The position numbers and the translations under genes are program-made. From contig JAZRZI010000038.1 in NCBI GenBank assembly GCA_045601325.1, positions 1 to 63,436 of the forward strand: 63,436 nt of DNA. Reading direction: 5' to 3'. The notes under the pieces are model-generated. The model worked only from the letters and a program-made list of their open reading frames with translations. It was not told where the DNA came from and did no database searches. Of the stretch, positions 1 to 63,436 are shown in pieces. The stretch is from Bacilli bacterium (GTDB taxonomy: Bacteria; Bacillota_I; Bacilli_A; RFN20; CAG-826). Within the stretch, counting starts at the first letter, position 1. Each line of letters begins with the position of its first letter.

Positions 1-154
1 AATTAACTAAAACAAACTAGTACGCCTTCGTTCAAGACGGAATTTACGGAAGTGGAGACACAAAAAAGCCCATGTGGCTAGTGTCGTAGAAACTTCAAGC
101 GAACATGAGCTTGTAGAGTTTTATAAGTTTTGCAGAACGGTTCTCTTTTTCTTG

Positions 155-571
155 TTAGAAATAATATTGAATGGCTTTCACCAAGAATATAATTCCCACT
201 ACCAGGGTTCCAATTACTATTAATAAGTATGTTGGGAATTCAAAGTCTTGAGCGTCAACGTTGTAAAACATATATTTAAACGCCATCTTAACTGATATGG
301 ACATATCGCTAAAGAACGTTTTAATGTTTTCAACAAACGTTAAGAAGCATGATTTAAATAGACCACATATAATAGCAATTAGGTGAGATAGACTTCCTAA
401 CAAGAACCCCAATCCGTATGCAGTATATGTAATACCCGCCATGGTTTCTGTGTGCCTAAGACACATCGCTCCATAAATAACACCCATAAGAGTGAATGGA
501 ATAGCTATCATTACTACAGAAGTAATAATCAGTCTTATTAATGATTCATATTTGTTTACAACGACGCCCAT
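155..571 (-). CDS. small polytopic membrane protein, function unknown
   Basis: ORF track 155..580. The codon at 578-580 is TTG and the first ATG is at 569-571. About four hydrophobic helices (LIITSVVMIAIPFTLMGVIYGAM, YGLGFLLGSLSHLIAIICGLF, YLLIVIGTLVVGIIFLV). No family motif recognised. Confidence 0.5.
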   Translation of the reverse strand: MGVVVNKYESLIRLIITSVVMIAIPFTLMGVIYGAMCLRHTETMAGITYTAYGLGFLLGSLSHLIAIICGLFKSCFLTFVENIKTFFSDMSISVKMAFKYMFYNVDAQDFEFPTYLLIVIGTLVVGIIFLVKAIQYYF

Positions 572-665
572 AATTAACAACTATTAGATTATAGAAAATG
601 AAGAAATGTAAAACAATTATTCGTTCAATATTATAATTAATATGATTATTAAAAGGATATAAAGC

Positions 666-1931
666 ATGGAACTAAACACAAAAACAATTATTGATGTAGT
701 AAAAACATTAACTAATGATAATCATTTAATAAACACTTTTAAAAACTGCTTTTATGACACGAAAGATAAAGCAGTTAAATACATAGATGATGAAACATTC
801 TTAATTACAGGAGATATTCCTGCGATGTGGTTAAGAGATTCATCCGCTCAAGTGATGCATTATTTACCATTTGCTAAAGAGGAAGAAATATCTCGTTTGA
901 TTAAAGGTCTTATCAAAAGACAAATGAGAATGATTCTTGTAGATCCATACGCAAATGCATTTAAAGAAACGGAAGACAGTTATGGAGAATGGGATAATGT
1001 AGTTGTCACAAACAAACATTCAAAACTTGTATGGGAAAGAAAGTTTGAATTAGATTCACTTTGCTATCCACTATTCTTAACCTGCAAATATTATGATTAT
1101 ACAAACGATTTGTCCATCTTTAATGATTTGTTTTATAAAGCTTTTGATAAGATATTAGAAACTGTTCATATCGAACAAAACCACGAAGAACTTTCCGAAT
1201 ATTTCTTTGGCTATACATTCCCTAACAACCAAACAATTGAATGTCATCAAAACAAAGTTAATCCTAATAATTATGGACTTGTTTGGTGTGGGTTTAGACC
1301 AAGTGATGATTTGTGTGAATATCACTATCACATACCAGATAATATGTTCTTGGTTTCTTCATTAATAAAACTTAAAGATATCTTTGAAAACAAATTAAAT
1401 AACAAGCATTATGCAACAATTTGTGGCGAATTGGCGGATTCTGTTCGTAAAGGAATTGAAAAATATGGTATCCAAGAAATAGAAGGATTTGGAAAGATCT
1501 ATGTTTCTGAAACAGATTGTAATGGTAAGTTCACCACCAATGATGACGCTAATATTCCTAGCTTATTGAGCATTCCTTATCTTGAATATCCTTATATAGA
1601 TAAAGAGATTTATGAAAACACTAGAAAATTCATTTTGTCTAAGCGTAATAATTTCTATTATGATGGCAAATATATTAAAGGCATTGGCTCTCCTCACACT
1701 CCAAAAGAAACAGTGTGGCCACTTGCGGTTATTATGCAAGGATTAACAACCTACAACGAAAACGAAATCAAAGAGTGTTTAAACATGTTATTATCAACAG
1801 ACGCTGGCACAGAACTAATGCATGAAAGCATAAATATAAATGACCCCGCAATATTTACAAGGTCATGGTTTGGTTGGGCAAATTCCTTGTTTGCGGAATT
1901 TTGTTTAAGAAAAATATTTAAATTATTCTAA
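666..1931 (+). CDS. glycoside hydrolase family 125 (metal-independent exo-alpha-1,6-mannosidase, DUF1237)
   Basis: 421-aa ORF with AAAGGA upstream of the ATG. GH125 hallmark TGDIPAMWLRDSSAQ near the N-terminus; C-terminal WFGWANSLFAEF. No signal peptide, so cytoplasmic. Confidence 0.85.
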   Translation: MELNTKTIIDVVKTLTNDNHLINTFKNCFYDTKDKAVKYIDDETFLITGDIPAMWLRDSSAQVMHYLPFAKEEEISRLIKGLIKRQMRMILVDPYANAFKETEDSYGEWDNVVVTNKHSKLVWERKFELDSLCYPLFLTCKYYDYTNDLSIFNDLFYKAFDKILETVHIEQNHEELSEYFFGYTFPNNQTIECHQNKVNPNNYGLVWCGFRPSDDLCEYHYHIPDNMFLVSSLIKLKDIFENKLNNKHYATICGELADSVRKGIEKYGIQEIEGFGKIYVSETDCNGKFTTNDDANIPSLLSIPYLEYPYIDKEIYENTRKFILSKRNNFYYDGKYIKGIGSPHTPKETVWPLAVIMQGLTTYNENEIKECLNMLLSTDAGTELMHESININDPAIFTRSWFGWANSLFAEFCLRKIFKLF

Positions 1932-2069
1932 AACTAATGGTTTGATTAATTCGCATTCTATTTGTGTTTTAGAAACAAAAAAATGATCTTTAAATTTAGA
2001 CAAAGATTCTAGATTGCCGTTTTGGTAAAAGGAAATTAGAAAACACGAGTCGCAGTAAAAATATTTCAT

Positions 2070-2657
2070 CTATTCAATTCTCATGTTTTTCATCACATCA
2101 TATAAAGGCACTTGTAAAAACTCTGCGGCTCTAGAAGCTGTAATAAGCTCTTCTCCTAACGCTAGATAAACTTGTTGGTCAAAAATAGTAGGTTTTTCAC
2201 TATCGTTTTGAGAATTTAACAAAGTTTTCTCTAGTTTTTTGCCGCCACTCTTATTCAAGAATATAAAAAACTTTTTGTAATATATATCTGTTATTACTGC
2301 TTCTTCAAATAATCTAGTAATTAGACAAGAGGGAGCTATTTTATATTGTTTAGATATTTGATCTCTAAGATATATAGTTAAAGTTCTATTTGTTTTTCCA
2401 AAAATAGAATAGATATCATCACGAGGCATTAATACATTGCCTGCTACTTGGTTAATGTATTTTTCAACCTCTTTTTCGGTCATGTTTGTTGTTGCGTTAT
2501 TAAAAAACAAATGACACACCTCGTGCATGATAGTGAATCTTTGTTTTTCTATTGTTCTATCTTTGGAATTAAAGAATACATAAGGGTTTCCATTTACAGT
2601 GCCATTAACACCATCAATTTCATCAACACAATCAAAAGACAAAACAATAATACCCAA
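2070..2657 (-). CDS. ImmA/IrrE-type (Peptidase_M78/DUF955) zinc metallopeptidase domain protein, probably 5'-truncated
   Basis: HExxH in family context (QRFTIMHEVCHLFF), preceded by GIIVLSFDCVDEIDG...NPYVFFNSKD. The ORF opens with TTG two codons after an in-frame TAA, with no ATG or SD. It overlaps the 80-aa ORF upstream in another frame. Confidence 0.6.
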   Translation of the reverse strand: MGIIVLSFDCVDEIDGVNGTVNGNPYVFFNSKDRTIEKQRFTIMHEVCHLFFNNATTNMTEKEVEKYINQVAGNVLMPRDDIYSIFGKTNRTLTIYLRDQISKQYKIAPSCLITRLFEEAVITDIYYKKFFIFLNKSGGKKLEKTLLNSQNDSEKPTIFDQQVYLALGEELITASRAAEFLQVPLYDVMKNMRIE

Positions 2658-2836
2658 ACATTAGGAGATACTTTAACTGCGTCTTCATAAGGGAAGCGCA
2701 TAAAGCCTCTTTCTTTATCATAGGTAACTCCATATAAGTTAACATCTTTGGAAGGGACTTTAATTATTTGGCCATTAATGTCTTCTTGAGCGGCAAAATT
2801 CTTATCAATTTTCTTAATTTTCACTGTATTAACCAT
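2594..2836 (-). pseudogene. orphan N-terminal gene fragment abutting the M78 peptidase ORF (frame change near 2650-2660)
   Basis: ATG at 2834-2836 overlaps the end of the upstream DUF4091 gene by 8 nt. The first ~62 aa look protein-like (IIKVPSKDVNLYGVTYDKERGFMRFPYEDAVKVSPNVW). The tail VLLFCLLIVLMKLMVLMAL is the out-of-frame reading of the M78 ORF. Confidence 0.4.
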
Positions 2837-4451
2837 CTAATTCATTTATTAATGCGTTGTGTAGTTCTAAACAAGCATCATCTCTATGAGGATAATCTTT
2901 ATAACTGTTTATGCCTAGTTTGGTTAATAGATTCATAACATAATCTTTACCTTTGATATCTTCCACCATCTTCAATAATGCGTAGTCTTGTAAACCATCA
3001 AAATATGATTCCCATCTTAAAGAATCTAATGGTTGATAGTTTTCTCCTGGATATACATAGAAAGGATCGCCAGCAGGGAACCTTCCATCTGAATCAGGTG
3101 TTTCAAAAGGATTAATCTTCTTTAAAGATAATTGGGAGTTATAAAAGTTAAATCCCCAGTTTAATAATCCTTTCGCATTATCTTTATACATAGTCGCGCC
3201 TATCATTCTCTGTCTATTAAGAGGTATATTTAAAAATTTATTTGGAACATATTCTCTTGATTGAGTGCAACAGTAATAAACATAAGTATTAACGTTATGG
3301 TCTCTATATCCCTCTACATGGTTAAGGGATACGACTGGTTCATCAAGAACACCATCTTCATAGAATTTATAAGATGATAAGGCATCAAATATACGATATG
3401 GCTTAATAATAGTTTTATACATATTAGAGATAGCTTTATATGTATCTATAGAGTTCTCTCCTGGCTCATCTGATATATGGAAAAGGATTTCTTCTTTGTT
3501 AAATCCTCTTACTTTAAGTTCGTTAACAAATTCTTTTAAGAATTGTTTTATAAAAGGGAAATATTTATCTCCAAGAGAATCATCTTTCCAGCCAAAGTAT
3601 CTAACTAATTTACCATTTACTCTCACCATTACTTTAGGAGCGTATTTAGCGCCCCATTGGGAGAATAAATGTGACATTTCAAAGATGGTGAATCCCATCT
3701 TTTTCGCATTATCAATAAACTCAAACACTCTATCAAAGTTAAAGATATATTTATTATCCACTAAGGATACATCAACAAGTTGAACCGTTCTTCTATATAA
3801 ACCTTCTGCAGTATCTAGAGGTGGAGTAAACAAAGGCACGTAAATAACGTTCACACCGTGACATAGCTCAGAGGACATAAAATTATTCATAGCCTTGTAA
3901 TATCGTTTGCTAAATGGCTTTAAATGATAGTAATTCGCGATTGCGTCATAATGAAACCATATCGTGTTTGGTAATATCTTAGATAAGTCTATTTCTTTAT
4001 TAATAACAGTTAACTCAAAACGAGATAATCCTAATTCTATTTTGTTATTAGAAAAGACTATATCAATTGGATAGACACCAGAAATATCTACACCTTTAAC
4101 TGTTATATATAAAGTGATCCATTCACCTTTAGTAAGCTTGATTTTATTTGATATTGGTTTTAATAAATCAGGGAAGTCTCTTTCATTAGTTTTATCAAAC
4201 AAATAATAGTCATCATCTTCAGGAACAAAGTTAAGTTTCTTCGCGTGGATATCTAATACTTGTCTAACTGTAATCTTATCATTAAGTTTGGAGTTAACTT
4301 TAAAAGATAATGACATATCTTCATCACTTCTAACACAAACTTGATAAGAAAATGTTTCGTTTTTAAGAATAGAAAAAGATAAGAATTCTTCTAATACTTT
4401 TGTATCTTTAAATACTTTTATTAAGTTTGATGTGGTTTTAACTTCAATCAT
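2829..4451 (-). CDS. DUF4091 / GH123-like putative glycoside hydrolase, cytoplasmic
   Basis: 540 aa, no signal peptide, AGAGGG before the ATG. The C-terminal motif FPAGDPFYVYPGENYQPLDSLRWESYFDGLQDYALLKMV parallels GDGFIMYPGRYYESSTPFPSMRLLTYRDGLEDYEMLEVL in 27617..30082. I recognise this as the DUF4091-type signature. Confidence 0.65.
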   Translation of the reverse strand: MIEVKTTSNLIKVFKDTKVLEEFLSFSILKNETFSYQVCVRSDEDMSLSFKVNSKLNDKITVRQVLDIHAKKLNFVPEDDDYYLFDKTNERDFPDLLKPISNKIKLTKGEWITLYITVKGVDISGVYPIDIVFSNNKIELGLSRFELTVINKEIDLSKILPNTIWFHYDAIANYYHLKPFSKRYYKAMNNFMSSELCHGVNVIYVPLFTPPLDTAEGLYRRTVQLVDVSLVDNKYIFNFDRVFEFIDNAKKMGFTIFEMSHLFSQWGAKYAPKVMVRVNGKLVRYFGWKDDSLGDKYFPFIKQFLKEFVNELKVRGFNKEEILFHISDEPGENSIDTYKAISNMYKTIIKPYRIFDALSSYKFYEDGVLDEPVVSLNHVEGYRDHNVNTYVYYCCTQSREYVPNKFLNIPLNRQRMIGATMYKDNAKGLLNWGFNFYNSQLSLKKINPFETPDSDGRFPAGDPFYVYPGENYQPLDSLRWESYFDGLQDYALLKMVEDIKGKDYVMNLLTKLGINSYKDYPHRDDACLELHNALINELDG

Positions 4452-4517
4452 TAGGAATTACCCTCTAATTAATAATAGCAAAAATGTCTATTATTAGTTA
4501 TTCATTTGTAATAGCGG

Positions 4518-4655
4518 TCAATATGTTATTAGAAAAAACAACAATATGGTTACTTTCTTTTCTTGAAGATAACAATGACAAGCATCACTAAAGCGATTAC
4601 TCCTGTAATACCAGTGAGTATTTGTAAAAGTAATGATAAAGTCTCCCATGTTCAT
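4518..4655 (-). CDS. 45-codon small ORF with strong SD; its +1 frame encodes a perfect TM helix plus KKRK tail
   Basis: TGGGGGGAATAACAC-ATG gives a G-rich SD 5-7 nt upstream. As written it reads MNMGDFIITFTNTHWYYRSNRFSDACHCYLQEKKVTILLFFLITY. The frame starting at 4651 reads TWETLSLLLQILTGITGVIALVMLVIVIFKKRK-stop (4550..4651). Confidence 0.3.
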   Translation of the reverse strand: MNMGDFIITFTNTHWYYRSNRFSDACHCYLQEKKVTILLFFLITY

Positions 4656-4712
4656 GTGTTATTCCCCCCAATCAGTTAAAAATTAATTTTTAAACAATTA
4701 AAAGATATTGTA

Positions 4713-4753
4713 GCCAAAAGGACACAACAAAACAGCATAATTGTGTTTTGTGT
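4713..4753 (-). terminator. possible rho-independent terminator after the GH38 fragment
   Basis: Imperfect hairpin ACACAAAACAC-AATTATGC-TGTTTTGTTGTGT on the minus strand (4722..4753), followed by CCTTTTGG. It lies 18 nt downstream of the stop at 4771. The stem has a bulge and the U-run is short. Confidence 0.35.
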
Positions 4754-4770
4754 ATCTAGATAATTATTAA

Positions 4771-6303
4771 TTAATAAATAGAAGAATCGTCCGATTCAAC
4801 GATCGACTTCCCGTTATAAACGAAGGTTTTAAACGCAAACTTAGTGAAGTTAATCTTTTTAGTAATGTTTAAGATTGTTAATTCGGTTGATGCTTTAGAG
4901 AACGAACCGTTATATAAACGAACAATATATTCTCCGTTGTTTCTTCTTTTTAAAGCTGTGATAACAATATTTGGATTCGATAGTTTTATCACATCGCTTG
5001 TAACACCTTTGCCTTCTCCGTGAGGGAATGATAAAAGTTGATATAAACGCTCGTTAAACTCATTAGCAAACCTTTCACATTCTTCAACTTTATTCACCAT
5101 TAATCTAAAGGAATAATCGTGGGTTCCTTGTTCAGCATATGCATTGAATCTATGTTTATCCAAAAGTGGAGTTTCTTGATGTGTAGGATGCGCGCAATAG
5201 GCCGCGCCATTAAGTAAGGTTATATATAAATCTTTACCTTTCTTAGACGAACTATGAATTCCACCTTTGTTATAGATAGCTAGACAATCGTTATTAATCT
5301 TGTTACCAACGTATCTATTACATGGGTATTCCATGTTGTTGTTGTCGTATTCTTCAATACCAAATGCTGCTTGAGCGAAATATTTTTTATTTCCGTTAAC
5401 AGGGAATTGAAGTTTTAAGCCCTTTGATGTTTCGTTCCAAATCGCGTGAACATTAACATCGATATATGGGACATCTTTGAAGATTTTATAATCGACAACA
5501 ACATAGCTAGAATTTTGTTTAAATAAGCATTGAACTTCTGTAAGATATTCGCCTTTTTCAATCAAATTCACCCCTAAAAGTCCTTCAAACGGTCCTTTGC
5601 CACTATTATCGAGTTTCATACCCATCATCTTTGCGCCCTTGCCAATTGGCCAACCGTTTTTGTTATAGACATTGTCTCCTAAAGAATTTATTCTCCAACC
5701 CCATGGGTCTTCGTTGTCTTCAAATATAAAAGGTTGTCCTGCTGGTTTAGCCAAGGTTTCTACACCATAAACTTTAAACGATTCTAATAAGCCGGTTTGT
5801 TTAGAAATCTTAACTTCTTTCGTACTATCTTTGATGAGAATTTCATCATCTTGTTTTAATACTCTATATCTAGCGTACTTTTGGAAATCTACTTTAACGC
5901 TAAATTGAGTGATTGAGTAAGCTGACATATCAACTTGTAGTAAAAGTCTTACCCTATGTTGATCCATAATGTTACTTTCTTCTTTAATGATTTGATAAGG
6001 CACAACATTATCGTTAATGTCATAGATAGTTAAATCGTAGATAGTCTTACCATATTCTGCGCAACAAGCAGGATATACTTCCGCTTCAATATAACCTTTA
6101 TAACGATAAGGGTATGGATTAAAGACAACAAAGTTATCGTAGTTAGGTTTGACCTTTGGCAAATCTTTGCTCATTGCAAAGAAAGAAGCGGTCACTTCTT
6201 CTTTTAATTCATCAATTGCATGATACGCTCTACGGATAGAGGCATTCAACTCTAGATTCTTTAGTGATGTATTGAGTTTCAAATTCAATAGAACTATTTT
6301 CAT
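4771..6303 (-). pseudogene. GH38 alpha-mannosidase, C-terminal half only (N-terminal catalytic domain missing)
   Basis: The 510-aa ORF matches the GH38 C-terminal region pattern (NFVVFNPYPYRYKGYIEAEV, FIFEDNEDPWGW, ITLLNGAAYCAHP, EQGTHDYSFRLM, EYIVRLYNGS). Full-length GH38 enzymes are about 900-1050 aa. The 5' end overlaps the preceding fragment in another frame. Confidence 0.65.
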
Positions 6304-7129
6304 CAGTATCGCCTTTAGAAATCTTTAAGGTGTTATCAGTTTTATCAAGCTCGTACTTAACGTTTTGAGGGTGAATAAATGAATCAACATCTGATTCTTG
6401 AGTGAAATCATATTCTTCTTTTAATAATTCGTAATCAGCGTAATCAATATGGATTGAATGGATAAGCCATTTGTTGTTTTGCCATAATTCAGGATTCAAA
6501 TCTATTTCAGATGTCTCTGGATTTTGTTTACGGCCAAAGTCAAACATGAAATACACGCCACAAGAGTCTTCTAAGACGTTCATCTTTAAATTCATGTGTC
6601 CGTTATTCCACTTTTCAAGTTCCCAAGCTTGTACGTTATTACCACCTTGTCCATAGTACCAGTTCTTAATCTCTTCTTTGGTGGACTTAACGCCTGGATC
6701 ACCAAGCATACCACCAGAAATTGGAGAATCGTCACTAGTTAAACCATAGACATACATACCTGCTCTTACGCCTTCATCTGCAGGAGCGTTACCAACGAAT
6801 TCTGCATCAATTTCAACGCAAGTTCCTGCTCTTAAGTTAGAGTGAAGAGCCATATATGCACGTGGGTCTTCGGAAGTGTTTTTAATTTCCAAATCGCCAT
6901 TATTAATCTTTAATTCAAGAGCGTCATAGATGCTTACAAAGTCATCTAAATCACTTTCATCTAAGAAGTTATAATCAAGTTTTGTTTCTTTAAAAACAGC
7001 GTGAAGTGTGTGGTCACATGTCATTGTAACTTTAGAGGAGAAAGTAATTTCTTCTCCTGTTCCTTCTGGATTTAAATACCAACCAAGGAATGTGCTTAAT
7101 TTCTTTGTTGGGTTTGCTGGAATGACCAT
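6230..7129 (-). pseudogene. internal fragment of a Flg_new (Listeria-Bacteroides repeat) surface protein with a beta-sandwich/CBM-like module
   Basis: Begins inside a repeat (LSTFLGWYLNPEGTGEEITFSSKVTMTCDHTLHAVF). It has no signal peptide, lipobox or C-terminal anchor, unlike the intact family member at 56515..59250. Both ends overlap neighbouring fragments. Confidence 0.55.
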
Positions 7130-7548
7130 CGCACCATAGAGGTTGTAACAAAGTTAACTGTTTCATTTAAATGTATATCTACACCTATGTTTTTGTTGGC
7201 TTTATATAATGCTTCCGCGATGTCTTTCGCGTTATAGCTTACAGGGAAAACCCTATTTCCTCTCTCGGTTTGTAAAGCCACATTATGAGATGAGAAAAAC
7301 TCCATCGTGTCTTGGCTAGTAAAGTCATTGTAGGCACTATAAAGGAATTTAGAATTGTTCACTATGTTATTAAAGAACTCTTCCTTAGTGCAGTTGTTAG
7401 TGACATTACATCTACCTTTACCGGTGATATATATCTTCTTACCAACTTTTTCATTTTTGTCGATTAAAACAACATCGTGTCCACGACTTCTTAATCTATA
7501 AGCACACATTAGACCAGAAGGACCTGCTCCAATAACGACAATTTTCAT
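7096..7548 (-). pseudogene. HI0933/YhiN-type FAD-dependent oxidoreductase, N-terminal ~135 aa only
   Basis: Rossmann dinucleotide motif KIVVIGAGPSGLMCA and the family motif ITGKGRCNVTNNC. The family is ~400 aa. Here the similarity ends near VNFV and the ORF runs into TTSMVRWSFQQTQQRN-stop. Confidence 0.65.
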
Positions 7549-7550
7549 AT

Positions 7551-8285
7551 CTATTTTGATAGTAATTTATATTCACTAGAAATGATGGTTTCAATCTCTT
7601 TTAATTCTGTTTCGTTAAGGCCATTAGGCACATGTAATTTGTTAACTTTTTCTAATCCCAAAACCTTATGAACAAGGCCCAATCCAACCGCATATTCACC
7701 AAGGTCATTTAGATGGTATCCATCATCTTGATAATAGTTGTAATTTGTCTTTTCTTTGAGCAAAGCGATAACTTCACCACTTCTAATTATTTCGAAACTG
7801 TATTTTTCTTTTAAACGGCTATATACTTCTTTAATTTTACTAAGCATAAGACAAGCATCACTATTATAGTCTATGAAAGATGGATGCCATGTATCTTCCT
7901 TATACGCCCAAGTTTCATGAAAAACAAATTTAAAGTCAAAAATATACTTTCTAACATATTCAATAACACTATCTATATAAGGAAAATATGTATCATACTT
8001 TCCAGAATCACTACTTACTTGTTGTAATGTAACATAATCCCATTTTCTAAGCATTAAAATATCATAAATAGAGACGCCACTAGTCTTAAGCTCACCATTT
8101 TCATAATATTCATAAGCCTTAATGGAATTATCTAAGTTTTCAAAATGCATTTTAAAAGAACAACCAGGAATGTATAAAACACCGATATTAATTTCTGTAT
8201 CGGTGTTAAGAGAAATCTGGTGGACATAGTGATTCATATTGACCCCAAAACTATTGGCAATCATCAATATATTAATTTGTTTCAT
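7551..8285 (-). CDS. DUF4886-type SGNH/GDSL-like hydrolase
   Basis: 244 aa. The N-terminus INILMIANSFGVNMNHYV...IGVLYIPGCSFKMHFENL fits the DUF4886 pattern (GNSFS...GGCSLxxH), and DDGYHLNDLGEY provides the C-terminal D-x-x-H block. The stop is 2 nt before the next ATG. Confidence 0.6.
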   Translation of the reverse strand: MKQINILMIANSFGVNMNHYVHQISLNTDTEINIGVLYIPGCSFKMHFENLDNSIKAYEYYENGELKTSGVSIYDILMLRKWDYVTLQQVSSDSGKYDTYFPYIDSVIEYVRKYIFDFKFVFHETWAYKEDTWHPSFIDYNSDACLMLSKIKEVYSRLKEKYSFEIIRSGEVIALLKEKTNYNYYQDDGYHLNDLGEYAVGLGLVHKVLGLEKVNKLHVPNGLNETELKEIETIISSEYKLLSK

Positions 8286-8373
8286 ATAAAAAGTCCTGTC
8301 TTTCTTTAAGTTTATCTTATCACGATTTTTATTACAAAATTTAATTTATTTTATAAATCTAGTGAATTTATGT

Positions 8374-8401
8374 ATAAGAAAAGCCAACCTTAAGGTTGGC
8401 T
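8374..8401 (-). terminator. rho-independent terminator downstream of the lipoprotein gene
   Basis: Perfect 8-bp stem AGCCAACC-TTAA-GGTTGGCT (8382..8401), followed on the minus strand by TTTTCTTAT. It lies 17 nt after the stop at 8418. Confidence 0.75.
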
Positions 8402-8417
8402 AATATAATGTTGAATA

Positions 8418-9281
8418 TTATTTTGCTTCAAAATTCTTTTTGTTTAGTTTTGGCATGCCTTTAGAAGAATTTTTGAAAACATATTCGGTTTGATCGATTG
8501 AGATAGATTCAGATTTGCCATCTTTGGATCTATAAATATAGGTTGTTTTTGTTATAGCTTCTTGAACGATTAAATCACGAGCGTCAAAACTAACATAATA
8601 ATTATAATTTTGATCCAAAACTTCATCGCCGTTTGGGTCTGGTTTATATTCACTAGCTGTTTTGTAGTCTTCAATTGCTTGGAATGATTCTTCGTTATCA
8701 CTTCCATAATAACAATCGAGAGATTCGCCTTCATCTGGTTCGTATGTTTCTCCATCCCAAACAAGCTCATCGCCGATAGTTGAATAAACACCAGCGTTAC
8801 CTTCTTGGAAGAATTCTGTGACTGTATCTAAGAAGTTAGAATCAACCGTGCTTGCTTCACTTGCTGATTCGTTTCCTGCCTTTGATATAGCATAAACTAT
8901 GGTTGCGTTATTTGTTTCGCCTGGTACAAGCCATTGTTCATAAGATTGAGAGAGCTCTCCGTCTCCGTCAATTACAAGTTCTTCTAGCTTCATGTACGCT
9001 ATTTGGGATTTTTTAGAATACATGAGAATTGTTTTTGAAAGCTCCTTTTCATATACAGATGTATCTGGTGTGGTTTCTGTATATTCATACAAATAAGTAA
9101 GAGTAGCGCTGAATTCATCAGGCATAATGAATTGTGATAGTTCGACATTTTGTACAATGTTATTATAAATTGCCTGAGCTTCTTCTGCGCTTACGGCTTT
9201 TTGTTTTGGCAGACCTTTATCACCACATGCTAGTAACATAAAAGACGTTAATAACAAAATACTTTTGCTTAATTTTTTCAT
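8418..9281 (-). CDS. lipoprotein, function unknown (acidic)
   Basis: Signal peptide with lipobox MKKLSKSILLLTSFMLLAC-GDK. No enzymatic motif recognised. Confidence 0.7.
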   Translation of the reverse strand: MKKLSKSILLLTSFMLLACGDKGLPKQKAVSAEEAQAIYNNIVQNVELSQFIMPDEFSATLTYLYEYTETTPDTSVYEKELSKTILMYSKKSQIAYMKLEELVIDGDGELSQSYEQWLVPGETNNATIVYAISKAGNESASEASTVDSNFLDTVTEFFQEGNAGVYSTIGDELVWDGETYEPDEGESLDCYYGSDNEESFQAIEDYKTASEYKPDPNGDEVLDQNYNYYVSFDARDLIVQEAITKTTYIYRSKDGKSESISIDQTEYVFKNSSKGMPKLNKKNFEAK

Positions 9282-9354
9282 GGATAAGTTTCCTTTCTTT
9301 GCTATTGTTAACTCTCTAAATTAGAGAGATTGGTTAATGTTATTTTATACGATT

Positions 9355-9552
9355 TTAGTTACACAGTCCAGCGCTTTGGTTGTCGAATTCTTCAATGCAA
9401 TCTTCACAAATTAGCTTTTCATACACATCACCTAGGAATCTCTCATCTTCAAATCAATTAATGATTAAGTGGGATAGTATGTCACATTCTATATATGTGT
9501 GACCGTCGATGAGTTTTTGTTTTTTAGCTTCAATATAAAAACGCGGCGTTGC
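9355..9552 (-). pseudogene. relic ORF (no start codon, one in-frame TGA)
   Basis: Minus-strand frame reads ATPRFYIEAKKQKLIDGHTYIECDILSHLIIN-TGA-FEDERFLGDVYEKLICEDCIEEFDNQSAGLCN-TAA. The TGA is at 9454..9456. There is no ATG/GTG/TTG at the 5' end. Confidence 0.3.
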
Positions 9553-9570
9553 TTATGCTGTGAAATTATA

Positions 9571-10854
9571 TCAATCTAGATAATCTTCAAAACTTGCTAT
9601 TTTAATACAAAGGCCAAGAACTTTAGAAGCTAGTTTTAACTCTTCAGTAGAAGGGAAACTAGGTGCAATTCTTAAATTAGAGTCATTAGGATCTTTATGA
9701 TAAGGATACGCTGCTCCAATAGGCGTTAATATGACACCCAAGTCTTTACAAAGGTTATATACCCTGGTTGCACATCCTTTTAACGTGTATAAAGAAATGA
9801 AATATCCACCCCTAGGTTTAGTGAATTTTACTATATCCAAATCTTTCAATTCTTCATCTAAGATATTTTCAACAATTTCAAATTTAGGCCTTAATATCTC
9901 CGCATGTTTTTTCATTTGAGCTTTAATACCATCAAGATCTTTAAAGAACCTTACATGACGTAGTTGGTTAACTTTATCATAGCCAATAGTTTGAATTGTC
10001 ATATTATCTAAGATATCTTTTTTATTGCTTTCGCTTGTTGCTAAAGCAGCGATACCACTACCAGGGAATGATATCTTACTAGTGGATGTAAATTTATATA
10101 CTATATCAGGATTACCTGCTAGATTACATTCGTGTAAGATTTCAAGAATTGTGTCTATATTATCTTCATAAAGGTGGTGAACGCTATAAGCATTATCCCA
10201 ATAAATTCTGAAATCTTTAGCTTTTGGCTGGAGTTTTGCGAATCTTTTAACAACCTCATCGCTATAAGATATTCCGTCAGGGTTAGAGTATTTAGGTACA
10301 CACCATATACCTTTAATAGATTCATCTTTGCTAACAAATTCTTCAATTAAGTCCATATCTGGGCCGCTAGAAGTTAGTGGTATGTTAATCATTTCGATTC
10401 CGAAATATTCACAGATAGCAAAATGTCTATCATATCCTGGAACAGGACATAACCATTTAATCTTATCCAATTTACACCAAGGGGTATTTCCACACACACC
10501 TTTGATATATGCATGAGCGAAACAGTCATACATTACTCTTAAAGAAGAATTACCAAAGACAATTATGTTTTTTGCATCAACCTCAATAAGGGAACCTAAT
10601 AGTCTTTTGCACTCCTCAATACCATCAAGCACTCCATAGTTACGACAATCTATACCGTCCTCACATTTAAGTTCAGAAGATGAAGAAAGAACATCCATCA
10701 TTCCCATAGATAAATCTAGTTGTTCTTTACAAGGTTTACCTCTAGTCATGTTAATAGAAAGATTTAAAGTTTTGTAATCTTGGTATTCTTTGTATAAAGA
10801 ATTAAGAATGCTTCTAATCTCTTCTCTGGAATATTGTTTGATAGATTTACCCAT
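9571..10854 (-). CDS. class I/II PLP-dependent aminotransferase (aspartate-aminotransferase-like, ~430-aa subgroup)
   Basis: ORF track 9571..10866 starts at GTG. The ATG at 10852-10854 lies 5 nt after the gdhA stop, with GGAG upstream. PLP-lysine context FTSTSKISFPGSG; N-terminal NMTRGKPCKEQLDLS. Substrate assignment is an inference. Confidence 0.8.
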   Translation of the reverse strand: MGKSIKQYSREEIRSILNSLYKEYQDYKTLNLSINMTRGKPCKEQLDLSMGMMDVLSSSSELKCEDGIDCRNYGVLDGIEECKRLLGSLIEVDAKNIIVFGNSSLRVMYDCFAHAYIKGVCGNTPWCKLDKIKWLCPVPGYDRHFAICEYFGIEMINIPLTSSGPDMDLIEEFVSKDESIKGIWCVPKYSNPDGISYSDEVVKRFAKLQPKAKDFRIYWDNAYSVHHLYEDNIDTILEILHECNLAGNPDIVYKFTSTSKISFPGSGIAALATSESNKKDILDNMTIQTIGYDKVNQLRHVRFFKDLDGIKAQMKKHAEILRPKFEIVENILDEELKDLDIVKFTKPRGGYFISLYTLKGCATRVYNLCKDLGVILTPIGAAYPYHKDPNDSNLRIAPSFPSTEELKLASKVLGLCIKIASFEDYLD

Positions 10855-10859
10855 ATTAA

Positions 10860-12206
10860 TTAGCACACTCCTTGAGCTAGCATGGCTTCAAATATTTTCA
10901 AAAATCCAGCAACATTTGCACCTAATGCTAAATTAGTAGGTTCACCACACTCTTTAGCGGTTTCATAACACTTTTTAAATATGTTAAGCATAATGTCTTT
11001 AAGTTTATTATCAACTTCCTTAAATGTCCAAGATATGTGCATTGCGTTTTGACTCATTTCAAGTCCAGATACCGCCACTCCACCTGCGTTACTAGCTTTA
11101 CCCGGAGCGAATAAGATATCATTATCTTTAAAGAATCTAATTGATTCTAAATTTGTTGGCATGTTCGCTCCTTCTACTACCATAAAGCAACCGTTATCTT
11201 TAAGCGCTTTTGCGCTTTGAATATCAATTTCTCCTTGCGTCGCACATGGAAGCGCGATATCACAAGGTGTATTCCATAAATCACTAGAGTTAGAAGAATG
11301 TGTAACTTCTGGGTGGTTATTAACATATTGATTAATAACTCCTCTTCCTTTCTTAGCTATAGAAACGATTTCATCAGCATCTAAACCACTAGAATCTTTA
11401 ATACATCCAGTGCTATCGCTAACGCCAACAACAACCGCACCTAGTTCGTGAGCTTTTTTAATAGCAAAGCTGCCAACTTTACCGCAGCCAGAAATTAATA
11501 CTCTTTTGCCTTTAATATCTTCGTTTTTAAACGTTTTTAACATTTCACATGTGAAATATAATAAACCATAACCCGTGGCTTCTGGTCTTCCTAACGAACC
11601 TCCAAAAGAAGGATGTTTACCAGTAAAAACACCATTCCATGAGTTAGTTATTTTTTTATATTCGCCAAACATATAACCAATTTCTCTGGCGCCAAAACCC
11701 AAGTCTCCAGCAGGAACATCGGTATCTGGTCCTATGTATTTATATAGTTCATTCATCATTGATTGGCAGAATCTCATAACTTCGCCATCGCTTTTACCGT
11801 GTGGATCAAAGTCACTACCACCTTTAGCGCCGCCCATAGGCAAGCCAGTTAATGAATTTTTAAACGCCTGTTCAAATCCTAAAAACTTAAGAATAGATAA
11901 GTTAACGGATTTATCGAATCTCATCCCACCTTTATAAGGACCAATCGCACTATTGAATTGAACTCTATAACCGGTATTGACTCTTATTTTGCCTTGATCA
12001 TCAACCCAAGGCACTCTAAATGCAATGACTCTTTCAGGTTCAACAAGCCTTTCTAAAATCGCGTTAGCTTCAATACGAGGATCTTTATCAACTATGTAAT
12101 CCATTGAATCAAAAAATTCTTCAACGGCTTGAATAAATTCTTTTTCGTTGAAATGCTTGATTTTAACTTCTTCTAACACTCTATTTAGGTATTCGCTTTT
12201 ATACAT
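10860..12206 (-). CDS. gdhA: NADP-specific glutamate dehydrogenase
   Basis: 448 aa. Catalytic motif LPMGGAKGGSDFDPHGKSDGEVMRFC; dinucleotide fold ISGCGKVGSFA. GGAGG lies 8 nt upstream of the ATG. Confidence 0.95.
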   Translation of the reverse strand: MYKSEYLNRVLEEVKIKHFNEKEFIQAVEEFFDSMDYIVDKDPRIEANAILERLVEPERVIAFRVPWVDDQGKIRVNTGYRVQFNSAIGPYKGGMRFDKSVNLSILKFLGFEQAFKNSLTGLPMGGAKGGSDFDPHGKSDGEVMRFCQSMMNELYKYIGPDTDVPAGDLGFGAREIGYMFGEYKKITNSWNGVFTGKHPSFGGSLGRPEATGYGLLYFTCEMLKTFKNEDIKGKRVLISGCGKVGSFAIKKAHELGAVVVGVSDSTGCIKDSSGLDADEIVSIAKKGRGVINQYVNNHPEVTHSSNSSDLWNTPCDIALPCATQGEIDIQSAKALKDNGCFMVVEGANMPTNLESIRFFKDNDILFAPGKASNAGGVAVSGLEMSQNAMHISWTFKEVDNKLKDIMLNIFKKCYETAKECGEPTNLALGANVAGFLKIFEAMLAQGVC

Positions 12207-12220
12207 AACGACAGGCCTCC

Positions 12221-13315
12221 TTATTTATCTTGTACAACACTTTCGCAATAAATGCACTTATATGTTTTGGTTTTTTTATCCACTAAAGTAAATTTATGAA
12301 CATGCCCTTGTTCATATTGAGATATACATCGAGGATTATTACATTTTAAATCTTTTCTTATGGTTTTTTCATCCCATAACGGCTCTTTTTTTGGGTTTTC
12401 TTTTGCTAATTCTAATAATTTTAGTATAAGCGCCATACGAATGTATTTACCGTTTTCCACTTGTTTGAAATAACACGCTCTAGGATCATCATCTACTTGA
12501 ACACTAATTTCATTCACTCTTGGTAAAGGGTGAAGCACAATCATATCCTTCTTTGCTTTGGACATCTTTATGACATCCAAAACATAACTATCTTTTAGTC
12601 TTTCGTATTCTTCTTTGTCAAAGAATCTTTCTCTTTGAATACGAGTCATATATAGAACATCCAACTCATCAATATTGTCTTCTAAAGAAGTCACTTCCTT
12701 AAACTCCATGTGATTAGGGGCAATCAAACCCTGTTTGATGTATTCTGGAATCATGAGTTCTTTAGGAGATATAAGTATTAGTTTAATGTTTTTATATCTT
12801 GATAAGGCGCTTATTAATGAATGAACGGTACGACCATATTTTAAATCTCCACATAGTCCAATTGTTAGGTTATCAAAAGTACCTTTTTCTCTATAAATTG
12901 TGAATAGGTCAGTTAATGTTTGAGTAGGATGACAGTGCATACCATCTCCAGCATTGATAACTGGGATATCCGAAGAAGAAGCACCCACTAATGCCGCTCC
13001 ATCATTAGGATGACGCATAGCGACAATATCAGCAAATTTAGATACGACTTTAAGTGTGTCTCCTACGCTTTCACCTTTGCTAACTGACGAGCTACTGGCT
13101 TCGGAAAACCCTAATACATTGCCGCCTAATTCCATCATTGCAGCAGTAAAAGATAGCCTAGTTCTTGTAGAAGGTTCAAAGAATAAGGTAGCAAGCTTTT
13201 TGCCTTTACAAACTTCACTATATTTGACTGGATTAGAGATTATATCTAAAGCAATTTGGATTAATTCATCTAATTCTTCTAATGATAAATCTTTGATATC
13301 AATGAGGTTTTTCAT
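12221..13315 (-). CDS. pyrB: aspartate carbamoyltransferase catalytic chain with C-terminal PyrI-type zinc domain
   Basis: STRTR (carbamoyl-P site), HPTQ and HPLPR motifs are present. The canonical PyrB ends near aa 300-305 ([10 protein letters not shown]). It is followed by [37 protein letters not shown], giving C-x4-C-x23-C-x2-C. The ATG overlaps the pyrE TAA (TAATG). Confidence 0.92.
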
Positions 13316-13959
13316 TATTTAATCCAACTTTCATCACTTGGGTTATTTCTAAATGCGATGAGTTTCTCAACATCGCTTGGTTTAATGTAACTTTCTTCTG
13401 CTGCTACACGAGCAATAACATCGAAGTTAGTTAAAGAGATGTTTTTAACATTAGCTTTTTCAAGTCTATCTAAACCTTTTTGCATTCCATATGTGAAGAT
13501 AGATACAATACCTAATACTTCCGCACCAGCTTCTCTTAATGCTTCAACAACTTCAATACAAGAACCGCCGGTGGAAATTAAATCTTCAACCACGACAACC
13601 TTTTGACCTTTTTCTAATTTGCCTTCAATTTGGTTGCCTCTACCATGATCCTTTGCACCGCTTCTCACATAACCCATAGGCAATCCTAAGATGTGTCCTG
13701 CAATAGCAGCGTGAGCAATGCCTGCTGTAGAAGTGCCCATGAGTACTTCAACTTCTGGATAATAGGTTTTAATAACTTCTGCAATTGAGTTTTCAATATC
13801 ATTTCTCACTTCGGGGGCAGTTAAAGTTAATCTATTATCGCAATAGACAGGACTTTTAATACCGCTTGCCCATGTGAATGGTTCGTTAGGACGAAAGAAT
13901 ACCGCCTTAATAAAAAGTAAGTCTTTTGCTATTTTTTCTTCAATTAATTTCTTATCCAT
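13315..13959 (-). CDS. pyrE: orotate phosphoribosyltransferase
   Basis: PRPP-binding loop [14 protein letters not shown]. The ORF track begins at 13998, but the ATG at 13957-13959 has GGAG 9 nt upstream and lies 14 nt after the pyrF stop. Confidence 0.92.
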
Positions 13960-13973
13960 ATTATCAATCTCCA

Positions 13974-14672
13974 TTAATCTAAAAATTCTTTTAAACATCT
14001 ACTATATGCTTCTAATGGGTCACTAGCTTGTGTAATTGGTCTACCCACAACTATATAGTCACTTCCAATTTCCTTTGCTTGAGCAGGTGTCATAACTCTT
14101 TTTTGATCACCAACTTCTCCATCCGCAAATCTAACTCCAGGAGTGACTGTAAGAAAATGCTTTCCACATAGTTCGTGAACTTTATTAGCCTCAAGAGGCG
14201 AACAAACAACACCATCTAAACCACATTCGCTTGCGTTTTTTGCATAATGCATAACAACTTTATCAATTGGTTCTTTAATCAATAAATCATTTTCCATACT
14301 TTCTTGGTCAGTTGAAGTGAGCTGTGTAACTGCGATAAGTAAAGGTCTTGAACCATCCTCTCTGGTCAAACCTTCTAACGCCGCTAGCATCATTCTTTTT
14401 GTGCCTGATGCATGTAAATTAGTCATATCAACATCAAGATTTCTAAGCACCGCCATTGATTTTTTAACCGTATTAGGAATGTCGTGTAACTTTAAATCTA
14501 AAAAGATTTTGTGCCCTCTAGCTTTAATCTCTCTTACTATATCTGGTCCAGCAGAATAAAAGAGTTCCATACCAATTTTGACAAACGGTTTTCTTTCTTT
14601 AAATTGATCTAAAAACGCTAAAGTTTTCTCTTTAGAGTCAAAATCACATGCAATAATCACGTCTTTTCCCAT
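13974..14672 (-). CDS. pyrF: orotidine 5'-phosphate decarboxylase
   Basis: 232 aa with [13 protein letters not shown] and VKIGMELF motifs. Shares one base with the pyrD end. Confidence 0.95.
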
Positions 14673-15583
14673 TATTTACATCCTCCTACGATATCTTTTA
14701 AGGAATTAATTTTATATTTATCCATTACGCTTGGTAATGAATCAATAATCTTTTTACACGCGAATGGATCTACTAAATTAGCCGCTCCAACTTCAACTGC
14801 GGTTGCACCAGCAAGCATCATCTCGATGACATCTTCTGCTTTAGAAACTCCACCCATACCTATGACAGGAATATTTACTGCATGGCTAACTTGATACACC
14901 ATTCTTAAAGCAATTGGGAAAATCCCTTCTCCGGAATATCCACCCATAGTGTTAGCTAGAACTGGCTTTTTAGTTTTAAGATCTATTCTCATGCCCAACA
15001 CTGTATTGATAAGCGAGATTGCATCTGCGCCTGCTTCTTCCACTGCTTTAGCTATACTAACTATATCAGTAACATTAGGTGACAATTTAATAATAATTGG
15101 TTTTTTACAAACAGCCTTAACTGCTTTTGTCACTTTAGCGGCGTTCTCACTAGAGGTTCCAAAAGCCATTCCACCACCATGAACATTTGGGCAAGAAATA
15201 TTAACTTCAATCCAGCCAATTTGTTCAATTTTATCTAGTTTAGAACAAGTGTATACAAAGTCATCAACACTAAAACCAGAGACATTTGCCATTACTTTTT
15301 TATTAAATACTTTAAATAATTTAGGGAGTTCTTCTTCTATTACTTTATCTACGCCAGGATTTTGTAAACCAACAGAATTAAGCATGCCGGCTTTGCACTC
15401 TGCAATTCTTGGAGTTGGATTACCGTATCTAGGTTCTTTTGTTGTTCCTTTAAAAGAGAGTGATCCTAAACAATTAATATCGTAGATATCTGCGAACTCA
15501 TAACCAAAACCAAAGGTTCCAGAAGCAGGAATAATAGGGTTATCTAATTCGATACCACATAAGCTAACTTTTGTATCTACCAT
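14672..15583 (-). CDS. pyrD: dihydroorotate dehydrogenase B, catalytic subunit
   Basis: 303 aa. Class-1 active-site Cys in [16 protein letters not shown]-binding GMGGV. Paired with pyrK immediately upstream. Confidence 0.93.
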
Positions 15584-16353
15584 AATATTTCCTCCTTCTC
15601 AAACACTGGACCATCTTTACAAATACGCTTATTTCCAAAGTTTGTTTTGCAAGTGCAACCCATGCAAGCTCCAAAGCCACAACCCATTCTTTCTTCAAAT
15701 GAATATTGACCACTTGTAGTGCTGTTTTTATAAACAGCTTTTAACATTGGTAATGGGCCACATGCATATGTATATGTGTAGTTAAATTTACCAAAAGCAT
15801 CAGTGACAAAACCTTTGATACCATAGCTACCATCAACGGTTGTGACAACAACATCACAACCCAAGGCTTTAAATTCTTCTTCAAAGAAGATTTCCTCTTT
15901 GTTATTAAAACCCAAGATAACGTTAACGTGTTTGCCTTCTTTGATTAGTTTTTTAGCTAATAGATATAGAGGCGGAACACCTACTCCTCCACCAATTAAT
16001 AGAGGACTGTTTTGTGATTTAGATAGGTCATATCCGTTTCCTAAATCAACAAGGATATCTAATTCCCCATCTTTTAACGTAGAAAGAAGTTCGGTTCCTT
16101 CTCCTACCACTTTGTAGATAATGGTGAGACTATTTTCATTAACATCATTAACTGATATTGGCCTTCTTAAATATAAGTTAGGCAGTTTAATGTTAACAAA
16201 ACTACCTGGTCTATCTAACCCAAATACATTACCCAAAAGCACCATCTTGTAAACATTAGATGTTAGGGGTTTGTTTTCAATAATCTTAAATAATTCTTGT
16301 CTCATGCTATTCATCAATCGTGGAAATCTTAAGTGTTGTCTCTTCCAAGACAT
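15577..16353 (-). CDS. pyrK: dihydroorotate dehydrogenase B, electron-transfer (FAD/2Fe-2S) subunit
   Basis: RPISV and GGGVGVPPL ferredoxin-reductase motifs. C-terminal cluster MGCGFGACMGCTC...ICKDGP. The true start is more likely the ATG at 16312-16314 or 16303-16305 (1 nt after the carB TAG) than 16353. Confidence 0.9.
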   Translation of the reverse strand: MSWKRQHLRFPRLMNSMRQELFKIIENKPLTSNVYKMVLLGNVFGLDRPGSFVNIKLPNLYLRRPISVNDVNENSLTIIYKVVGEGTELLSTLKDGELDILVDLGNGYDLSKSQNSPLLIGGGVGVPPLYLLAKKLIKEGKHVNVILGFNNKEEIFFEEEFKALGCDVVVTTVDGSYGIKGFVTDAFGKFNYTYTYACGPLPMLKAVYKNSTTSGQYSFEERMGCGFGACMGCTCKTNFGNKRICKDGPVFEKEEILW

Positions 16354-19300
16354 CCAATAGCACTCTTACAGTGTCTAAAGATGTGAACATGGTTGTGTTG
16401 TTTTCAATCGCTGCTTTTCTAATTAAATAACCATCTTTTTGTTCACCAACACTAGATGGATCTTGGGTGTTAATAACATAGGCAATATAGCCTTGACGGA
16501 TGTTATTAATAATTTCATTAGAACCGCTGTTAATTTTTTCAACAACATGAGTTCTAATACCATTTTCTTTTAAGAACAAAGCAGTACCTTCGGTAGCTTG
16601 GATATTAAATCCCAAATCATAGAACCTTCTAATTAATGGAAGAGCGACTTCTTTGTCTGCATCCGCGATAGTAGCAAATATCGTTCCATAGTTTTGCATT
16701 TTAATGCCAGAAGCTTGTAATGCTTTGTATAAAGCACGATTGAGCTTATCATCATAGCCAATAGCTTCACCTGTTGATTTCATTTCAGGAGACAAATAAG
16801 CATCTAATCCCATAATCTTATTAAATGAGAATACAGGAACCTTACAATACCAACGTTTCTTTTCTTCTGGATATAAATCAAAGATACCTAATTCTTTTAA
16901 TGATTTGCCTAAGATGACTTCTGTTGCAATATCAGCGAGAGAATATCCGGTAGATTTAGATAAAAATGGAACAGTTCTACTACTTCTAGGGTTAACTTCG
17001 ATGATGTAAACTTTTTCATTAGGATCAACAATAAATTGAATGTTGAATAAACCAACGATTCCGATGCCTAAACCTAACTTTTTCGCATATTGAAGAATGA
17101 TTCCCTTAACTTTGTTAGAAATAGAGAAAGTTGGATAAACAGATATGGAATCGCCAGAATGAATACCTGTCTTTTCGACAAGTTCCATAATACCCGGCAC
17201 AAAGACATTTCTTCCATCACATATCGCATCAACTTCAACTTCTTTACCAGAGATATATTTATCTACAAGTACTGGTTTGTCTTCATCTATTTCCACAGCA
17301 GTCTTTAAATACTGTTTTAATTGCTTTTCATTAGAGACAATTTGCATTGCTCTACCACCCAAAACAAAGCTTGGTCTCACTAAAACCGGATAACCAATTT
17401 CTTTAGCGGCTTTTACACCGTCTTCGATTTTAGTAACCGCACATCCTTGTGGTTCAGGAATATCTAATTCTTTCAATAATTTTTCAAATAAGTTACGGTC
17501 TTCTGCCTTGTCTATAGCCTCACAATCAGTACCAATAATCTTTACTCCTCTTTTCATAAGTGGAGTGGCTAAATTAATAGCGGTTTGTCCACCCAAAGAT
17601 GCAATTACACCTATTGGTTTTTCTAAATCAACAATTGCCATAACATCTTCAGGTGTTAAAGGTTCGAAATATAACTTATCTGCCGTTGTATAGTCGGTAG
17701 AAACCGTTTCTGGATTGTTGTTAATAATGATAGCTTCATATCCTGCACGCTTAATCGTTTGCACAGCGTGAACGGTTGAGTAATCAAATTCCACGCCTTG
17801 ACCAATTCTAATTGGGCCAGCACCCAAAACAATGATTTTCTTCTTGTTAGTGATTCTGGATTCGTTAACAAATTTATCGTTAACTAGGTTTTGATAAGTG
17901 GAATATAAATAGGCAATGTATTTGCCTGTGTGAAGGGTGTCCACCATTTTATAAACCGGTTTAACACCATTTTCTTTTCTAAAGTTATAAATATCAATTT
18001 CGTGAGAATTCCATAATTTTGCAATAAATTTATCTGAAAAACCCATGGTTTTTGCTTTTTTAAGTTCTTCTAAATCAAATGGCTTTCCTTTTAAACAGTT
18101 TTCTTCATCTACAATGTTTTTAATAGCTTTTAAGAATATGTCTGTAATCATTGTGATTTCATGAAGCTCATCTAGTGAAACGCCTCTTCTAATAAGTTCG
18201 GTGACAGCAAAAATACCATCATCTTTAAACTTAAGGATGTATTCTTTTAACTCTTCAGTTGTATATGTATCAAATAACTTTTTGTGCAGGTGACATACAC
18301 CAACTTCTAACGAGCGAGTAGACTTAAGCATACATTCTTCTAATGTAGCACCAATACCCATGACTTCACCGGTAGCTTTCATTTGTGTGCTTAAAGTATT
18401 ATTAGCGGTTGAAAATTTATCAAATGGGAATCTTGGGAACTTCGCAATGACATAGTCTAATGTTGGTTCAATCGCTGCTGTTCCACCCGCAACCGGTATT
18501 TCTTCTAACGACATACCCACAGCAATTTTGGCGGTAACTCTAGCAATTGGATAACCACTAGCTTTGCTAGCGAGCGCACTAGAACGAGATACACGAGGAT
18601 TTACTTCGATTAAATAGTATTCACTTGTATTTGGATTTAACGCGAATTGAACATTACATCCACCACAAATTTTTAATTCTTTAATTAACTTGATAGCAGA
18701 ATCGTTAAGCATTCTTAAATCGTGGTCGTTTAAAGACATGATTGGTGCAACAACAATACTATCGCCAGTATGAACACCTACTGGGTCAACATTCTCCATA
18801 CCACATATCGTGATAGCGTGGTCGTTAGCGTCACGCATAACTTCAAATTCAATTTCTTTATAACCCTTAACACTCTTTTCAACCAACACTTGATGAACAG
18901 GTGATAAGTTAAATGCTTGTAAACCAATTTCAATTAATTCTTCTTCGTTATTTGCGAAACCACCACCAGTACCACCTAATGTAAATGCTGGTCTTAATAC
19001 CACTGGATAACCTATCTCAAGAGCAGCTTTTTTAGCTTCTTCTAATGAATATGTAATTTTACTAGGAATAACCGGTTCGCCAATTGATTCGCACATTTTT
19101 TTGAATAATTCTCGATCTTCTGCCCTTTCGATAGAATTGCTTGATGTACCAAGAAGCTCAACTTCACATTCTTTAAGAACGCCTTTCTTTTCTAATTGAA
19201 TGGCGAGATTAAGACCCGTTTGACCACCAATACCAGGAAGAATAGCATCTGGTCTTTCTTTTCTTAATATTTTTGCGACATACTCTAGTGTTAATGGTTC

Positions 19301-19498
19301 CATATAAACCTTATTAGCGATGGTTGTGTCAGTCATAATTGTTGCAGGGTTAGAATTAACTAATATAACTTCATACCCTTCTTCTCTTAACGCTAAACAA
19401 GCTTGTGTTCCTGCGTAATCAAATTCTGCTGCTTGGCCAATAACGATAGGTCCAGAACCTATGATAAGTATCTTTTTAATGTCTTTTCTTTTCGCCAT
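16307..19498 (-). CDS. carB: carbamoyl-phosphate synthase large subunit
   Basis: 1063 aa. Duplicated ATP-grasp halves start with GSGPIVIGQAAEFDYAGTQA and GAGPIRIGQGVEFDYSTVHA. C-terminal MGS-like domain. Starts 1 nt after the pyrC TAA. Confidence 0.97.
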   Translation of the reverse strand: MAKRKDIKKILIIGSGPIVIGQAAEFDYAGTQACLALREEGYEVILVNSNPATIMTDTTIANKVYMEPLTLEYVAKILRKERPDAILPGIGGQTGLNLAIQLEKKGVLKECEVELLGTSSNSIERAEDRELFKKMCESIGEPVIPSKITYSLEEAKKAALEIGYPVVLRPAFTLGGTGGGFANNEEELIEIGLQAFNLSPVHQVLVEKSVKGYKEIEFEVMRDANDHAITICGMENVDPVGVHTGDSIVVAPIMSLNDHDLRMLNDSAIKLIKELKICGGCNVQFALNPNTSEYYLIEVNPRVSRSSALASKASGYPIARVTAKIAVGMSLEEIPVAGGTAAIEPTLDYVIAKFPRFPFDKFSTANNTLSTQMKATGEVMGIGATLEECMLKSTRSLEVGVCHLHKKLFDTYTTEELKEYILKFKDDGIFAVTELIRRGVSLDELHEITMITDIFLKAIKNIVDEENCLKGKPFDLEELKKAKTMGFSDKFIAKLWNSHEIDIYNFRKENGVKPVYKMVDTLHTGKYIAYLYSTYQNLVNDKFVNESRITNKKKIIVLGAGPIRIGQGVEFDYSTVHAVQTIKRAGYEAIIINNNPETVSTDYTTADKLYFEPLTPEDVMAIVDLEKPIGVIASLGGQTAINLATPLMKRGVKIIGTDCEAIDKAEDRNLFEKLLKELDIPEPQGCAVTKIEDGVKAAKEIGYPVLVRPSFVLGGRAMQIVSNEKQLKQYLKTAVEIDEDKPVLVDKYISGKEVEVDAICDGRNVFVPGIMELVEKTGIHSGDSISVYPTFSISNKVKGIILQYAKKLGLGIGIVGLFNIQFIVDPNEKVYIIEVNPRSSRTVPFLSKSTGYSLADIATEVILGKSLKELGIFDLYPEEKKRWYCKVPVFSFNKIMGLDAYLSPEMKSTGEAIGYDDKLNRALYKALQASGIKMQNYGTIFATIADADKEVALPLIRRFYDLGFNIQATEGTALFLKENGIRTHVVEKINSGSNEIINNIRQGYIAYVINTQDPSSVGEQKDGYLIRKAAIENNTTMFTSLDTVRVLLDVLEETTLKISTIDE

Positions 19499-19499
19499 A

Positions 19500-20738
19500 T
19501 TAGTTACCTTCTTTCAAATAAACAACTTTGTTATCAATAACAGTTACTAGGTTTAAACCTAGTACTTCAACCCCTTTAAACGGGGTGGATTTCCCTTTAG
19601 ATATAAATGTATTTGGATCAATAATTGATTTGTTTTTTAAATCCCATATAGAAAAAGAATTATTGAATGGGATAGAAAATCTCTTGCGAGGATTTATTAC
19701 TATCAAATCCAATAATTTTGAAAAAGTTATAATATTCTTTTTTACTAAATATGTATATAGGAGAGGAAAAGCAGTTTCTATTCCTACGATGCCGAAGGGA
19801 GAGTCTTTAAGCCCTTTGCTTTTTTCTAGCTCGCTATGGGGCGCGTGGTCTGTCGCAATCATATCGATGGTGCCATCTTTAATACCTTCAATAAGAGCAA
19901 GTTGATCGTTTTTCTTTCTTAGAGGTGGGTTCATTTTGAAGTCCCCGGATTCCTTTAAGTCTTCTTCACACAATAGCAAGTAATGGGGAGCGGTTTCACA
20001 AGTGATATCCACCCCTTCTTTTTTGGCTTGCCTAATTAATTCGACACTCTCTTTAGTGGATATGTGACAAACATGATATTTACATCCTGTTTCTTTGGCC
20101 AATTTAATATCTCTTTCAATTTGAAGATATTCACTTTCGTTACAAATGCCTAAATGATTGTGGGCTTTAGAATATTCACCTTCATTTATATATCCACCTT
20201 TTAACAAAGAATTAACTTCACAATGAGCGACGATAATCTTGTTAAGAGATTTGGCTTTATTCATCGCTTCTTTCATCAATTCTTCACTTTGTAGGCCTCT
20301 TCCGTCATCAGAAAAAGCGATAACCATATCCTTGGTCAGCTCTAATGGTGATAGTTCTTCTCCTTTTTCGTTAATAGAGATAGAACCATAAGGATAAATA
20401 TCAATAACCGAATCTTTATTGATAATGTCTAGTTGAGATTGAATATGTTCGATGGTATCGGAAACAGGATTTAAGTTAGGCATCGTGCAAACGGAAGTAT
20501 ATCCCCCATGCGCAGCCGCTAAAGAACCGCTAGCGATAGTCTCTTTATAAGAAAAACCTGGCTCTCTGTAATGAACATGAACGTCACAGAAGCCAGGAAT
20601 TGCGATATATCTTGAGCTATTAAAATTTGAATGAGTTTTTATGAAGGAATAGACAGCATTCCCAATGAGTCGTTTTTTGAGGATTTTAATGCCGCTATTT
20701 TTCTTCATAGAAATGATTTTCTTTATAAGAATATACAT
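19500..20738 (-). CDS. pyrC: dihydroorotase
   Basis: Metal-binding DVHVHYREPG and ATDHAPHS motifs. The first ATG (20738) overlaps a near-consensus -10 box, so the functional start may be the ATG at 20706-20708 (MKKNSG...). Confidence 0.9.
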   Translation of the reverse strand: MYILIKKIISMKKNSGIKILKKRLIGNAVYSFIKTHSNFNSSRYIAIPGFCDVHVHYREPGFSYKETIASGSLAAAHGGYTSVCTMPNLNPVSDTIEHIQSQLDIINKDSVIDIYPYGSISINEKGEELSPLELTKDMVIAFSDDGRGLQSEELMKEAMNKAKSLNKIIVAHCEVNSLLKGGYINEGEYSKAHNHLGICNESEYLQIERDIKLAKETGCKYHVCHISTKESVELIRQAKKEGVDITCETAPHYLLLCEEDLKESGDFKMNPPLRKKNDQLALIEGIKDGTIDMIATDHAPHSELEKSKGLKDSPFGIVGIETAFPLLYTYLVKKNIITFSKLLDLIVINPRKRFSIPFNNSFSIWDLKNKSIIDPNTFISKGKSTPFKGVEVLGLNLVTVIDNKVVYLKEGN

Positions 20739-20758
20739 TTATAACGATGTCGAGTCAA
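20730..20758 (-). promoter_or_regulatory. candidate sigma-A promoter of the pyr operon
   Basis: On the minus strand: TTGACT (20753..20758), a 17-nt spacer, then TATATT (20730..20735). Confidence 0.4.
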
Positions 20759-20875
20759 GATAATATATTACTTTTAAAAAAGTTCATATGTAGTGCACAA
20801 TTATTTTTCCTATTTTGTTTAACTGTTGATGTTTACTATATATAATATAGGCAATAGTGAATAACGGCGAATATC

Positions 20876-22054
20876 ATGGATAGCGAATTTAAATTAGGAT
20901 TTTGGAACTATTTGCAAGTAGGAGTGCTTCCTACCAATATAGTAGATAAATGGGTAGATATTGGCTGCAATCTATTCATGTCTTTCCGTTTTCAAGAAGG
21001 AATTTCTAAAAAAGAAGACATGATTGCGTTATTAGATAAAGCTCATTCTGTTGGTAAAAAAGTCATCATTAACGATTCTAGAAACGAGTATCTTCGCTTA
21101 AAGACTATGTCTAGAGAAGAATTTAGAAAGGGTGTTCAAGAATCTATAAAAGATTTTGGTAGTCATCCCGCTACTTATGGTTTTTATGGAGGGGACGAAC
21201 CTTTTAAAGATCAGGAGGAGAACTTCTCATACACAATGTCTTTACTGAAAGAATTAAGTCCTAATCTCCACCACTATGGAAACCTTTTGCCTTATTGGTC
21301 GGGTCTTCTTTGGGAAGAAGGAGAAAAAGATAGAGAAGATTCTTATTATCTAAATAAAATAGAAAAGATCGTTAAAGATGGCAATTTAGACATTCTCGCA
21401 TTTGATCAATACACCCAATGTTATGATGAAACCGCCGATCAAAAAGATGGCATTAAAAAATATTTCCTAGGAATGGCAAACTTTTTAAAAGTCTCTCGTA
21501 AATATAACATTCCTTTATATGTCTCTTTACTAGCAATTGAACACTTCAATTATAGAGAACCTAGTGAACACGACATTAGATGGCAAATACACACATGTGC
21601 CACTATGGGGGCCAAAGGTGTAATTTGGTTTTATTTCCATACCGACAATAACGATGTTGATTTCTTTAATCCTCCATTTTTAGGCGAAAAAGCCTTAATC
21701 ACGCCTATGTACGGAAAGATTCAAAGACAACAATATTTATTTAACGAAAGGTACAAGAAAACTTTTGATAATATCGAGGTCGAAAGATTCTATTTTTTAA
21801 ATGATGATATTGGGAAAGAATATCGTTTTGACGCAAGCAAAGAAGAACTAATAGAAAGATTAGATGTTAAATATAAAGATCGCCTCGCTTTAGTGTCAAT
21901 CGCTCACTATTTAGATAATCCTAATAAAAAAATCGCAATCGTTATGAACTGCGATCAAAAATTCACAAATGCGTTCTCCTTGTATCCCGTCAACAAAGAA
22001 GCTAAACACTTCGACTTATCTGCAGGAAATCTAAAAATATTTGAATTAAGTTAA
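20876..22054 (+). CDS. putative (beta/alpha)8 glycoside-hydrolase-like protein, uncharacterised family, cytoplasmic
   Basis: 392 aa, no signal peptide. Shares an ordered motif set with 36978..38315: GGDEP/EWDEP, AFDQY/SYDFYP, and EHDIRWQIHTCATMGAKGVIWFYF versus EGEIYWQVSTSLAYGCKGFQYFCF. Confidence 0.5.
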   Translation: MDSEFKLGFWNYLQVGVLPTNIVDKWVDIGCNLFMSFRFQEGISKKEDMIALLDKAHSVGKKVIINDSRNEYLRLKTMSREEFRKGVQESIKDFGSHPATYGFYGGDEPFKDQEENFSYTMSLLKELSPNLHHYGNLLPYWSGLLWEEGEKDREDSYYLNKIEKIVKDGNLDILAFDQYTQCYDETADQKDGIKKYFLGMANFLKVSRKYNIPLYVSLLAIEHFNYREPSEHDIRWQIHTCATMGAKGVIWFYFHTDNNDVDFFNPPFLGEKALITPMYGKIQRQQYLFNERYKKTFDNIEVERFYFLNDDIGKEYRFDASKEELIERLDVKYKDRLALVSIAHYLDNPNKKIAIVMNCDQKFTNAFSLYPVNKEAKHFDLSAGNLKIFELS

Positions 22055-22084
22055 TTATAGTTTGATTCATCAAATAACATTGGT

Positions 22085-23863
22085 CTATTGGACAATGTTT
22101 TTGTTTTGAGTAAGCGAATAGTAGAAATCCACCATTCTATCAACCCAACCATCTGCAAGTGTGTCTTTAGCTATGCCCCATCCGTGAACATCGCTAGAAA
22201 ATTGTTCGAAAGAGAATTCTATATTATTCTTCTTTAATGCTTCAATAAGCCTTATAGAGTTTTCAAATGGCACAACATTATCGTTTTCACATTGCCATAT
22301 AAACATATTAGGAGTGTTTGTGTAAATGTGATGATTGATTGATCTTTCTATTATTTCTTCGTTGGTTTGTTTTTCACCCAATAAGTTATTTCTGGTTCCG
22401 TCGCAAAGAGATAAATCTACGACTGGATAGCCTAAAACAAGCAGTCCTGGTTTTAAGATGTTGCTGTGTTCGTATCCATAATTGTCTGTAGCTAATTCTC
22501 CCACTAGATGAGCACCGGCGGAGAAACCTACTACAATATAACTAGACATATTAATGTTAAATCTACCTTGGTGGGTTGTTAATTGTTTAATCAAATCCAC
22601 CAACTCATTTATCGATTCCCTGGCGTTTTCATTAACGGAATAAGAGAAAGAAACTACTGTAAAACCCTTCTTATATAATTCAGTACTTACTGGTAAATCT
22701 TCAGGAAGTGTGCAAACAGAAGAGTAGCCCCCTCCTGCCATAACGATTGCAACTTTTGATAAGTTTTCTTGTTTTAATAGCAAAGCGCTGTAGCCTTTTC
22801 TTTTAATGGTTAGGGTTAAACGCTTCATCTTTAATTCTTTTAAGAGATTCAAAGAAGATATCACTGGTTCTTTAGGCCAAGCACCAACACCAAAAGGAAT
22901 GATTTTATCGTTCAGTAGCTTTTTATAATCGTCTATATAGCTAAGAAGATGATAACTATATATAGATAGTTCTTTGTCTTCGATTAAGTCCTTGTATGTT
23001 GAATTAATATTGAATGTGTGTGCGGTGGTGTTAGTAACCTCAGGAATATATATGCCTTTCTTATATAGTTCTGGATAGTATTTATAATTAATATCTCTAT
23101 CTAGAACATAATTCATATATACCCTTAGCATCAAAGCAAAAAATGGATAGATGATAATGATTAAAAGCGACAAGATAATGTATTTAATAAATATATTAGT
23201 AATTCCTAAAACCAATAAAGGTGTAGAAAACACCAATGAGAAAAGAACCAAGAAAATAAAATTCTTAATAAATATAAGCGCTGAGTTATAAAAAGAATCT
23301 CTTATTTTCCAATCATAAATAGATGTTGTTTCTATTTGAATTAATAGCAAAGGGAAAAAGAGAGTCTGCAATATACCTAGAGGTATGTATGAAGCAAAAC
23401 TTGCTCTAAAGTTAGCAATAATAAAATAGCAACCAAATAGCAAAGCGGAATATATCAAAAAGAAAACAAAGTTTGTCTTAATATTATTCTTAACCCCTTT
23501 AGCGAAATCATGAAAGAAGAATACCGGTTCTTCTCTTGATAGCAAAAGCATCACTCTAGATAGGCCACTGACACCAATCATTGTGATTAATAACACCACA
23601 CTAGAGCCTAAAGCAAAATATATCTCGCTAGTAACTTTTAATGCCTCTTTTTCTTCGTCGCTCATAGAGGAAGCGGCAAGTCCAAGTGTGTAATAATCTT
23701 TAAAGAAAAGCACCGCCAACAAAGGAAGAGCAAACACAAGAAAAAGCAAACCATATCCAACTAGTTTTCGCCAGTTTTGTTTACAAGAATCAAAGTATAA
23801 TTCCCTATAATTGCCTGGTAATTTACTTGTTTGTGATGAATAACTGCTTTTTTGTTTTTTCAT
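22085..23863 (-). CDS. membrane-anchored alpha/beta-hydrolase (esterase) with N-terminal DUF624/YesL-like polytopic domain
   Basis: Aa 1-260 contain about six TM helices. The C-terminal half has the nucleophile elbow VVGFSAGAHL, acid CENDNVVPF and His DVHGW. The ATG overlaps the upstream stop (ATGA). Confidence 0.7.
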   Translation of the reverse strand: MKKQKSSYSSQTSKLPGNYRELYFDSCKQNWRKLVGYGLLFLVFALPLLAVLFFKDYYTLGLAASSMSDEEKEALKVTSEIYFALGSSVVLLITMIGVSGLSRVMLLLSREEPVFFFHDFAKGVKNNIKTNFVFFLIYSALLFGCYFIIANFRASFASYIPLGILQTLFFPLLLIQIETTSIYDWKIRDSFYNSALIFIKNFIFLVLFSLVFSTPLLVLGITNIFIKYIILSLLIIIIYPFFALMLRVYMNYVLDRDINYKYYPELYKKGIYIPEVTNTTAHTFNINSTYKDLIEDKELSIYSYHLLSYIDDYKKLLNDKIIPFGVGAWPKEPVISSLNLLKELKMKRLTLTIKRKGYSALLLKQENLSKVAIVMAGGGYSSVCTLPEDLPVSTELYKKGFTVVSFSYSVNENARESINELVDLIKQLTTHQGRFNINMSSYIVVGFSAGAHLVGELATDNYGYEHSNILKPGLLVLGYPVVDLSLCDGTRNNLLGEKQTNEEIIERSINHHIYTNTPNMFIWQCENDNVVPFENSIRLIEALKKNNIEFSFEQFSSDVHGWGIAKDTLADGWVDRMVDFYYSLTQNKNIVQ

Positions 23864-24456
23864 AAATTAAATAAGATTTTACTAACACTTAAAGCATGGT
23901 CGGTTTTACCTTCGTTTAAGTTTCCAAGATTTGGACTTTTATAATTATAGAATAAATAATAGTCGTCTTCACTTAGTTGGTTAGAGTATGTTACATAGTC
24001 TTTAAAGTATCCATCTTTAAGGATGTGGTCATAAACTTTAATACCTTTAATACTGTTTTCGAAACTTAAATAAGATAATTCAGACTCAAAATATTCATTT
24101 AAATATGATTCGTCTAAAGTTTGAAAATGAAGATACATTGCTTCGATATCACCCACAAAAGATGATGGCAATATATAAAAATCCATTTCTTGTTTAGTTG
24201 TCTCAAAAACATAAGAGAAACTAGATGAACCATAGAAAGAGAATGTAATGTTAATTTGTTTAATGTCTTTAGATGATTTTTCTTCTAATTCTTTATCTAA
24301 ATTGGTCACTAAAGCATCATAGGTACCTAAAAAGAAATTGATCTTTTCTAGTTTGCTAGGACTGGTCTTAATAGTAATAGAAAGACAAAACGCCACTACT
24401 GACACACTAATAGCAACCAAATATAAATACCATTTACTTAAGAGTTTCTTCATCAT
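23860..24456 (-). CDS. N-terminally anchored extracytoplasmic protein, unknown function
   Basis: The ORF track begins at 24591, but the ATGATG at 24451-24456 (MMKKLLSKWYLYLVAISVSVVAFCLSI) gives a typical signal-anchor. Overlaps the preceding gene by 23 nt. Confidence 0.55.
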   Translation of the reverse strand: MMKKLLSKWYLYLVAISVSVVAFCLSITIKTSPSKLEKINFFLGTYDALVTNLDKELEEKSSKDIKQINITFSFYGSSSFSYVFETTKQEMDFYILPSSFVGDIEAMYLHFQTLDESYLNEYFESELSYLSFENSIKGIKVYDHILKDGYFKDYVTYSNQLSEDDYYLFYNYKSPNLGNLNEGKTDHALSVSKILFNL

Positions 24457-24931
24457 GCGCCTCGTAATAGACAATAAATGAACTTGCAGTTCTAAGTTTG
24501 ACTTGTTGTCCGACAACAAAAGGACATTCATTAAACTCGTTATCGAGATAACCAACAAATTTAGTGTTATCGTCGTTGATTGTGATTTCATTAACCTTTC
24601 TATTCTTAATTGTGATTGTCTTTTGACTAATTGATGTGATTTTACCCTCTACATCAAACAAATAGCTATTTAGAATATCAATTATAATAGACGAGTCTTT
24701 TTTGTTCTTAATCATTCCAAAAACAAGTAAAACAATTAATATAACAGCAACTATAGATAACAAAAAAGAAAAGATTATCATAATAACCTTCTTATTTTCA
24801 TAAGTAGATAAAATGATTCCACCTATAAAAAGCAAAACATAGACGGCTAAAGAAACATAAAAAGCGATTGATGCTTTCTTGTGATTTTTCTTTTTACTAT
24901 CAAGAATTATTTGGTAATCAAAATGTTTCAT
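24434..24931 (-). CDS. two-TM membrane protein with beta-rich cytoplasmic C-terminal domain
   Basis: 165 aa: basic N-terminus, two TM helices, then VEGKITSISQKTITIKNRKVNEITIN...VVGQQVKLRTASSFIVYYE. The start overlaps the ATPase gene by 14 nt. Confidence 0.55.
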   Translation of the reverse strand: MKHFDYQIILDSKKKNHKKASIAFYVSLAVYVLLFIGGIILSTYENKKVIMIIFSFLLSIVAVILIVLLVFGMIKNKKDSSIIIDILNSYLFDVEGKITSISQKTITIKNRKVNEITINDDNTKFVGYLDNEFNECPFVVGQQVKLRTASSFIVYYEAHDEETLK

Positions 24932-25646
24932 CTTTTAATGTTTCAAAGAAATCTTTAACTTCTTTAGAATCGGATTCTAATATTTCTTCTGTTGTTCCAC
25001 TAGCGATAATTTTACCATTTTCAAGCAAGTAAATATAATCACCTAACGCTGTGGCTTCTTTTAAATCATGGGTAACAAATATGGTCGTGCAACCAAATTG
25101 CCTTAAAGCATCTCTTAAATAGAACCTGATTTCCGATTTGGTTTCTTCGTCAATATTAGAAAAAGGTTCATCAAATAAACAAACTTGAGGTCTTTTTACA
25201 ATTGCTCTTGCGATAGATGCTCTTTGAGCTTGACCAATAGACACTTGTTTGGGTTTTCTAGATAAGTACATATCTATTTTTAAGATCTTTGCAATCTCAA
25301 AAACTCTAGTTTTAATCTCTTCAAAATTAACACCAGTAGATTTCAAAGGATAAGCAATAGATGTAAATAAATCAAAATGAGGATATAAGGCAATGTTTTG
25401 ATTAACATAGCCAATGTTTCTTTCTTTGATTGAAAGATTATCGATCGGTATATCATCGAAATAGATATGCCCATCATAATTATTTAATCCGCATATAGAG
25501 CGAAGTAAGGTGGATTTACCACCGCCCGACTTTCCTAATATTACATGAATTTTGTTAGTCTCAAAACTGACACTCAAACCATTTAGTGCCGGTTCGCTGT
25601 TTTTGCTATATGAAAACGTTAAATTCTCAATTTTTATATAAGGCAT
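24918..25646 (-). CDS. ABC transporter ATP-binding protein (MalK/PotA branch, NBD only)
   Basis: Walker A GKSGGGKST, Q-loop VNQNIALYPH, signature VSIGQAQR (degenerate LSGGQ), Walker B VCLFDEP, H-loop FVTHD. Only 242 aa, so there is no TOBE domain. Confidence 0.9.
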   Translation of the reverse strand: MPYIKIENLTFSYSKNSEPALNGLSVSFETNKIHVILGKSGGGKSTLLRSICGLNNYDGHIYFDDIPIDNLSIKERNIGYVNQNIALYPHFDLFTSIAYPLKSTGVNFEEIKTRVFEIAKILKIDMYLSRKPKQVSIGQAQRASIARAIVKRPQVCLFDEPFSNIDEETKSEIRFYLRDALRQFGCTTIFVTHDLKEATALGDYIYLLENGKIIASGTTEEILESDSKEVKDFFETLKDETF

Positions 25647-25647
25647 A

Positions 25648-27603
25648 TTATATAGTTCTTGGGATACCTATTAACGAGGAAACTAACCAGTCACCTACAA
25701 GTGTGTTTCCGCCTTCATTCAATGCGTTTAAGAAGATGGCGATTCTTCCATCTGGAGAAGCATCACTTGATAATACGGTAGGGTTAATTTCTAACTTAGT
25801 CCATGCTTTTGGTTGAAGCACTGCGCGGGTATAGAAAGGATCATAAATTTCCCAATTCCATTCAGTGTTTCTAATTATCACATTAGCAGGGTTGTTTGTT
25901 GGGTTATAAATGCTAACGACGTAACCATTAGATGAAGGAGCAACATTTGGTTCGGTTGAATATGTTACAGCTTGTTCAATAATTGTTCCATCAACATTAG
26001 TTGGGTCGTTGTTAATCCTAAATCCAGAGACAAAACCAAATCTTTCGTTTTTAACTCCTTTAATAGGTTCAACTTCAGAACCATAGAAGTATTTAGTGAA
26101 ACCACTATCGTATCCGTTTTGTAATGAAACATATCCAGCGCTTCTATAGTGAGATTCTAAAGTTTCTAAAAGTTCGATTTGAGTGGATGTAACAACATCA
26201 TCTAAGTATTGACCTAGTTCGTTATATAAAGTTCTAGCGGTGGTCATAAAACACATATTATCGACGTGCTTATCTTCATCATCGCCGAGTTCATCTATTG
26301 TAGGCAAATTATCAAACGCATACTGCATAAGTGCAATTTTTTCTTCAATAGAACCACCGGTTAAATATGTTGTGCCAAAAAATAAAGTACCTGATGCGGG
26401 AACGATTGTGCCATCGTTAGGAGATTTAAGTTGATCAATGACAAAGAATTCTTGACCAGCAATTTCTCTAGCGCCCACTTTAAAGGTAATTGTTTCTCCA
26501 TCATGAACATCAACGTAAATGTTGTTGAAATAAGAGAACCATATACGAACATAATGTCCTGTTTCATTATGAATGGTTGAAAACATAAAATCGTATCCTT
26601 GCAAGTTTACTAACGGATCAAACTTGAAGTAACTATGAACAGAACCAGAGAATTCAATTTTTGTAGAACCCACAACAGCTTCCTCATCCTTCCAAGCATC
26701 AGAGAAAAAGATAGATGCTTTTGTGTTGAGGTGTGTATAGATGGATGATGTTCCATAGAATTCTGTGGTAGGAATAAAAGTATCATGCTTACCTGTAGGG
26801 GTGTTTGTGGCTTTCTTTAAAGCATAAAAAGCAGCGGTTTTGGCGTTGAAATCATTGATATTAGGCACAATTCTTTTATATAAGCCGGGTATTTTATCAA
26901 TAGCTAACGCCACTTCGTTCAATCTATCATAATCGCTTAATTGAATATTGCTTGTTTCTGGCAAAGCATCAATATCCGCTTTAACTTTATCAACAATTTC
27001 TTTATAGGTTATGTCTTCCTCTGTCATTTCACTTCCTATTTCGGCATGCCAGTTGTCGATATAGAAAGTATAACCAACTTTGTTGTCGTAATCAGTTTCA
27101 GGGGTGTATAACAATAGCGAAGAAGAAATTAATGTATCTTTATTGTTATCTAAAGCGATTTTAGATAATTCGAAAGAAAGGTGATTAAATTCATCTTTTA
27201 TAATATCGAATTCCTTTTCTAATAAGATATCTAATGATTCGTTATTATAAATAATGATTTTCGCAGTAGTGTCAAACAGGGAATCGTTATAAACATCAAT
27301 ATTAATAGATTTAATGTTTGCACCATCCATCTTTCCACTAGATGTATTGGTAAAGAAATGATGCATCTCAAAAGATGTACCAAAATAGTTAGTTAGTTTC
27401 ATGGATTTATTACCATGAGTAACACATTGGTCAGACAGTTCAATTTTCGCTCTATCTGCGTGTGATTTAGAAGGGAATTTCATCAACGAAAGTTCTTGAT
27501 AAGATTCAAAGTCGTTGATCATTCCGTTAGATGGATTACTATTAGACGAACAGCCAGCAAGTGTCGTTAATAGAAGCAAAGGAAGTAAATATATCTTTTT
27601 CAT
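25648..27603 (-). CDS. large lipoprotein with CBM-like N-terminal module, unknown function
   Basis: Lipobox LLLTTLAGC-SSN. The segment NDFESYQ...GNKSMKLT is CBM-like. Helical motifs such as ARTLYNELGQYLDDVVTSTQIELLETLE are shared with 38319..40898. Confidence 0.65.
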   Translation of the reverse strand: MKKIYLLPLLLLTTLAGCSSNSNPSNGMINDFESYQELSLMKFPSKSHADRAKIELSDQCVTHGNKSMKLTNYFGTSFEMHHFFTNTSSGKMDGANIKSINIDVYNDSLFDTTAKIIIYNNESLDILLEKEFDIIKDEFNHLSFELSKIALDNNKDTLISSSLLLYTPETDYDNKVGYTFYIDNWHAEIGSEMTEEDITYKEIVDKVKADIDALPETSNIQLSDYDRLNEVALAIDKIPGLYKRIVPNINDFNAKTAAFYALKKATNTPTGKHDTFIPTTEFYGTSSIYTHLNTKASIFFSDAWKDEEAVVGSTKIEFSGSVHSYFKFDPLVNLQGYDFMFSTIHNETGHYVRIWFSYFNNIYVDVHDGETITFKVGAREIAGQEFFVIDQLKSPNDGTIVPASGTLFFGTTYLTGGSIEEKIALMQYAFDNLPTIDELGDDEDKHVDNMCFMTTARTLYNELGQYLDDVVTSTQIELLETLESHYRSAGYVSLQNGYDSGFTKYFYGSEVEPIKGVKNERFGFVSGFRINNDPTNVDGTIIEQAVTYSTEPNVAPSSNGYVVSIYNPTNNPANVIIRNTEWNWEIYDPFYTRAVLQPKAWTKLEINPTVLSSDASPDGRIAIFLNALNEGGNTLVGDWLVSSLIGIPRTI

Positions 27604-27616
27604 TTATTCTTACCTC

Positions 27617-30082
27617 CTAGTATTCAACGAAAATATCGAAGATTGTGATTGTACGATCTGGATATAAAGTCTTATTATCATCCATGAAGTTATTTAACGA
27701 GATTGTGATTGTGTTTAAGTTCGTTAAATCAACATTTAAATACTTAACTTCGATAGAAACATTCTTTGAAGTTAAACTAGAAGCAAAGTGTGTACCAATT
27801 TGTTTATTAGCACCATTATTTTTAGAAGCTTTAATCTTAAATGTTAAATCGATATCTTCGTTTGTATTTGTATATTTGAAAAATATTCTCTTTGCGTTAG
27901 CTAATGATTCGCCCTTAATTGTGATAGAAGGGTTGAACATTTCGGTTTCAATCTCGGTATCTTTTCTAATACTCTTTAGTTTTGCATTAACATAGCCATC
28001 ATATATTTCAAAACTAGATTGTTCAGTAACTGATACATTGGTGCCACCAGCCAATAAGTTGGTGATATTTTCAAAACCATTGCTTTGGTGGTGGTATTTA
28101 TTTCCGGTTTCAGTAATTAATTCAATGTTCTTAGGTTGATCTGATAGAGCAATAGAATATTTATAACCATTAGAAACTGTTGTTGAAACAACAAATTCGC
28201 CATCAACTTTTAAAGTGGATGAGGTTGTGTAGATTTCGAGTTCATTGTCTTTAACAATCTTTAAAAGATTGTCATCGTTTTCAAAATTAAGAATTCTATT
28301 AGCTAATTCTTCTCTAGCTTCAAACACTAAATGATGATCTGTGTTTGTAATCGCATTATTAAATAAATTGTTGTATAAATCAGACACCACATTTGTGAAG
28401 TTAAAATCGTTAACACCATATTTGTCGCACAGTGATAAGTATTTTTCTTCTAATACTTCAAGCATTTCATAATCTTCTAAACCATCTCTGTATGTGAGTA
28501 AACGCATGCTAGGAAATGGGGTAGACGATTCGTAATATCTTCCTGGATACATAATAAATCCATCCCCAATCGCACCACCATTTTGTCCGTGATCATTTCT
28601 CCATGGGTTATCATATGGAGTTTCATAGAAGGAGTTGCAATCTTCTTCTCCATACATGTTGGCCATAAAGAACAAATAACCATTAACACCATAGGCCTTC
28701 TCCATCCAACCTAAAGAACGCATAGACAAACAATCGTCATCAATGTGGTTGCTTGGATAAGGATAGTTAGGAATACAACATGTATAATCCCATAAGTTAC
28801 CATAGGCATTACGGTTTGCCATATCCTTATATATTTCTTGATATTCCATATTCTTCAATAAGTTGACTTGAGGACAGAAAGTAGCAGGATAATTCTTAAC
28901 CCAATCGTTAACATACGTTGTGTTAGTAAAGATAGCAGGAATTTGAAGAATCGTGTTTTTAACTTTGGTATTCCAATCTTGGCTATGCTTATGGAAATAT
29001 CCTTCACTTTCAAGCATATTAATGGCTTTTTGAAGTGTTTTTTGATATTCACCACCTTTTTCAAAGAAGTGAGGTGTCGCTACTCTTTTGGATTCAATTA
29101 CATCAGCTTCGTCATATGTAGAAGGATAGAAAATTGCGCTTCCTAAATAGAAGTTTTCTTCAGTTGATGCTTTTGCGAGTTCAACGATATATGATGCCGC
29201 AACATCACCATCAGCGGTGTCTGCATAATATGATAGAGGGAAGTCAAAAGGAATTGTAATCGTGTTATAGTTTCTAATCTTCCATAAGTTTTTAACGTCT
29301 TTAACAAAGTCTTTAGGGTTATTCATAGGTCTTTCTTGAATAACGTAAGGGTTTGCTTTGTATTTTGATAAGAACTCACTATAGGTATCCATCATTTCCT
29401 TACTTGCATCATATTCACCCGTAAGCATATACAAGGAATAGATTAACCAACATGATTGGAATTTGCTCTTGTGATCAAGCTTAAAATCCCAAATAGTTAC
29501 TTCAATTGGGACATTAACAACATTATCACCGTATGTGAGGGTAAAGTTTCCTTTATAAACACCAGCATCTAATCCGTTAGAATCGACTTCAATAGAAAAA
29601 CCTTGGTTTGAGTTGGCTTCAATAACGTTTTCTTTAAATTCATAAGCTTTTTCAATTGGAAGAAGCATATCTGGAATAGATTCACCAGCATAAAAGAAGA
29701 ATACAGATTCACCTGCTCCATGAACGTTTGCGGGTATCTTTAAGTATTTTTGAACGTAAATTTGCATATTTTCTACAGGAATCGTTTTGCCGGTTGAAGA
29801 ATCTTTTAATTCGGCTTTTGTAAACTCATAGGAGCATCTTTTTCCTGAAGTTAAAATAACTTGAGTAGATTCATATTCATCCCTCATCATTTGAATCTTT
29901 GCGGTTGAACCGTTATCAATAAATTCTTCATTACGTCGAACTTCTTTGATTACTTTCATAGTTGGATAAGTAGTCCAAACTTTATCATCCACTATTGGTT
30001 TAGGTTCGGGGTTTGAACACGCCAATAAAGAGCTTGCCAACAGCGAAGTTAAAATAAAACGTGATATTTTATTAAATTTCAT
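27617..30082 (-). CDS. DUF4091 / GH123-like lipoprotein (putative surface glycoside hydrolase)
   Basis: Lipobox SLLASSLLAC-SNP. DUF4091-type pattern IEVTIWDFKLDHKS, and IGDGFIMYPGRYY...MRLLTYRDGLEDYEMLEVL. Confidence 0.65.
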   Translation of the reverse strand: MKFNKISRFILTSLLASSLLACSNPEPKPIVDDKVWTTYPTMKVIKEVRRNEEFIDNGSTAKIQMMRDEYESTQVILTSGKRCSYEFTKAELKDSSTGKTIPVENMQIYVQKYLKIPANVHGAGESVFFFYAGESIPDMLLPIEKAYEFKENVIEANSNQGFSIEVDSNGLDAGVYKGNFTLTYGDNVVNVPIEVTIWDFKLDHKSKFQSCWLIYSLYMLTGEYDASKEMMDTYSEFLSKYKANPYVIQERPMNNPKDFVKDVKNLWKIRNYNTITIPFDFPLSYYADTADGDVAASYIVELAKASTEENFYLGSAIFYPSTYDEADVIESKRVATPHFFEKGGEYQKTLQKAINMLESEGYFHKHSQDWNTKVKNTILQIPAIFTNTTYVNDWVKNYPATFCPQVNLLKNMEYQEIYKDMANRNAYGNLWDYTCCIPNYPYPSNHIDDDCLSMRSLGWMEKAYGVNGYLFFMANMYGEEDCNSFYETPYDNPWRNDHGQNGGAIGDGFIMYPGRYYESSTPFPSMRLLTYRDGLEDYEMLEVLEEKYLSLCDKYGVNDFNFTNVVSDLYNNLFNNAITNTDHHLVFEAREELANRILNFENDDNLLKIVKDNELEIYTTSSTLKVDGEFVVSTTVSNGYKYSIALSDQPKNIELITETGNKYHHQSNGFENITNLLAGGTNVSVTEQSSFEIYDGYVNAKLKSIRKDTEIETEMFNPSITIKGESLANAKRIFFKYTNTNEDIDLTFKIKASKNNGANKQIGTHFASSLTSKNVSIEVKYLNVDLTNLNTITISLNNFMDDNKTLYPDRTITIFDIFVEY

Positions 30083-30093
30083 GATGTTACCTT

Positions 30094-31692
30094 TTATAAG
30101 TTAGAGGAGATTGTGTCCCAGTTGTGTTTGATAAAATCGCTGTTTTCTTTTCTAACAGCTTCACCGCTTGAAACTTTTCCTTGAGCTAACCACGAAGCAC
30201 ATGTTCCGGTTAAACCAATGGAGTTAGAGAAGTTTGGTAAGACCCCAGCAACAGAGAACATTCTTGCCTTGACTGTGTTAATTAAATAAGGACAATATGC
30301 TCCAGCATCAAAAATCTTATTAGAGGCGATTCTAAATGAAGAGAGTGTTATGCCTTCATTACTATATTCACCTTGAGATAATGTAGCAGGTAAGTGATGA
30401 CCATTCATGGTTGTATAGAAGAGTTGTAATGCTTCATCAGAATACATCCATTTTAAGAAAGCTTTTGCCATTTCTTTTTTATGATTCCAAGTTGGAACAA
30501 CAAACAAGTGGTCATAGTCGGTTCTCATAACAGAACCATTGTTTCTAGCGTCTCTAACGATATCGACATCATCGGTTGTTACACCACTAGGCATATCAGT
30601 GTAATTACCATCTAAAGGATTGTTATCAACATAAGTAACTAAATTTCTTAGTGTTTCTTCGTTATCAAAAGACAATTTATTAATGATGCTTGAAACCAGT
30701 GGAATTTTAATCCAATCAATGTTGGATTTTCTTGCTGTTGGTGATTCAACTTCAAGCCATGTACCATTGACCATAAATGCAGAAGCACCAAATAAGAAAT
30801 AGTTTTGAACTTGTGTAAAGTCTCTGCTTGAGTCTGAGTGATGATATACATAAGAACCGTTTTGTTTCTTTAATAATTTTGCTAAAACGTTCGCGGATTC
30901 TGTTATACCTTGATATGCGTAGAAGTTATCAGATTGCTCGCCATTAGGATCTAAACCTTCATAGAAGTTTTCCATTCTATCCGAACCTTCATATTGCGCA
31001 AACCAAGCGCCCGTGATTGTTGTGTAGTATTCATTAGCTTCGGAATAGATTAATGGAGCGGTATTGTTAAATTTTGTCTTATCCGTTGCAATTTTAGAAT
31101 TCATATCATCCAATACTTCAAAGAACTCATCTGTTGTTCTTGGATAGTAATCGTTGGAATAACCAAATTTGTTCCAAACATCCAAGTTTCTGCAGAAAGA
31201 AACAAAACCGTTTGCCCATGGAACTGCATAGGTGTTATCGCCAACTGTTGCATAATCTTTAAATGTTTTATCAATCTTTTTTGACATTGTGTTTTTACCG
31301 CTTTCGCCTTCGTATTCACCATCATAAACATCGTTTAAGTTTTCAAAAACGCCTTGATATACATTTCCATCAGCGGCAGTTATTTGTCCACGATAAATGT
31401 ATTTATGGAAGCCAGAAGGACGAGTACCATAAATATCAGAAGTGCCAGCATAGGATTTAATTTGTGTATCAATAGAACCAATGCCGTTTTCTCCGATTTC
31501 TTCTATGATTTTGAATTTAACGCCTGTTTTTGAGGTGTATTCTTTGGTCAAAGCTTTTAGCCAGTCTAATCCATATCCGAGTTTTGTACAGGAAATGACC
31601 AAAGTGTCTTCGGAGACACTCCTGTTACAACCTGCTAGCGCAGTAAGAACCAAAGCCACGGAAACTAAAGGCAATAATCTTGTTTTTTTCAT
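30094..31692 (-). CDS. ABC transporter extracellular solute-binding lipoprotein (large family-1 type)
   Basis: 532 aa with lipobox VLTALAGC-NRS. Sits directly downstream of two sugar-type permease genes. Confidence 0.8.
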   Translation of the reverse strand: MKKTRLLPLVSVALVLTALAGCNRSVSEDTLVISCTKLGYGLDWLKALTKEYTSKTGVKFKIIEEIGENGIGSIDTQIKSYAGTSDIYGTRPSGFHKYIYRGQITAADGNVYQGVFENLNDVYDGEYEGESGKNTMSKKIDKTFKDYATVGDNTYAVPWANGFVSFCRNLDVWNKFGYSNDYYPRTTDEFFEVLDDMNSKIATDKTKFNNTAPLIYSEANEYYTTITGAWFAQYEGSDRMENFYEGLDPNGEQSDNFYAYQGITESANVLAKLLKKQNGSYVYHHSDSSRDFTQVQNYFLFGASAFMVNGTWLEVESPTARKSNIDWIKIPLVSSIINKLSFDNEETLRNLVTYVDNNPLDGNYTDMPSGVTTDDVDIVRDARNNGSVMRTDYDHLFVVPTWNHKKEMAKAFLKWMYSDEALQLFYTTMNGHHLPATLSQGEYSNEGITLSSFRIASNKIFDAGAYCPYLINTVKARMFSVAGVLPNFSNSIGLTGTCASWLAQGKVSSGEAVRKENSDFIKHNWDTISSNL

Positions 31693-31708
31693 GTTAAAAT
31701 CCTCCTAA

Positions 31709-32632
31709 TTATCCTTTTAAACCACCTAAGTGAACCTTTTCCATAATAGAGTTTTGGAATATTAAATATAAAATTAAAATTGGAACCAAAGAGATCATAA
31801 CGCCCGCTAAATATGCAGGACAATTAGCAATATATTTAGAAGAGCAATCCAGAGCATAAACCGCATACGCTAAGTTTGGATATTCAGACATATATAAAAT
31901 TGTGGATTCGTAGTCGTTCCACGACGTGATAAAGCTCATAACAAATAACGCAGAAGCAGATGGCACCACCATAGGTAACATAATTTGGAAGAACACTTTA
32001 TAGTGGTTTGCACCATCGACAAATGCCGCTTCAGCATAATCCCAAGATAAACTCTTATAAAATGAATACATATAGAAGAAATATCCACCATATAATCCAA
32101 TAGAGGTAATTAACGCAATCGGGTTGTTAATAAAATTGATTTTTTGATAGAACCTAAATGTTGCAGCAGCGCTGCCATAAAGCGGAAGAATTGCGACAAA
32201 AATACCCAAGTTATATAGAAACTTAGTAAATTTAGATTTATAGAACACCAAAACATAACAAACCATGGAACTAGTTAAGATAGACAAGAAAACATATGTA
32301 GTAGTTCTCCACAAAGAGTTCCAAGTGATGGTTAAGAAGGAATCTCTACCACCATTGATTGATGCTAGTGTGCTAAATGAATTGATAAACGAGCTGAGTG
32401 ATGCGTTTTTAGGCCAAGAAAATAAGTTCATATGGTTGAATTTTTCATAGTCAAACGCTGTACCATCTGGTCTAAGAGCGATTAAAAATGCAAAAACAAA
32501 GAAGAAAAGAATAAATGAAACGTAAAGAACAAATATACCAAATGCGATGCCAAATACGACCTTTTCGCCTTTTGATTTTTTACGTCCACCAGAGGACTTT
32601 CTAATGCGTGGTCTTTTATTTGTCTTTTCCAT
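31709..32632 (-). CDS. carbohydrate ABC transporter permease
   Basis: EAA loop YAEAAFVDGANHYKVFFQIMLPMV. The ORF track starts at TTG 32650; the ATG at 32630-32632 overlaps the upstream gene by 17 nt. Confidence 0.88.
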   Translation of the reverse strand: MEKTNKRPRIRKSSGGRKKSKGEKVVFGIAFGIFVLYVSFILFFFVFAFLIALRPDGTAFDYEKFNHMNLFSWPKNASLSSFINSFSTLASINGGRDSFLTITWNSLWRTTTYVFLSILTSSMVCYVLVFYKSKFTKFLYNLGIFVAILPLYGSAAATFRFYQKINFINNPIALITSIGLYGGYFFYMYSFYKSLSWDYAEAAFVDGANHYKVFFQIMLPMVVPSASALFVMSFITSWNDYESTILYMSEYPNLAYAVYALDCSSKYIANCPAYLAGVMISLVPILILYLIFQNSIMEKVHLGGLKG

Positions 32633-33566
32633 AAACAACTCTCTTAACAATTAATGCAAATGGGAATGAAACTGCAGTCATACATAAACCAATCGCACTT
32701 GCTAAATATAAATCTTGGGACGCACCTGTTCCGGATACTAATGCAAAAGTATAGAAAGATAGTGTCATTGTGCCTTTGTCGCCTTGAGTGAACGCAAGAA
32801 TAGGACCGCTTGCACCCAAAAAGCCAGCAGCTGATAAAATTAAGATAGTAGAAATAGTTGGCCAAATGGTAGGAAGCATAATATGGAAAAATTCTTGAAT
32901 CCAGTTAGCTCCGTCGATTTGTCCTGCTTCAAGCATTTGTGGGTCAATGGAGTTAAAAGCACCACCAATAACGATGATGTTGCCACCTAATCCAAATAAG
33001 AAGTTATAAGTTAAAATTGTAATGATTGCGTTAGGCGCTTTATCAAGCGGATAAGTGTATCCCATACTCCTAAATAAAACATCCAATGGACCACCATTAT
33101 CTAAAGAGATTTTAAATAAAACAACCAAAGCTGAGCTAGTAATAATACATGGAACGTACATAACCGCTCTGAAGAATTTATATCCACGTATTCTTCTAAC
33201 AAGGAAATAACACATCAATGTTGTTATAGGTAGAACCAATACGATATTCACAAAGTTAAATAATAAGGTGTTAATTAATGCCTCAGATAACACAGCCCCC
33301 GCTGATGAGAATCTATCCGCAATCATTTGAAAGTTTTGGAGCGTCCAATATTCACCTAATTGACCATTCGATAAAATGCCTTCTCTTTTAAAGGCCATAA
33401 AGAAAGAATTAATGTTTACGTAAACATAAAAGATAACAAATAAAACAACGGGAACAACCAAAAAAGAAAATACAAAAAGGTTCTTATCAAACGATTTCTT
33501 CTTTTTGCGATAAAGTTGGTTGATTGGAAGGACACTACCACCAGCGCGTTCTCTTGTTTCTGTCAT
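32616..33566 (-). CDS. carbohydrate ABC transporter permease
   Basis: EAA loop MLEAGQIDGANWIQEFFHIMLPTI and six predicted TM helices. Confidence 0.88.
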   Translation of the reverse strand: MTETRERAGGSVLPINQLYRKKKKSFDKNLFVFSFLVVPVVLFVIFYVYVNINSFFMAFKREGILSNGQLGEYWTLQNFQMIADRFSSAGAVLSEALINTLLFNFVNIVLVLPITTLMCYFLVRRIRGYKFFRAVMYVPCIITSSALVVLFKISLDNGGPLDVLFRSMGYTYPLDKAPNAIITILTYNFLFGLGGNIIVIGGAFNSIDPQMLEAGQIDGANWIQEFFHIMLPTIWPTISTILILSAAGFLGASGPILAFTQGDKGTMTLSFYTFALVSGTGASQDLYLASAIGLCMTAVSFPFALIVKRVVYGKDK

Positions 33567-33669
33567 TTTTTAACCTTATTAATATATTAATACGTTTTGT
33601 ATTTTTATCATAATTTTAAATTAATTATGTTAATAATTAACAAAATTGAATAATATATAAAATATATTA

Positions 33670-36600
33670 TTAAAAATTTATATCGCTTTCATTAATATTT
33701 ATATCGGTTAGGTTTTTGTCTTTAATTTTATTAAGTATGGATAATCTGGCCGCACCAAAAGAAGCGGATAAATCGTCGACATATTCCACCATACATAAAT
33801 AGCTTCTAATAGGTTCGTATTCATTATAAGAGGCAATGATTTTATCTATCATTTTTTGATCGTTATTAATAACGTTACCGGTTATTATAATCTTCTTAAT
33901 AGGTAGGATTCTTGAAATGTTTACAAAACCAATTCCTAGATAACCAGCTGCATTATCAAGGTCGCTACGATATTTATCTCTATTGGAATTAATTTCATCA
34001 AAATTTTCCACGTTTGCAAGTTTTGTAATACCTATTGTAGAGGCGCAATCCTCTAATGTTTTTTCTTTGTTTCCAAACGCAATAATCATATTGCCAAAAT
34101 CGATAGTTAAATTGTTATCTTTCTTATCGTTAATATATAAAGAAAATCCAATGCCGGACACCGCTCTGCAAAGCAAGAAACTATCAGGGTGATCTTTATA
34201 GTTATATAAGTATGTTTCCATCAAACAAGAAACGTCGTGTTCGATATAAGTATATATTCCAAACTTGTCTTCTAGTATTTTCTTTAAGTTGATGTTTTTC
34301 CATCCTTTGGCAAACTTAAATTCTTCATAGATGCCACCTTTTAATGTGATACCTTGGCAAGACACACCTATGGATACTATTTTGTATTTATCACCGATGA
34401 AATCAATACATTTTTGAATACATGTAAAAAGCAAATTCATTGCATAATCATAGGTATTTCCTTTGTATTCTTCAAAATAAGTTTTAATTATTTTAGAATC
34501 CATACCCACTACACTTGAGGAAAATCCGATAGAGTTAATATCCACACCAATCGCAACATAATTGTTTCCGTTTGGAATTAAATATGATGTGCTCCTTCCT
34601 ACTCCGTTAGTGACTTTTTCAGTTTCTAAAACAATGCCTTGATCTAACAAAATAGAAACCACACTAGAAACTGTGCCCCAAGAATAACCCGTAATTTTTT
34701 GAATTTCTCTCCTAGTAATTTTAGATTTCTCAATGATTAAGTCTGATATTTCATTAAAACTCTTTTGGTTTTCGGAATGTGAACTTAAATAAGTAACTCT
34801 TTCTTGCTTTGCGTTTGTTTTAACCATATAAACGGTCAAAGGAGGAATAATAATAGAGCTATCGCGGACACAAGAGTTACATTTAGAATCTAAATATATT
34901 TTTACAAATGAATCAAAATTAACTCTGTGGGGTTCCAAATCATAGTTTACAAGGAACGACGCAATCTCCTTTCCGTTTGTGAATGATGAAGTCAACACTG
35001 CATCAAAACGGAATTCATGATTATCTTCGTGTTTAATCGCTAACTTATCTACTTTGATAGAAAGGGGTTTATCTGCCTTTCCTTCACAAAGGAATTCTTT
35101 TTGATCCACCCTCCATCTATTTAGAGTCTTGATAAAAGATAGGGCCTTGTCTTTATCAACAACATCGCTTTTGCACCATGCGTCAGAAACTTCCCCGTCC
35201 CCATTAAGAACAATAGTAAACATATCTCCACAAATAAACGAATATGCAAGCCTATAGGTATACGAATATGGTTTATTTTCTAGCGTCATACAAATTTGAT
35301 TGCCTTGGAAGTTATTAACAAATTCATGATACAGATATGAATATATTGGGAATGGTTCGCCGATATAGTAATTCAATATGAATCTATTATCAGAGAATAG
35401 TAGATATGGAATAAAAGGTTCTCCTGCTGCTGATTCACAACCAAACAAAGATTTTGACTTATTTATACCCTCTAAAGTTGAAATTGTTTCTTCTACTTCC
35501 CAGCTTCCAGGAGCGGGACAATGTTTGTGTTTTGTTGAATAACACAAATACGCACAACCGCCATGGTTTTGATCGAGAATTTGGAAATAATCAATATTGG
35601 ATGAAAGCATTTTTTCGGTTTCGGCTTTGATTATATCTTTGGTCCTTTGTTCGCTAGGACACATATCTAATCCATACCTAATGTCAGAAACAATAGTAGA
35701 TTTAAGCTCTCCGTTTGTGTTTGCGCACATGATGTCGCTTAAATGTTTGTCATAATATTCCTTCTCGTTATTACAATTGCCTCTAAAGCTTTTAAGGGTA
35801 TAGCCAAAACCAGAAGCATATAAACCGATGAGCATGCCGTTATCATGGATAGCGGATACATATTCGTTAAATTCGTTAAGTCCTCCGAAAGGATTGAAAT
35901 AGTACGGAGGCGCCCAAGGCGCGGTGCCTTCATAATGCATCAACAAATTAAGTATTTTGGAATCTGTTTTCTCTTTAATTTCTTTTAAATGTTTTAAACC
36001 ATCCATATACGGATACATACCATTGGGTTTCATTTCCTTGTCAGAGTCATTTTTTCCTCTAATAGGATAAGTTACCACTACCGGAGATTCTTTATACCAT
36101 GAAGGTAGTGTTTTGTTCTCTTTGATAGAAACAAGGTTAGCGGGTTTGTTTTTATAAAACCAGTTTCTATAGATATCAAAAGCTTCATAACATGAGCCAC
36201 TATAAAGTTCAATGACACAGTCAAAATCCATCGTATAATCTTGACCAAAATCGGTGTTAGTAAAAGTTCGCATTTGTAGTTTTAAAGCATCATCAACTTT
36301 ATTAAAATCAATATGCTTTATGTTTCTGCGTTTATCATGCATTCCAAGATATAAACCGCATTTACCTCTATGATAGGAAATAAATTGACTTGATATCATG
36401 TTTGGAAAAACAAAGAATTTGCCCAAAGAAGGATAATCAACATCATAATATGTGAAAGGTGATTTTAATCTTCTTTCTAAATTTGTAACCTTCACACCTT
36501 CGTTATAAGGAATATAAATTTCTCCTATTCCGTTGTTTTCATCTTTTAATCTTGGACACAAACCAAATGATAATAATTCAACTTGCTCAATCAATAAGTC

Positions 36601-36897
36601 GGTTTTATTGGTAACACTAATGCGTGAGATTAATTTGTTCTTGGAAGCATCTAAAAATAAACACACAGATAGGTCATGGTTATCAAAATAATGGTTTTTT
36701 CCATTAGATTTAACATAATTAAACTTGCTAGCATCAACAAAATAGCTAGAAGCATCTCTTCTTCTTAATTTAATAGAGAAAAACGGAAGCGGTTTTTCGA
36801 TCAATTCAACCTTGTTATTAAAGCAAATGCTAGTAATAGCGGCTTTAGAGAATTCAAAAACTATATTTCCAAGTCCAAGTTTAAAAGTTTTGTTCAT
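33670..36897 (-). CDS. fusion protein: N-terminal ~695-aa glycoside-hydrolase-like domain + C-terminal ROK-family wHTH regulator
   Basis: One uninterrupted 1075-codon ORF. Aa 713-775 form a wHTH (ITRREIQKITGYSWGTVSSVVSILLDQGIVLE...GRSTSYL). Aa 778-1065 form a ROK fold (VAIGVDINSIGFSS, IVSIGVSCQG, SGIGFSLYIN, IIITGNV, SASFGAARL). The N-terminal part has the motifs FQILDQNHGG and GCESAAGEPF, and no signal peptide. Confidence 0.8.
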   Translation of the reverse strand: MNKTFKLGLGNIVFEFSKAAITSICFNNKVELIEKPLPFFSIKLRRRDASSYFVDASKFNYVKSNGKNHYFDNHDLSVCLFLDASKNKLISRISVTNKTDLLIEQVELLSFGLCPRLKDENNGIGEIYIPYNEGVKVTNLERRLKSPFTYYDVDYPSLGKFFVFPNMISSQFISYHRGKCGLYLGMHDKRRNIKHIDFNKVDDALKLQMRTFTNTDFGQDYTMDFDCVIELYSGSCYEAFDIYRNWFYKNKPANLVSIKENKTLPSWYKESPVVVTYPIRGKNDSDKEMKPNGMYPYMDGLKHLKEIKEKTDSKILNLLMHYEGTAPWAPPYYFNPFGGLNEFNEYVSAIHDNGMLIGLYASGFGYTLKSFRGNCNNEKEYYDKHLSDIMCANTNGELKSTIVSDIRYGLDMCPSEQRTKDIIKAETEKMLSSNIDYFQILDQNHGGCAYLCYSTKHKHCPAPGSWEVEETISTLEGINKSKSLFGCESAAGEPFIPYLLFSDNRFILNYYIGEPFPIYSYLYHEFVNNFQGNQICMTLENKPYSYTYRLAYSFICGDMFTIVLNGDGEVSDAWCKSDVVDKDKALSFIKTLNRWRVDQKEFLCEGKADKPLSIKVDKLAIKHEDNHEFRFDAVLTSSFTNGKEIASFLVNYDLEPHRVNFDSFVKIYLDSKCNSCVRDSSIIIPPLTVYMVKTNAKQERVTYLSSHSENQKSFNEISDLIIEKSKITRREIQKITGYSWGTVSSVVSILLDQGIVLETEKVTNGVGRSTSYLIPNGNNYVAIGVDINSIGFSSSVVGMDSKIIKTYFEEYKGNTYDYAMNLLFTCIQKCIDFIGDKYKIVSIGVSCQGITLKGGIYEEFKFAKGWKNINLKKILEDKFGIYTYIEHDVSCLMETYLYNYKDHPDSFLLCRAVSGIGFSLYINDKKDNNLTIDFGNMIIAFGNKEKTLEDCASTIGITKLANVENFDEINSNRDKYRSDLDNAAGYLGIGFVNISRILPIKKIIITGNVINNDQKMIDKIIASYNEYEPIRSYLCMVEYVDDLSASFGAARLSILNKIKDKNLTDININESDINF

Positions 36898-36977
36898 AAC
36901 AACATCTTGTGTTAAATAATTATATCATTTACTTATATAATCAATAACTTAAACTTTTGAATATGTAACAATTGTGA

Positions 36978-38315
36978 CTAATTTGTCACTTCAAGAAGCA
37001 CACATTCTCCTGCCTTTAATGTTAAAGATAATTTGTTTCCTTTAAATGGTTTGGTTGTGTTATCAAAGCTTAAAATATTGCCAATAATACCTCTAGAGAA
37101 GTTAACATTTAAGGTGGATGATTTTTCAAAATTATTATTTGTTAACAAATAAACTGTCTTTTTTCCATAAGAGAACGTGGATAATATTCCACCATTTTTA
37201 CATTTGAATGATTTAATATCACGATTGTTATTAGATTCGTTAGGGAATGGTGAAAACACTGTTAGTTTTGTGTTTCCATCGCTCATAAAACCAATCAATG
37301 TAGAGTTAATCAAAATATCATCAAAGTAACTAATTGCTTTATTTACGTTTTGAATAAATGGATATATTGTGCTTCTTTCACCGCGTTCATTAACGATAGA
37401 ACCAGGCATACCCAAATAATCATCACCATTTGGAGTCATAAAGCAGAAATATTGAAACCCTTTACAACCATATGCTAGAGAAGTGGACACCTGCCAGTAT
37501 ATTTCGCCTTCGGTTGGCAGTCGATATTGGCCTGTGCCAGCTTTATGAGAAGACGCTAACACAAAGTTCCAAAAAGGTACATTGAATCTACGGCTCACTC
37601 TACTTGCGTAAACAAGATTTAAGAAATAATCAGAACGCATGTTTGGAGTATCACCATACTCAGGATAAAAATCGTAAGAAAAATATGGTGAGTTAGTGAT
37701 GCTAACAAAATCTTCTAAATATTGTTGATAATCTCTGCCTGCTAAATAATACTCTGGAAGATAACAAGGATTTAAATTCACATAAAAAAGATAACTGCTG
37801 TCGTAATATGAATAGAAATTTTCCCTTAAGGTTTTGATGGTTTTATAATCAGCATATCTAGGTTCGTCCCACTCTAAAATGCCCGCAAAAGACTCATAAT
37901 CTTCATAATGAGCCTCTTTTAAATATGCGATAGTATCTTCTTTATTTAAATTATGTGCTCCTTGGTCAATTGGTAAAAACAACAAGTCATTTTGTTCTGC
38001 GTATTCAAAAGATTTATATATGCCTTTTCTTTTTCTAGAAAGTTCACTATCGTTTTCCCATATCCAGTCACCCATACCACCATAGATCATGTTTAGGCCG
38101 GCATCTTTAACGTTTTTAAATTGCTCTAATGTATTTAATCCTAATGAGGAATCTGGTCCACACCAAGCAGATATAGGCATTGTGTCAGAATCTAGTTTTG
38201 AGAAAGTATACTTCGCTACTGATGATTCTTCATATTCAAAAGAAGTGTAATCAACGTGATTATTACACGAAGTGAGTAATATAAATGGGATTAAAAATAA
38301 CAATCTTCTATTCAT
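36978..38315 (-). CDS. lipoprotein, putative (beta/alpha)8 glycoside hydrolase (paralogue of 20876..22054)
   Basis: Lipobox FILLTSC-NNH. Motifs shared with the 392-aa protein: EWDEP, SYDFYP, EGEIYWQVSTSLAYGCKGFQYFCF. Confidence 0.55.
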   Translation of the reverse strand: MNRRLLFLIPFILLTSCNNHVDYTSFEYEESSVAKYTFSKLDSDTMPISAWCGPDSSLGLNTLEQFKNVKDAGLNMIYGGMGDWIWENDSELSRKRKGIYKSFEYAEQNDLLFLPIDQGAHNLNKEDTIAYLKEAHYEDYESFAGILEWDEPRYADYKTIKTLRENFYSYYDSSYLFYVNLNPCYLPEYYLAGRDYQQYLEDFVSITNSPYFSYDFYPEYGDTPNMRSDYFLNLVYASRVSRRFNVPFWNFVLASSHKAGTGQYRLPTEGEIYWQVSTSLAYGCKGFQYFCFMTPNGDDYLGMPGSIVNERGERSTIYPFIQNVNKAISYFDDILINSTLIGFMSDGNTKLTVFSPFPNESNNNRDIKSFKCKNGGILSTFSYGKKTVYLLTNNNFEKSSTLNVNFSRGIIGNILSFDNTTKPFKGNKLSLTLKAGECVLLEVTN

Positions 38316-38318
38316 TAT

Positions 38319-40898
38319 CTAATTAACGCCTTTAATAGCGCTAATCTTTAAAGTACCTAAAGCGTTGTTATAAACAACACCCAAGCCATTATGAGGATAG
38401 CCAGAGCCTTGACCAACCAAACTAACAGGAACAATTATATCGTTCCACCCTTGATTTAAGTTTTTGCTCACTCCAGCCCAAGATGTACCATGTATCTCTA
38501 AATGAGCACCTTCTTGAGGAGAATAAATCTTGAACGATAAGTTTGTGTAGTTGTTCATTTTGCTATTAACAGGAATCAAGAAGCTATGTTCACCAGAATC
38601 GGGATTTTCAATAACTTGAACAACACCTTCATCTTCATCGATTGCGGTTATAGAACTAAGTGGTCCATAATCCCATCCAGCAAAGTTGGTTTTTCCATCA
38701 TAAATAATGTCTGGGTCGGTGACTTCTAGTCCAAAGACAGCGCCAAATTTCCACTCACCTGCAGAGTTGTTGATAATAATGCCAACTGCGTCAATTGGAT
38801 ATGTTCCATTAAATAAGCTTACTGGCACAACAATTTCGTTCCATCCTTGTTTCAAATCTTTACTTACTCCATTCCAAATTGTGCCATGGACACCAATGTG
38901 TCCTGAATTGGTTGGGCAATACACTGTTAAAACAATATTTTCATATGCGGTGATGCCATCATATTTAGGAATAGTTAAGCTTTGTTCTCCAGTATCAGAC
39001 GCGTTTAATACTCTGAGATTACCATACACATCATCGTTAACGTTTTGTAATGCTTCGCCTGCAGTAGATAATGGGTATTCCCATTTACGTAATGTTAATG
39101 AACCATCATCGATAATATTGAACATTTCTAACGATTCGGTAGCAGCGTTATAAATTGAATAATCTAAAATAGGATCGTTTTTAATGGATTCTGGTTCATT
39201 ATCCAAATCAGAAACGGATTTTGCTAACGCCATAGCGTCGATGTATGAACTTAATAAAGTAAGCGGGGCTAAGGCATTTAGTTTTTCTTGATAAATAGCC
39301 ACACTAGCGTCGTGATTATATTCCGCTACTGCAATTTCTAATTCTTCTAACTTGCTATAGTTAGTAACAGCGAGTTTTTCGTTGTCACTTAATCCGTTAT
39401 AAAGGTTTCTCGCTTGAATGATAGCTTCTTCCTCTTCTTTCGAATGGTCTACATAAGTTAAAGCATCAATAGCGTCGCAAACAATATTTACATGGTAGTT
39501 AAAAACATTGGTTTCATATTCAATAAGTTTACTGATGTTAGTAACTAACCTCTTGCCACCTCTGCTAAGAGCGTTATATGCCGCTCTAGCAGCAACGATT
39601 GCGTTTTGTTCTTCACTAGAATATGTATTTAGTGTTAAATCTTCGATTTGTTTAATAACTTTTTCCACATTTGTTGAATCGACATATCCATAAACATTAG
39701 ATATTTTCCAAGGACTTGTAACCCTGTTTAATTCAAGAACGATATTAAAATCAGTTAAATGGTTGGCTTTTAATTGATTTAAATCAACATTAACTGTAAA
39801 CCATCCCTGTCTCACATTAGCGATAGAAAAATAGTGAACCCAGTCTAGATTCCATAGATTAATATTATCGGTTAAGCTATTAGGATTATAGAACATAAAA
39901 AACAAGTTATCATATTCACTAATATCGGTGTTATTTGCAAAGCCGAAGCAGGCATTGTGAGAAGTGTTATCGATTGTGTAAACATCACCAAAGTCATTGT
40001 CTTTTTCTGGTGCAAAAGTAGAAGTTACTTCAAATCCAAGGAATTCTTTATGATCGCTTAATGATTCCTTACTATAGTCAGTAACTTTTTTATATTGGGA
40101 CAAAGAGGCTTCTAATTGTTCAACCTTCTCTTTAGCGGTATTAGAAACATCGCCATACCATTTATCGGCTTTTATGGTTTCTATTTTTACATTGAGTTTA
40201 AGACAATCTTCAAAAGAAGATGAAACTAGACTTAACTCATCAATAACGGTTTCTAAAGCAGAAACACGTTCTTCACGATATTTATTTAACAAATTATTAA
40301 AATTATCTATTAAATCTTTTTCAATATAAGACTTATATTCATCGCTTAATGCATCTAAAGACTCTTTCACCGCTAGCAAGTCTTCTTCGCTGGATGCATC
40401 ATCTAATTCATTAAGCATACCAACCACTTCTGATATAGCTTCTAATATCATTATACGATGTGCTTGTTGTTCAAGTTTGCTCAAATTAGTCACGTATGCT
40501 TTTTGCTCTTCACTTAGTTCATCATAAGCTTCATAGACTTCGTCGATTTGATATTGTGTTGAGTCATCATTTAATTTGTCGATTAACGCAACAACTTTAG
40601 AGGCAGCAATTTTGTTTTCGTGAGTTACCAAAACATCATAGTTGGTAACTAATCTTTTTTGGACATTGATTAAGTTATCATACATCTCTCTTACTCTAGC
40701 AACTTCCTCTTCGCTAGGGTTTTCTCCAAGATTATTAATGGCTTCAATAACCTCATTAGCGCGGTTTTGGTTTATAACTTCTTGACTTTCGGTCCCTCCG
40801 TTACCACCACCACCATCTGATTTATTGCATCCGGTGATTAAAGATACAGCAAGAAAAGAAAGCATTAATTTTTTAATTAACTTATGGTTTTTGTTCAT
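38319..40898 (-). CDS. large repeat-containing lipoprotein (helical repeats + three beta-sandwich modules)
   Basis: The ORF track starts at TTG 40928. The ATG at 40896-40898 has AAGGAG 6 nt upstream. Lipobox VSLITGC-NKS. Five copies of a Y(D/N)xL...(Q/E)K.LVTN...L motif. Tandem C-terminal modules each end in QGWN(E/D)I(I/V)VPVSL. Confidence 0.7.
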   Translation of the reverse strand: MNKNHKLIKKLMLSFLAVSLITGCNKSDGGGGNGGTESQEVINQNRANEVIEAINNLGENPSEEEVARVREMYDNLINVQKRLVTNYDVLVTHENKIAASKVVALIDKLNDDSTQYQIDEVYEAYDELSEEQKAYVTNLSKLEQQAHRIMILEAISEVVGMLNELDDASSEEDLLAVKESLDALSDEYKSYIEKDLIDNFNNLLNKYREERVSALETVIDELSLVSSSFEDCLKLNVKIETIKADKWYGDVSNTAKEKVEQLEASLSQYKKVTDYSKESLSDHKEFLGFEVTSTFAPEKDNDFGDVYTIDNTSHNACFGFANNTDISEYDNLFFMFYNPNSLTDNINLWNLDWVHYFSIANVRQGWFTVNVDLNQLKANHLTDFNIVLELNRVTSPWKISNVYGYVDSTNVEKVIKQIEDLTLNTYSSEEQNAIVAARAAYNALSRGGKRLVTNISKLIEYETNVFNYHVNIVCDAIDALTYVDHSKEEEEAIIQARNLYNGLSDNEKLAVTNYSKLEELEIAVAEYNHDASVAIYQEKLNALAPLTLLSSYIDAMALAKSVSDLDNEPESIKNDPILDYSIYNAATESLEMFNIIDDGSLTLRKWEYPLSTAGEALQNVNDDVYGNLRVLNASDTGEQSLTIPKYDGITAYENIVLTVYCPTNSGHIGVHGTIWNGVSKDLKQGWNEIVVPVSLFNGTYPIDAVGIIINNSAGEWKFGAVFGLEVTDPDIIYDGKTNFAGWDYGPLSSITAIDEDEGVVQVIENPDSGEHSFLIPVNSKMNNYTNLSFKIYSPQEGAHLEIHGTSWAGVSKNLNQGWNDIIVPVSLVGQGSGYPHNGLGVVYNNALGTLKISAIKGVN

Positions 40899-41250
40899 AT
40901 TTTTCTCCTTTGGCTTGGTTAGATTCAAATATGTTGTTACTTATTTTATATTTTACCACTTAATTTAATCGTAAAAAATTATTCTAATAGTTTTTTAAAA
41001 GAAAAAGGCATCTATCCAATTGTTGATATAATTAAGTTAAATATTAACTTTTGTGTTTATAGCACGCAAAAAATATTTTGGATTTTTTATGTATAGCGTT
41101 TAAAAACAAACAAAACAAATTTATAAACCTAAACATTCAGTGTAGGAATAAATTAAGCAAGTGCAGTCGATTGAAAATTCAACTTCCTGTTCAATAATAA
41201 TCTTCATATCAAGTAAAATTATTGTTCAAATGTTTTGATTGGTTGGCCGA

Positions 41251-43644
41251 TTATACTTTAGTTGTCTTACGTTTTCTATGGATAACGTAGAAAACTAATC
41301 CAACATTAATTGTTAAAAAAATTAATACAATCACAATTGTGTTATTAGACTTGAGTATTGATGGGACTAAAGGTGAGTTGTTCGCAAAGACAATCAAGCT
41401 TGATCTTTGAGCAAAGTCTCCACCATGTTCATCTAACAAAGATTGATATTTTCCATAAATATAGTCGTATTTTTCTGAGAAGGTTTTTAGTTTTGTGTTT
41501 AGACTGGATGAGTTGTCTTGTTTGAAGAATTCCATCAAACATTCGCTAGGCGTACCATTAAGACGTCTATCAAAACTATCGTATTGATCTTCCCAAAGTT
41601 TAATTAATGATGCTTGACTTGTGCTGCCATCCGCTAAGCAATAAAATGCACAATCCTTAATAAATCCCTCGCAAAGTCCTTCTAAAACCCCCTTACCATA
41701 TTCGCTGATAATCAACGTTGATTGGTTGGCTTTTGGTGTTGCGGTATAAGTATTGAACGATGTGTCATAATAATTAAAACCGCCTGGTAATAAAGGGAAA
41801 TAGAAATCAAGGTTGCATGTGGATTTTTTAGGCATGCACTTTGGTGTTTTTAAATAGAAGAATGTCGCATTATTAAAGCAATCAACTGAATTAGTAACAT
41901 TAGTTAAATCAAAGTTAGAGAGATCTAATAAAGTTAGGCTACTACATCCCGCAAACATTTCTGAAATAGACACTAGTGACTTTAATGAAAAATCAAGAGA
42001 GTCAATTAACTTTAAGTTTGAACAGTTTTTAAACATGCGGTCCGCATAAATAACCATAGGAGTGTCGAAGTTTGCAAAATTCAAAGTCTCTAATGAGGAA
42101 CAACCTTCAAACATAGAAGCACAGCTCATATTTGATTCAGTATTTAAGTTTCCAAGTCCTTCAATAGACTCAACATTAGTTAAATCTTTAAATAAGTTGT
42201 TGCAACTTAAGATAGTAACCTCATCTTGAATAATAACTTTTGTAATGTCTTTGTATTCATCTGAGCCTAGTAAAGAGAAGATGGAGTCCACTCCTTCAAA
42301 AGGAAATTCAAATGATGTATTAAGATCAGATTTTAAAATTTCATATGTATCTTTAGAAGCAATATATCCGATGTTACTTGTGGTATTAATAGCGATATGG
42401 ACTAAGCCATCTGGAGATAACGCACCAGGGCATCTTTCTAAGAAATCACCACCATAATTTACAAATACATGACAATATGTTGAATAAAGATCTTCATAGA
42501 GAGCTAACCACTCAGAAACAACATCGTTTATCGTGCTTGTTGAACAAGTTTTTAGAATTGTAAATATTGCCTCATAATCTCTTTCGCAAAAATATTGAGA
42601 ATAATCATAAGAAGAGAGCTCGTTCCAGAGACCCCTTATTCTATCTATATCAGGAGAATCTACAAATTCTTTAAACATTCTAAGGCCAAGTTCTGAATAG
42701 CTAACAACATTTTCTTTTATGTCTTTTTCATAGTAATAAGTAATAGAGCTATTTGAAGGAACCATATATGTATAGTTATTAAGATTATAATCATAATAAA
42801 AATATGGGTCTGTGGTCTCGTAACGCAAATCAAATTTAATCGCGTTTTCATCATGTGAATATGGCTCTGGAACGTATTTCGGACCATTGATTATTTTTGG
42901 TTGTGTGCCACGGAAGAAGTCTTCTGTGAAAGGGCTTTTTGTTAACTCAAAACTTGAAATATCAAGATAATCTAAAGATGCACACCCATGAAACATGGAT
43001 CTCATGTCGCTCGCATTTCTAGTATTAAATGATGATAAATCTACAGATGTGAGATTGCCACAATTTAAAAACATTCCTTTGAAATTACCGCCATTTGAAG
43101 TATCAAAGTCTGTTAAATCTAATGTTTCAACACCACTACCATAGAACATGTAGGAAAAGTCACCACACTTAGAAACATCAAAATCAGTAAAGTCTATGGT
43201 TTTAAGACTATTGCAACCATAAAACATTTGTTCAAAGCTGCGACATTCTGGGACTTTTAAGTTTTCAATATCCACGATTTCTTCAAGATTTTCTAAACCC
43301 TTAAATAAGTATCTACAATCGTGTAACTCGACCTCATCAACAAAAAGAACCGTTTTAATATCACTTAGATAAGAATCTGCACCAGGAAATTGACCTGCTA
43401 AGAAAATTGTTTGTTCTCTTTCTTCGAGAAGTTCGATTTCAGAAAAATACGCAGTCTTCATCATGAAATCATAATATCCAGTAGATATATAACCGATTCC
43501 TTTAGAAACATCGATTGCGATATGACCCCTAGATGTATAAGCTTTTGCTTCTTTTATTGGTCCACCTTTATTAACAAGAGGAAGCGACACCATAAATAGC
43601 GAGGAAAATAATGTTAAAATTTTTAAGTTCTTAATGAATTTCAT
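41251..43644 (-). CDS. BspA/DUF285-type leucine-rich-repeat surface protein, internally duplicated, C-terminal TM anchor
   Basis: Signal peptide. Two blocks of about 26-residue repeats of the MFxGCxxLxxxDxSxFDxSxxxxxxxMF type (for example QMFYGCNSLKTIDFTDFDVSKCGDFSYMFYG and SMFEGCSSLETLNFANFDTPMVIYADRMFKNC). C-terminus is IVIVLIFLTINVGLVFYVIHRKRKTTKV. Confidence 0.75.
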   Translation of the reverse strand: MKFIKNLKILTLFSSLFMVSLPLVNKGGPIKEAKAYTSRGHIAIDVSKGIGYISTGYYDFMMKTAYFSEIELLEEREQTIFLAGQFPGADSYLSDIKTVLFVDEVELHDCRYLFKGLENLEEIVDIENLKVPECRSFEQMFYGCNSLKTIDFTDFDVSKCGDFSYMFYGSGVETLDLTDFDTSNGGNFKGMFLNCGNLTSVDLSSFNTRNASDMRSMFHGCASLDYLDISSFELTKSPFTEDFFRGTQPKIINGPKYVPEPYSHDENAIKFDLRYETTDPYFYYDYNLNNYTYMVPSNSSITYYYEKDIKENVVSYSELGLRMFKEFVDSPDIDRIRGLWNELSSYDYSQYFCERDYEAIFTILKTCSTSTINDVVSEWLALYEDLYSTYCHVFVNYGGDFLERCPGALSPDGLVHIAINTTSNIGYIASKDTYEILKSDLNTSFEFPFEGVDSIFSLLGSDEYKDITKVIIQDEVTILSCNNLFKDLTNVESIEGLGNLNTESNMSCASMFEGCSSLETLNFANFDTPMVIYADRMFKNCSNLKLIDSLDFSLKSLVSISEMFAGCSSLTLLDLSNFDLTNVTNSVDCFNNATFFYLKTPKCMPKKSTCNLDFYFPLLPGGFNYYDTSFNTYTATPKANQSTLIISEYGKGVLEGLCEGFIKDCAFYCLADGSTSQASLIKLWEDQYDSFDRRLNGTPSECLMEFFKQDNSSSLNTKLKTFSEKYDYIYGKYQSLLDEHGGDFAQRSSLIVFANNSPLVPSILKSNNTIVIVLIFLTINVGLVFYVIHRKRKTTKV

Positions 43645-43766
43645 ATAATGAATTTTACATTATTGTTAACAAAAGTCAATTTTTGTAATGTTTCAACGAA
43701 GTTAAGAAAAAACATATTTGATTATTTTTCACAAAATGATAGTATATTAAGCCCGAGAGTTAACAC

Positions 43767-44717
43767 ATGAGAAAAAACATTATTTCAAGTCTTACATTAG
43801 GATTAACAGTGGCTAGTCTAGCCACAATTTTAGTTACAAACGGAAATCAAAAGAAAATAGCGTTAAGTAACGATTGTGACCACACAGGTAACCACTATAC
43901 AGAGTTAGCAAATAGCATTTTCTTTGCGGGCACAAAGGAATATTGGGTTTGTTGCAAATGCCACAACCACTTTTTTGAAAAGCCAGAAGGAAGCTGGACC
44001 GAAAACGGTCAAGCTCCTAAGGTAACCAATAGTGATGATAGATATATAGATTCGATATTTAAAACTCACGGGGTTTCCAAAGGCGAAGTTATAGAAAACG
44101 GATATACATTTGATGGAATGCTAGATCCTACAAAACAATATGTTTGTTACAACAAGCCATTATCTTTGACTAACTTATCATTTACATTTAAATGCGATAA
44201 TTTAACCACTAATTATGAAGAGTGTGTTGGTTTCTATTTGCACACTCACGGTTCTGTAGTGCCAATAAGCAAAGCGTTTCAGCCTATAGTCTTTTCTTTA
44301 TGGAGTGGAGTTGGCTACGGGAACGAAATATTTGGTTATTTATCAAATAATGAATCATATGAAACCGAATCAATTGCATTAGGGGATTTAGAAGCAACAA
44401 AAAATGGCTTCAACACAAGTGGAGGCCCTGTTGATTATTATCGTATTAACGATTTGATTGATATTACTTTCAATTTTTCAGTTATGGATAATGGCTTTTT
44501 GAAAATAGAAATGAAGTCGAATAACATCAACTGTTTTTCCGGACATAACGCATATAACGTTAACGGCGCAGGAGACACCGTATTTACTTATGTTTCACCA
44601 TCAAGTTTGGGCAAAAAAGACCTAGCAAATACAGAATTTTATCTAAGCTTATTTGGCAAAAGATTTACGCACATAGAAAACTCTTCCACTATTACCATAA
44701 CAAACATTTCTCAATAG
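43767..44717 (+). CDS. secreted or membrane-anchored protein, unknown function
   Basis: N-terminal hydrophobic segment ISSLTLGLTVASLATILV. Cys/His cluster CDHTGNH...WVCCKCHNH, followed by a beta-rich domain. Confidence 0.5.
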   Translation: MRKNIISSLTLGLTVASLATILVTNGNQKKIALSNDCDHTGNHYTELANSIFFAGTKEYWVCCKCHNHFFEKPEGSWTENGQAPKVTNSDDRYIDSIFKTHGVSKGEVIENGYTFDGMLDPTKQYVCYNKPLSLTNLSFTFKCDNLTTNYEECVGFYLHTHGSVVPISKAFQPIVFSLWSGVGYGNEIFGYLSNNESYETESIALGDLEATKNGFNTSGGPVDYYRINDLIDITFNFSVMDNGFLKIEMKSNNINCFSGHNAYNVNGAGDTVFTYVSPSSLGKKDLANTEFYLSLFGKRFTHIENSSTITITNISQ

Positions 44718-44833
44718 AGATTTAATCTGGATTGAATTCAACATATCCGGTAGCGTCTGTATATGAACCACGAATATAAAAAATAAATTGAATCTATCAA
44801 TAAGATAAAACATTGGTTGCAATAAATGTGCTA

Positions 44834-45892
44834 TTACCCGTTATGAATTAATTCATATTTTCTAATTCTTTTTTTAATAATAATAGGTTTTACAAACCCA
44901 TTTTGAGCGAGTTCTGAGCACCAAAAAATTATTGTTCTATTTGAAACGCTAAAAACTATTGACATATCAATGGGAGTAAACGTCTTAACGTTGTTGTTTA
45001 TCAAAAAATCAAGAAACGTTTTTGCTTTCTTAGATAAGTGACTTAATCTTTCTGCTTCAGCATTGTTTGTCTCTTTTTTAGCAATTGACAACGTTTTTGA
45101 AGAATATATTGAAAAAACTCTCAAGAAATATTTAACCCATATTTCTATATGCGGTGGATTGTTTCTTCCATCATAAAACAAAACAGGCAACCCCATTTGT
45201 AAAGAGTTGTAATACTCCTCTATATCATAAGACATGTATTCTTCCAACGAACCAATGCTTTTAAAGCCATATCCAGTAAAAGCTAAATAATAACTTGATA
45301 TAATCCTAGCGGTTCTTCCATTTCCATCCTCGAATGGATGAATGGTAGCAAGTTGATAATGCAAAATTGCAGCTTTAATCAAAGGGTGATCATCAGATTC
45401 ATTTATATACACCATTAAGTCTTCAAGAAGTGGCAAAATATCAGAGTGTTCTGGAGGGATGTAAGCAGGTGTTCCATCATCGTTCCAAACCGCAAATAAA
45501 ACACCAACAGGCATCTGACCTCTAAAGCCAATTCTTTCCTTTGGTTCGCCATCACAAATCATTTTTTGTACATCCAATATCATCTCAATTGATATAGGTT
45601 CGTGACCACTTAGTTTAGATTCTAAAAACTCTAACGCTAAATAATAATTTCTTATTTCCTGTTCGGACTTTAAAAGATGTCTATTTCTTGATTCAATAAC
45701 TTCACTTGCTTGTTCAAAAGACAAAGGGTTTCCCTCAATTTTGTTAGAGGCATATGATGATCTTTTGCGGGTGTTCTTTCTAAATTTGTTTGACAAGGTT
45801 AAAGGGATGTCAATTCTATTCAAAGAATCTTTGTTTTTTTCAATCTCCAAAATATAGTTCAAAATTTCACTATCTATTAAGGCTTTTACCAT
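44834..45892 (-). CDS. Fic family protein (AMPylase-type) with N-terminal inhibitory helix and C-terminal wHTH-like tail
   Basis: Canonical motif HPFEDGNGRTARI. Inhibitory motif [S/T]xxxE[G/N] present as SNKIEGN. The ORF track starts at GTG 45928; the ATG at 45890-45892 has AGGA upstream. Confidence 0.85.
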   Translation of the reverse strand: MVKALIDSEILNYILEIEKNKDSLNRIDIPLTLSNKFRKNTRKRSSYASNKIEGNPLSFEQASEVIESRNRHLLKSEQEIRNYYLALEFLESKLSGHEPISIEMILDVQKMICDGEPKERIGFRGQMPVGVLFAVWNDDGTPAYIPPEHSDILPLLEDLMVYINESDDHPLIKAAILHYQLATIHPFEDGNGRTARIISSYYLAFTGYGFKSIGSLEEYMSYDIEEYYNSLQMGLPVLFYDGRNNPPHIEIWVKYFLRVFSIYSSKTLSIAKKETNNAEAERLSHLSKKAKTFLDFLINNNVKTFTPIDMSIVFSVSNRTIIFWCSELAQNGFVKPIIIKKRIRKYELIHNG

Positions 45893-45963
45893 AACTTTTT
45901 TTCCTATAATAAGTATAGCAAAATTCACTATTTTTTCACTATTTTGTTTAGCAAAATCACTAA

Positions 45964-47976
45964 TTATTTAACAATTAATGTCATCGTGGACATGTATTTT
46001 AAAGGTAAATTAATGGTTATTTCTCCACTGTTTTTGGTGAATTTCACTTTTGATATCACGCTATCTCTATTAATAACTTCAATTGAATTGATATCAAATC
46101 CATTAACGTAGAAAACTGTTTTATCATAGTTATCCACTGTCGCATTTACTAAGACGATAATCTTTCTATCATCTTGTTGGTATAAATAAGGATAAATACC
46201 TTGATGGTTTGATTTAATAAACTCACCTTTATAGCGTTTAGAAGCTTCTAATAGTTGATGGATGCGAAGGACACTATATTGTTCAAATGGTAATCCCTTA
46301 CAAACTATAGGAAGCACAAAGAAATTACTTCCTTCTACAACCCCCGCTCCAACACGTGTTGTGTCATATCTACAAACATAAGACTTAATGTCAACAAGAT
46401 TCTCGTCATAATGAATAGAAACATAGTCACCAGATGCTTTTTCCATGCATGTGTGATAATTGTGCATACCTTTATAAGGTTCAACTTGAGTCTCAACAGA
46501 CACCACTCCAGTGTTAGCAAGAATGTATTCATAACTATGCGCGGAAATAAGAGAACCTAAGCCTCTATCAATTAACTCTTTCGCGGCCCATCCATCTAAA
46601 ACAATGAAATTATCTGATTTAAATAATTCTTTAATTTCGTCATTGCTAAAATTATTGATGCTTTGTCCCGCTAACATAACTGTTTTATTGGAAAAGCTTT
46701 TATCTTTACTCAAAGAGTAAGAATATCCATGGTCACTAAAATAACTAATCGCGTCAAAATCATCAGGTAATAATGACATAAACTCGTCTTTATTAGTCTT
46801 TCTATTTTTCATAGTCATTTCATCTATTGGGAAAACTAAGCCTCTTAATTGACTTGGTTTTAAACCTAATGATTTAACTGTATTTAAGTAAGGGGTAATT
46901 TCTTTTAAAGCTGGCCCATAGCCTATTTCTTCTTGGCAGCCATTACCGCAGAATTCAAACATACTATATGTCATACCCGCTAAGCCAAGAGGGATTGCGG
47001 ATTCGACTTCAAAGGCCACCATTCGAGGTGACTTTACGAATTCGGAAAAACATCCGTTTTCCATTTCCGGATAAACAAGGGTATCATCCCCTATAAATGC
47101 CCTTACAACCATTGGGTTACGATTGAAGTTATGGTAATAGGTTTTACTACCACATTCGTCATACATAGGGAGGTGAATTCTATCGATTGTAATTCCATCA
47201 CTTGATAAATCATTTAATAATTTATTCCAGTGTCTACCTTCCATCGCGTGCATTTCGGGTGTAGAACTCATTAAACCAACACTTGTTTCAACGTTTAATG
47301 ACTTAATGGTTTTTGATATTTCTTTAGCGAGGTTGTCCATTGTTTCAAAAGACACTTCCATCCAAGCATCTCTTTCTTTAGATGGACCTTGTGTTAACGC
47401 TTTGACAAAATCTTCTCTAGATATATCTCTTCCAAGTTTCTTAGAGTATTCCTTCATGTGAAGGTCACAGAAACAACCGCCCCACTCTAATGGTTCGTGA
47501 TTGTGTAATCTAAAATCATCTTCAATCCATAAAACCACAGGTTCTATTTCTTTTACATAGTAAGACATTAAATCAATATAGTATTTTCGCCACTCAGAAT
47601 CTAGTGGACAAGCAACTAATTCACACGCTTTGCCATTTTTATCCACCATGTTGGTGAAGTTTTGTCCAGCTTGTAACTTTCTTCCTCTATCTAAGTGTCC
47701 TATTTCAATCCATGGATTTAATGATACTGTGATACCAACTTCATTAAGTTGCTTTTTAGCGTCCTTCATCACATCAATCCAAGGTTTTAATTGGGTTTTA
47801 GTAATGTGACCAACATTAAAAGCTTCTGCGTTGAACATTAAGATTACGTTCTTAAAGCCACACTCCAAGCAGAATTTAATAATGCTATCGATTCTTTCCT
47901 GATAGAATTCATCAGGATAGATTTGGGTTCTCAAACAATGTGAGAAATCATTATCTGTAATCAATTTTTTATTCAT
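45964..47976 (-). CDS. cytoplasmic glycoside-hydrolase-like protein, family not assigned
   Basis: 670 aa, no signal peptide. The N-terminal region has a TIM-barrel-like pattern (VILMFNAEAF, NPWIEIGHLDRG, VLWIEDDFRLHNH). It is the last gene of the importer operon. Confidence 0.45.
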   Translation of the reverse strand: MNKKLITDNDFSHCLRTQIYPDEFYQERIDSIIKFCLECGFKNVILMFNAEAFNVGHITKTQLKPWIDVMKDAKKQLNEVGITVSLNPWIEIGHLDRGRKLQAGQNFTNMVDKNGKACELVACPLDSEWRKYYIDLMSYYVKEIEPVVLWIEDDFRLHNHEPLEWGGCFCDLHMKEYSKKLGRDISREDFVKALTQGPSKERDAWMEVSFETMDNLAKEISKTIKSLNVETSVGLMSSTPEMHAMEGRHWNKLLNDLSSDGITIDRIHLPMYDECGSKTYYHNFNRNPMVVRAFIGDDTLVYPEMENGCFSEFVKSPRMVAFEVESAIPLGLAGMTYSMFEFCGNGCQEEIGYGPALKEITPYLNTVKSLGLKPSQLRGLVFPIDEMTMKNRKTNKDEFMSLLPDDFDAISYFSDHGYSYSLSKDKSFSNKTVMLAGQSINNFSNDEIKELFKSDNFIVLDGWAAKELIDRGLGSLISAHSYEYILANTGVVSVETQVEPYKGMHNYHTCMEKASGDYVSIHYDENLVDIKSYVCRYDTTRVGAGVVEGSNFFVLPIVCKGLPFEQYSVLRIHQLLEASKRYKGEFIKSNHQGIYPYLYQQDDRKIIVLVNATVDNYDKTVFYVNGFDINSIEVINRDSVISKVKFTKNSGEITINLPLKYMSTMTLIVK

Positions 47977-47985
47977 AGTTAATAC

Positions 47986-48915
47986 CTAGCCTTTAACACC
48001 ATCGGACATATTAATGCCTTTAAGGATTTGTTTTTGGAATATTGCATACAAGATTAATATCACTAAAGTGGAAGCAAAGAAACCAGAGAAGATTGTTCCG
48101 TAATGGTTATTAGTTAACGCACCTATCTTCATATCCTCTAAACCGATTGATAAGGTGTAACAACCTTTATCATCAGTTAAGAAGGTTTTCGCAACTGTAT
48201 ATTCGTTCCAGTTATTCATAAATGATGTTAATCCAATAAAGAATAAGATTGGTTTAATGCTTGGCATAATAACTCTGAAGAACACTTTAAATTCGTTCGC
48301 ACCATCAAGTCTTGCAGCCTCTAATAAACCGTCATCAATCTTATTAATAAAGTTAGTTAATAAGAATACCTGTACAGGTAATCCTTGAACAGCGTAAATA
48401 ACGCCTAACACAATTAAATTGTTCTTAAACCAAGGGCTAATAGATGTAAGCTGAGTGTACAAAGGAACAATCATCAATATGGATGGGATAACCATTGCCA
48501 TCATAAAGAACACTCTTAAGAACCCTTTGCCAATGAATGAATATTTACAAAGAATAAACGCCATAGAAGATGATAGAACCACAAGTAATAATGAACCTAA
48601 TAAAGATGTGAACAAAGTGTTAGCAAATAAATTAACAATTGTTACTGTCTTACCATCTCTATCCACCATTTCAGTTTTGGTTAAAGCTTCGATATAGTTT
48701 TCAAAATGAAGATGTGAAAAGTCCATGAATTGCCAAGGATTTTTCATAAATTCACTAGAACTTCTTAAGGATGTAGATAAGTACCAAATAATTGGATACA
48801 CTACTGTAACACAACATAAAATAATCAATAATCTAATGACCCAACGAAGGGCTACTTGACCCCAATTGGTCTTCTTTTTATCAAGGAGCAAAGTTCTATC
48901 TATGTGTCTTTTCAT
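47986..48915 (-). CDS. carbohydrate ABC transporter permease
   Basis: EAA loop LLEAARLDGANEFKVFFRVIMPSI and six TM helices. Confidence 0.88.
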   Translation of the reverse strand: MKRHIDRTLLLDKKKTNWGQVALRWVIRLLIILCCVTVVYPIIWYLSTSLRSSSEFMKNPWQFMDFSHLHFENYIEALTKTEMVDRDGKTVTIVNLFANTLFTSLLGSLLLVVLSSSMAFILCKYSFIGKGFLRVFFMMAMVIPSILMIVPLYTQLTSISPWFKNNLIVLGVIYAVQGLPVQVFLLTNFINKIDDGLLEAARLDGANEFKVFFRVIMPSIKPILFFIGLTSFMNNWNEYTVAKTFLTDDKGCYTLSIGLEDMKIGALTNNHYGTIFSGFFASTLVILILYAIFQKQILKGINMSDGVKG

Positions 48916-48918
48916 AAA

Positions 48919-49842
48919 TTACTTATCTCCTTTCGTCATACGTTTATTGAGTGAATAGCACACCACAAAAGACACAATCATAAGTAAGACAGCGGCAGCG
49001 TTACTATAACCGAGCATTTCTTTTCCTTGCGCGTAGTAATACACATAAGTACCCATAACTAAGACTTTAGAAGATGTCGCACCATATAATGGAAGGACTA
49101 AGTTCATATTGCCTGCTAAGGAAGAGGATATAACAGAAACCACCAAGAATAAGATTTGGCTCTTAACTTGTGGAATTGTCACTCTAAATAATTGAGTAAA
49201 TTGATTCGCACCATCTAAATCAGCGGCTTCATATAGTGAAGGTGAAATGTTATTAATCGCTGATGTCATCAATATCATAAATGTACCAATACCACACCAA
49301 GAGGCGATAAAGGTAATAATTTGCACAGGATAATCGTTTAAGAATGTCTTATCTTCAATACCCGTAATCATCGCAAACAAACCCGTTCTAGCGGTGAAGA
49401 AGTTTTCCCAGAAATAAACGATAAAGACAGATGATAAAATCGAAGGAACATATAGTAAGAAACGATAGATATTAGATTCTCTTTTTTTGAGTCCTAATCT
49501 AGTCATAGAAATAGCGAAGAATAAAGTAAAGAATAAGATAATCACTATCTTTCCTAATGTAATTAAGCCATCATATCCTAATGCTTTCCAGAACTCAGGA
49601 TCTTTAAAAATAACTTTGTAGTTTGCATATCCTACAAACTCTTTAGCCGCCATATTGCCACTATCAGCGTCAAAGAAACCATAGAAAATAGATACAAACA
49701 CAGGAGCGATACAAATAAACAAATATAGTCCTACAGAGATTAATCCAAAGGTCAATATGAAAGACCACTTCCCACCGAAGAAGCGACTACGTTGCTTGCC
49801 TTCTAAAGCATAGATGCGCTTATTACTGCTTTCTTGCTTCAT
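48919..49842 (-). CDS. carbohydrate ABC transporter permease
   Basis: EAA loop LYEAADLDGANQFTQLFRVTIPQV. The ATG at 49840-49842 has AGGAG 8 nt upstream; the ORF track start at 49887 is less likely. Confidence 0.88.
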   Translation of the reverse strand: MKQESSNKRIYALEGKQRSRFFGGKWSFILTFGLISVGLYLFICIAPVFVSIFYGFFDADSGNMAAKEFVGYANYKVIFKDPEFWKALGYDGLITLGKIVIILFFTLFFAISMTRLGLKKRESNIYRFLLYVPSILSSVFIVYFWENFFTARTGLFAMITGIEDKTFLNDYPVQIITFIASWCGIGTFMILMTSAINNISPSLYEAADLDGANQFTQLFRVTIPQVKSQILFLVVSVISSSLAGNMNLVLPLYGATSSKVLVMGTYVYYYAQGKEMLGYSNAAAVLLMIVSFVVCYSLNKRMTKGDK

Positions 49843-51160
49843 CTTGGATTCTCCTAATTCCTTGTTCGACAGTGTTAGAGCCATCAACTAAACAGTTAAT
49901 AACATCATTAAAGATGTCACCCACTGTGCCCCAATCACAACTCTTATAGACAGTGAGCTCGGCGTTATTGATTGTCTCATAAGTTTGTCTTGTGACATCG
50001 GTCAATGTATATTCATCGTATTCTGGATCTTTAATAACAGGCAGATAGCTATAAGCTTCCGCTAATGCTTGTTGGACCTCTTCTTTATATAAATAAGATA
50101 GAAATAATTTAGCGTTATCTGGGTGTTTAGCGTATGTTGCAATAGCAGCATTAGTAGGCACTAGTAAGGCGGTGGATTTTTGAGTGGATTTACTAAGTGG
50201 AGATAGAGTGAAATGCATCTTAAAATCAGGATTATCATCAAGAGAATCTTTGATTTCACTTTCTAACCACATACCATTACCGATAGCAAGTGCATCATTA
50301 TTTAACCAGTTTCTTTGTGCTTGCGTGTGGTCGAATGTTTCACTACCTATTAAGACACTTCTCTTTTTACTATCTTCTTTATCAAAATGGACAAAGTCAT
50401 AGAATCTAGTTAAGACATCTTTTAATCTCGCATCATCATATATGCTAGGATCTTTTGCGGAACACACCGCATTAAAGAATTCTGTGTCGTTATAAGACGC
50501 AACAGCAGGCATAATAAATGACCACAATAAATAAGAAGCATACTTACCAGGATAAATAAGCATTGAATCTCCATTGGAGAATGATGTTCTTGTTAAATCC
50601 ATTAACTCATCGTAATTAGAAGGGAAACCATAGTTCTTAGATTCCATATACGCTCTATCGTAATAAAGACCATTACATTGAGCTAATATAGGCATTTCAT
50701 ATTTCTTTCCATTACCAAAATCAGGCACAAATCTATTCTCAATTGCTTGTTTAATTGGAATGTTTTCTCCATAAACTTTAGCTTCTTCAAACCAATCTGT
50801 GAGGTCTAGGAATTTACCATTTTTAACTAAGTTAGTGTCACCGATACCATTACCATTAATCCACACGAAATCAGGTGGATTATCAGTGTTCCAATCATTC
50901 TTCATATCAGTGTTGATGGTCTTACCGATGTGTGGATTGACTTCAATATCGGTTTCATCTTCAAAATCAAAACAAATATCTCTCCATGTTTGAGCAACCT
51001 TCTCGTTACCGTTATAGAAGATTTGTAATGATAATGAATTGGCTTTCTCATCTTCTTTGGAGTAACCACTCTTACCGATGATTTTTGCGTTGAAAGCAAT
51101 AATAGGAATAATAACCGCAGATAAGGAGGCCACAATGATAATAGTTTTCTTCTTTAACAT
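49823..51160 (-). CDS. ABC transporter solute-binding protein, N-terminal TM-anchored (no lipobox Cys)
   Basis: The ATG at 51158-51160 lies 1 nt after the TAA of the upstream gene, with GGAGG upstream. N-terminus is MLKKKTIIIVASLSAVIIPIIAF. Family-1 SBP size, next to the permease genes. Confidence 0.75.
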   Translation of the reverse strand: MLKKKTIIIVASLSAVIIPIIAFNAKIIGKSGYSKEDEKANSLSLQIFYNGNEKVAQTWRDICFDFEDETDIEVNPHIGKTINTDMKNDWNTDNPPDFVWINGNGIGDTNLVKNGKFLDLTDWFEEAKVYGENIPIKQAIENRFVPDFGNGKKYEMPILAQCNGLYYDRAYMESKNYGFPSNYDELMDLTRTSFSNGDSMLIYPGKYASYLLWSFIMPAVASYNDTEFFNAVCSAKDPSIYDDARLKDVLTRFYDFVHFDKEDSKKRSVLIGSETFDHTQAQRNWLNNDALAIGNGMWLESEIKDSLDDNPDFKMHFTLSPLSKSTQKSTALLVPTNAAIATYAKHPDNAKLFLSYLYKEEVQQALAEAYSYLPVIKDPEYDEYTLTDVTRQTYETINNAELTVYKSCDWGTVGDIFNDVINCLVDGSNTVEQGIRRIQDEARKQ

Positions 51161-51161
51161 A

Positions 51162-54100
51162 TTAAGCCGCCCTCCTATTTTTGATTTTCTTAATGATAAA
51201 CTTACCACCAATTAATAAGGCTAAGATACCAAGAATAGCGAATGTTGTGCCTATAAACTCACCCATATCAACACCTTTTTCTTTTGGATCAATTGGTTGT
51301 GGATCACTTCTACCACCAACAGGGTCTAATCTAAATAATTTAGTGTCGTTAGCCTCGTGTTGGTAAATGATTACATTGGTATTTAAAGATAAATAACGTT
51401 GTTCAAATTCATCCCAAACAGCGTAGTATCCATCTAATTGAATGAATTTAGCTTCACCAATTGCGGAATGCAAACCAACATAGTTGTTGTTGCTATAAAT
51501 AATGTCGTTAGTGTTTTGGCTATAAATATGAACACCCGCTTCCGCAAGAATATTTCTTAATAGTTTGGTTGGCAAACAAGGACCAGCACTATAAATAGAC
51601 TTATATGAGCCCATTTCTTTAATGCCTAAGCCAATCCTTCCTCCATCAGTCAAACGTCCTAGAGAAACGCAATTATCGCTTTCTTTAATGGATATTTGTG
51701 GTGACACTAGTGCGTTAGTAGTGCCGTATCTCTTACCACCTATGCCATCAAGCAATGAGTTGTTAGTGTTTTCAAATAATTGTATTTGTAAGGACGATCT
51801 TGCTCTATCAATATTTAAGTCAAATCCAGTTAATGCTTTCATGTTAGCGGCGGAATCCACTTTTGCGGTGCCGTTAGAGATACCGCAAGCATAAATCCAA
51901 ATCGCATATCCACCACATCTAGATAAATATTCTTGTGTGGCTCTTAATGTTTCTGCATTAATTTCAAAAGTAGAGATAAAAATATTAACTTTGTGTTCAG
52001 GCACTAATCCTGCCGCTAAAGATGACATCGTATATGTATCATAACTAGTGCCCATTCTATTTAAGTTTTCCCTTTGTTCCGCTAATAAAGATGAGGTGAG
52101 AATATAAGTGGAGTTATATTCATCATCAACAGATAAATATGAGTAGTAGTTATCACTCATAAAGATTGCGACATCTTTAGTGAAACTTCTATGTTCTAAT
52201 GTTAAAGAGAAGTCATAAATGCCCTTTGATTGTGACATAAATTCATAAATTTGTGGGTCATCCAACCAACCACCATACATATCGTAGTTCCAATAACCAG
52301 ATCCATCAGCGAAGTTGTGAACAAAGTCTCTCTTGAATTGACACATAGTTTCATAAGCGGTGTGATATCCACCAACTTGATAGTCCCAAGAAGCATCCCA
52401 AGTTGAACCTGAATAGCTAGTAGACATAAACGATCTATTGTCTTGCTCTAACAAATACAATTTTCCATATAGTTGAACAGTATCAAGCATGGACATGAAT
52501 GTCGTAGACATACCTAAAATTCTTTCATTGTAGTTAATTGGAGAGGCGATAAAGTCAATATATTCACTAGATAATACTTTTGCTAAAGCGACATGGCTAG
52601 TAGAAGCGCCATCATAGGAACCAAAGGCCCACATATATCCATAATAAGCACCGACAATCTTGGTGTTATTAGTTAAATCTTTACAAGTTTTAGCCCAAGT
52701 TAATAAACAATCTGCAGATTTACTTGCTAAATATGTATTGTAATCAAGGATTCTCATATCTGTAGTTGGATCCACGATTGTTCCATAACCAGTAACGCCT
52801 CTTTCGTTAAATGTAGGAATAGTTACAGATTTTAAAGAAACGCTGTTATTGTTCCAAGAAGCACGCAAATTAGCGTCGTTTTCATATTTTTCAGTCAACC
52901 ATTTTCTAAAGCCAGTTAATGCGACATCACTATAATCAGGCAAGGCTTTACCAGAAGCACCGTAGTTCATAAATTCATATGTTTGGCCAGCGGTAATTCT
53001 TAAACCAAAAACACGATCATAATATTTTTGTGTTTTCATGTGTTCGATTAATTGAGCCAATAATTCATTAGATGTTTTCAACCAAAGTTCAGAGGAGAAA
53101 CTAACACCTTCACCCTTAATCTTTCTACCATTTTTATCCATTGCGTAGCTGACTTCGCTAGGATGTTCGTTCATCCACCAAGAAGGAGCGAACATACCAA
53201 AGTTCACCATTACATAGCCATCAACACTAGCGTTTAATAAAGACTTAATTGCATCATCAAAAGCATCAAAATCTAACGTTCCGTCTTTTTGCATCAATTC
53301 ATCTTGTCCAGATTTGCCCAAACAACCTTGATATGTAATATAAAGTTCATATGTGGAATTAGAGATTCTATCTTCTGCGTCTGTTTGACGATAGACATCT
53401 AAGTCAGGTCTTAAATATAAGGATGGGGAATATGGTTTGCCATTTAATAATAGTGTTGGTCCACCATTATAGTTTTCAACTGTAGAAATTAATTCATTAT
53501 CTTCCTTGGAAGACTCTAAGACTTTGACACGTGCAAATCTATTATCGATAATGCGTTCACCATCTAAATAATCGTTAGCGATGTTACACACTGTGCTTTC
53601 TAGTCTTAAATCATACCTACCAGGATTTAATAGGGAAGAGATGCGCATAGATAAAGTAATCGTGAATTCTTCATTCACAGGCCACTCTTTCATGTCGCTA
53701 TTTTCGCCTTTTAAGTTACAAGTTACTTTTTGTTCGCTAGGTGTGTCGCCATCTGTGCCAGTAGGCACTAAACCAACAACAATACCAAACGGACTATCAA
53801 TCTTTGTATCGATAGAAATGGTTAAAGAATATTCTAATGTTTCACCAGCTTCAATCTTTCTTTGGCAACTAACGCTAGAAAGATTCAAGGAATAAGAACA
53901 ATATAAACTAGAGTCATAATAAACAGGTCCCCATGGGGATGTTGGAGGAATACCTAATTCCTTAACAAAATCCCAGCTTGAATCGTCAAAATCTGGTAAT
54001 GCCCAAACAGGCACTGTTATCTCACCAATATCAACATCACCAAGACTTGGACTTGGTAAATGGGATTTAATGTATTGAGAAGAAGCGCAAGAGAATTGCG

Positions 54101-56522
54101 AGCCATTTTCCAAAGTAAATATACCATCAAATAGCACCGCTGCTTCACTAACTAAGTTATAAGCTTTGATAGCGATAACGTTCTTTCCCGACAATAGATA
54201 GTCTTGCAAATAATAGGTATGCACATTTGCCCAGCTATCTGCGCCTTCGTCCCAGTTGAAGTCCACAAATACACCATTGACATAGATAACGAATTTATCA
54301 TCAACAGTTACTTGCAAAGGAGCGTAAGTAGCCTTTGCTTCCAAATCAAAAGTATAACGGAAATAACGATACACCTCGACATTCTTAGTGGCGTCTTCGT
54401 TATACCATACCCATTGGCCTTTCCATTCACCTTTTGATGTTGGCATTCTCGATTGATAAATATATAAATAATTGAGATTTAAAACACCCACGCCATTTAA
54501 ACCAATGGACACAACTGCGTAGCTGCTACTAGGCGCATCAAAATAGAAGTTAATAGGGTCGCTATCAGAGGTGAATGTTCTCTCTTGAGAGCATCCTTCT
54601 ATAAGAACACCATTAACATTAAAGAAATCAAATCTTATGTAACCACAACCGTTTGAGTTGTAATTAAATAAAACGTGATATTGGTAATCAGTTATAAAGT
54701 TATAGAGCTTTTTAGTAATTCTAGTGTCAGCACCACTATTAACGAATAATTCTGCACACCCTTCACCTTTAGTGAACGAAGCAACACCATCGCTATGTAA
54801 AGTAAATCCATCGATTAAACCATCGCTATCGATACGGTTGAAATCGGTGTGGAATTCTAACTTCTCTTCTTGAGATTCGCATTCAACTTCTAAAAGAGTG
54901 ATGTCATCAATCCAGATTTCAGAATGACCGTTTTTAATTTCAAAATAATATGAAACATACTTAGCAACGCTTGGCACTGCACTTCTAGTGTATAGTTGTC
55001 TCCATTCAGATTGGGTGTCCGCACAAGAGGCAACTAGTGTTTCACCATAGAAATACAATCTATCGCCAAATTCGTTAAATAATGGATCGCCAAACTCATC
55101 AAAGTAATATAAGTTTAAAGAAATCTTAACTTGAGGGTCGCAGTTTCTCGAAGAGAAATAAGCGCCGAATTCATAAATGCTGCCGGAATTAACTGGAATC
55201 TTCGCGCCGTTTTCAAGGAGAGTTTTTTCAATCGTACCAGTGGATTCTAAATATAAAGATCTATGCCCATCATGATAATGGGTTGTGTCACTAGTTAATA
55301 ACGATTTATAGCTTCTAGAGGATGATAAATACCAGTTGGTTGGTTTATTATCCGCATCCACTCTTTCGAAGTCAGAATTATCGTCATATTTATATCTAGC
55401 AGAAGATGAACTATCGGTTGCGAGTTCTTTAATAGATACATCGTCGATGTATACGGAAGCATTTCTACCTAAAAGAACAATTCTACTAGTGATATAAGAA
55501 GCTTCTGTAGACACAGTGAAAGAAAATGCCACTCTTCTCCATTCGCTTTCACCATAGATATGGTATTGCCATGCAGGGGAAATGAATTCATCGCTTCCAG
55601 ACTTTCCTTTGCTTCGATAATAATCGTTTGGTTTAGTAGCATCGAAGGTTGTAGAGTAAGCTGGTCCACCTTGGTTATTATATTGAATGAATTGCATATA
55701 TGAGTCTGCAGTCCAATCACCTTCAACCTTGCACATATATGATGCTTCATAAGTTCTACCACCTATAACTGGGATGCTTTGAGAACCAATATATGATGCT
55801 TGTCCGTAAGTAATATTTGTAAATTTAGCGGTGTTACTGCCTTTGGTTTTTTCTGGTTTTATCTCATTTTGAGTTTCAAAACTACCATCGCCAGAATATG
55901 TCCAGTTAGCAGGAATGCCATTATAAGAGGATTCAAAATCAAAGTTGCCTCCAATTCCTTCTGCGTCCATAACCGCTACAAGAGTAATGTCGTCTAAATA
56001 AACAGTTCCGCTTCCGGAATAAAATTTGAAGCCAAAATAAACCGCAGACTGTTCTGATTTATCACCATTAACAGTTAATAATGATGTAACTTTTTGCCAA
56101 CCATCAGTAACTGAAGTTTGTATCTTACTAGAAAAATCAATCCATCCAATATCTGTACCAGTAGAGAAGGTGGAGAATTGTATTCCATATGCAGATTGCA
56201 CATAGATGTAATATTCAAGTGCGTAAACATAGCCTTTTGGTAATGAAATTGCATTCCTTTGCACATAATTACCGCTATGACCATCTAACTTTAAAGCTGT
56301 GCCGCTATGAGACACAGCACTTTGAAGTTCATAATGGTTAACATTATTAAGATCCCATTGGGTATTTTGCTCAAAATCGCCTTCAGCAAAATAATTTGTG
56401 CCAAATACTTCACCTTCAGCTTTCGCAACGCTCACATTTTGTTCGCACACTAAAGCGCGTCCTCCGGCTAAGCCGAGAATGCACGCTAAAGTAGTAACTG
56501 CAAAACGTGTAATTTTACTCAT
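51162..56522 (-). CDS. giant (~1786 aa) membrane-anchored multi-domain carbohydrate-active surface protein
   Basis: Signal peptide. Four CBM4/9-like modules each end in (Y/W)(L/I)DD(I/V)(T/S)(L/I): YLDDITLV, YIDDVSI, WIDDITLL, and a more diverged fourth. A galactose-binding-like module follows (KGQWVWYNED...VIYVNGVFV). Then a large TIM-like catalytic region. C-terminal TM is FIGTTFAILGILALLIGGKFIIKKIKNRRAA. The ATG at 56520-56522 is preferred over GTG 56537. Confidence 0.7.
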   Translation of the reverse strand: MSKITRFAVTTLACILGLAGGRALVCEQNVSVAKAEGEVFGTNYFAEGDFEQNTQWDLNNVNHYELQSAVSHSGTALKLDGHSGNYVQRNAISLPKGYVYALEYYIYVQSAYGIQFSTFSTGTDIGWIDFSSKIQTSVTDGWQKVTSLLTVNGDKSEQSAVYFGFKFYSGSGTVYLDDITLVAVMDAEGIGGNFDFESSYNGIPANWTYSGDGSFETQNEIKPEKTKGSNTAKFTNITYGQASYIGSQSIPVIGGRTYEASYMCKVEGDWTADSYMQFIQYNNQGGPAYSTTFDATKPNDYYRSKGKSGSDEFISPAWQYHIYGESEWRRVAFSFTVSTEASYITSRIVLLGRNASVYIDDVSIKELATDSSSSARYKYDDNSDFERVDADNKPTNWYLSSSRSYKSLLTSDTTHYHDGHRSLYLESTGTIEKTLLENGAKIPVNSGSIYEFGAYFSSRNCDPQVKISLNLYYFDEFGDPLFNEFGDRLYFYGETLVASCADTQSEWRQLYTRSAVPSVAKYVSYYFEIKNGHSEIWIDDITLLEVECESQEEKLEFHTDFNRIDSDGLIDGFTLHSDGVASFTKGEGCAELFVNSGADTRITKKLYNFITDYQYHVLFNYNSNGCGYIRFDFFNVNGVLIEGCSQERTFTSDSDPINFYFDAPSSSYAVVSIGLNGVGVLNLNYLYIYQSRMPTSKGEWKGQWVWYNEDATKNVEVYRYFRYTFDLEAKATYAPLQVTVDDKFVIYVNGVFVDFNWDEGADSWANVHTYYLQDYLLSGKNVIAIKAYNLVSEAAVLFDGIFTLENGSQFSCASSQYIKSHLPSPSLGDVDIGEITVPVWALPDFDDSSWDFVKELGIPPTSPWGPVYYDSSLYCSYSLNLSSVSCQRKIEAGETLEYSLTISIDTKIDSPFGIVVGLVPTGTDGDTPSEQKVTCNLKGENSDMKEWPVNEEFTITLSMRISSLLNPGRYDLRLESTVCNIANDYLDGERIIDNRFARVKVLESSKEDNELISTVENYNGGPTLLLNGKPYSPSLYLRPDLDVYRQTDAEDRISNSTYELYITYQGCLGKSGQDELMQKDGTLDFDAFDDAIKSLLNASVDGYVMVNFGMFAPSWWMNEHPSEVSYAMDKNGRKIKGEGVSFSSELWLKTSNELLAQLIEHMKTQKYYDRVFGLRITAGQTYEFMNYGASGKALPDYSDVALTGFRKWLTEKYENDANLRASWNNNSVSLKSVTIPTFNERGVTGYGTIVDPTTDMRILDYNTYLASKSADCLLTWAKTCKDLTNNTKIVGAYYGYMWAFGSYDGASTSHVALAKVLSSEYIDFIASPINYNERILGMSTTFMSMLDTVQLYGKLYLLEQDNRSFMSTSYSGSTWDASWDYQVGGYHTAYETMCQFKRDFVHNFADGSGYWNYDMYGGWLDDPQIYEFMSQSKGIYDFSLTLEHRSFTKDVAIFMSDNYYSYLSVDDEYNSTYILTSSLLAEQRENLNRMGTSYDTYTMSSLAAGLVPEHKVNIFISTFEINAETLRATQEYLSRCGGYAIWIYACGISNGTAKVDSAANMKALTGFDLNIDRARSSLQIQLFENTNNSLLDGIGGKRYGTTNALVSPQISIKESDNCVSLGRLTDGGRIGLGIKEMGSYKSIYSAGPCLPTKLLRNILAEAGVHIYSQNTNDIIYSNNNYVGLHSAIGEAKFIQLDGYYAVWDEFEQRYLSLNTNVIIYQHEANDTKLFRLDPVGGRSDPQPIDPKEKGVDMGEFIGTTFAILGILALLIGGKFIIKKIKNRRAA

Positions 56523-59250
56523 ATTTCTTTTTAACACCTAAAATCGTTAATAGGGAAATAACGCCTACACAAATAAGTGCGGAGCCAGTAACGATAGAAC
56601 CACCACATCCCCTTGATGCAGGTTTGTAGTTAGGATCATCTTCATATAGAACAATAGCTTGGCTATCGCATGAGACATTCCAAACTGTATCTAAAGTAAT
56701 TTCGTTATCACCGATAACCCATTTGCCAATCTTTCCTTCAACTTCAGGAATGTTAGGTAAAGCTTCTAAAGCATTACCAATCTTTTCACCAAAGGTGACT
56801 CTAACTAAATAGATAGGTTCGCTATCAGCAGAGACTCTAAAATAAAGGAGATATTGTTTGCCTGTATAAACAGCGTTAACAGTGATGTTTTCACCAGTTA
56901 ATTCATAATCTTCCCAAACACCTACGTATCCTTCTTTATTAGGAACAACAGGTTCTTCGATTTGTTCGTCGCCAGGAATATATCCAACCTTAGCAACTTC
57001 CACTCCATCCACCATAAAGGTTACATAATGAGTAACAGGAGTGTATACCGAATTAATAATGATGTTTTCAGTACCTAATGTATATTCTTCCCAAGCACCA
57101 GTATATCCTTCTTTAAAAGGAACTAATGGTTCTTCAATGGAGGTGCTTTCAACTGTAAAGCCCACTTTACTAACTTCCACACCATCAGCAATAAATGTTG
57201 CGTAATATGTGGTTGCTGTTTTAACTAAAGTAATAGTTTGTTTGGTTTCGTAATTTAAAACAGAGTATTCATTTACTGCGATTTGTTCATCACCGATAAC
57301 CCATCTATATTCGTAGCCAGAAATAGGTGTGTATTCAGGGAATTCACCAACAACATCGCCAGTATAGTATGCTTTTGTTTCCACCACTTCGCCATTTATG
57401 ACAAACTCGACATCAAATGAAACAGCGGAAACAAGAATAGCAATTTTATTTTCTTCATAAGCAAATGTTCCGTCTTCAAAAATGGTGTTTCCATCAATTG
57501 CCCAAGAATAATGTGTGATGGTTTCATCGCTAGGAATAGGAAGAACACCATAAGTATCACCATTAAGTATGGTCATGCCATTATTCAAATCCGCAATGTA
57601 AAATGATTCAACATCCGCGGATGCTGAAGAAGCACCTTCAGTCCACCAAGTGAATTGGAAATAGAAATGGAAATATGACTTCTGCGCGGTAATTTCATAA
57701 ACAATAGTTTGATATTCGGTTGAAGTACACGCGACAAGTGTTTCATCGATGTTATCTTCTCTAAACAATACAGAAGTATCGTTATGATCTTTTTTGAATG
57801 TTAAAGAAACGATGTAATCATGTCCTTGAATGACATCAATAGGATTAATCCATAAAGCTGGTCCTTCTCTTTTTGTGGACACCATATGGAGGACACCATT
57901 TTCTAAAGAATATTGAAGGTCATCGCAGTTGGTTTGTTGAGGTTGATCGCCATAATCGACTTCAGCAAATCCAATTTTATAACCAGATTCCACAAAACTT
58001 GGATAGGCATATGCATCTTGTCCAAAATTATAGATTGAAGATTCATTAACTGCTTGACCGTTAATAGTCCACCCTTCACAAGTGAACCCAGTCTTACTAG
58101 GTAAAGTTGGTAAATCGCCCATCTCAGCGTTTTTGGTGTATGTTCTAACTTCACCACAAAGAAAGTTTCTCATATATTGGCTAACATCTCTTTGTCCTGC
58201 TATTGATCCTTCACCGGACCAAGCACATTGCACACCAAATCTAGATACACCGGTTGTTGGAACAGAGAATTCAAAATAGAAATCTGTGTAACCACTCCAA
58301 GAATCTCTACCAACAAAAATATCAGTCCAAGGTGCTTCTAAATATAACGAGAATGATGAAAATTCGTCGTTTTTATACGCACCGCTGACGTAGTAAGTCT
58401 TACCAGCTTCAAATGTATAAGCTTTGGAAAAATAATAGGCTCCAGTTTGACCAGTTAATACTAATTGGTTGTTTTCGAGCTTTCTTGCCATACAATCAAC
58501 AGAGTCTAAAGGACGTGGAGAATAATCTTCTACTAAGTCGTGTTCCACAAAACAAACCTTATAAGAAGAAGCTGTTGATTCGTATTTAGCCAAGACAATC
58601 TTATCTTCGGAATAATTTAAAATTGTGTCAGCGTTAATTTCTTGTCCATCAATAGTCCAAGTAGAACTATATCCTTCTATTTGAGGGATGCTTGGAAGTG
58701 TTCCTATGGTTTCACCTGTAGAATAGCTTCTAAGTTCGCCAAAATAAACGTTTTTAATAAGCAAATCACCGGTTAATCCATCTGGCGCTTGGAATGCGTA
58801 ATTAAATGAAGAAGATAATCCTGCAGTGATGTCGTAAGTTACTGTAGTCCAGTCTTGAGAAAATGCATAATCATCAATTAGGGTCCATCCGTTGCACCAC
58901 AAGTGAACCTGTAAAGCGTCGGTGGTTTTATAAGTTAAAGAATATCTATATGTCTTACCAGCGGTCATCGCCATATAAGATGTGCCTACAAAACTTTCAT
59001 AATAAATGGAATAGGTTTGAGATTTAGTAAAAGAAAGCGTGGTTATTCCATTTTGATAATTAGGGCTTTTTAATGAAGATTCACCGTTGTTATAACCCGC
59101 CATATCGGCATTGCTAGAAAAGTCGTGAGCGGCAAATAGTAACTTATGGCCACCATCTGCGTTAGCTACACTATTTTTGTTATTAGCAAGACTAGTTCCC
59201 GCAAGCGCACTCGCGCATAAAAACAAAGCAGTTACAAAAAACTTCTTCAT
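56515..59250 (-). CDS. surface protein: 3 x (CBM-like module + Flg_new repeat) followed by 4 Flg_new repeats, C-terminal TM anchor
   Basis: Signal peptide MKKFFVTALFLCASALAGTSLANN. Flg_new-type repeats such as EGYSSTWTIDGQEINADTILNYSEDKIVLAKY and KEGYTGAWEEYTLGTENIIINSVYTP. C-terminus is GSALICVGVISLLTILGVKKKYE. Confidence 0.75.
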   Translation of the reverse strand: MKKFFVTALFLCASALAGTSLANNKNSVANADGGHKLLFAAHDFSSNADMAGYNNGESSLKSPNYQNGITTLSFTKSQTYSIYYESFVGTSYMAMTAGKTYRYSLTYKTTDALQVHLWCNGWTLIDDYAFSQDWTTVTYDITAGLSSSFNYAFQAPDGLTGDLLIKNVYFGELRSYSTGETIGTLPSIPQIEGYSSTWTIDGQEINADTILNYSEDKIVLAKYESTASSYKVCFVEHDLVEDYSPRPLDSVDCMARKLENNQLVLTGQTGAYYFSKAYTFEAGKTYYVSGAYKNDEFSSFSLYLEAPWTDIFVGRDSWSGYTDFYFEFSVPTTGVSRFGVQCAWSGEGSIAGQRDVSQYMRNFLCGEVRTYTKNAEMGDLPTLPSKTGFTCEGWTINGQAVNESSIYNFGQDAYAYPSFVESGYKIGFAEVDYGDQPQQTNCDDLQYSLENGVLHMVSTKREGPALWINPIDVIQGHDYIVSLTFKKDHNDTSVLFREDNIDETLVACTSTEYQTIVYEITAQKSYFHFYFQFTWWTEGASSASADVESFYIADLNNGMTILNGDTYGVLPIPSDETITHYSWAIDGNTIFEDGTFAYEENKIAILVSAVSFDVEFVINGEVVETKAYYTGDVVGEFPEYTPISGYEYRWVIGDEQIAVNEYSVLNYETKQTITLVKTATTYYATFIADGVEVSKVGFTVESTSIEEPLVPFKEGYTGAWEEYTLGTENIIINSVYTPVTHYVTFMVDGVEVAKVGYIPGDEQIEEPVVPNKEGYVGVWEDYELTGENITVNAVYTGKQYLLYFRVSADSEPIYLVRVTFGEKIGNALEALPNIPEVEGKIGKWVIGDNEITLDTVWNVSCDSQAIVLYEDDPNYKPASRGCGGSIVTGSALICVGVISLLTILGVKKKYE
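56857..57204 (-). repeat. intragenic tandem duplication (two adjacent ~58-aa Flg_new repeats, closely similar)
   Basis: YATFIADGVEVSKVGFTVESTSIEEPLVPFKEGYTGAWEEYTLGTENIIINSVYTP versus YVTFMVDGVEVAKVGYIPGDEQIEEPVVPNKEGYVGVWEDYELTGENITVNAVYTG. Confidence 0.7.
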
Positions 59251-59252
59251 AA

Positions 59253-60776
59253 TTAAATCCTCTTTTCTGTTTCTAAATCAAAGAAATATAGGTCTTGGGT
59301 GTTAAAGAACAATTTAATATCTTCGTTTCTCTCAGGCATACCTTCGGTTTGGTATTTTGCCATTATCTTTTGGCCATTGATAAAACCATAGGCAACAGTT
59401 TCATAGCCTAATGATTCTGCGTAATCGTATTTAATGACAAAAGATTGTTCTAAAATGGTGTCTTCGCGTTTGTTCTTAATGGATATTTTTTCTGGTCTAA
59501 TACCTACTAAGATAGGTTTTCCATTATATGCGCTTAATCTATCAGTTTGTTCTTTGTTTAATTTAACAAATACTGGTTGTTCGCCATCGATAACTAACTT
59601 ATTTCCATCAACAGTTACGTTGATAAAGTTCATCGCAGGGTTACCCATAAAAGACGCTACAAATTTATTCTCAGGATTATCATAGATTTCTTGAGGTGTA
59701 CCTAATTGTTGGATGTGTCCATCTTTCATAACCACAATGCGATCTGCCATCGTCATAGCTTCGGTTTGGTCGTGAGTAACATAGATTGTGGTCGCGCCAA
59801 CCTTCTCGTGAATCTTAATGATTTCACCACGTGTTTGCACCCTCAACTTAGCGTCTAAGTTACTCAAAGGTTCGTCCATTAAGAATACTTTTGGTTCTCT
59901 AACAATAGCCCTACCTAACGCTACCCTTTGTCTTTGACCACCGGATAATGCTCCTGGGAGTCTAAATAAATACTTAGTTAAATCAATTGTGAAAGCGGTT
60001 TCGTTGATTTTGATATCCATCTCATCTTTAGTTAATTTTCTTTTAACTGAAAGAGGTACTTTATTGTGTTGAAGATATTCAATGCGGTGTTTATTTTCCT
60101 CAATCAAAGTCTCTTTTTGCTTAATGGAATTATTCGCTGCTTCAACAAAAGCTTCATCATCGTGATATTTATCAATTTTCTTATTAATCTTAGCGATAGC
60201 GTTTTGGTTGATTTCGTTTTCTTTGGTTAATTCTTTTATTGTCTCTTCATCAATGCCAATTTCTCTTTCCATAGAAGCGAGTCGCTTATTATGAACAGCG
60301 ATTAATTTGACATATAAATCAGAATAAGTATTTAAAAGTTCAGAAGAGTTTTGGTTTTTAATGAATTTTTTCTTAGCTAGTTTTATTTCTTTTCGAATTT
60401 CTTTTTCTTGTTCTAATAGTTCTAAACTATCTGGTGTTTCTTTTAATTTAGGACACGAAATCTTTCTTAATTCCAAAGCAAATTGCAAATTCTCATATAC
60501 GGTCATGTGTGGATATAAAGCATAGTTTTGGAACACCATTGCGATATTCCTATCTTTAGGTTCAACATTATTCACGAATAAATCATCGATATATAAACGA
60601 CCGGTGGAAATGGATTCAAATCCCGCGATCATTCTAAGTGTTGTGGATTTACCACACCCAGAAGGACCAACAAAGACAACAAACTCTTTGTCTTTAATGT
60701 CTAAGTTAAAATCAAAAACGGCTTGCACGCCATTAGGATAAATCTTGTTTATCGAACGTAAGGATAAAGTGGACAT
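59253..60776 (-). CDS. MalK/MsmK/UgpC-type sugar ABC transporter ATPase with ~139-aa coiled-coil insertion
   Basis: Walker A GPSGCGKST, Q-loop MVFQNYALYPHMTV, signature LSGGQRQRVALGRA, Walker B FLMDEPLSNLDA, H-loop VTHDQ. C-terminal TOBE-type domain present. Insertion at aa 108-246. Confidence 0.9.
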   Translation of the reverse strand: MSTLSLRSINKIYPNGVQAVFDFNLDIKDKEFVVFVGPSGCGKSTTLRMIAGFESISTGRLYIDDLFVNNVEPKDRNIAMVFQNYALYPHMTVYENLQFALELRKISCPKLKETPDSLELLEQEKEIRKEIKLAKKKFIKNQNSSELLNTYSDLYVKLIAVHNKRLASMEREIGIDEETIKELTKENEINQNAIAKINKKIDKYHDDEAFVEAANNSIKQKETLIEENKHRIEYLQHNKVPLSVKRKLTKDEMDIKINETAFTIDLTKYLFRLPGALSGGQRQRVALGRAIVREPKVFLMDEPLSNLDAKLRVQTRGEIIKIHEKVGATTIYVTHDQTEAMTMADRIVVMKDGHIQQLGTPQEIYDNPENKFVASFMGNPAMNFINVTVDGNKLVIDGEQPVFVKLNKEQTDRLSAYNGKPILVGIRPEKISIKNKREDTILEQSFVIKYDYAESLGYETVAYGFINGQKIMAKYQTEGMPERNEDIKLFFNTQDLYFFDLETEKRI

Positions 60777-61034
60777 AAAAATAATCTCTCAATGTTATTG
60801 AACGAAAGTTTCAATGTAATAATTGTAAATGTTTTTTATTGTTGTTTCAACCACACGCGCACATTACACGTTATAATATGTACAAAAATTAGCATGCACG
60901 AATTACGTCGCACGCACCTTAGCTTTTTTCATCGTTATAACGAATACACAAAATATCTAGATCCACACAAGATATTATGATAATCAAGCGATTATGAGAT
61001 GGAATGCATCGGTTTTGTTTGGTAAACTTAGCGC

Positions 61035-61751
61035 ATGGAAAACTTTGTAAAACCACACAAAATTGAAAAAAGCAAACTTCTAGATTTAGCCTTAGCTTTA
61101 ATTATTGAAGTGCTTTCGTTTGGTGTGTGCGTTCCGCTTCATTCACTGATTGTTCATAATGGAAGGCTTCTTCAAGAACCCATTAACGTGGGTGGAGAGA
61201 TGAGTGAGCCCACTACCGCACGATTAATTTTTGGTATTGTGGCTTTTATAATCGGGGTTGGGCTTATAATATTCGCTCATTACATTATTAAGAAAAACAA
61301 AGAATTAATAGGGTTTGGATTGGCTTATTGCGGTGGAGTGTTTTTGTGGCAATCAATCGGAGAATGCTTATGGCATTTTCAAATCGGAGGAATCCAAATT
61401 GATAGAATCGAAACCATATCCTCTTTCCCTCTCGTAATTATATTTGTAATTGTTTTAATTGCTCTTGGTTTTAAAAAAAATAAAAACTTTGCTCTTTGGG
61501 TTGTCGCTCTTTCTTTTGCGTCTAATTGGTTAGGGCATTACATCACAATTGGTTTGTATCCAATTGTTCAATCAAATGTTGATTGGAAAACTTGGGCGTA
61601 TGTGATGTCAGGAACGGTTGGAGGCACCGCAACCATTATCGGAACTCTGCTATCATTGTTTTGTTGCAAAACTAAAAGGGGCGTTTATTTAGCCTCGATG
61701 TTAATTTTTATTGGAATTGGAATCATATACTTTGGTTTTACCGAAGCATAA
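61035..61751 (+). CDS. polytopic membrane protein, function unknown
   Basis: 238 aa with about six hydrophobic helices. No motif recognised. Confidence 0.5.
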   Translation: MENFVKPHKIEKSKLLDLALALIIEVLSFGVCVPLHSLIVHNGRLLQEPINVGGEMSEPTTARLIFGIVAFIIGVGLIIFAHYIIKKNKELIGFGLAYCGGVFLWQSIGECLWHFQIGGIQIDRIETISSFPLVIIFVIVLIALGFKKNKNFALWVVALSFASNWLGHYITIGLYPIVQSNVDWKTWAYVMSGTVGGTATIIGTLLSLFCCKTKRGVYLASMLIFIGIGIIYFGFTEA

Positions 61752-61992
61752 GTATAGAAGTTAGTAAGCTCGAAAAATCTATTTCAAATATAGTCCTATG
61801 ATTTTTCAACATGCCCTGTGGTTACCGCTAGAATGTCTCTTCCTGATACATGTCAGGGTCGTAATAACATATGTTATTGTAGCGGAATTTGCCATGTAAT
61901 TCTATTATATTTTTGTTACTGTTTTATTACTGTCGGTTATTGTTTGTTATATCAAAATGTTGTGGCACCAAACATACCAGCATTGACCTTAT

Positions 61993-62023
61993 GTGTACAA
62001 TAGGCACCGTGCCTTATGTACAC
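61993..62023. repeat. 31-nt imperfect inverted repeat / hairpin
   Basis: GTGTACAATAGGCAC-C-GTGCCTTATGTACAC: 15-nt arms with 2 mismatches and a perfect core AGGCAC-N-GTGCCT. It lies 27 nt downstream of the stop of 62050..63330. No U-run on either strand. Confidence 0.6.
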
Positions 62024-62049
62024 TATGTCTAAGTAACAAAATGAAAAAA

Positions 62050-63330
62050 TTAATCTTTTAAACATCCTATTGGTATTACTAAAACTCCATCTTCGCGTTT
62101 GTAACCATATTCAGTTCCAGTAATTACTATTTTTAAGTCAGGTAGTCTTAACTGAATTCCTTTTTTGCTTTTGTTATGCTCAATTAAAAGTCTTTCAATT
62201 TCGCACAAATGTCTTGCTCCATAATCAATTTCATGCTGTCCAAGTTTAACTTCAATTAATGCATATTTTCCATTCTCAAGATGCAAAACAGCATCAGCTT
62301 CCAAACCATACCTATCTCTATAATAAGAAACTGAACCACCGAGTTCTGATGAATAAATACGCAAATCCCTAATAACCAACGATTCAAACAAAAAGCCCAT
62401 CGTTTTATAGTCAACATCAAAATATTCAGGAGAAATGCCAAGTGCGGCCACAGCAATCGATGGATCAATTAAATTTTTCTTTTTAGATGATCTTATAACT
62501 GTTTTTGATCTGATGGATGGACACCAAGCATCAATATCGTCAATAATGTATAAATCTTCTAAGGCCGAAAGATATGAATAGAATGTTGGCTTAGACATCT
62601 CACATGTAGAAATAACATCTCGATAAATGGTGTTAGTGTCAGCCTCAGTACATATATTTCTAGCATACGATTTTAAAATTGTTTTAGCCCAAATTGGGTT
62701 TTTCTTAATATCATCAATACGCGAGATATCAGTATCACACGTTTGATCATACACATCTTTAGCAATTCTCAATTGTGCCTTTTTATCTAATATATCAATG
62801 CTTCTAGGCCAACCACCTCTGCATATTACTCTCTTTATCTCATCCATAGTCAAGGTTGAATGACATCTTTCAAAGGATGAAGGGTCATCAAACAAATTTA
62901 ATAAACTAATTTCACCATTTGAATCACCGCTTTCAAATAAACTCATTGGATACATTTTTAAAGTAGAAATTCTTCCTGTTCCTGTGTGAGGAGTCTTAAC
63001 TTTTTGAGAGGAAGAGCCAGTCAATATATATGCGCCAAGAAGTTGATTATCATCAATATCCTTCCTTATTGTTCCCCAAATTTTTGGCGCATCTTGCCAT
63101 TCATCAAAAAGAACAGGCTTTTCATGCTTTAATAAATCAGAAGGATGATTATTTGCTAACAACAACAAATTTTCTCTAATATCTTCATTTTGAAATTCAA
63201 TTATCGTTTTTGCTTTTTGCTTTGCTGTGGTTGTTTTTCCACAACCTTTGGGTCCAACAATCAAAACTCCTCCTAAAGCTTTCATTCTTTCGTCAAATTG
63301 CTTATCAATAATTCTGTGTTTATATGTCAT
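62050..63330 (-). CDS. AAA-type ATP-binding protein with DUF4143 domain
   Basis: Walker A VGPKGCGKTT, Walker B-like VLFDEWQ, and AYILTGSS, typical of the AAA_14 + DUF4143 family. AGGAG lies 8 nt upstream of the ATG. Confidence 0.75.
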   Translation of the reverse strand: MTYKHRIIDKQFDERMKALGGVLIVGPKGCGKTTTAKQKAKTIIEFQNEDIRENLLLLANNHPSDLLKHEKPVLFDEWQDAPKIWGTIRKDIDDNQLLGAYILTGSSSQKVKTPHTGTGRISTLKMYPMSLFESGDSNGEISLLNLFDDPSSFERCHSTLTMDEIKRVICRGGWPRSIDILDKKAQLRIAKDVYDQTCDTDISRIDDIKKNPIWAKTILKSYARNICTEADTNTIYRDVISTCEMSKPTFYSYLSALEDLYIIDDIDAWCPSIRSKTVIRSSKKKNLIDPSIAVAALGISPEYFDVDYKTMGFLFESLVIRDLRIYSSELGGSVSYYRDRYGLEADAVLHLENGKYALIEVKLGQHEIDYGARHLCEIERLLIEHNKSKKGIQLRLPDLKIVITGTEYGYKREDGVLVIPIGCLKD

Positions 63331-63383
63331 ATCAATACTCCTATAATAATTTTAGCAAAAACAATTTAAGACGTCTATTGAAT

Positions 63384-63436
63384 TTAACACATTTGAGGTA
63401 TTTTGGTTAACACATTTGAGGTATTTTGGTTAACAC
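63384..63436. repeat. 23-nt direct tandem repeat, at least 2.3 copies, truncated by the window end
   Basis: TTAACACATTTGAGGTATTTTGG occurs at 63384..63406 and 63407..63429, both copies identical. TTAACAC then starts again at 63430. Confidence 0.9.

What the first reader, a model, noticed from the sequence alone, without database searches (positions are those of the whole stretch)
9571..20758. Pyrimidine operon with no carA and no pyrR, extended by gdhA and an aminotransferase: possibly a glutamine-independent design
- Nine minus-strand genes are joined by 1-14 nt gaps or overlaps. These include pyrC TAA-T-ATG carB, carB TAG-C-ATG pyrK, a pyrE/pyrB TAATG overlap, GGAGG before gdhA, and 5 nt between gdhA and the aminotransferase ATG.
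- The order pyrC-carB-pyrK-pyrD-pyrF-pyrE-pyrB differs from the Bacillus-type pyrR-P-B-C-AA-AB-K-D-F-E.
- The place where carA (the glutaminase subunit) normally sits is a 1-nt gap. No carA-like ORF exists anywhere in the window.
- The isolated CPSase large subunit is known to use free ammonia.
- GDH plus an Asp-type aminotransferase together convert oxaloacetate and NH3 into aspartate, the second ATCase substrate.
- As encoded, the operon could therefore build the pyrimidine ring from NH3, bicarbonate and oxaloacetate without glutamine.
Basis: partly seen in the sequence, partly recalled or inferred. Interest (0 to 1): 0.6.

Follow-up and report, generated by a model that had tools for sequence, protein, structure and literature searches.

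The report
Pyrimidine operon without the glutaminase subunit
This gut bacterium, like many of its relatives, has cleanly lost the glutamine-splitting partner (CarA) of carbamoyl-phosphate synthetase, so it most likely builds pyrimidines from free ammonia, which reviews say bacterial enzymes of this kind do not do in vivo.

Summary
The minus strand carries pyrC-carB-pyrK-pyrD-pyrF-pyrE-pyrB-gdhA-aat, tightly packed.

**What is missing in this 90.6%-complete genome**
- carA, pyrR, glnA, pyrG, glmS, carbamate kinase and ornithine carbamoyltransferase were not found.
- No class I GATase domain and no GATase_7 (one of several class II families) was found.

**The loss is real and widespread**
- A sister genus keeps pyrC-carA-carB. 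Here that slot is 1 nt.
- None of the 80 closest CarB loci in public genomes holds carA. In 74 of them pyrC abuts carB.
- About 40 of 184 carB-bearing Oscillospirales species sampled lack carA.

**The carA-less CarBs are a distinct, working group**
- They form one clade on a long stem and are under purifying selection.
- The otherwise invariant Arg265 is replaced by Asn.
- All 25 CPS proteins fused to a glutaminase-type domain keep Arg265.

**CTP synthesis is also ammonia-based**
- The genome has PyrJ, reported as an ammonia-only CTP synthase.
- 37 of the 40 carA-less species sampled have PyrJ without PyrG.

**The gdhA-aat extension is lineage-specific**
- It is linked to the operon only here and in the closest relative.

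This scan had already noted carA-less pyr operons on other DNA. No biochemistry or RNA data exist. I found no published description.

The parts
20730..20758 (-). Promoter-like site TTGACT-17-TATATT in front of the operon
   Evidence: Consensus scan, 10 of 12 matches. It overlaps the longest pyrC ORF, so the ATG at 20708 is the likelier start. No PyrR-binding RNA was found.
19500..20738 (-). pyrC, dihydroorotase
   Evidence: TIGR00857 at 374 bits against a cut-off of 279. Its stop is 1 nt before the carB ATG.
16307..19498 (-). carB, carbamoyl-phosphate synthetase large subunit (1063 aa) with no carA partner
   Evidence: NF003671 at 1420 bits and TIGR01369 at 1377 bits, with all CPSase_L domains and the MGS domain. 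It belongs to a monophyletic carA-less clade. dN/dS is 0.06-0.12.
18701..18742 (-). Remodelled patch, CarB residues 253-266 (IMSLNDHDLRMLND), including Asn265 in place of the invariant Arg265
   Evidence: Translation. At position 265 partnered CarBs have R in 39 of 39 and orphans have N in 80 of 82. Numbering equals E. coli CarB here.
15577..16353 (-). pyrK, electron-transfer subunit of dihydroorotate dehydrogenase B (likely start is the ATG at 16305)
   Evidence: Three PRK00054-family pyrK models score 191-234 bits, just under their cut-offs: NF000798 215.1 against 219, NF000799 233.6 against 314. Pfam DHODB_Fe-S_bind matches at 55 bits against 23.9. The junction reads TAG-C-ATG.
14672..15583 (-). 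pyrD, dihydroorotate dehydrogenase catalytic subunit
   Evidence: NF005574 at 431 bits.
13974..14672 (-). pyrF, OMP decarboxylase
   Evidence: NF001273 at 303 bits.
13315..13998 (-). pyrE, orotate phosphoribosyltransferase (likely start at the TAATG, 13974)
   Evidence: TIGR00336 at 147 bits against a cut-off of 107.
12221..13315 (-). pyrB, aspartate carbamoyltransferase with a C-terminal PyrI-type zinc domain
   Evidence: TIGR00670 at 345 bits. PF02748 (PyrI_C) matches residues 321-363. It is the only transcarbamoylase found in the genome.
10860..12206 (-). gdhA, NADP-specific glutamate dehydrogenase
   Evidence: NF006929 at 689 bits against a cut-off of 536. It lies 14 nt after pyrB behind a GGAGG. 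G041 has the same position.
9571..10866 (-). aat, type Ic aspartate aminotransferase of the Rv3722c family (likely ATG at 10854)
   Evidence: NF053594 at 630 bits against a cut-off of 435, and PF12897 at 492 bits. It starts 5 nt after the gdhA stop.

Best explanation
The operon encodes a complete route to UMP in which carbamoyl phosphate is made by CarB alone. CarB takes free ammonia instead of ammonia channelled from a CarA glutaminase.

History (shown): an ancestor with pyrR-pyrC-carA-carB-pyrK-D-F-E-B lost carA by a clean deletion. The resulting carA-less CarB lineage is now found in many gut and rumen Firmicutes.

Mechanism (inferred): with no small subunit docked, the mouth of the ammonia tunnel on the carboxyphosphate domain is open to solvent. 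The patch 253-266 was remodelled, and the interface arginine 265 became asparagine. The inner gate Cys232/Ala251/Ala314 and both ATP-grasp active sites were kept.

In this genome carbamoyl phosphate has one visible source, CarB, and one visible consumer, PyrB. UTP is then aminated by PyrJ, an ammonia-only CTP synthase encoded on another contig, not by PyrG.

In this lineage an NADP glutamate dehydrogenase and an aspartate aminotransferase have been joined to the 3' end of the operon. They convert NH3, 2-oxoglutarate and oxaloacetate into aspartate, the second ATCase substrate.

On this reading every nitrogen of the pyrimidine ring and of cytosine comes from ammonia without passing through glutamine.
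For: **Absence in this genome**
- carA was not found by HMM or by tblastn.
- Also not found: any PF00117 GATase, glnA, pyrG, glmS, GATase_7, arcC and OTC.

**Clean deletion**
- G014, in the same family, has pyrC-carA-carB-K-D-F-E-B.
- G000, G009, G022 and G041 have pyrC abutting carB.

**Breadth**
- None of the 80 nearest CarB loci has carA, and 74 have pyrC directly upstream.
- 28 of 36 of those genomes have no carA anywhere. In the six of the other eight whose carA loci I read, carA abuts a second carB.
- In 201 sampled Oscillospirales species, 40 of 184 carB-bearing genomes lack carA. I inspected 19 of these 40, and all are of the pyrC-carB type.

**A functional, distinct enzyme**
- The carA-less CarBs are monophyletic on a stem of 0.22 substitutions per site.
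- dN/dS is 0.06-0.12.
- Scores exceed the curated cut-offs.

**Residue 265**
- It is R in 39 of 39 partnered CarBs and N in 80 of 82 orphans.
- An independent carA-less CarB in G102 has K.
- G163 looked carA-less but had R, and it proved to carry a truncated carA at a contig end.
- All 25 CPS proteins fused to a glutaminase-type domain have R. Stand-alone CarBs have R in 93 of 114.

**PyrJ**
- It is present in G000 at 560 bits.
- The purified enzyme uses NH3 and not glutamine (bioRxiv 10.1101/2024.09.24.614635).
- 37 of 40 carA-less genomes have PyrJ without PyrG, against 38 of 144 carA-bearing genomes.

**Established biochemistry**
- The isolated large subunit makes carbamoyl phosphate from ammonia, and the small subunit contacts the carboxyphosphate and oligomerisation domains (PMC6245113).

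**The gdhA-aat extension**
- The families were identified, and the Rv3722c family is a proven aspartate aminotransferase (PMC7181641).
- gdhA follows pyrB in G041 too. gdhA and aat are adjacent in G022.
Against: - No enzyme assay, isotope tracing or RNA data exist for any member.
- E. coli CPS needs very high, probably unphysiological, ammonia concentrations (PMC6245113). A carA-less enzyme would need either better affinity or an ammonia-rich habitat, and neither is shown.
- The genome is 90.6% complete in 57 contigs.
- That Arg265 sits at the small-subunit interface and tunnel wall rests on my memory of Kim & Raushel 2004. The paper could not be read here.
- Divergent sites are not significantly enriched in the CarA-contacting half (p = 0.18).
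- The species counted are related, so the carA/pyrG/pyrJ association is not a set of independent events.
- gdhA and aat are unlinked to the operon in 19 of 19 carA-less Oscillospirales checked.
- Most of the larger carA-less genomes keep a glutamine synthetase.
Confidence: 0.7

Rival explanations
1. carA exists but lies in the roughly 10% of the genome that was not assembled or binned. The enzyme would then be an ordinary glutamine-dependent CarAB.
For: Completeness is 90.57% in 57 contigs. One apparent carA-less genome, G163, turned out to have carA cut off by a contig end.
Against: - In relatives carA sits directly upstream of carB. Here that slot is a 1-nt gap inside an intact contig.
- The same holds in more than 90 independent assemblies.
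- 28 of 36 such genomes have no carA anywhere.
- CarB carries the clade signature N265, whereas the falsely carA-less G163 had R265.
Confidence: 0.03
2. CarB works with a different, unrecognised partner that delivers ammonia. This could be a non-homologous glutaminase, an asparaginase-type enzyme, or another amidotransferase subunit that moonlights.
For: - Many carA-less Clostridia keep one small class I GATase of about 210 aa.
- The patch 253-266 is remodelled yet strongly conserved within the clade. That could mark a new docking surface rather than an open mouth.
Against: - In the one genome whose neighbourhood I annotated (G089), the small GATase is HisH inside a complete his operon.
- G000 and nine other carA-less genomes have no PF00117 domain at all.
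- G000 has no GATase_7 domain either.
- No conserved extra gene sits in the operon across the 80 loci.
Confidence: 0.12
3. The de novo pathway is a decaying remnant, or CarB has been recruited to another reaction. Pyrimidines would then come from salvage.
For: The genome is small and lacks many biosynthetic genes. Most genera sampled from its family and order (35 of 40 genomes) have no carB at all.
Against: - All seven pyr genes are intact and tightly coupled.
- carB is under strong purifying selection.
- It is 77-84% identical across two classes of Firmicutes and always sits in the same pyr operon.
- PyrJ is retained.
Confidence: 0.05
4. The gdhA-aat pair is simply a neighbouring nitrogen-assimilation module. 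Its position after pyrB would be a rearrangement accident with no special role in pyrimidine synthesis.
For: - gdhA and aat lie on other contigs than the pyr operon in G009 and G022, and in 17 of 19 carA-less Oscillospirales. In the other two gdhA shares the contig but lies 6 and 16 kb away.
- All of these genomes have both genes somewhere.
- G022 has the gdhA-aat pair on its own.
Against: - The gaps are 14 nt and 5 nt, with a ribosome-binding site and no terminator-like hairpin.
- G041 independently has gdhA 14 nt after pyrB, and aat upstream of pyrR-pyrC.
- An earlier scan note reports another carA-less pyr operon led by an aminotransferase.
Confidence: 0.3

Closest known systems
E. coli carbamoyl-phosphate synthetase CarAB (CPS II; PDB 1BXR, 1JDB)
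   Same: - The large subunit has the same length and domain order and aligns end to end at 976 bits.
- The tunnel gate Cys232/Ala251/Ala314 is kept.
- The isolated E. coli large subunit is known to make carbamoyl phosphate from ammonia (PMC6245113).
   Different: - There is no small subunit gene.
- Arg265 is Asn, and the helix 253-266 is remodelled.
- The enzyme serves pyrimidines only, because no OTC is present.
- The gene sits between pyrC and pyrK rather than in a carAB operon.
Animal CPS I (ammonia-dependent; PDB 5DOU)
   Same: It uses, or here is inferred to use, free ammonia rather than glutamine.
   Different: - CPS I keeps a fused, inactive glutaminase-like domain, proposed to hold the path for external ammonia (PMC4655335).
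- All 25 CPS representatives fused to a glutaminase-type domain keep the Arg265 equivalent.
- Here the glutaminase part is gone altogether.
- Dependence on N-acetylglutamate is not expected.
Bacillus-type pyr operon (pyrR-P-B-C-AA-AB-K-D-F-E)
   Same: It has the same enzymes from pyrC to pyrE, including the PyrK/PyrD type B dehydrogenase. Relatives G036 and G033 have pyrB-pyrC-carA-carB-K-D-F-E.
   Different: - pyrB is last.
- There is no pyrAA (carA) and no pyrP.
- This genome has no pyrR and no attenuator RNA, although the closest relative keeps pyrR.
- gdhA and aat are added.
PyrJ (DUF1846, Spd_0310) of Streptococcus pneumoniae, an ammonia-only CTP synthase
   Same: It follows the same logic: a glutamine-dependent pyrimidine step replaced by an ammonia-dependent one. 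A PyrJ homologue is present in this genome and in 39 of 40 carA-less Oscillospirales sampled.
   Different: PyrJ is a non-homologous replacement of PyrG. Here the synthetase is retained and only its glutaminase subunit is dropped.
Carbamate-kinase-type CPS of Pyrococcus and Thermococcus
   Same: It makes carbamoyl phosphate from ammonia without a glutaminase (PMC6245113).
   Different: It has a different fold, the amino-acid kinase fold. No arcC-type gene is present here.

Membership tests
CPSase large subunit CarB (TIGR01369 / NF003671) | Full-length match above the curated cut-off, with two ATP-grasp halves, an oligomerisation domain and an MGS-like allosteric domain | tested here: met
   1377 bits against a cut-off of 1027, and 1420 against 599. 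Pfam finds CPSase_L_D1, D2 and D3 plus MGS.
CPSase large subunit CarB (TIGR01369 / NF003671) | Ammonia-tunnel gate Cys232/Ala251/Ala314 (E. coli numbering; PMC8674909, PMC4655335) | tested here: met
   The gate reads C, A, A in each carA-less CarB inspected for it: G102 and the 13 extra Oscillospirales loci. C232 and A251 are visible in the window's own alignment to E. coli CarB.
Glutamine-dependent CPS II holoenzyme (CarA+CarB) | A carA / pyrAA gene for the glutaminase subunit in the genome | tested here: not met
   PF00988, TIGR01368 and tblastn with three CarA sequences gave no hit. Completeness is 90.6%. The slot next to carB is 1 nt.
Glutamine-dependent CPS II holoenzyme (CarA+CarB) | Invariant Arg265 of the large subunit. 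My memory of Kim & Raushel 2004 places it at the small-subunit interface and tunnel wall. | tested here: not met
   The window has Asn265. R is found in 39 of 39 partnered CarBs and in 25 of 25 fused CPS.
Glutamine-dependent CPS II holoenzyme (CarA+CarB) | Glutamine-dependent activity | not testable with these tools
   This needs an enzyme assay.
Ammonia-dependent CPS I (animals) | A fused inactive glutaminase-like N-terminal moiety and activation by N-acetylglutamate | tested here: not met
   The protein is 1063 aa and starts at the CarB N-terminus. It works like CPS I only in the inferred nitrogen donor.
PyrR-attenuated Bacillus-type pyr operon | A pyrR gene and PyrR-binding leader RNAs | tested here: not met
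   There is no Rfam match in the window and no tblastn hit with G041 PyrR in the genome. G041 and 10 other loci do keep pyrR upstream of pyrC.
PyrJ / DUF1846 ammonia-dependent CTP synthase | PF08903 domain in a protein of about 500 aa | tested here: met
   G000:C21:94358-95353 scores 560 bits in a 500-aa open frame. Activity was not tested.
Type Ic aspartate aminotransferase (Rv3722c family, NF053594 / PF12897) | Equivalog-level match above the cut-off | tested here: met
   630 bits against 435, and PF12897 at 492 bits. Substrate specificity of this protein was not tested.
NADP-specific glutamate dehydrogenase (NF006929) | Equivalog-level match above the cut-off | tested here: met
   689 bits against 536. 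Cofactor and direction were not tested.

The most novel reading that the evidence does not exclude
A large natural clade of bacterial carbamoyl-phosphate synthetases has dispensed with the glutaminase subunit. It is recognisable by pyrC-carB adjacency and Asn265.

Together with PyrJ it would form a pyrimidine pathway fed only by ammonia. This pathway would operate in roughly a fifth of Oscillospirales species and in genome-reduced gut Bacilli.

The remodelled patch 253-266 would be the adaptation that lets free ammonia enter at physiological concentrations. That contradicts the textbook statement that glutamine is the nitrogen donor of all bacterial CPSases.
Probability: 0.6. Interest if true: 0.75.

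Novelty: new variant of a known kind. Interest (0 to 1): 0.7.

Why it matters
[quoted passage not shown] A widespread, conserved, carA-less CarB in gut and rumen Firmicutes would be a natural counter-example.

- **Enzymology.** It offers a ready-made system for studying how the large subunit takes up external ammonia. Asn265 and the patch 253-266 are specific, testable candidates.
- **Annotation and modelling.** Genome annotation and metabolic models of gut bacteria would otherwise call the pathway broken, or assume a demand for glutamine.
- **A wider pattern.** With PyrJ, it points to a broader trend in ammonia-rich anaerobic habitats of replacing glutamine amidotransfer by direct use of ammonia.
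- **A practical marker.** Residue 265 predicted whether a CarB has a CarA partner in every case I could check.

Tried and rejected
- **RNA evidence.** No RNA holder was listed for window:9400-13400.
- **The look-up of encoding contigs.** I could not check gene neighbourhoods for the 21 stand-alone CarB representatives that lack Arg265.
- **Literature on Arg265.** Kim & Raushel 2004, Fan et al. 2009 and Holden et al. 1999 are not held, and searches found nothing. The structural role of Arg265 therefore rests on my memory.
- **Literature on carA-less bacterial CPS.** Nothing relevant was found.
- **Domain enrichment.** Divergent sites are not significantly enriched in the CarA-contacting half (15 of 235 against 6 of 191, p = 0.18). 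I dropped this argument.
- **A small GATase as a CarA surrogate.** In the one genome whose neighbourhood I annotated, it is HisH in a his operon. G000 has none.
- **Terminator or other RNA structure.** None was seen at the pyrB-gdhA junction or after aat. The operon's 3' end is undefined.
- **Tree support.** The support value printed on the orphan stem after re-rooting (0.41) is probably misplaced by the re-rooting. I rely on monophyly and the 0.22 stem length, not on that number.
- purF, purL/Q, guaA ATP-PPase, nadE, gatCAB, the other class II GATase families (PF00310, PF13522) and oxaloacetate-forming enzymes were not checked in G000.

Full report
**1. The observation**

The window is contig C38 of a 1.44-Mb assembly in 57 contigs, 90.57% complete, with about 33% G+C. 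Nine consecutive minus-strand ORFs lie between 9571 and 20738. NCBIfam and Pfam identify them as follows:
- pyrC, carB, pyrK, pyrD, pyrF, pyrE and pyrB.
- An NADP-specific glutamate dehydrogenase.
- A type Ic (Rv3722c-family) aspartate aminotransferase.

- 1 nt between pyrC and carB.
- TAG-C-ATG between carB and pyrK.
- TAATG overlaps at three junctions.
- 14 nt with GGAGG before gdhA.
- 5 nt before the aat ATG.

A promoter-like site overlaps the longest pyrC ORF, and there is no terminator-like hairpin inside the cluster. No Rfam family, including the PyrR-binding element, matches the window.

**2. Is carA really missing?**

- PF00988 and TIGR01368 find nothing in the whole assembly, while both ring in all 14 control genomes.
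- tblastn with CarA from three relatives finds nothing.
- Synteny is more telling. In the same family, G014 has pyrC-carA-carB-pyrK-D-F-E-B. G009 and G022 have the same operon with pyrC overlapping carB and no carA in the genome.
- The closest relative found, G041 (CarB 84% identical), has aat-pyrR-pyrC-carB-K-D-F-E-pyrB-gdhA.

carA was therefore removed cleanly from an operon that otherwise stayed intact.

**3. How general is it?**

- A scan of one genome per prokaryote species found at least 595 close CarB relatives.
- The best 80 are 77-84% identical. They come from gut and rumen MAGs labelled Oscillospiraceae, Acutalibacteraceae, Christensenellales, Faecousia and Bacilli.
- None of the 80 holds carA, and 74 show pyrC directly upstream of carB.
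- Of 36 of those genomes, 28 have no carA anywhere. The six of the other eight whose carA loci I read have carA abutting a second, more distant carB, in two of them next to a second transcarbamoylase-like gene.

I also drew an even sample of 201 species from the order of one such genome:

| Group | Count |
|---|---|
| Genomes with carB | 184 |
| Of these, with carA | 143 |
| Plus G163, whose carA is truncated at a contig end | 1 |
| carB-bearing genomes without carA | 40 (about 22%) |

I inspected 19 of the 40 at the locus level. All have pyrC-carB-pyrK. A 20th, G102, carries a different CarB type described in section 4.

**4. Is the orphan CarB a distinct, working enzyme?**

- In a tree with 39 partnered CarBs, the 82 carA-less sequences form one clade on a stem of 0.22 substitutions per site.
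- Their sister group is the partnered CarB of G014 together with partnered second copies.
- dN/dS against relatives is 0.06-0.12.

Comparing the two groups column by column gave 11 fixed differences.
- The outstanding one is position 265. It is Arg in 39 of 39 partnered sequences. In the orphans it is Asn in 80 of 82, with one Lys and one Thr.
- Numbering is identical to E. coli CarB there.
- The whole segment 253-266 is remodelled. The consensus S-Q-T-L-S/T-D-K-E-Y-Q-M-L-R becomes I-M/L-T/S-L-N/S-D-H-D-L-K-M-L-N-D.
- The published tunnel gate Cys232/Ala251/Ala314 (PMC8674909, PMC4655335) is kept.

Three further checks support a link between Arg265 and a glutaminase partner.
- An unrelated carA-less CarB in G102, only 49% identical, has Lys265.
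- G163 scored as carA-less but had Arg265. It proved to have carA cut by the contig end.
- Among 150 representatives of the whole family at 50% identity, all 25 proteins with a fused N-terminal glutaminase-type moiety have Arg. Stand-alone CarBs have Arg in 93 of 114.

From memory, Arg265 of the large subunit is one of the three residues mutated by Kim & Raushel (2004) to perforate the ammonia tunnel at the subunit interface. I could confirm only the paper's existence and title. An apparent enrichment of divergent sites in the CarA-contacting half is not significant (p = 0.18), and I do not use it.

**5. The rest of the nitrogen picture**

In G000 I found none of the following:

| Not found in G000 |
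|---|
| Class I GATase domain (PF00117) |
| Glutamine synthetase |
| PyrG |
| GlmS |
| GATase_7 domain (one of several class II families) |
| Carbamate kinase |
| Any transcarbamoylase other than PyrB |

Carbamoyl phosphate therefore has one visible source and one visible sink.

The missing CTP synthase puzzled me until earlier notes of this scan pointed to PyrJ.
- PyrJ is a DUF1846 protein. A preprint shows it converts UTP to CTP with ammonia and not with glutamine (10.1101/2024.09.24.614635).
- G000 has a PyrJ homologue on contig C21 at 560 bits, and so do G009, G022, G041 and G074.
- In the 201-species sample, 39 of 40 carA-less genomes have PyrJ and 37 have it without PyrG. Among carA-bearing genomes, 38 of 144 have PyrJ without PyrG.

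These species are related, so this is a pattern and not a statistical proof.

The larger carA-less genomes mostly keep a glutamine synthetase, often an open frame of about 700 aa that is probably type III. Many also keep one small class I GATase of about 210 aa, which is HisH inside a his operon in the one genome I annotated. What is shared across the clade is therefore ammonia-fed pyrimidine synthesis. Only the genome-reduced lineage of this window seems to have lost glutamine synthesis as well.

**6. The gdhA-aat extension**

- Both genes are confidently assigned, and the Rv3722c family is a proven aspartate aminotransferase (PMC7181641).
- GDH followed by AAT turns NH3, 2-oxoglutarate and oxaloacetate into aspartate. 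This follows from the established reactions of the two families.
- gdhA follows pyrB by 14 nt in both G000 and G041.
- aat follows gdhA in G000, but in G041 it precedes pyrR.
- In G022, gdhA and aat are adjacent on another contig.
- In G009 and in 19 of 19 carA-less Oscillospirales, both genes exist but are not adjacent to the pyr operon.

The extension is real in sequence, and co-transcription is plausible. It is a lineage-specific fusion of a common nitrogen module to the operon, not a conserved part of the design. No RNA run was listed, so co-transcription remains untested.

**7. Mechanism and rivals**

*Shown:*
- Gene content and clean loss of carA.
- Clade structure and purifying selection.
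- The residue-265 pattern.
- PyrJ co-occurrence.

*Inferred:*
- CarB alone uses free ammonia.
- The remodelled patch is the exposed tunnel mouth.
- The habitat, or improved affinity, makes this workable.

*Rivals:*
- A missed carA is very unlikely.
- An unknown partner that delivers ammonia is not excluded, but no candidate exists in this genome.
- A decaying pathway is contradicted by conservation.
- Incidental adjacency of gdhA-aat remains open.

**8. Novelty**

- I found no paper describing bacteria with carB but no carA.
- A recent review extends glutamine dependence to all bacterial CPSases (PMC6245113).
- This scan had already flagged carA-less pyr operons of the same gene order in other genomes. 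It had also followed up three other operons that pair an orphan carB with an unusual purF, two of them with pyrJ as well. The phenomenon is therefore not unique to this window.
- New in this report are the clade-wide survey, the clean-deletion series, the Arg265 marker and the carA/PyrG/PyrJ cross-tabulation.

I classify the finding as a new variant of a known kind.

Noticed in passing
window 12221-12403 (-): PyrB is 364 aa. It ends in a PyrI-type zinc domain (PF02748, residues 321-363) without the allosteric domain of PyrI. The same 363-366-aa form occurs in G009, G022, G014 and G041, whereas G036 and G033 have 317-aa PyrB.
   Followed up: partly
L122:592-4665 (-), and many rows: Many Oscillospirales CarB open frames are about 1350 aa. 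In L122 the extra 290 C-terminal residues are a diaminopimelate epimerase (PF01678, 189 bits), which suggests a conserved CarB-DapF fusion.
   Followed up: partly
L143:3988-8055 (+), genome G102: This is a second, unrelated kind of carA-less CarB. It is 49% identical to the window's, has a 1355-aa frame, carries Lys at position 265 and sits just downstream of purA. No carA or pyrG was found in that genome, and PyrJ is present.
   Followed up: partly
Proteins P0003, P0012, P0028, P0038, P0133 and others: 21 of 114 stand-alone CarB representatives at 50% identity lack Arg265 and have K, A, D, E, Q, C, S or T instead. They are candidates for further independent losses of carA.
   Followed up: no
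G041:C2:17211-18245 (-): A 350-aa open frame matches only the sugar-isomerase half of GlmS (TIGR01135 positions 245-607, 297 bits) and lacks the glutaminase domain. G000, G009 and G022 have no GlmS match at all. How glucosamine-6-phosphate is made is unclear.
   Followed up: no
G237:C45:1800-3935 (+): In one carA-less Oscillospirales genome gdhA is followed closely by pyrJ on the same strand. This is another physical link between ammonia assimilation and ammonia-dependent pyrimidine steps.
   Followed up: no
G000, whole genome: No PF00117 domain means there is no canonical GuaA glutaminase domain either. Whether GMP is made by an ammonia-using ATP-pyrophosphatase subunit or by salvage was not checked.
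   Followed up: no
L064:1-4057: This is the one carA-less CarB locus with a full 4-kb upstream flank that shows neither pyrC nor carA upstream, so another arrangement of the operon exists.
   Followed up: no
window 9282-9570: A 289-nt spacer after aat has no convincing terminator. The next clear terminator-like hairpin is at 8401-8382, after an unassigned 287-aa ORF (8418-9281) that matches no NCBIfam family.
   Followed up: partly

Follow-up and report, generated by a model that had tools for sequence, protein, structure and literature searches.

The 63,436-nucleotide stretch of Bacilli DNA analyzed here (the window) contains a gene of unusual architecture, which raises the question of whether a glycoside hydrolase-like module and a ROK-family regulator are truly joined in one protein and, if they are, whether the joining creates a new mode of regulation. 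The ORF extends from ATG to TAA on the minus strand, with a second TAA directly after the stop (Table 1). The initial annotation had described it as a single 1075-aa ORF joining a cytoplasmic glycoside hydrolase-like module to an HTH-ROK regulator, and it is indeed a genuine single gene; the motifs singled out at that time (FQILDQNHGG, GCESAAGEPF, LLFSDNRF, VDINSIG and FGNKEKTLEDCAS) are all found in its translation.

Table 1. Features of the fused gene and its surroundings, with positions in the window.
Feature	Position	Strand	Basis or remark
Complete fused gene	33670..36897	-	1075 codons and TAA stop; orthologues P0002 and P0003 have the same architecture
N-terminal beta-sandwich, aa 1-233	36199..36897	-	AlphaFold2 pLDDT above 90, strands from residue 2
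(beta/alpha)8 barrel, aa 234-605	35083..36198	-	Pfam DUF6259, AlphaFold2, invariant columns, Foldseek
C-terminal beta-sandwich, aa 606-695	34813..35082	-	AlphaFold2; end coincides with the end of stand-alone homologues
Fusion junction/linker, aa 696-711 (AKQERVTYLSSHSENQ)	34765..34812	-	Codons, alignment to stand-alone ROK N-termini
Winged helix-turn-helix, aa 712-775 (three helices and a beta-hairpin wing)	34573..34764	-	Pfam HTH_24, AlphaFold2, Foldseek
ROK (actin-ATPase fold) sugar-binding-type domain, aa 776-1060/1061	33718..34572	-	Pfam, PDB, Foldseek
Candidate operator 1, 21-bp perfect palindrome ATAATATAT-AAA-ATATATTAT	33650..33670	.	Begins at the stop codon
Candidate operator 2, 16-bp perfect palindrome TATTAATATATTAATA	33577..33592	.	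Adjoins the first permease gene's ribosome-binding site
Spacer, fused gene to permease gene	33567..33669	-	93% identical to L001, compared with 78% for coding DNA
7-N9-7 inverted repeat ATTATAT-N9-ATATAAT (perfect)	36919..36941	.	Conserved in the window and L001/L002
Downstream co-directional operon	25648..33566	-	Pfam; synteny with L001, L004 and L012

Conservation of the fused gene

Orthologues with an identical junction are present in two other assemblies (P0002 and P0003, with 83% and 82% identity, respectively), and the window, GCA_024500545.1 and two Logan runs share one continuous frame, with protein identity of 82–83% and nucleotide identity of 78%. The coding sequences of the window and locus L001 are separated by a dS of ~1.9 with 78% nucleotide identity, and dN/dS is 0.059 for the whole gene, with values of 0.061 for the enzyme part, 0.057 for the HTH, 0.048 for the ROK part and 0.20 for the junction. 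The fused gene is real, old and under purifying selection. In relatives the two genes are separate, with stop and start codons that overlap or lie close together, and an in-frame ATG (M691, 34827) lies shortly ahead of the junction; both observations would fit an error in sequencing or assembly, or the very recent loss of a stop codon, with an enzyme of 695 aa and a ROK protein of roughly 375 aa as the true products. Such an artefact is extremely improbable, however, given the uninterrupted frame in GCA_024500545.1 and the Logan runs; moreover, the ancestral ROK start methionine corresponds to V701 (GTT) in the fused gene, where ATG, GTG, TTG and a Shine-Dalgarno sequence are all missing, M691 is preceded by CCTCCTTTGACCGTTTAT and has no Shine-Dalgarno sequence, and the next methionine falls within the ROK domain. 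We reject this explanation, which is contradicted by the same junction in three independent assemblies.

Origin and distribution of the fusion

The same two modules are encoded in the same order, as two polypeptides, in L004 (GCA_024409055.1, a MAG from horse faeces) and L007. In L004 the genes for DUF6259 (693 aa) and ROK (377 aa) overlap at TAATG, and an AGGAGG lies within the end of the DUF6259 gene; in L007 the genes, for proteins of 694 and 364 aa, lie in the same frame and are separated by a 3-nt gap (TAA TTT). These proteins are 47–50% identical to the fused protein in the enzyme part and 34–39% in the ROK part, and their ROK proteins retain the zinc motif that the fused protein lacks. 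By comparison of these sequences, the fusion joins, by read-through, two neighboring and translationally coupled genes that L004 and L007 still keep apart, and the gene is best read as a lineage-specific in-frame fusion in a single small, uncultured group of gut Bacilli. The architecture had been thought unusual. In agreement with this, when 1.84 billion representative proteins were searched exhaustively for the same domain order, the DUF6259-ROK fusion occurred in a single 50%-identity cluster; the DUF6259 family as a whole has more than 1000 clusters. In the literature searched, we found no fusion of the DUF6259-ROK type and no mention of DUF6259.

The N-terminal DUF6259 module

The first 695 residues belong to DUF6259 (PF19773), with a Pfam match at aa 221–528 of 66 bits against a gathering score of 28.7, and stand-alone homologues are 45–53% identical across aa 1–695. 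DUF6259 is the sole Pfam match of the module, and neither the window protein nor any of 65 family members matches a GH129, GH101 or GH36 model; 18 of the 65 have weak Glyco_hydro_42C matches. The AlphaFold2 model of aa 1–695 (m9cd135926489; pLDDT 94, pTM 0.94) bears out the proposed layout, a (beta/alpha)8 barrel between two beta-sandwiches. The module was suspected to have a carbohydrate-active fold, and Foldseek matches it to GH129, GH101 and GH36 enzymes (E 6e-25 to 1e-16, probability 1.0; TM 0.47–0.69, about 0.6) with only 10–14% identity, whereas a DUF6259 family profile compared with PDB sequences at E-values up to 10 yields no glycoside hydrolase match. The three-part layout is shared with the GH129 enzymes NagBb alpha-N-acetylgalactosaminidase and ZgGH129 3,6-anhydro-D-galactosidase, with GH101 endo-alpha-GalNAc-ases and with GH36 alpha-galactosidases, as is the presence of invariant acidic residues at barrel strand ends. 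'Glycoside hydrolase-like' is thus a statement about predicted fold; by sequence the module is a member of the uncharacterized family DUF6259 and falls outside GH129, GH101 and GH36. It lacks a signal peptide, as had been claimed, since the first sandwich already takes up residues 2–15 as strands and stand-alone homologues begin at the same position.

When invariant columns are taken from the 65 family sequences, the window module keeps 94 of 96 positions invariant in stand-alone homologues, including every acidic one (D411, D436, D442, E488, E493, D503 and D558); the candidate catalytic residues are D411, D442, E488 and D503, each situated at the end of a predicted strand or shortly beyond it. 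The two invariant positions lost are Y375C and Q647S, and 17 of 170 highly conserved family positions deviate, mostly by Tyr/Phe/Trp swaps, compared with a mean of 3.3 in stand-alone homologues. The module is probably a cytoplasmic enzyme that acts as a retaining glycosidase, its fold being GH129/GH101/GH36-like.

The linker and the C-terminal HTH-ROK regulator

The two modules are predicted to be joined by a flexible tether of ~14 residues (aa 697–710, pLDDT below 50). The pTM of the whole protein is 0.66, compared with 0.94 for the N-terminal module alone, and together with the low linker confidence this predicts no fixed interface between the modules.

A winged HTH followed by a ROK fold had been recognized in the C-terminal part, and Pfam, PDB sequence matches, AlphaFold2 and Foldseek all concur. 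The HTH_24 match (aa 718–756) scores 21.5 bits, slightly under the threshold of 21.9, and the winged HTH matches operator-bound Lmo0178 (5f7q) by Foldseek; ROK (PF00480) is matched at aa 783–1027 with 39.5 bits against a cut-off of 22.9. A profile of the ROK clade matches 33 ROK proteins in the PDB (best 1e-45), and the C-terminal part is matched to Lmo0178, TM1224 and Mlc by sequence and by Foldseek (TM on target 0.72–0.80), with the alignments to Lmo0178, 2hoe and Mlc beginning within the HTH of the known repressors. The protein is a ROK family member and, as is typical of the regulators, carries its winged HTH immediately before the ROK domain; by sequence and model both parts of the regulator module are intact. 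It scores far under the NCBIfam equivalog cut-offs for NagC (39.4 bits against 650) and Mlc (15.2 against 530) and belongs to neither group.

The ROK hallmarks had been called degenerate, and the alignment confirms that both are missing. In place of the phosphate-1 motif DxGxT is D-I-N-S-I-G, which sets the protein apart from ROK sugar kinases and is in keeping with the earlier view that a kinase role is unlikely; D-x-N-S/T or similar replaces DxGxT across the whole clade of stand-alone relatives, and changes in the ATP motif are usual among ROK regulators (PMC3553997). The zinc site (His and CxCGxxGC) is absent, with four of four ligands missing (DFGN...NKE-------KTLEDC). P0121 and P0122, the nearest of the unfused relatives, lack it too, as do P0131 and TM1224/ManR (2hoe); the last of these still binds its operator, from which 2 mM mannose releases it (PMC3553997). 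The zinc site was therefore lost before the fusion, its absence need not mean lost sensing, and the site does not define regulator function.

At the five ROK sugar-contact residues (Gly, Asn, Glu, His and Glu; PMC3553997), Gly and the last Glu are kept, Asn is replaced by His, the first Glu by Asp, and His by Asn. The Asn-to-His and Glu-to-Asp changes are clade-wide, while His-to-Asn occurs only in the fused proteins, with Arg at that position in the closest unfused relatives. Because three of the five positions differ from the kinases, ligand binding by the ROK cleft is assumed rather than evident; ManR and ChiR also deviate at two such positions and retain a sugar response (PMC3553997). A true kinase-type ROK protein (MRILGFDIGGTK) is encoded downstream of the DUF6259 gene of another locus, L066.

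The downstream operon and candidate operators

The gene had been placed immediately upstream of ABC permease genes, and it is followed on the same strand by two permease genes, a solute-binding protein gene, and genes for an 821-aa protein and a 651-aa lipoprotein-like protein of unknown function. This order, headed by DUF6259 with or without ROK, is conserved among relatives: the transporter operon follows ROK in L004 and is present without ROK in L012. It is the presumed target of the regulator. In three relatives examined (L003, L004 and L088) the DUF6259 enzyme or the ROK clade adjoins GH38 alpha-mannosidase genes, and L003 additionally has a GH112 phosphorylase; the window module is 50–53% identical to stand-alone DUF6259 members in glycosidase operons with GH38 and GH112.

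Two palindromes follow the fused gene, each unique in the window. Candidate operator 1 has 0.00 expected occurrences in shuffles; its 9+3+9 geometry recurs in L004, 10 nt past the ROK stop, related palindromes follow ROK in L001, L007 and L088, and none occurs in about 1 Mb of loci without the ROK clade. The pattern TATTAAT-N1-2-ATTAATA, like that of candidate operator 2, is found only in ROK-clade loci (L001/L002, L004/L008 and L005/L006). L004 has both types as in the window, L007 has motif 1 only, and both are absent from L012. Across the loci fetched, the palindromes are clade-specific, occurring only where the ROK clade is encoded and lying in the spacer that follows ROK or behind a later gene of its co-directional cluster (L088, L005). 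We note that they are AT-only within an AT-rich genome, that spacing differs among loci (0 to 8 nt between 7-nt arms), and that motif 2 of L005 is at the far end of the operon. The window has one site per motif and no further ones in its 63 kb, and so offers no regulon-level support. ROK regulators bind palindromes of about 23 bp, and the two palindromes, judged by sequence and placement, probably serve as operators of the transporter operon that follows.

Upstream of the fused gene, a conserved extended -10-like element TGATATAAT (36919–36927, minus strand) lies ~20 nt from the start codon and is overlapped by the inverted repeat. The region 36919..36941 is likely the promoter of the fused gene; the repeat, whose exact match is unique and whose pattern is not enriched above chance, is possibly an autoregulatory site.

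Comparison with known systems

The C-terminal part resembles the ROK repressors Lmo0178 (PDB 5f7p/q/r), TM1224/ManR (2hoe), Mlc, NagC and XylR in having an N-terminal winged HTH and then an actin-fold ROK domain, in lacking the kinase ATP motif, in adjoining the sugar-uptake or degradation genes that such repressors control, and in its AT-rich palindromes, which parallel their palindromic AT-rich operators. Those repressors are about 360–410 aa long with the HTH at the N-terminus, whereas here a 695-aa enzyme-like module comes before it. Fusions of a sugar-processing enzyme upstream of a module for a related sugar are found among the structure and sequence matches, namely GNE (2yhw, 3eo3), a UDP-GlcNAc 2-epimerase fused to a ROK ManNAc kinase, and AgaSK (2yfn), a GH36 alpha-galactosidase fused to a sucrose kinase; unlike the fused protein, these end in active kinases, lack a DNA-binding domain, and are metabolic fusions rather than regulators. 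The trigger enzymes PutA, BirA and NadR combine a metabolic enzyme and a DNA-binding domain in one chain and control genes of the same pathway, with the substrate state of the enzyme switching DNA binding. The fused protein shares the enzyme and DNA-binding chain, but adds a complete, separately evolved ROK sensor domain.

Proposed regulatory model and alternatives

We consider it reasonably probable that this lineage-specific fusion of neighboring genes left the enzyme and the repressor to their ancestral jobs on a flexible tether, with the palindromes bound by the protein and a sugar releasing it. The HTH-ROK part, dimerizing as we infer from other ROK repressors, would bind the AT-rich palindromes that lie past its own stop codon and ahead of the first permease gene, and would thereby repress the ABC oligosaccharide-uptake operon downstream or block read-through into it. 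A sugar in the ROK cleft would free the protein from DNA, most likely a mono- or disaccharide made as the N-terminal enzyme processes the imported glycan. The fusion would guarantee 1:1 expression and would place the sensor beside the enzyme producing its probable ligand.

It had been argued from the degenerate ROK hallmarks that the protein is a trigger enzyme or one-component sensor. In such a protein, binding or turnover of an imported oligosaccharide would alter the conformation or oligomeric state of the glycoside hydrolase-like module, which would gate the winged HTH and leave ROK, with its degenerate pocket, mainly as a dimerization scaffold. The step from degenerate hallmarks to an enzyme sensor is not supported, since P0121, P0122, P0131 and the functional TM1224/ManR share the loss of the zinc site and the D-x-N-S change, and we think the mechanism itself unlikely. 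The winged HTH does sit directly behind the 700-aa module with only ~14 residues between, so that a steric effect on DNA binding could make the modules non-independent; in the fused proteins the zinc ligands are all gone and Asn takes the place of His at the sugar/zinc position; and retention of the fusion over a dS of ~1.9 without fission hints at some advantage. However, the linker is of low confidence and faster-evolving, no confident interdomain packing is predicted, and purifying selection is stronger on ROK than on any other part. The 17 deviations at conserved positions are compatible with adaptation after the fusion, but are mostly aromatic swaps that spare the invariant acidic residues. 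Nothing computed favors such gating over two tethered, independently working modules. That the fusion is adaptive, with the catalytic cycle or oligomeric state of the glycosidase-like module sterically gating the winged HTH next to it or its product passing straight to the tethered ROK cleft, seems to us quite unlikely. Less likely again, at the level of a slim chance, is that the N-terminal module is a catalytically inactive carbohydrate binder used for ligand binding or oligomerization in an enlarged regulator: no DUF6259 member has a demonstrated activity or known substrate, and substitution at conserved positions is elevated in the fused copy (Y375C and Q647S included), but the other invariant positions are kept, dN/dS is low, and the module is close to stand-alone members in GH38/GH112 glycosidase operons.

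Implications

Independent modules, the likelier case compared with coupled ones, would make this a tidy but ordinary fusion of neighboring genes, with no sign so far of a new regulatory mechanism. As a natural 'Rosetta stone', the fusion ties DUF6259, a widespread and uncharacterized family of gut Firmicutes, to a ROK sensor and an ABC uptake operon, and the sugar that releases the repressor would be a strong clue to the product of the DUF6259 enzyme. The fused (window and L001) and split (L004 and L007) versions form a natural experiment on how tethering an enzyme to its regulator affects induction. If the modules are coupled, the trigger-enzyme concept would extend to glycoside hydrolases; were the repressor truly gated, this would be the first glycoside hydrolase-based trigger enzyme, and DUF6259 would be linked to a defined sugar signal.

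A single reading frame with two constrained halves

The fused gene is a single open reading frame of 1075 codons with an ATG start and a TAA TAA end in the ORF listing and translation, and Pfam places three matches on its product: DUF6259 at aa 221–528 (66 bits, cut-off 28.7), a borderline HTH_24 at aa 718–756, and ROK at aa 783–1027 (39.5 bits, cut-off 22.9). The initial annotation, which described a single 1075-aa ORF, is correct in all particulars on this point; the motifs it quoted are all found in the translation, and its placement of the gene upstream of the permease genes (no strand was named) is right for the minus strand.

Two more fused proteins are present among 5.8 billion protein clusters, P0002 (1075 aa, 83% identity, NCBI assembly GCA_024500545.1) and P0003 (1071 aa, 82% identity, two Logan runs); the remaining matches listed are stand-alone DUF6259 proteins of ~700 aa, 44–53% identical. 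The P0003 contig has the same gene order as the window (fused gene, permease, permease, binding protein). In a codon alignment with L001, the locus of a fused orthologue, nucleotide identity is 78% and synonymous change is saturated (dS ~1.9), and dN/dS is 0.061 (aa 1–695), 0.057 (HTH) and 0.048 (ROK domain); the two genes differ in length only by one codon at ~aa 293 and in their final four codons. Purifying selection has long acted on both halves within one continuous frame, and the fusion is confirmed by the ORF, the orthologues and dN/dS. The alternative of an artefact, with a frameshift or missed stop joining two genes, is excluded by the gene order of the P0003 contig, by the junction common to independent orthologues, and by the low dN/dS at this dS, and is also contradicted by a junction without start codon or Shine-Dalgarno sequence.

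Assembly GCA_024500545.1 holds both the fused P0002 (3315-nt contig) and an unfused ROK protein, P0126 (1134-nt contig), which makes it likely that the assembly is mixed or metagenomic and includes fused and split lineages.

Origin and distribution of the fusion

The C-terminal part is most closely related to stand-alone ROK proteins of 356–391 aa, two of which are encoded directly behind a stand-alone DUF6259 gene, in L004 (horse-faeces Bacilli MAG; DUF6259 693 aa, ROK 377 aa) and L007 (694 aa and 364 aa). The L004 genes overlap at stop and start (TAATG), with AGGAGG within the end of the first gene, and the L007 genes are in the same frame with TAA TTT between them. The stand-alone ROK N-terminus, M-(E/I)-N-Y-I-x-N-H-x-x-x-Q-K-S-F, aligns to R-V-T-Y-L-S-S-H-S-E-N-Q-K-S-F at aa 700–714, and the ends of stand-alone enzymes coincide with ...PPLTVYMVKTN of the window, so that the junction is end-to-start, essentially without added sequence. 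The origin is of a common type, a read-through fusion of adjacent, co-translated genes. The ancestral ROK Met codon is GTT (V701) in the window, M691, the sole nearby in-frame ATG, lacks a Shine-Dalgarno sequence, and the Met that follows it is within the ROK domain; the HTH-ROK part can therefore be made solely as part of the long protein.

None of 80 DUF6259 loci of GTDB species representatives is fused to ROK (the window's own species is absent from this set; best match 49%), and an adjacent ROK regulator is found in L008 alone, which is identical with the L004 contig. A ROK-profile ORF interrupted by the contig end lies 1 kb downstream of DUF6259 in L056, and a genuine ROK kinase (DIGGT) is downstream in L066. 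An exhaustive phmmer search with aa 696–1075 against 1.84 billion 50%-identity representatives gave 1924 matches, and among the best 150 of these an N-terminal extension is seen in the window's own cluster only; the same domain order thus occurs nowhere beyond that cluster in the 80 loci and the best 150 matches. A literature search found no paper on DUF6259, and nothing relevant on ROK-hydrolase fusions or on trigger enzymes with glycoside hydrolases. Within the reach of these searches, the DUF6259-HTH-ROK architecture is new. P0168 (832 aa) is a different kind of extended ROK regulator, with the HTH-ROK part N-terminal (aa 20–229 matched) and ~450 extra C-terminal residues.

The DUF6259 module

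An AlphaFold2 model of the N-terminal module, built on 65 family sequences (pLDDT 94.1, pTM 0.94), has a beta-sandwich (aa 2–233), a (beta/alpha)8 barrel (~234–605) and a further beta-sandwich (606–695). Foldseek against the PDB matches it to the GH129 enzymes ZgGH129 (E 6e-25, TM 0.6) and NagBb (E 1e-21, TM 0.62–0.69), to EngBF and SpGH101 of GH101 (E about 1e-20; TM 0.32–0.37 on the query and 0.22–0.25 on the much longer targets), and to FpGalNase and TmGalA of GH36 (E 2e-18 to 2e-16, TM 0.47–0.60), although identity is a mere 10–14%. No known GH family is found by sequence using Pfam and NCBIfam on the protein, Pfam on 65 family members, or a PDB profile search, and weak Glyco_hydro_42C matches to the last beta-sandwich are the sole GH sequence signals. 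The glycoside hydrolase-like domain initially proposed thus holds for the fold, but not for a sequence link to those families.

Of 96 positions that do not vary among 64 stand-alone homologues, 94 are retained in the window, including the acids D411, D436, D442, E488, E493, D503 and D558, most of which are at or just after predicted barrel strands; of 170 positions conserved at 90% or more it deviates at 17, mostly by aromatic swaps (other homologues: mean 3.3, maximum 11). We infer that the module is a catalytically competent cytoplasmic glycosidase, which by analogy with its structural neighbours probably acts on an alpha-linked sugar. The neighbours of DUF6259 in L003 (GH38, GH112 and a BD-FAE esterase) and L004 (GH38) suggest that the substrate may be a mannoside or host-glycan fragments.

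DUF6259 is a large family of ~700-aa proteins in gut Bacilli and Clostridia, plus two Kiritimatiellia MAGs (loci L003–L087), with ~95 invariant residues and a confident GH129/GH101/GH36-like model; its genes are often beside GH38 and GH112 genes and are at times in tandem (L045, L068). It is a candidate for a glycoside hydrolase family of its own. In L066, from an Acutalibacteraceae MAG, the kinase behind the DUF6259 gene is a true ROK sugar kinase (MRILGFDIGGTK, no HTH), which hints at a phosphorylatable monosaccharide as the product of the DUF6259 enzyme.

The HTH-ROK module and its attachment

A PDB sequence search with the fused protein matches aa 717–1027 only, with TM1224/ManR (2hoe) at 1.6e-15 followed by Lmo0178, the GNE kinase domain and Mlc, and NCBIfam gives sub-threshold NagC, Mlc and ROK-kinase matches confined to the C-terminal third. 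A clade profile over HTH and ROK matches Lmo0178 (1e-45) and 2hoe/TM1224 (7e-40), and also Mlc and XylR/MecR2. The C-terminal module of the full-length model superposes on operator-bound Lmo0178 (TM on target 0.72–0.75), on 2hoe (0.80), and on Mlc.

In the alignment the kinase DxGxT motif is D-x-N-S throughout the ROK clade, and the His...CxCGxxGC zinc site, present in P0123–P0130, is absent from the fused proteins and the unfused P0121, P0122 and P0131, as it is from TM1224. TM1224/ManR nonetheless binds an operator palindrome of 23 bp, from which 2 mM mannose releases it (PMC3553997). The degenerate ROK hallmarks described in the initial annotation are therefore present, but because unfused relatives and the functional TM1224/ManR have the same loss, they were not born with the fusion and are no argument against normal ROK-type sensing. 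Of the five canonical sugar contacts, the Gly and the final Glu are unchanged; the Asn-to-His and Glu-to-Asp replacements run through the whole clade, and the His-to-Asn replacement is seen in fused proteins only. The clade seems tied to mannoside-type loci, its best structural match being the mannose-responsive TM1224/ManR. The gene order in L004 is GH38-DUF6259-ROK, and in L088 a GH38 alpha-mannosidase gene is followed after 13 nt by the gene for the stand-alone ROK P0124 (47% identical).

The full-length model (24-sequence alignment A6, with placement of both halves verified) has pLDDT 84 and pTM 0.66, with residues 697–710 below pLDDT 50; junction dN/dS is 0.20, the region evolving roughly three- to fourfold faster than the domains do. 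Foldseek with this model finds no PDB chain spanning both halves. The HTH lies unusually far inside the chain, with ~14 residues between it and the 700-aa body before it. The predicted picture is of two folded modules joined by a short, flexible tether, which does not by itself establish that they are independent.

Operon, candidate operators and neighbouring genes

Downstream on the minus strand are two BPD_transp_1 permeases, an SBP_bac_8 binding protein, and two conserved proteins of unknown function. The operon DUF6259(-ROK)-permease-permease-SBP-821aa-651aa is common to the window and L004, and L012 has it too, but there the permeases follow the enzyme gene with no ROK gene in between. 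L004 and L012 carry syntenic counterparts of the 821-aa and 651-aa ORFs with 41–51% identity, and the 651-aa ORF begins with a lipoprotein-like signal; these two and the 445-, 869- and 670-aa neighbour ORFs match no family in Pfam or NCBIfam.

A spacer of 103 nt separates the fused gene from the first permease gene and is 93% identical to that of L001, compared with 78% in coding DNA. It contains two perfect palindromes, and L004, which is too diverged for unchanged inheritance of the spacer, has counterparts: ATAATATAC-ATA-GTATATTAT 10 nt past the ROK stop, then TATTAATCATTAATA 7 nt further. Both types are AT-only. In the window and 90 fetched loci, ATAATAT-N0-8-ATATTAT occurs only in the window, L001/L002, L004/L008, L007 and L088, and TATTAAT-N1-2-ATTAATA only in the window, L001/L002, L004/L008 and L005/L006; all loci with either type are of this ROK clade, usually with the palindrome at most 30 nt past the ROK gene or the gene following it. 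Neither motif occurs in ~240 kb of equally AT-rich loci and ~700 kb of other loci without the ROK clade, nor in the equivalent L012 spacer. Palindromes of similar length are bound by ROK regulators. The two palindromes are probable operators of the transporter operon, at which either the operon's own promoter or transcription continuing from the regulator gene would be controlled.

Degenerate versions of both are not enriched over chance in the window, and no second target site was found there. Upstream of the fused gene is a conserved, extended -10-like TGATATAAT inside a perfect 7-N9-7 inverted repeat, with half-sites unlike those of the two palindromes and a pattern not enriched over chance in the window, so that it is at most a possible site of autoregulation; a consensus promoter/terminator scan of the window gave counts equal to shuffles.

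The window also encodes a protein of 797 aa that carries LRR-like segments and three DUF285 ('Mycoplasma') repeats and, together with a GC content of 33%, fits an uncultured low-GC Bacilli lineage; ORFs read cleanly through with table 11. A Fic/DOC-family protein (364 aa) lies between two glycan clusters. What looks like a second glycan-utilisation cluster comprises a 1791-aa protein that has a weak GH42-like barrel (aa 1084–1301) and is encoded upstream of a second ABC permease/SBP set, and an adjoining 911-aa protein with a PKD-like domain. In the nearby MalK-type ABC ATPase (507 aa) the ABC_tran match covers residues 22–304 for a profile of 137 positions, implying a large insertion in the nucleotide-binding domain.

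Coordinates of genes and sites in the window and in homologous loci
Feature	Position	Details
Fused DUF6259-HTH-ROK gene	33670..36897 (-)	1075 aa
DUF6259 module, aa 1–695	34813-36897	
Palindrome 1	33650-33670	ATAATATAT-AAA-ATATATTAT; begins at stop codon; expected in shuffles 0.00
Palindrome 2	33577-33592	TATTAATATATTAATA; abuts permease ribosome-binding site; unique in window
Inverted repeat upstream of fused gene	36919-36941	
Palindrome-type sites, L004	3553-3594	
Palindrome-type sites, L001	3399-3493	
Palindrome-type site, L007	3235	
Palindrome-type site, L088	5868	
Palindrome-type site, L005	7344	
651-aa ORF	25648-27603	
821-aa ORF	27617-30082	
445-aa ORF	36978-38315	
869-aa ORF	38319-40928	
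DUF285 protein	41251-43644	
Fic/DOC-family protein	44834-45928	
670-aa ORF	45964-47976	
Second ABC permease/SBP set	47986-51211	
1791-aa protein	51162-56537	
911-aa protein	56515-59250	
MalK-type ATPase	59253-60776	
L066, ROK sugar kinase behind DUF6259	4084-5028	
L088, GH38 and ROK P0124	93-4277	

Mode of regulation

We favour, with somewhat better than even confidence, a reading in which the HTH-ROK module would repress the adjacent uptake operon in the classical ROK manner, and a sugar from the pathway of the tethered enzyme would relieve the repression. The initial annotation had instead proposed a trigger enzyme or one-component sensor, with the glycoside hydrolase-like domain directly controlling DNA binding. 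We regard such direct control as unlikely; there is no sign of a new regulatory principle in the findings, and classical repression ranks as the likelier of the two. The chief practical value of the fusion is a functional lead for DUF6259, together with the natural experiment offered by fused versus split forms.
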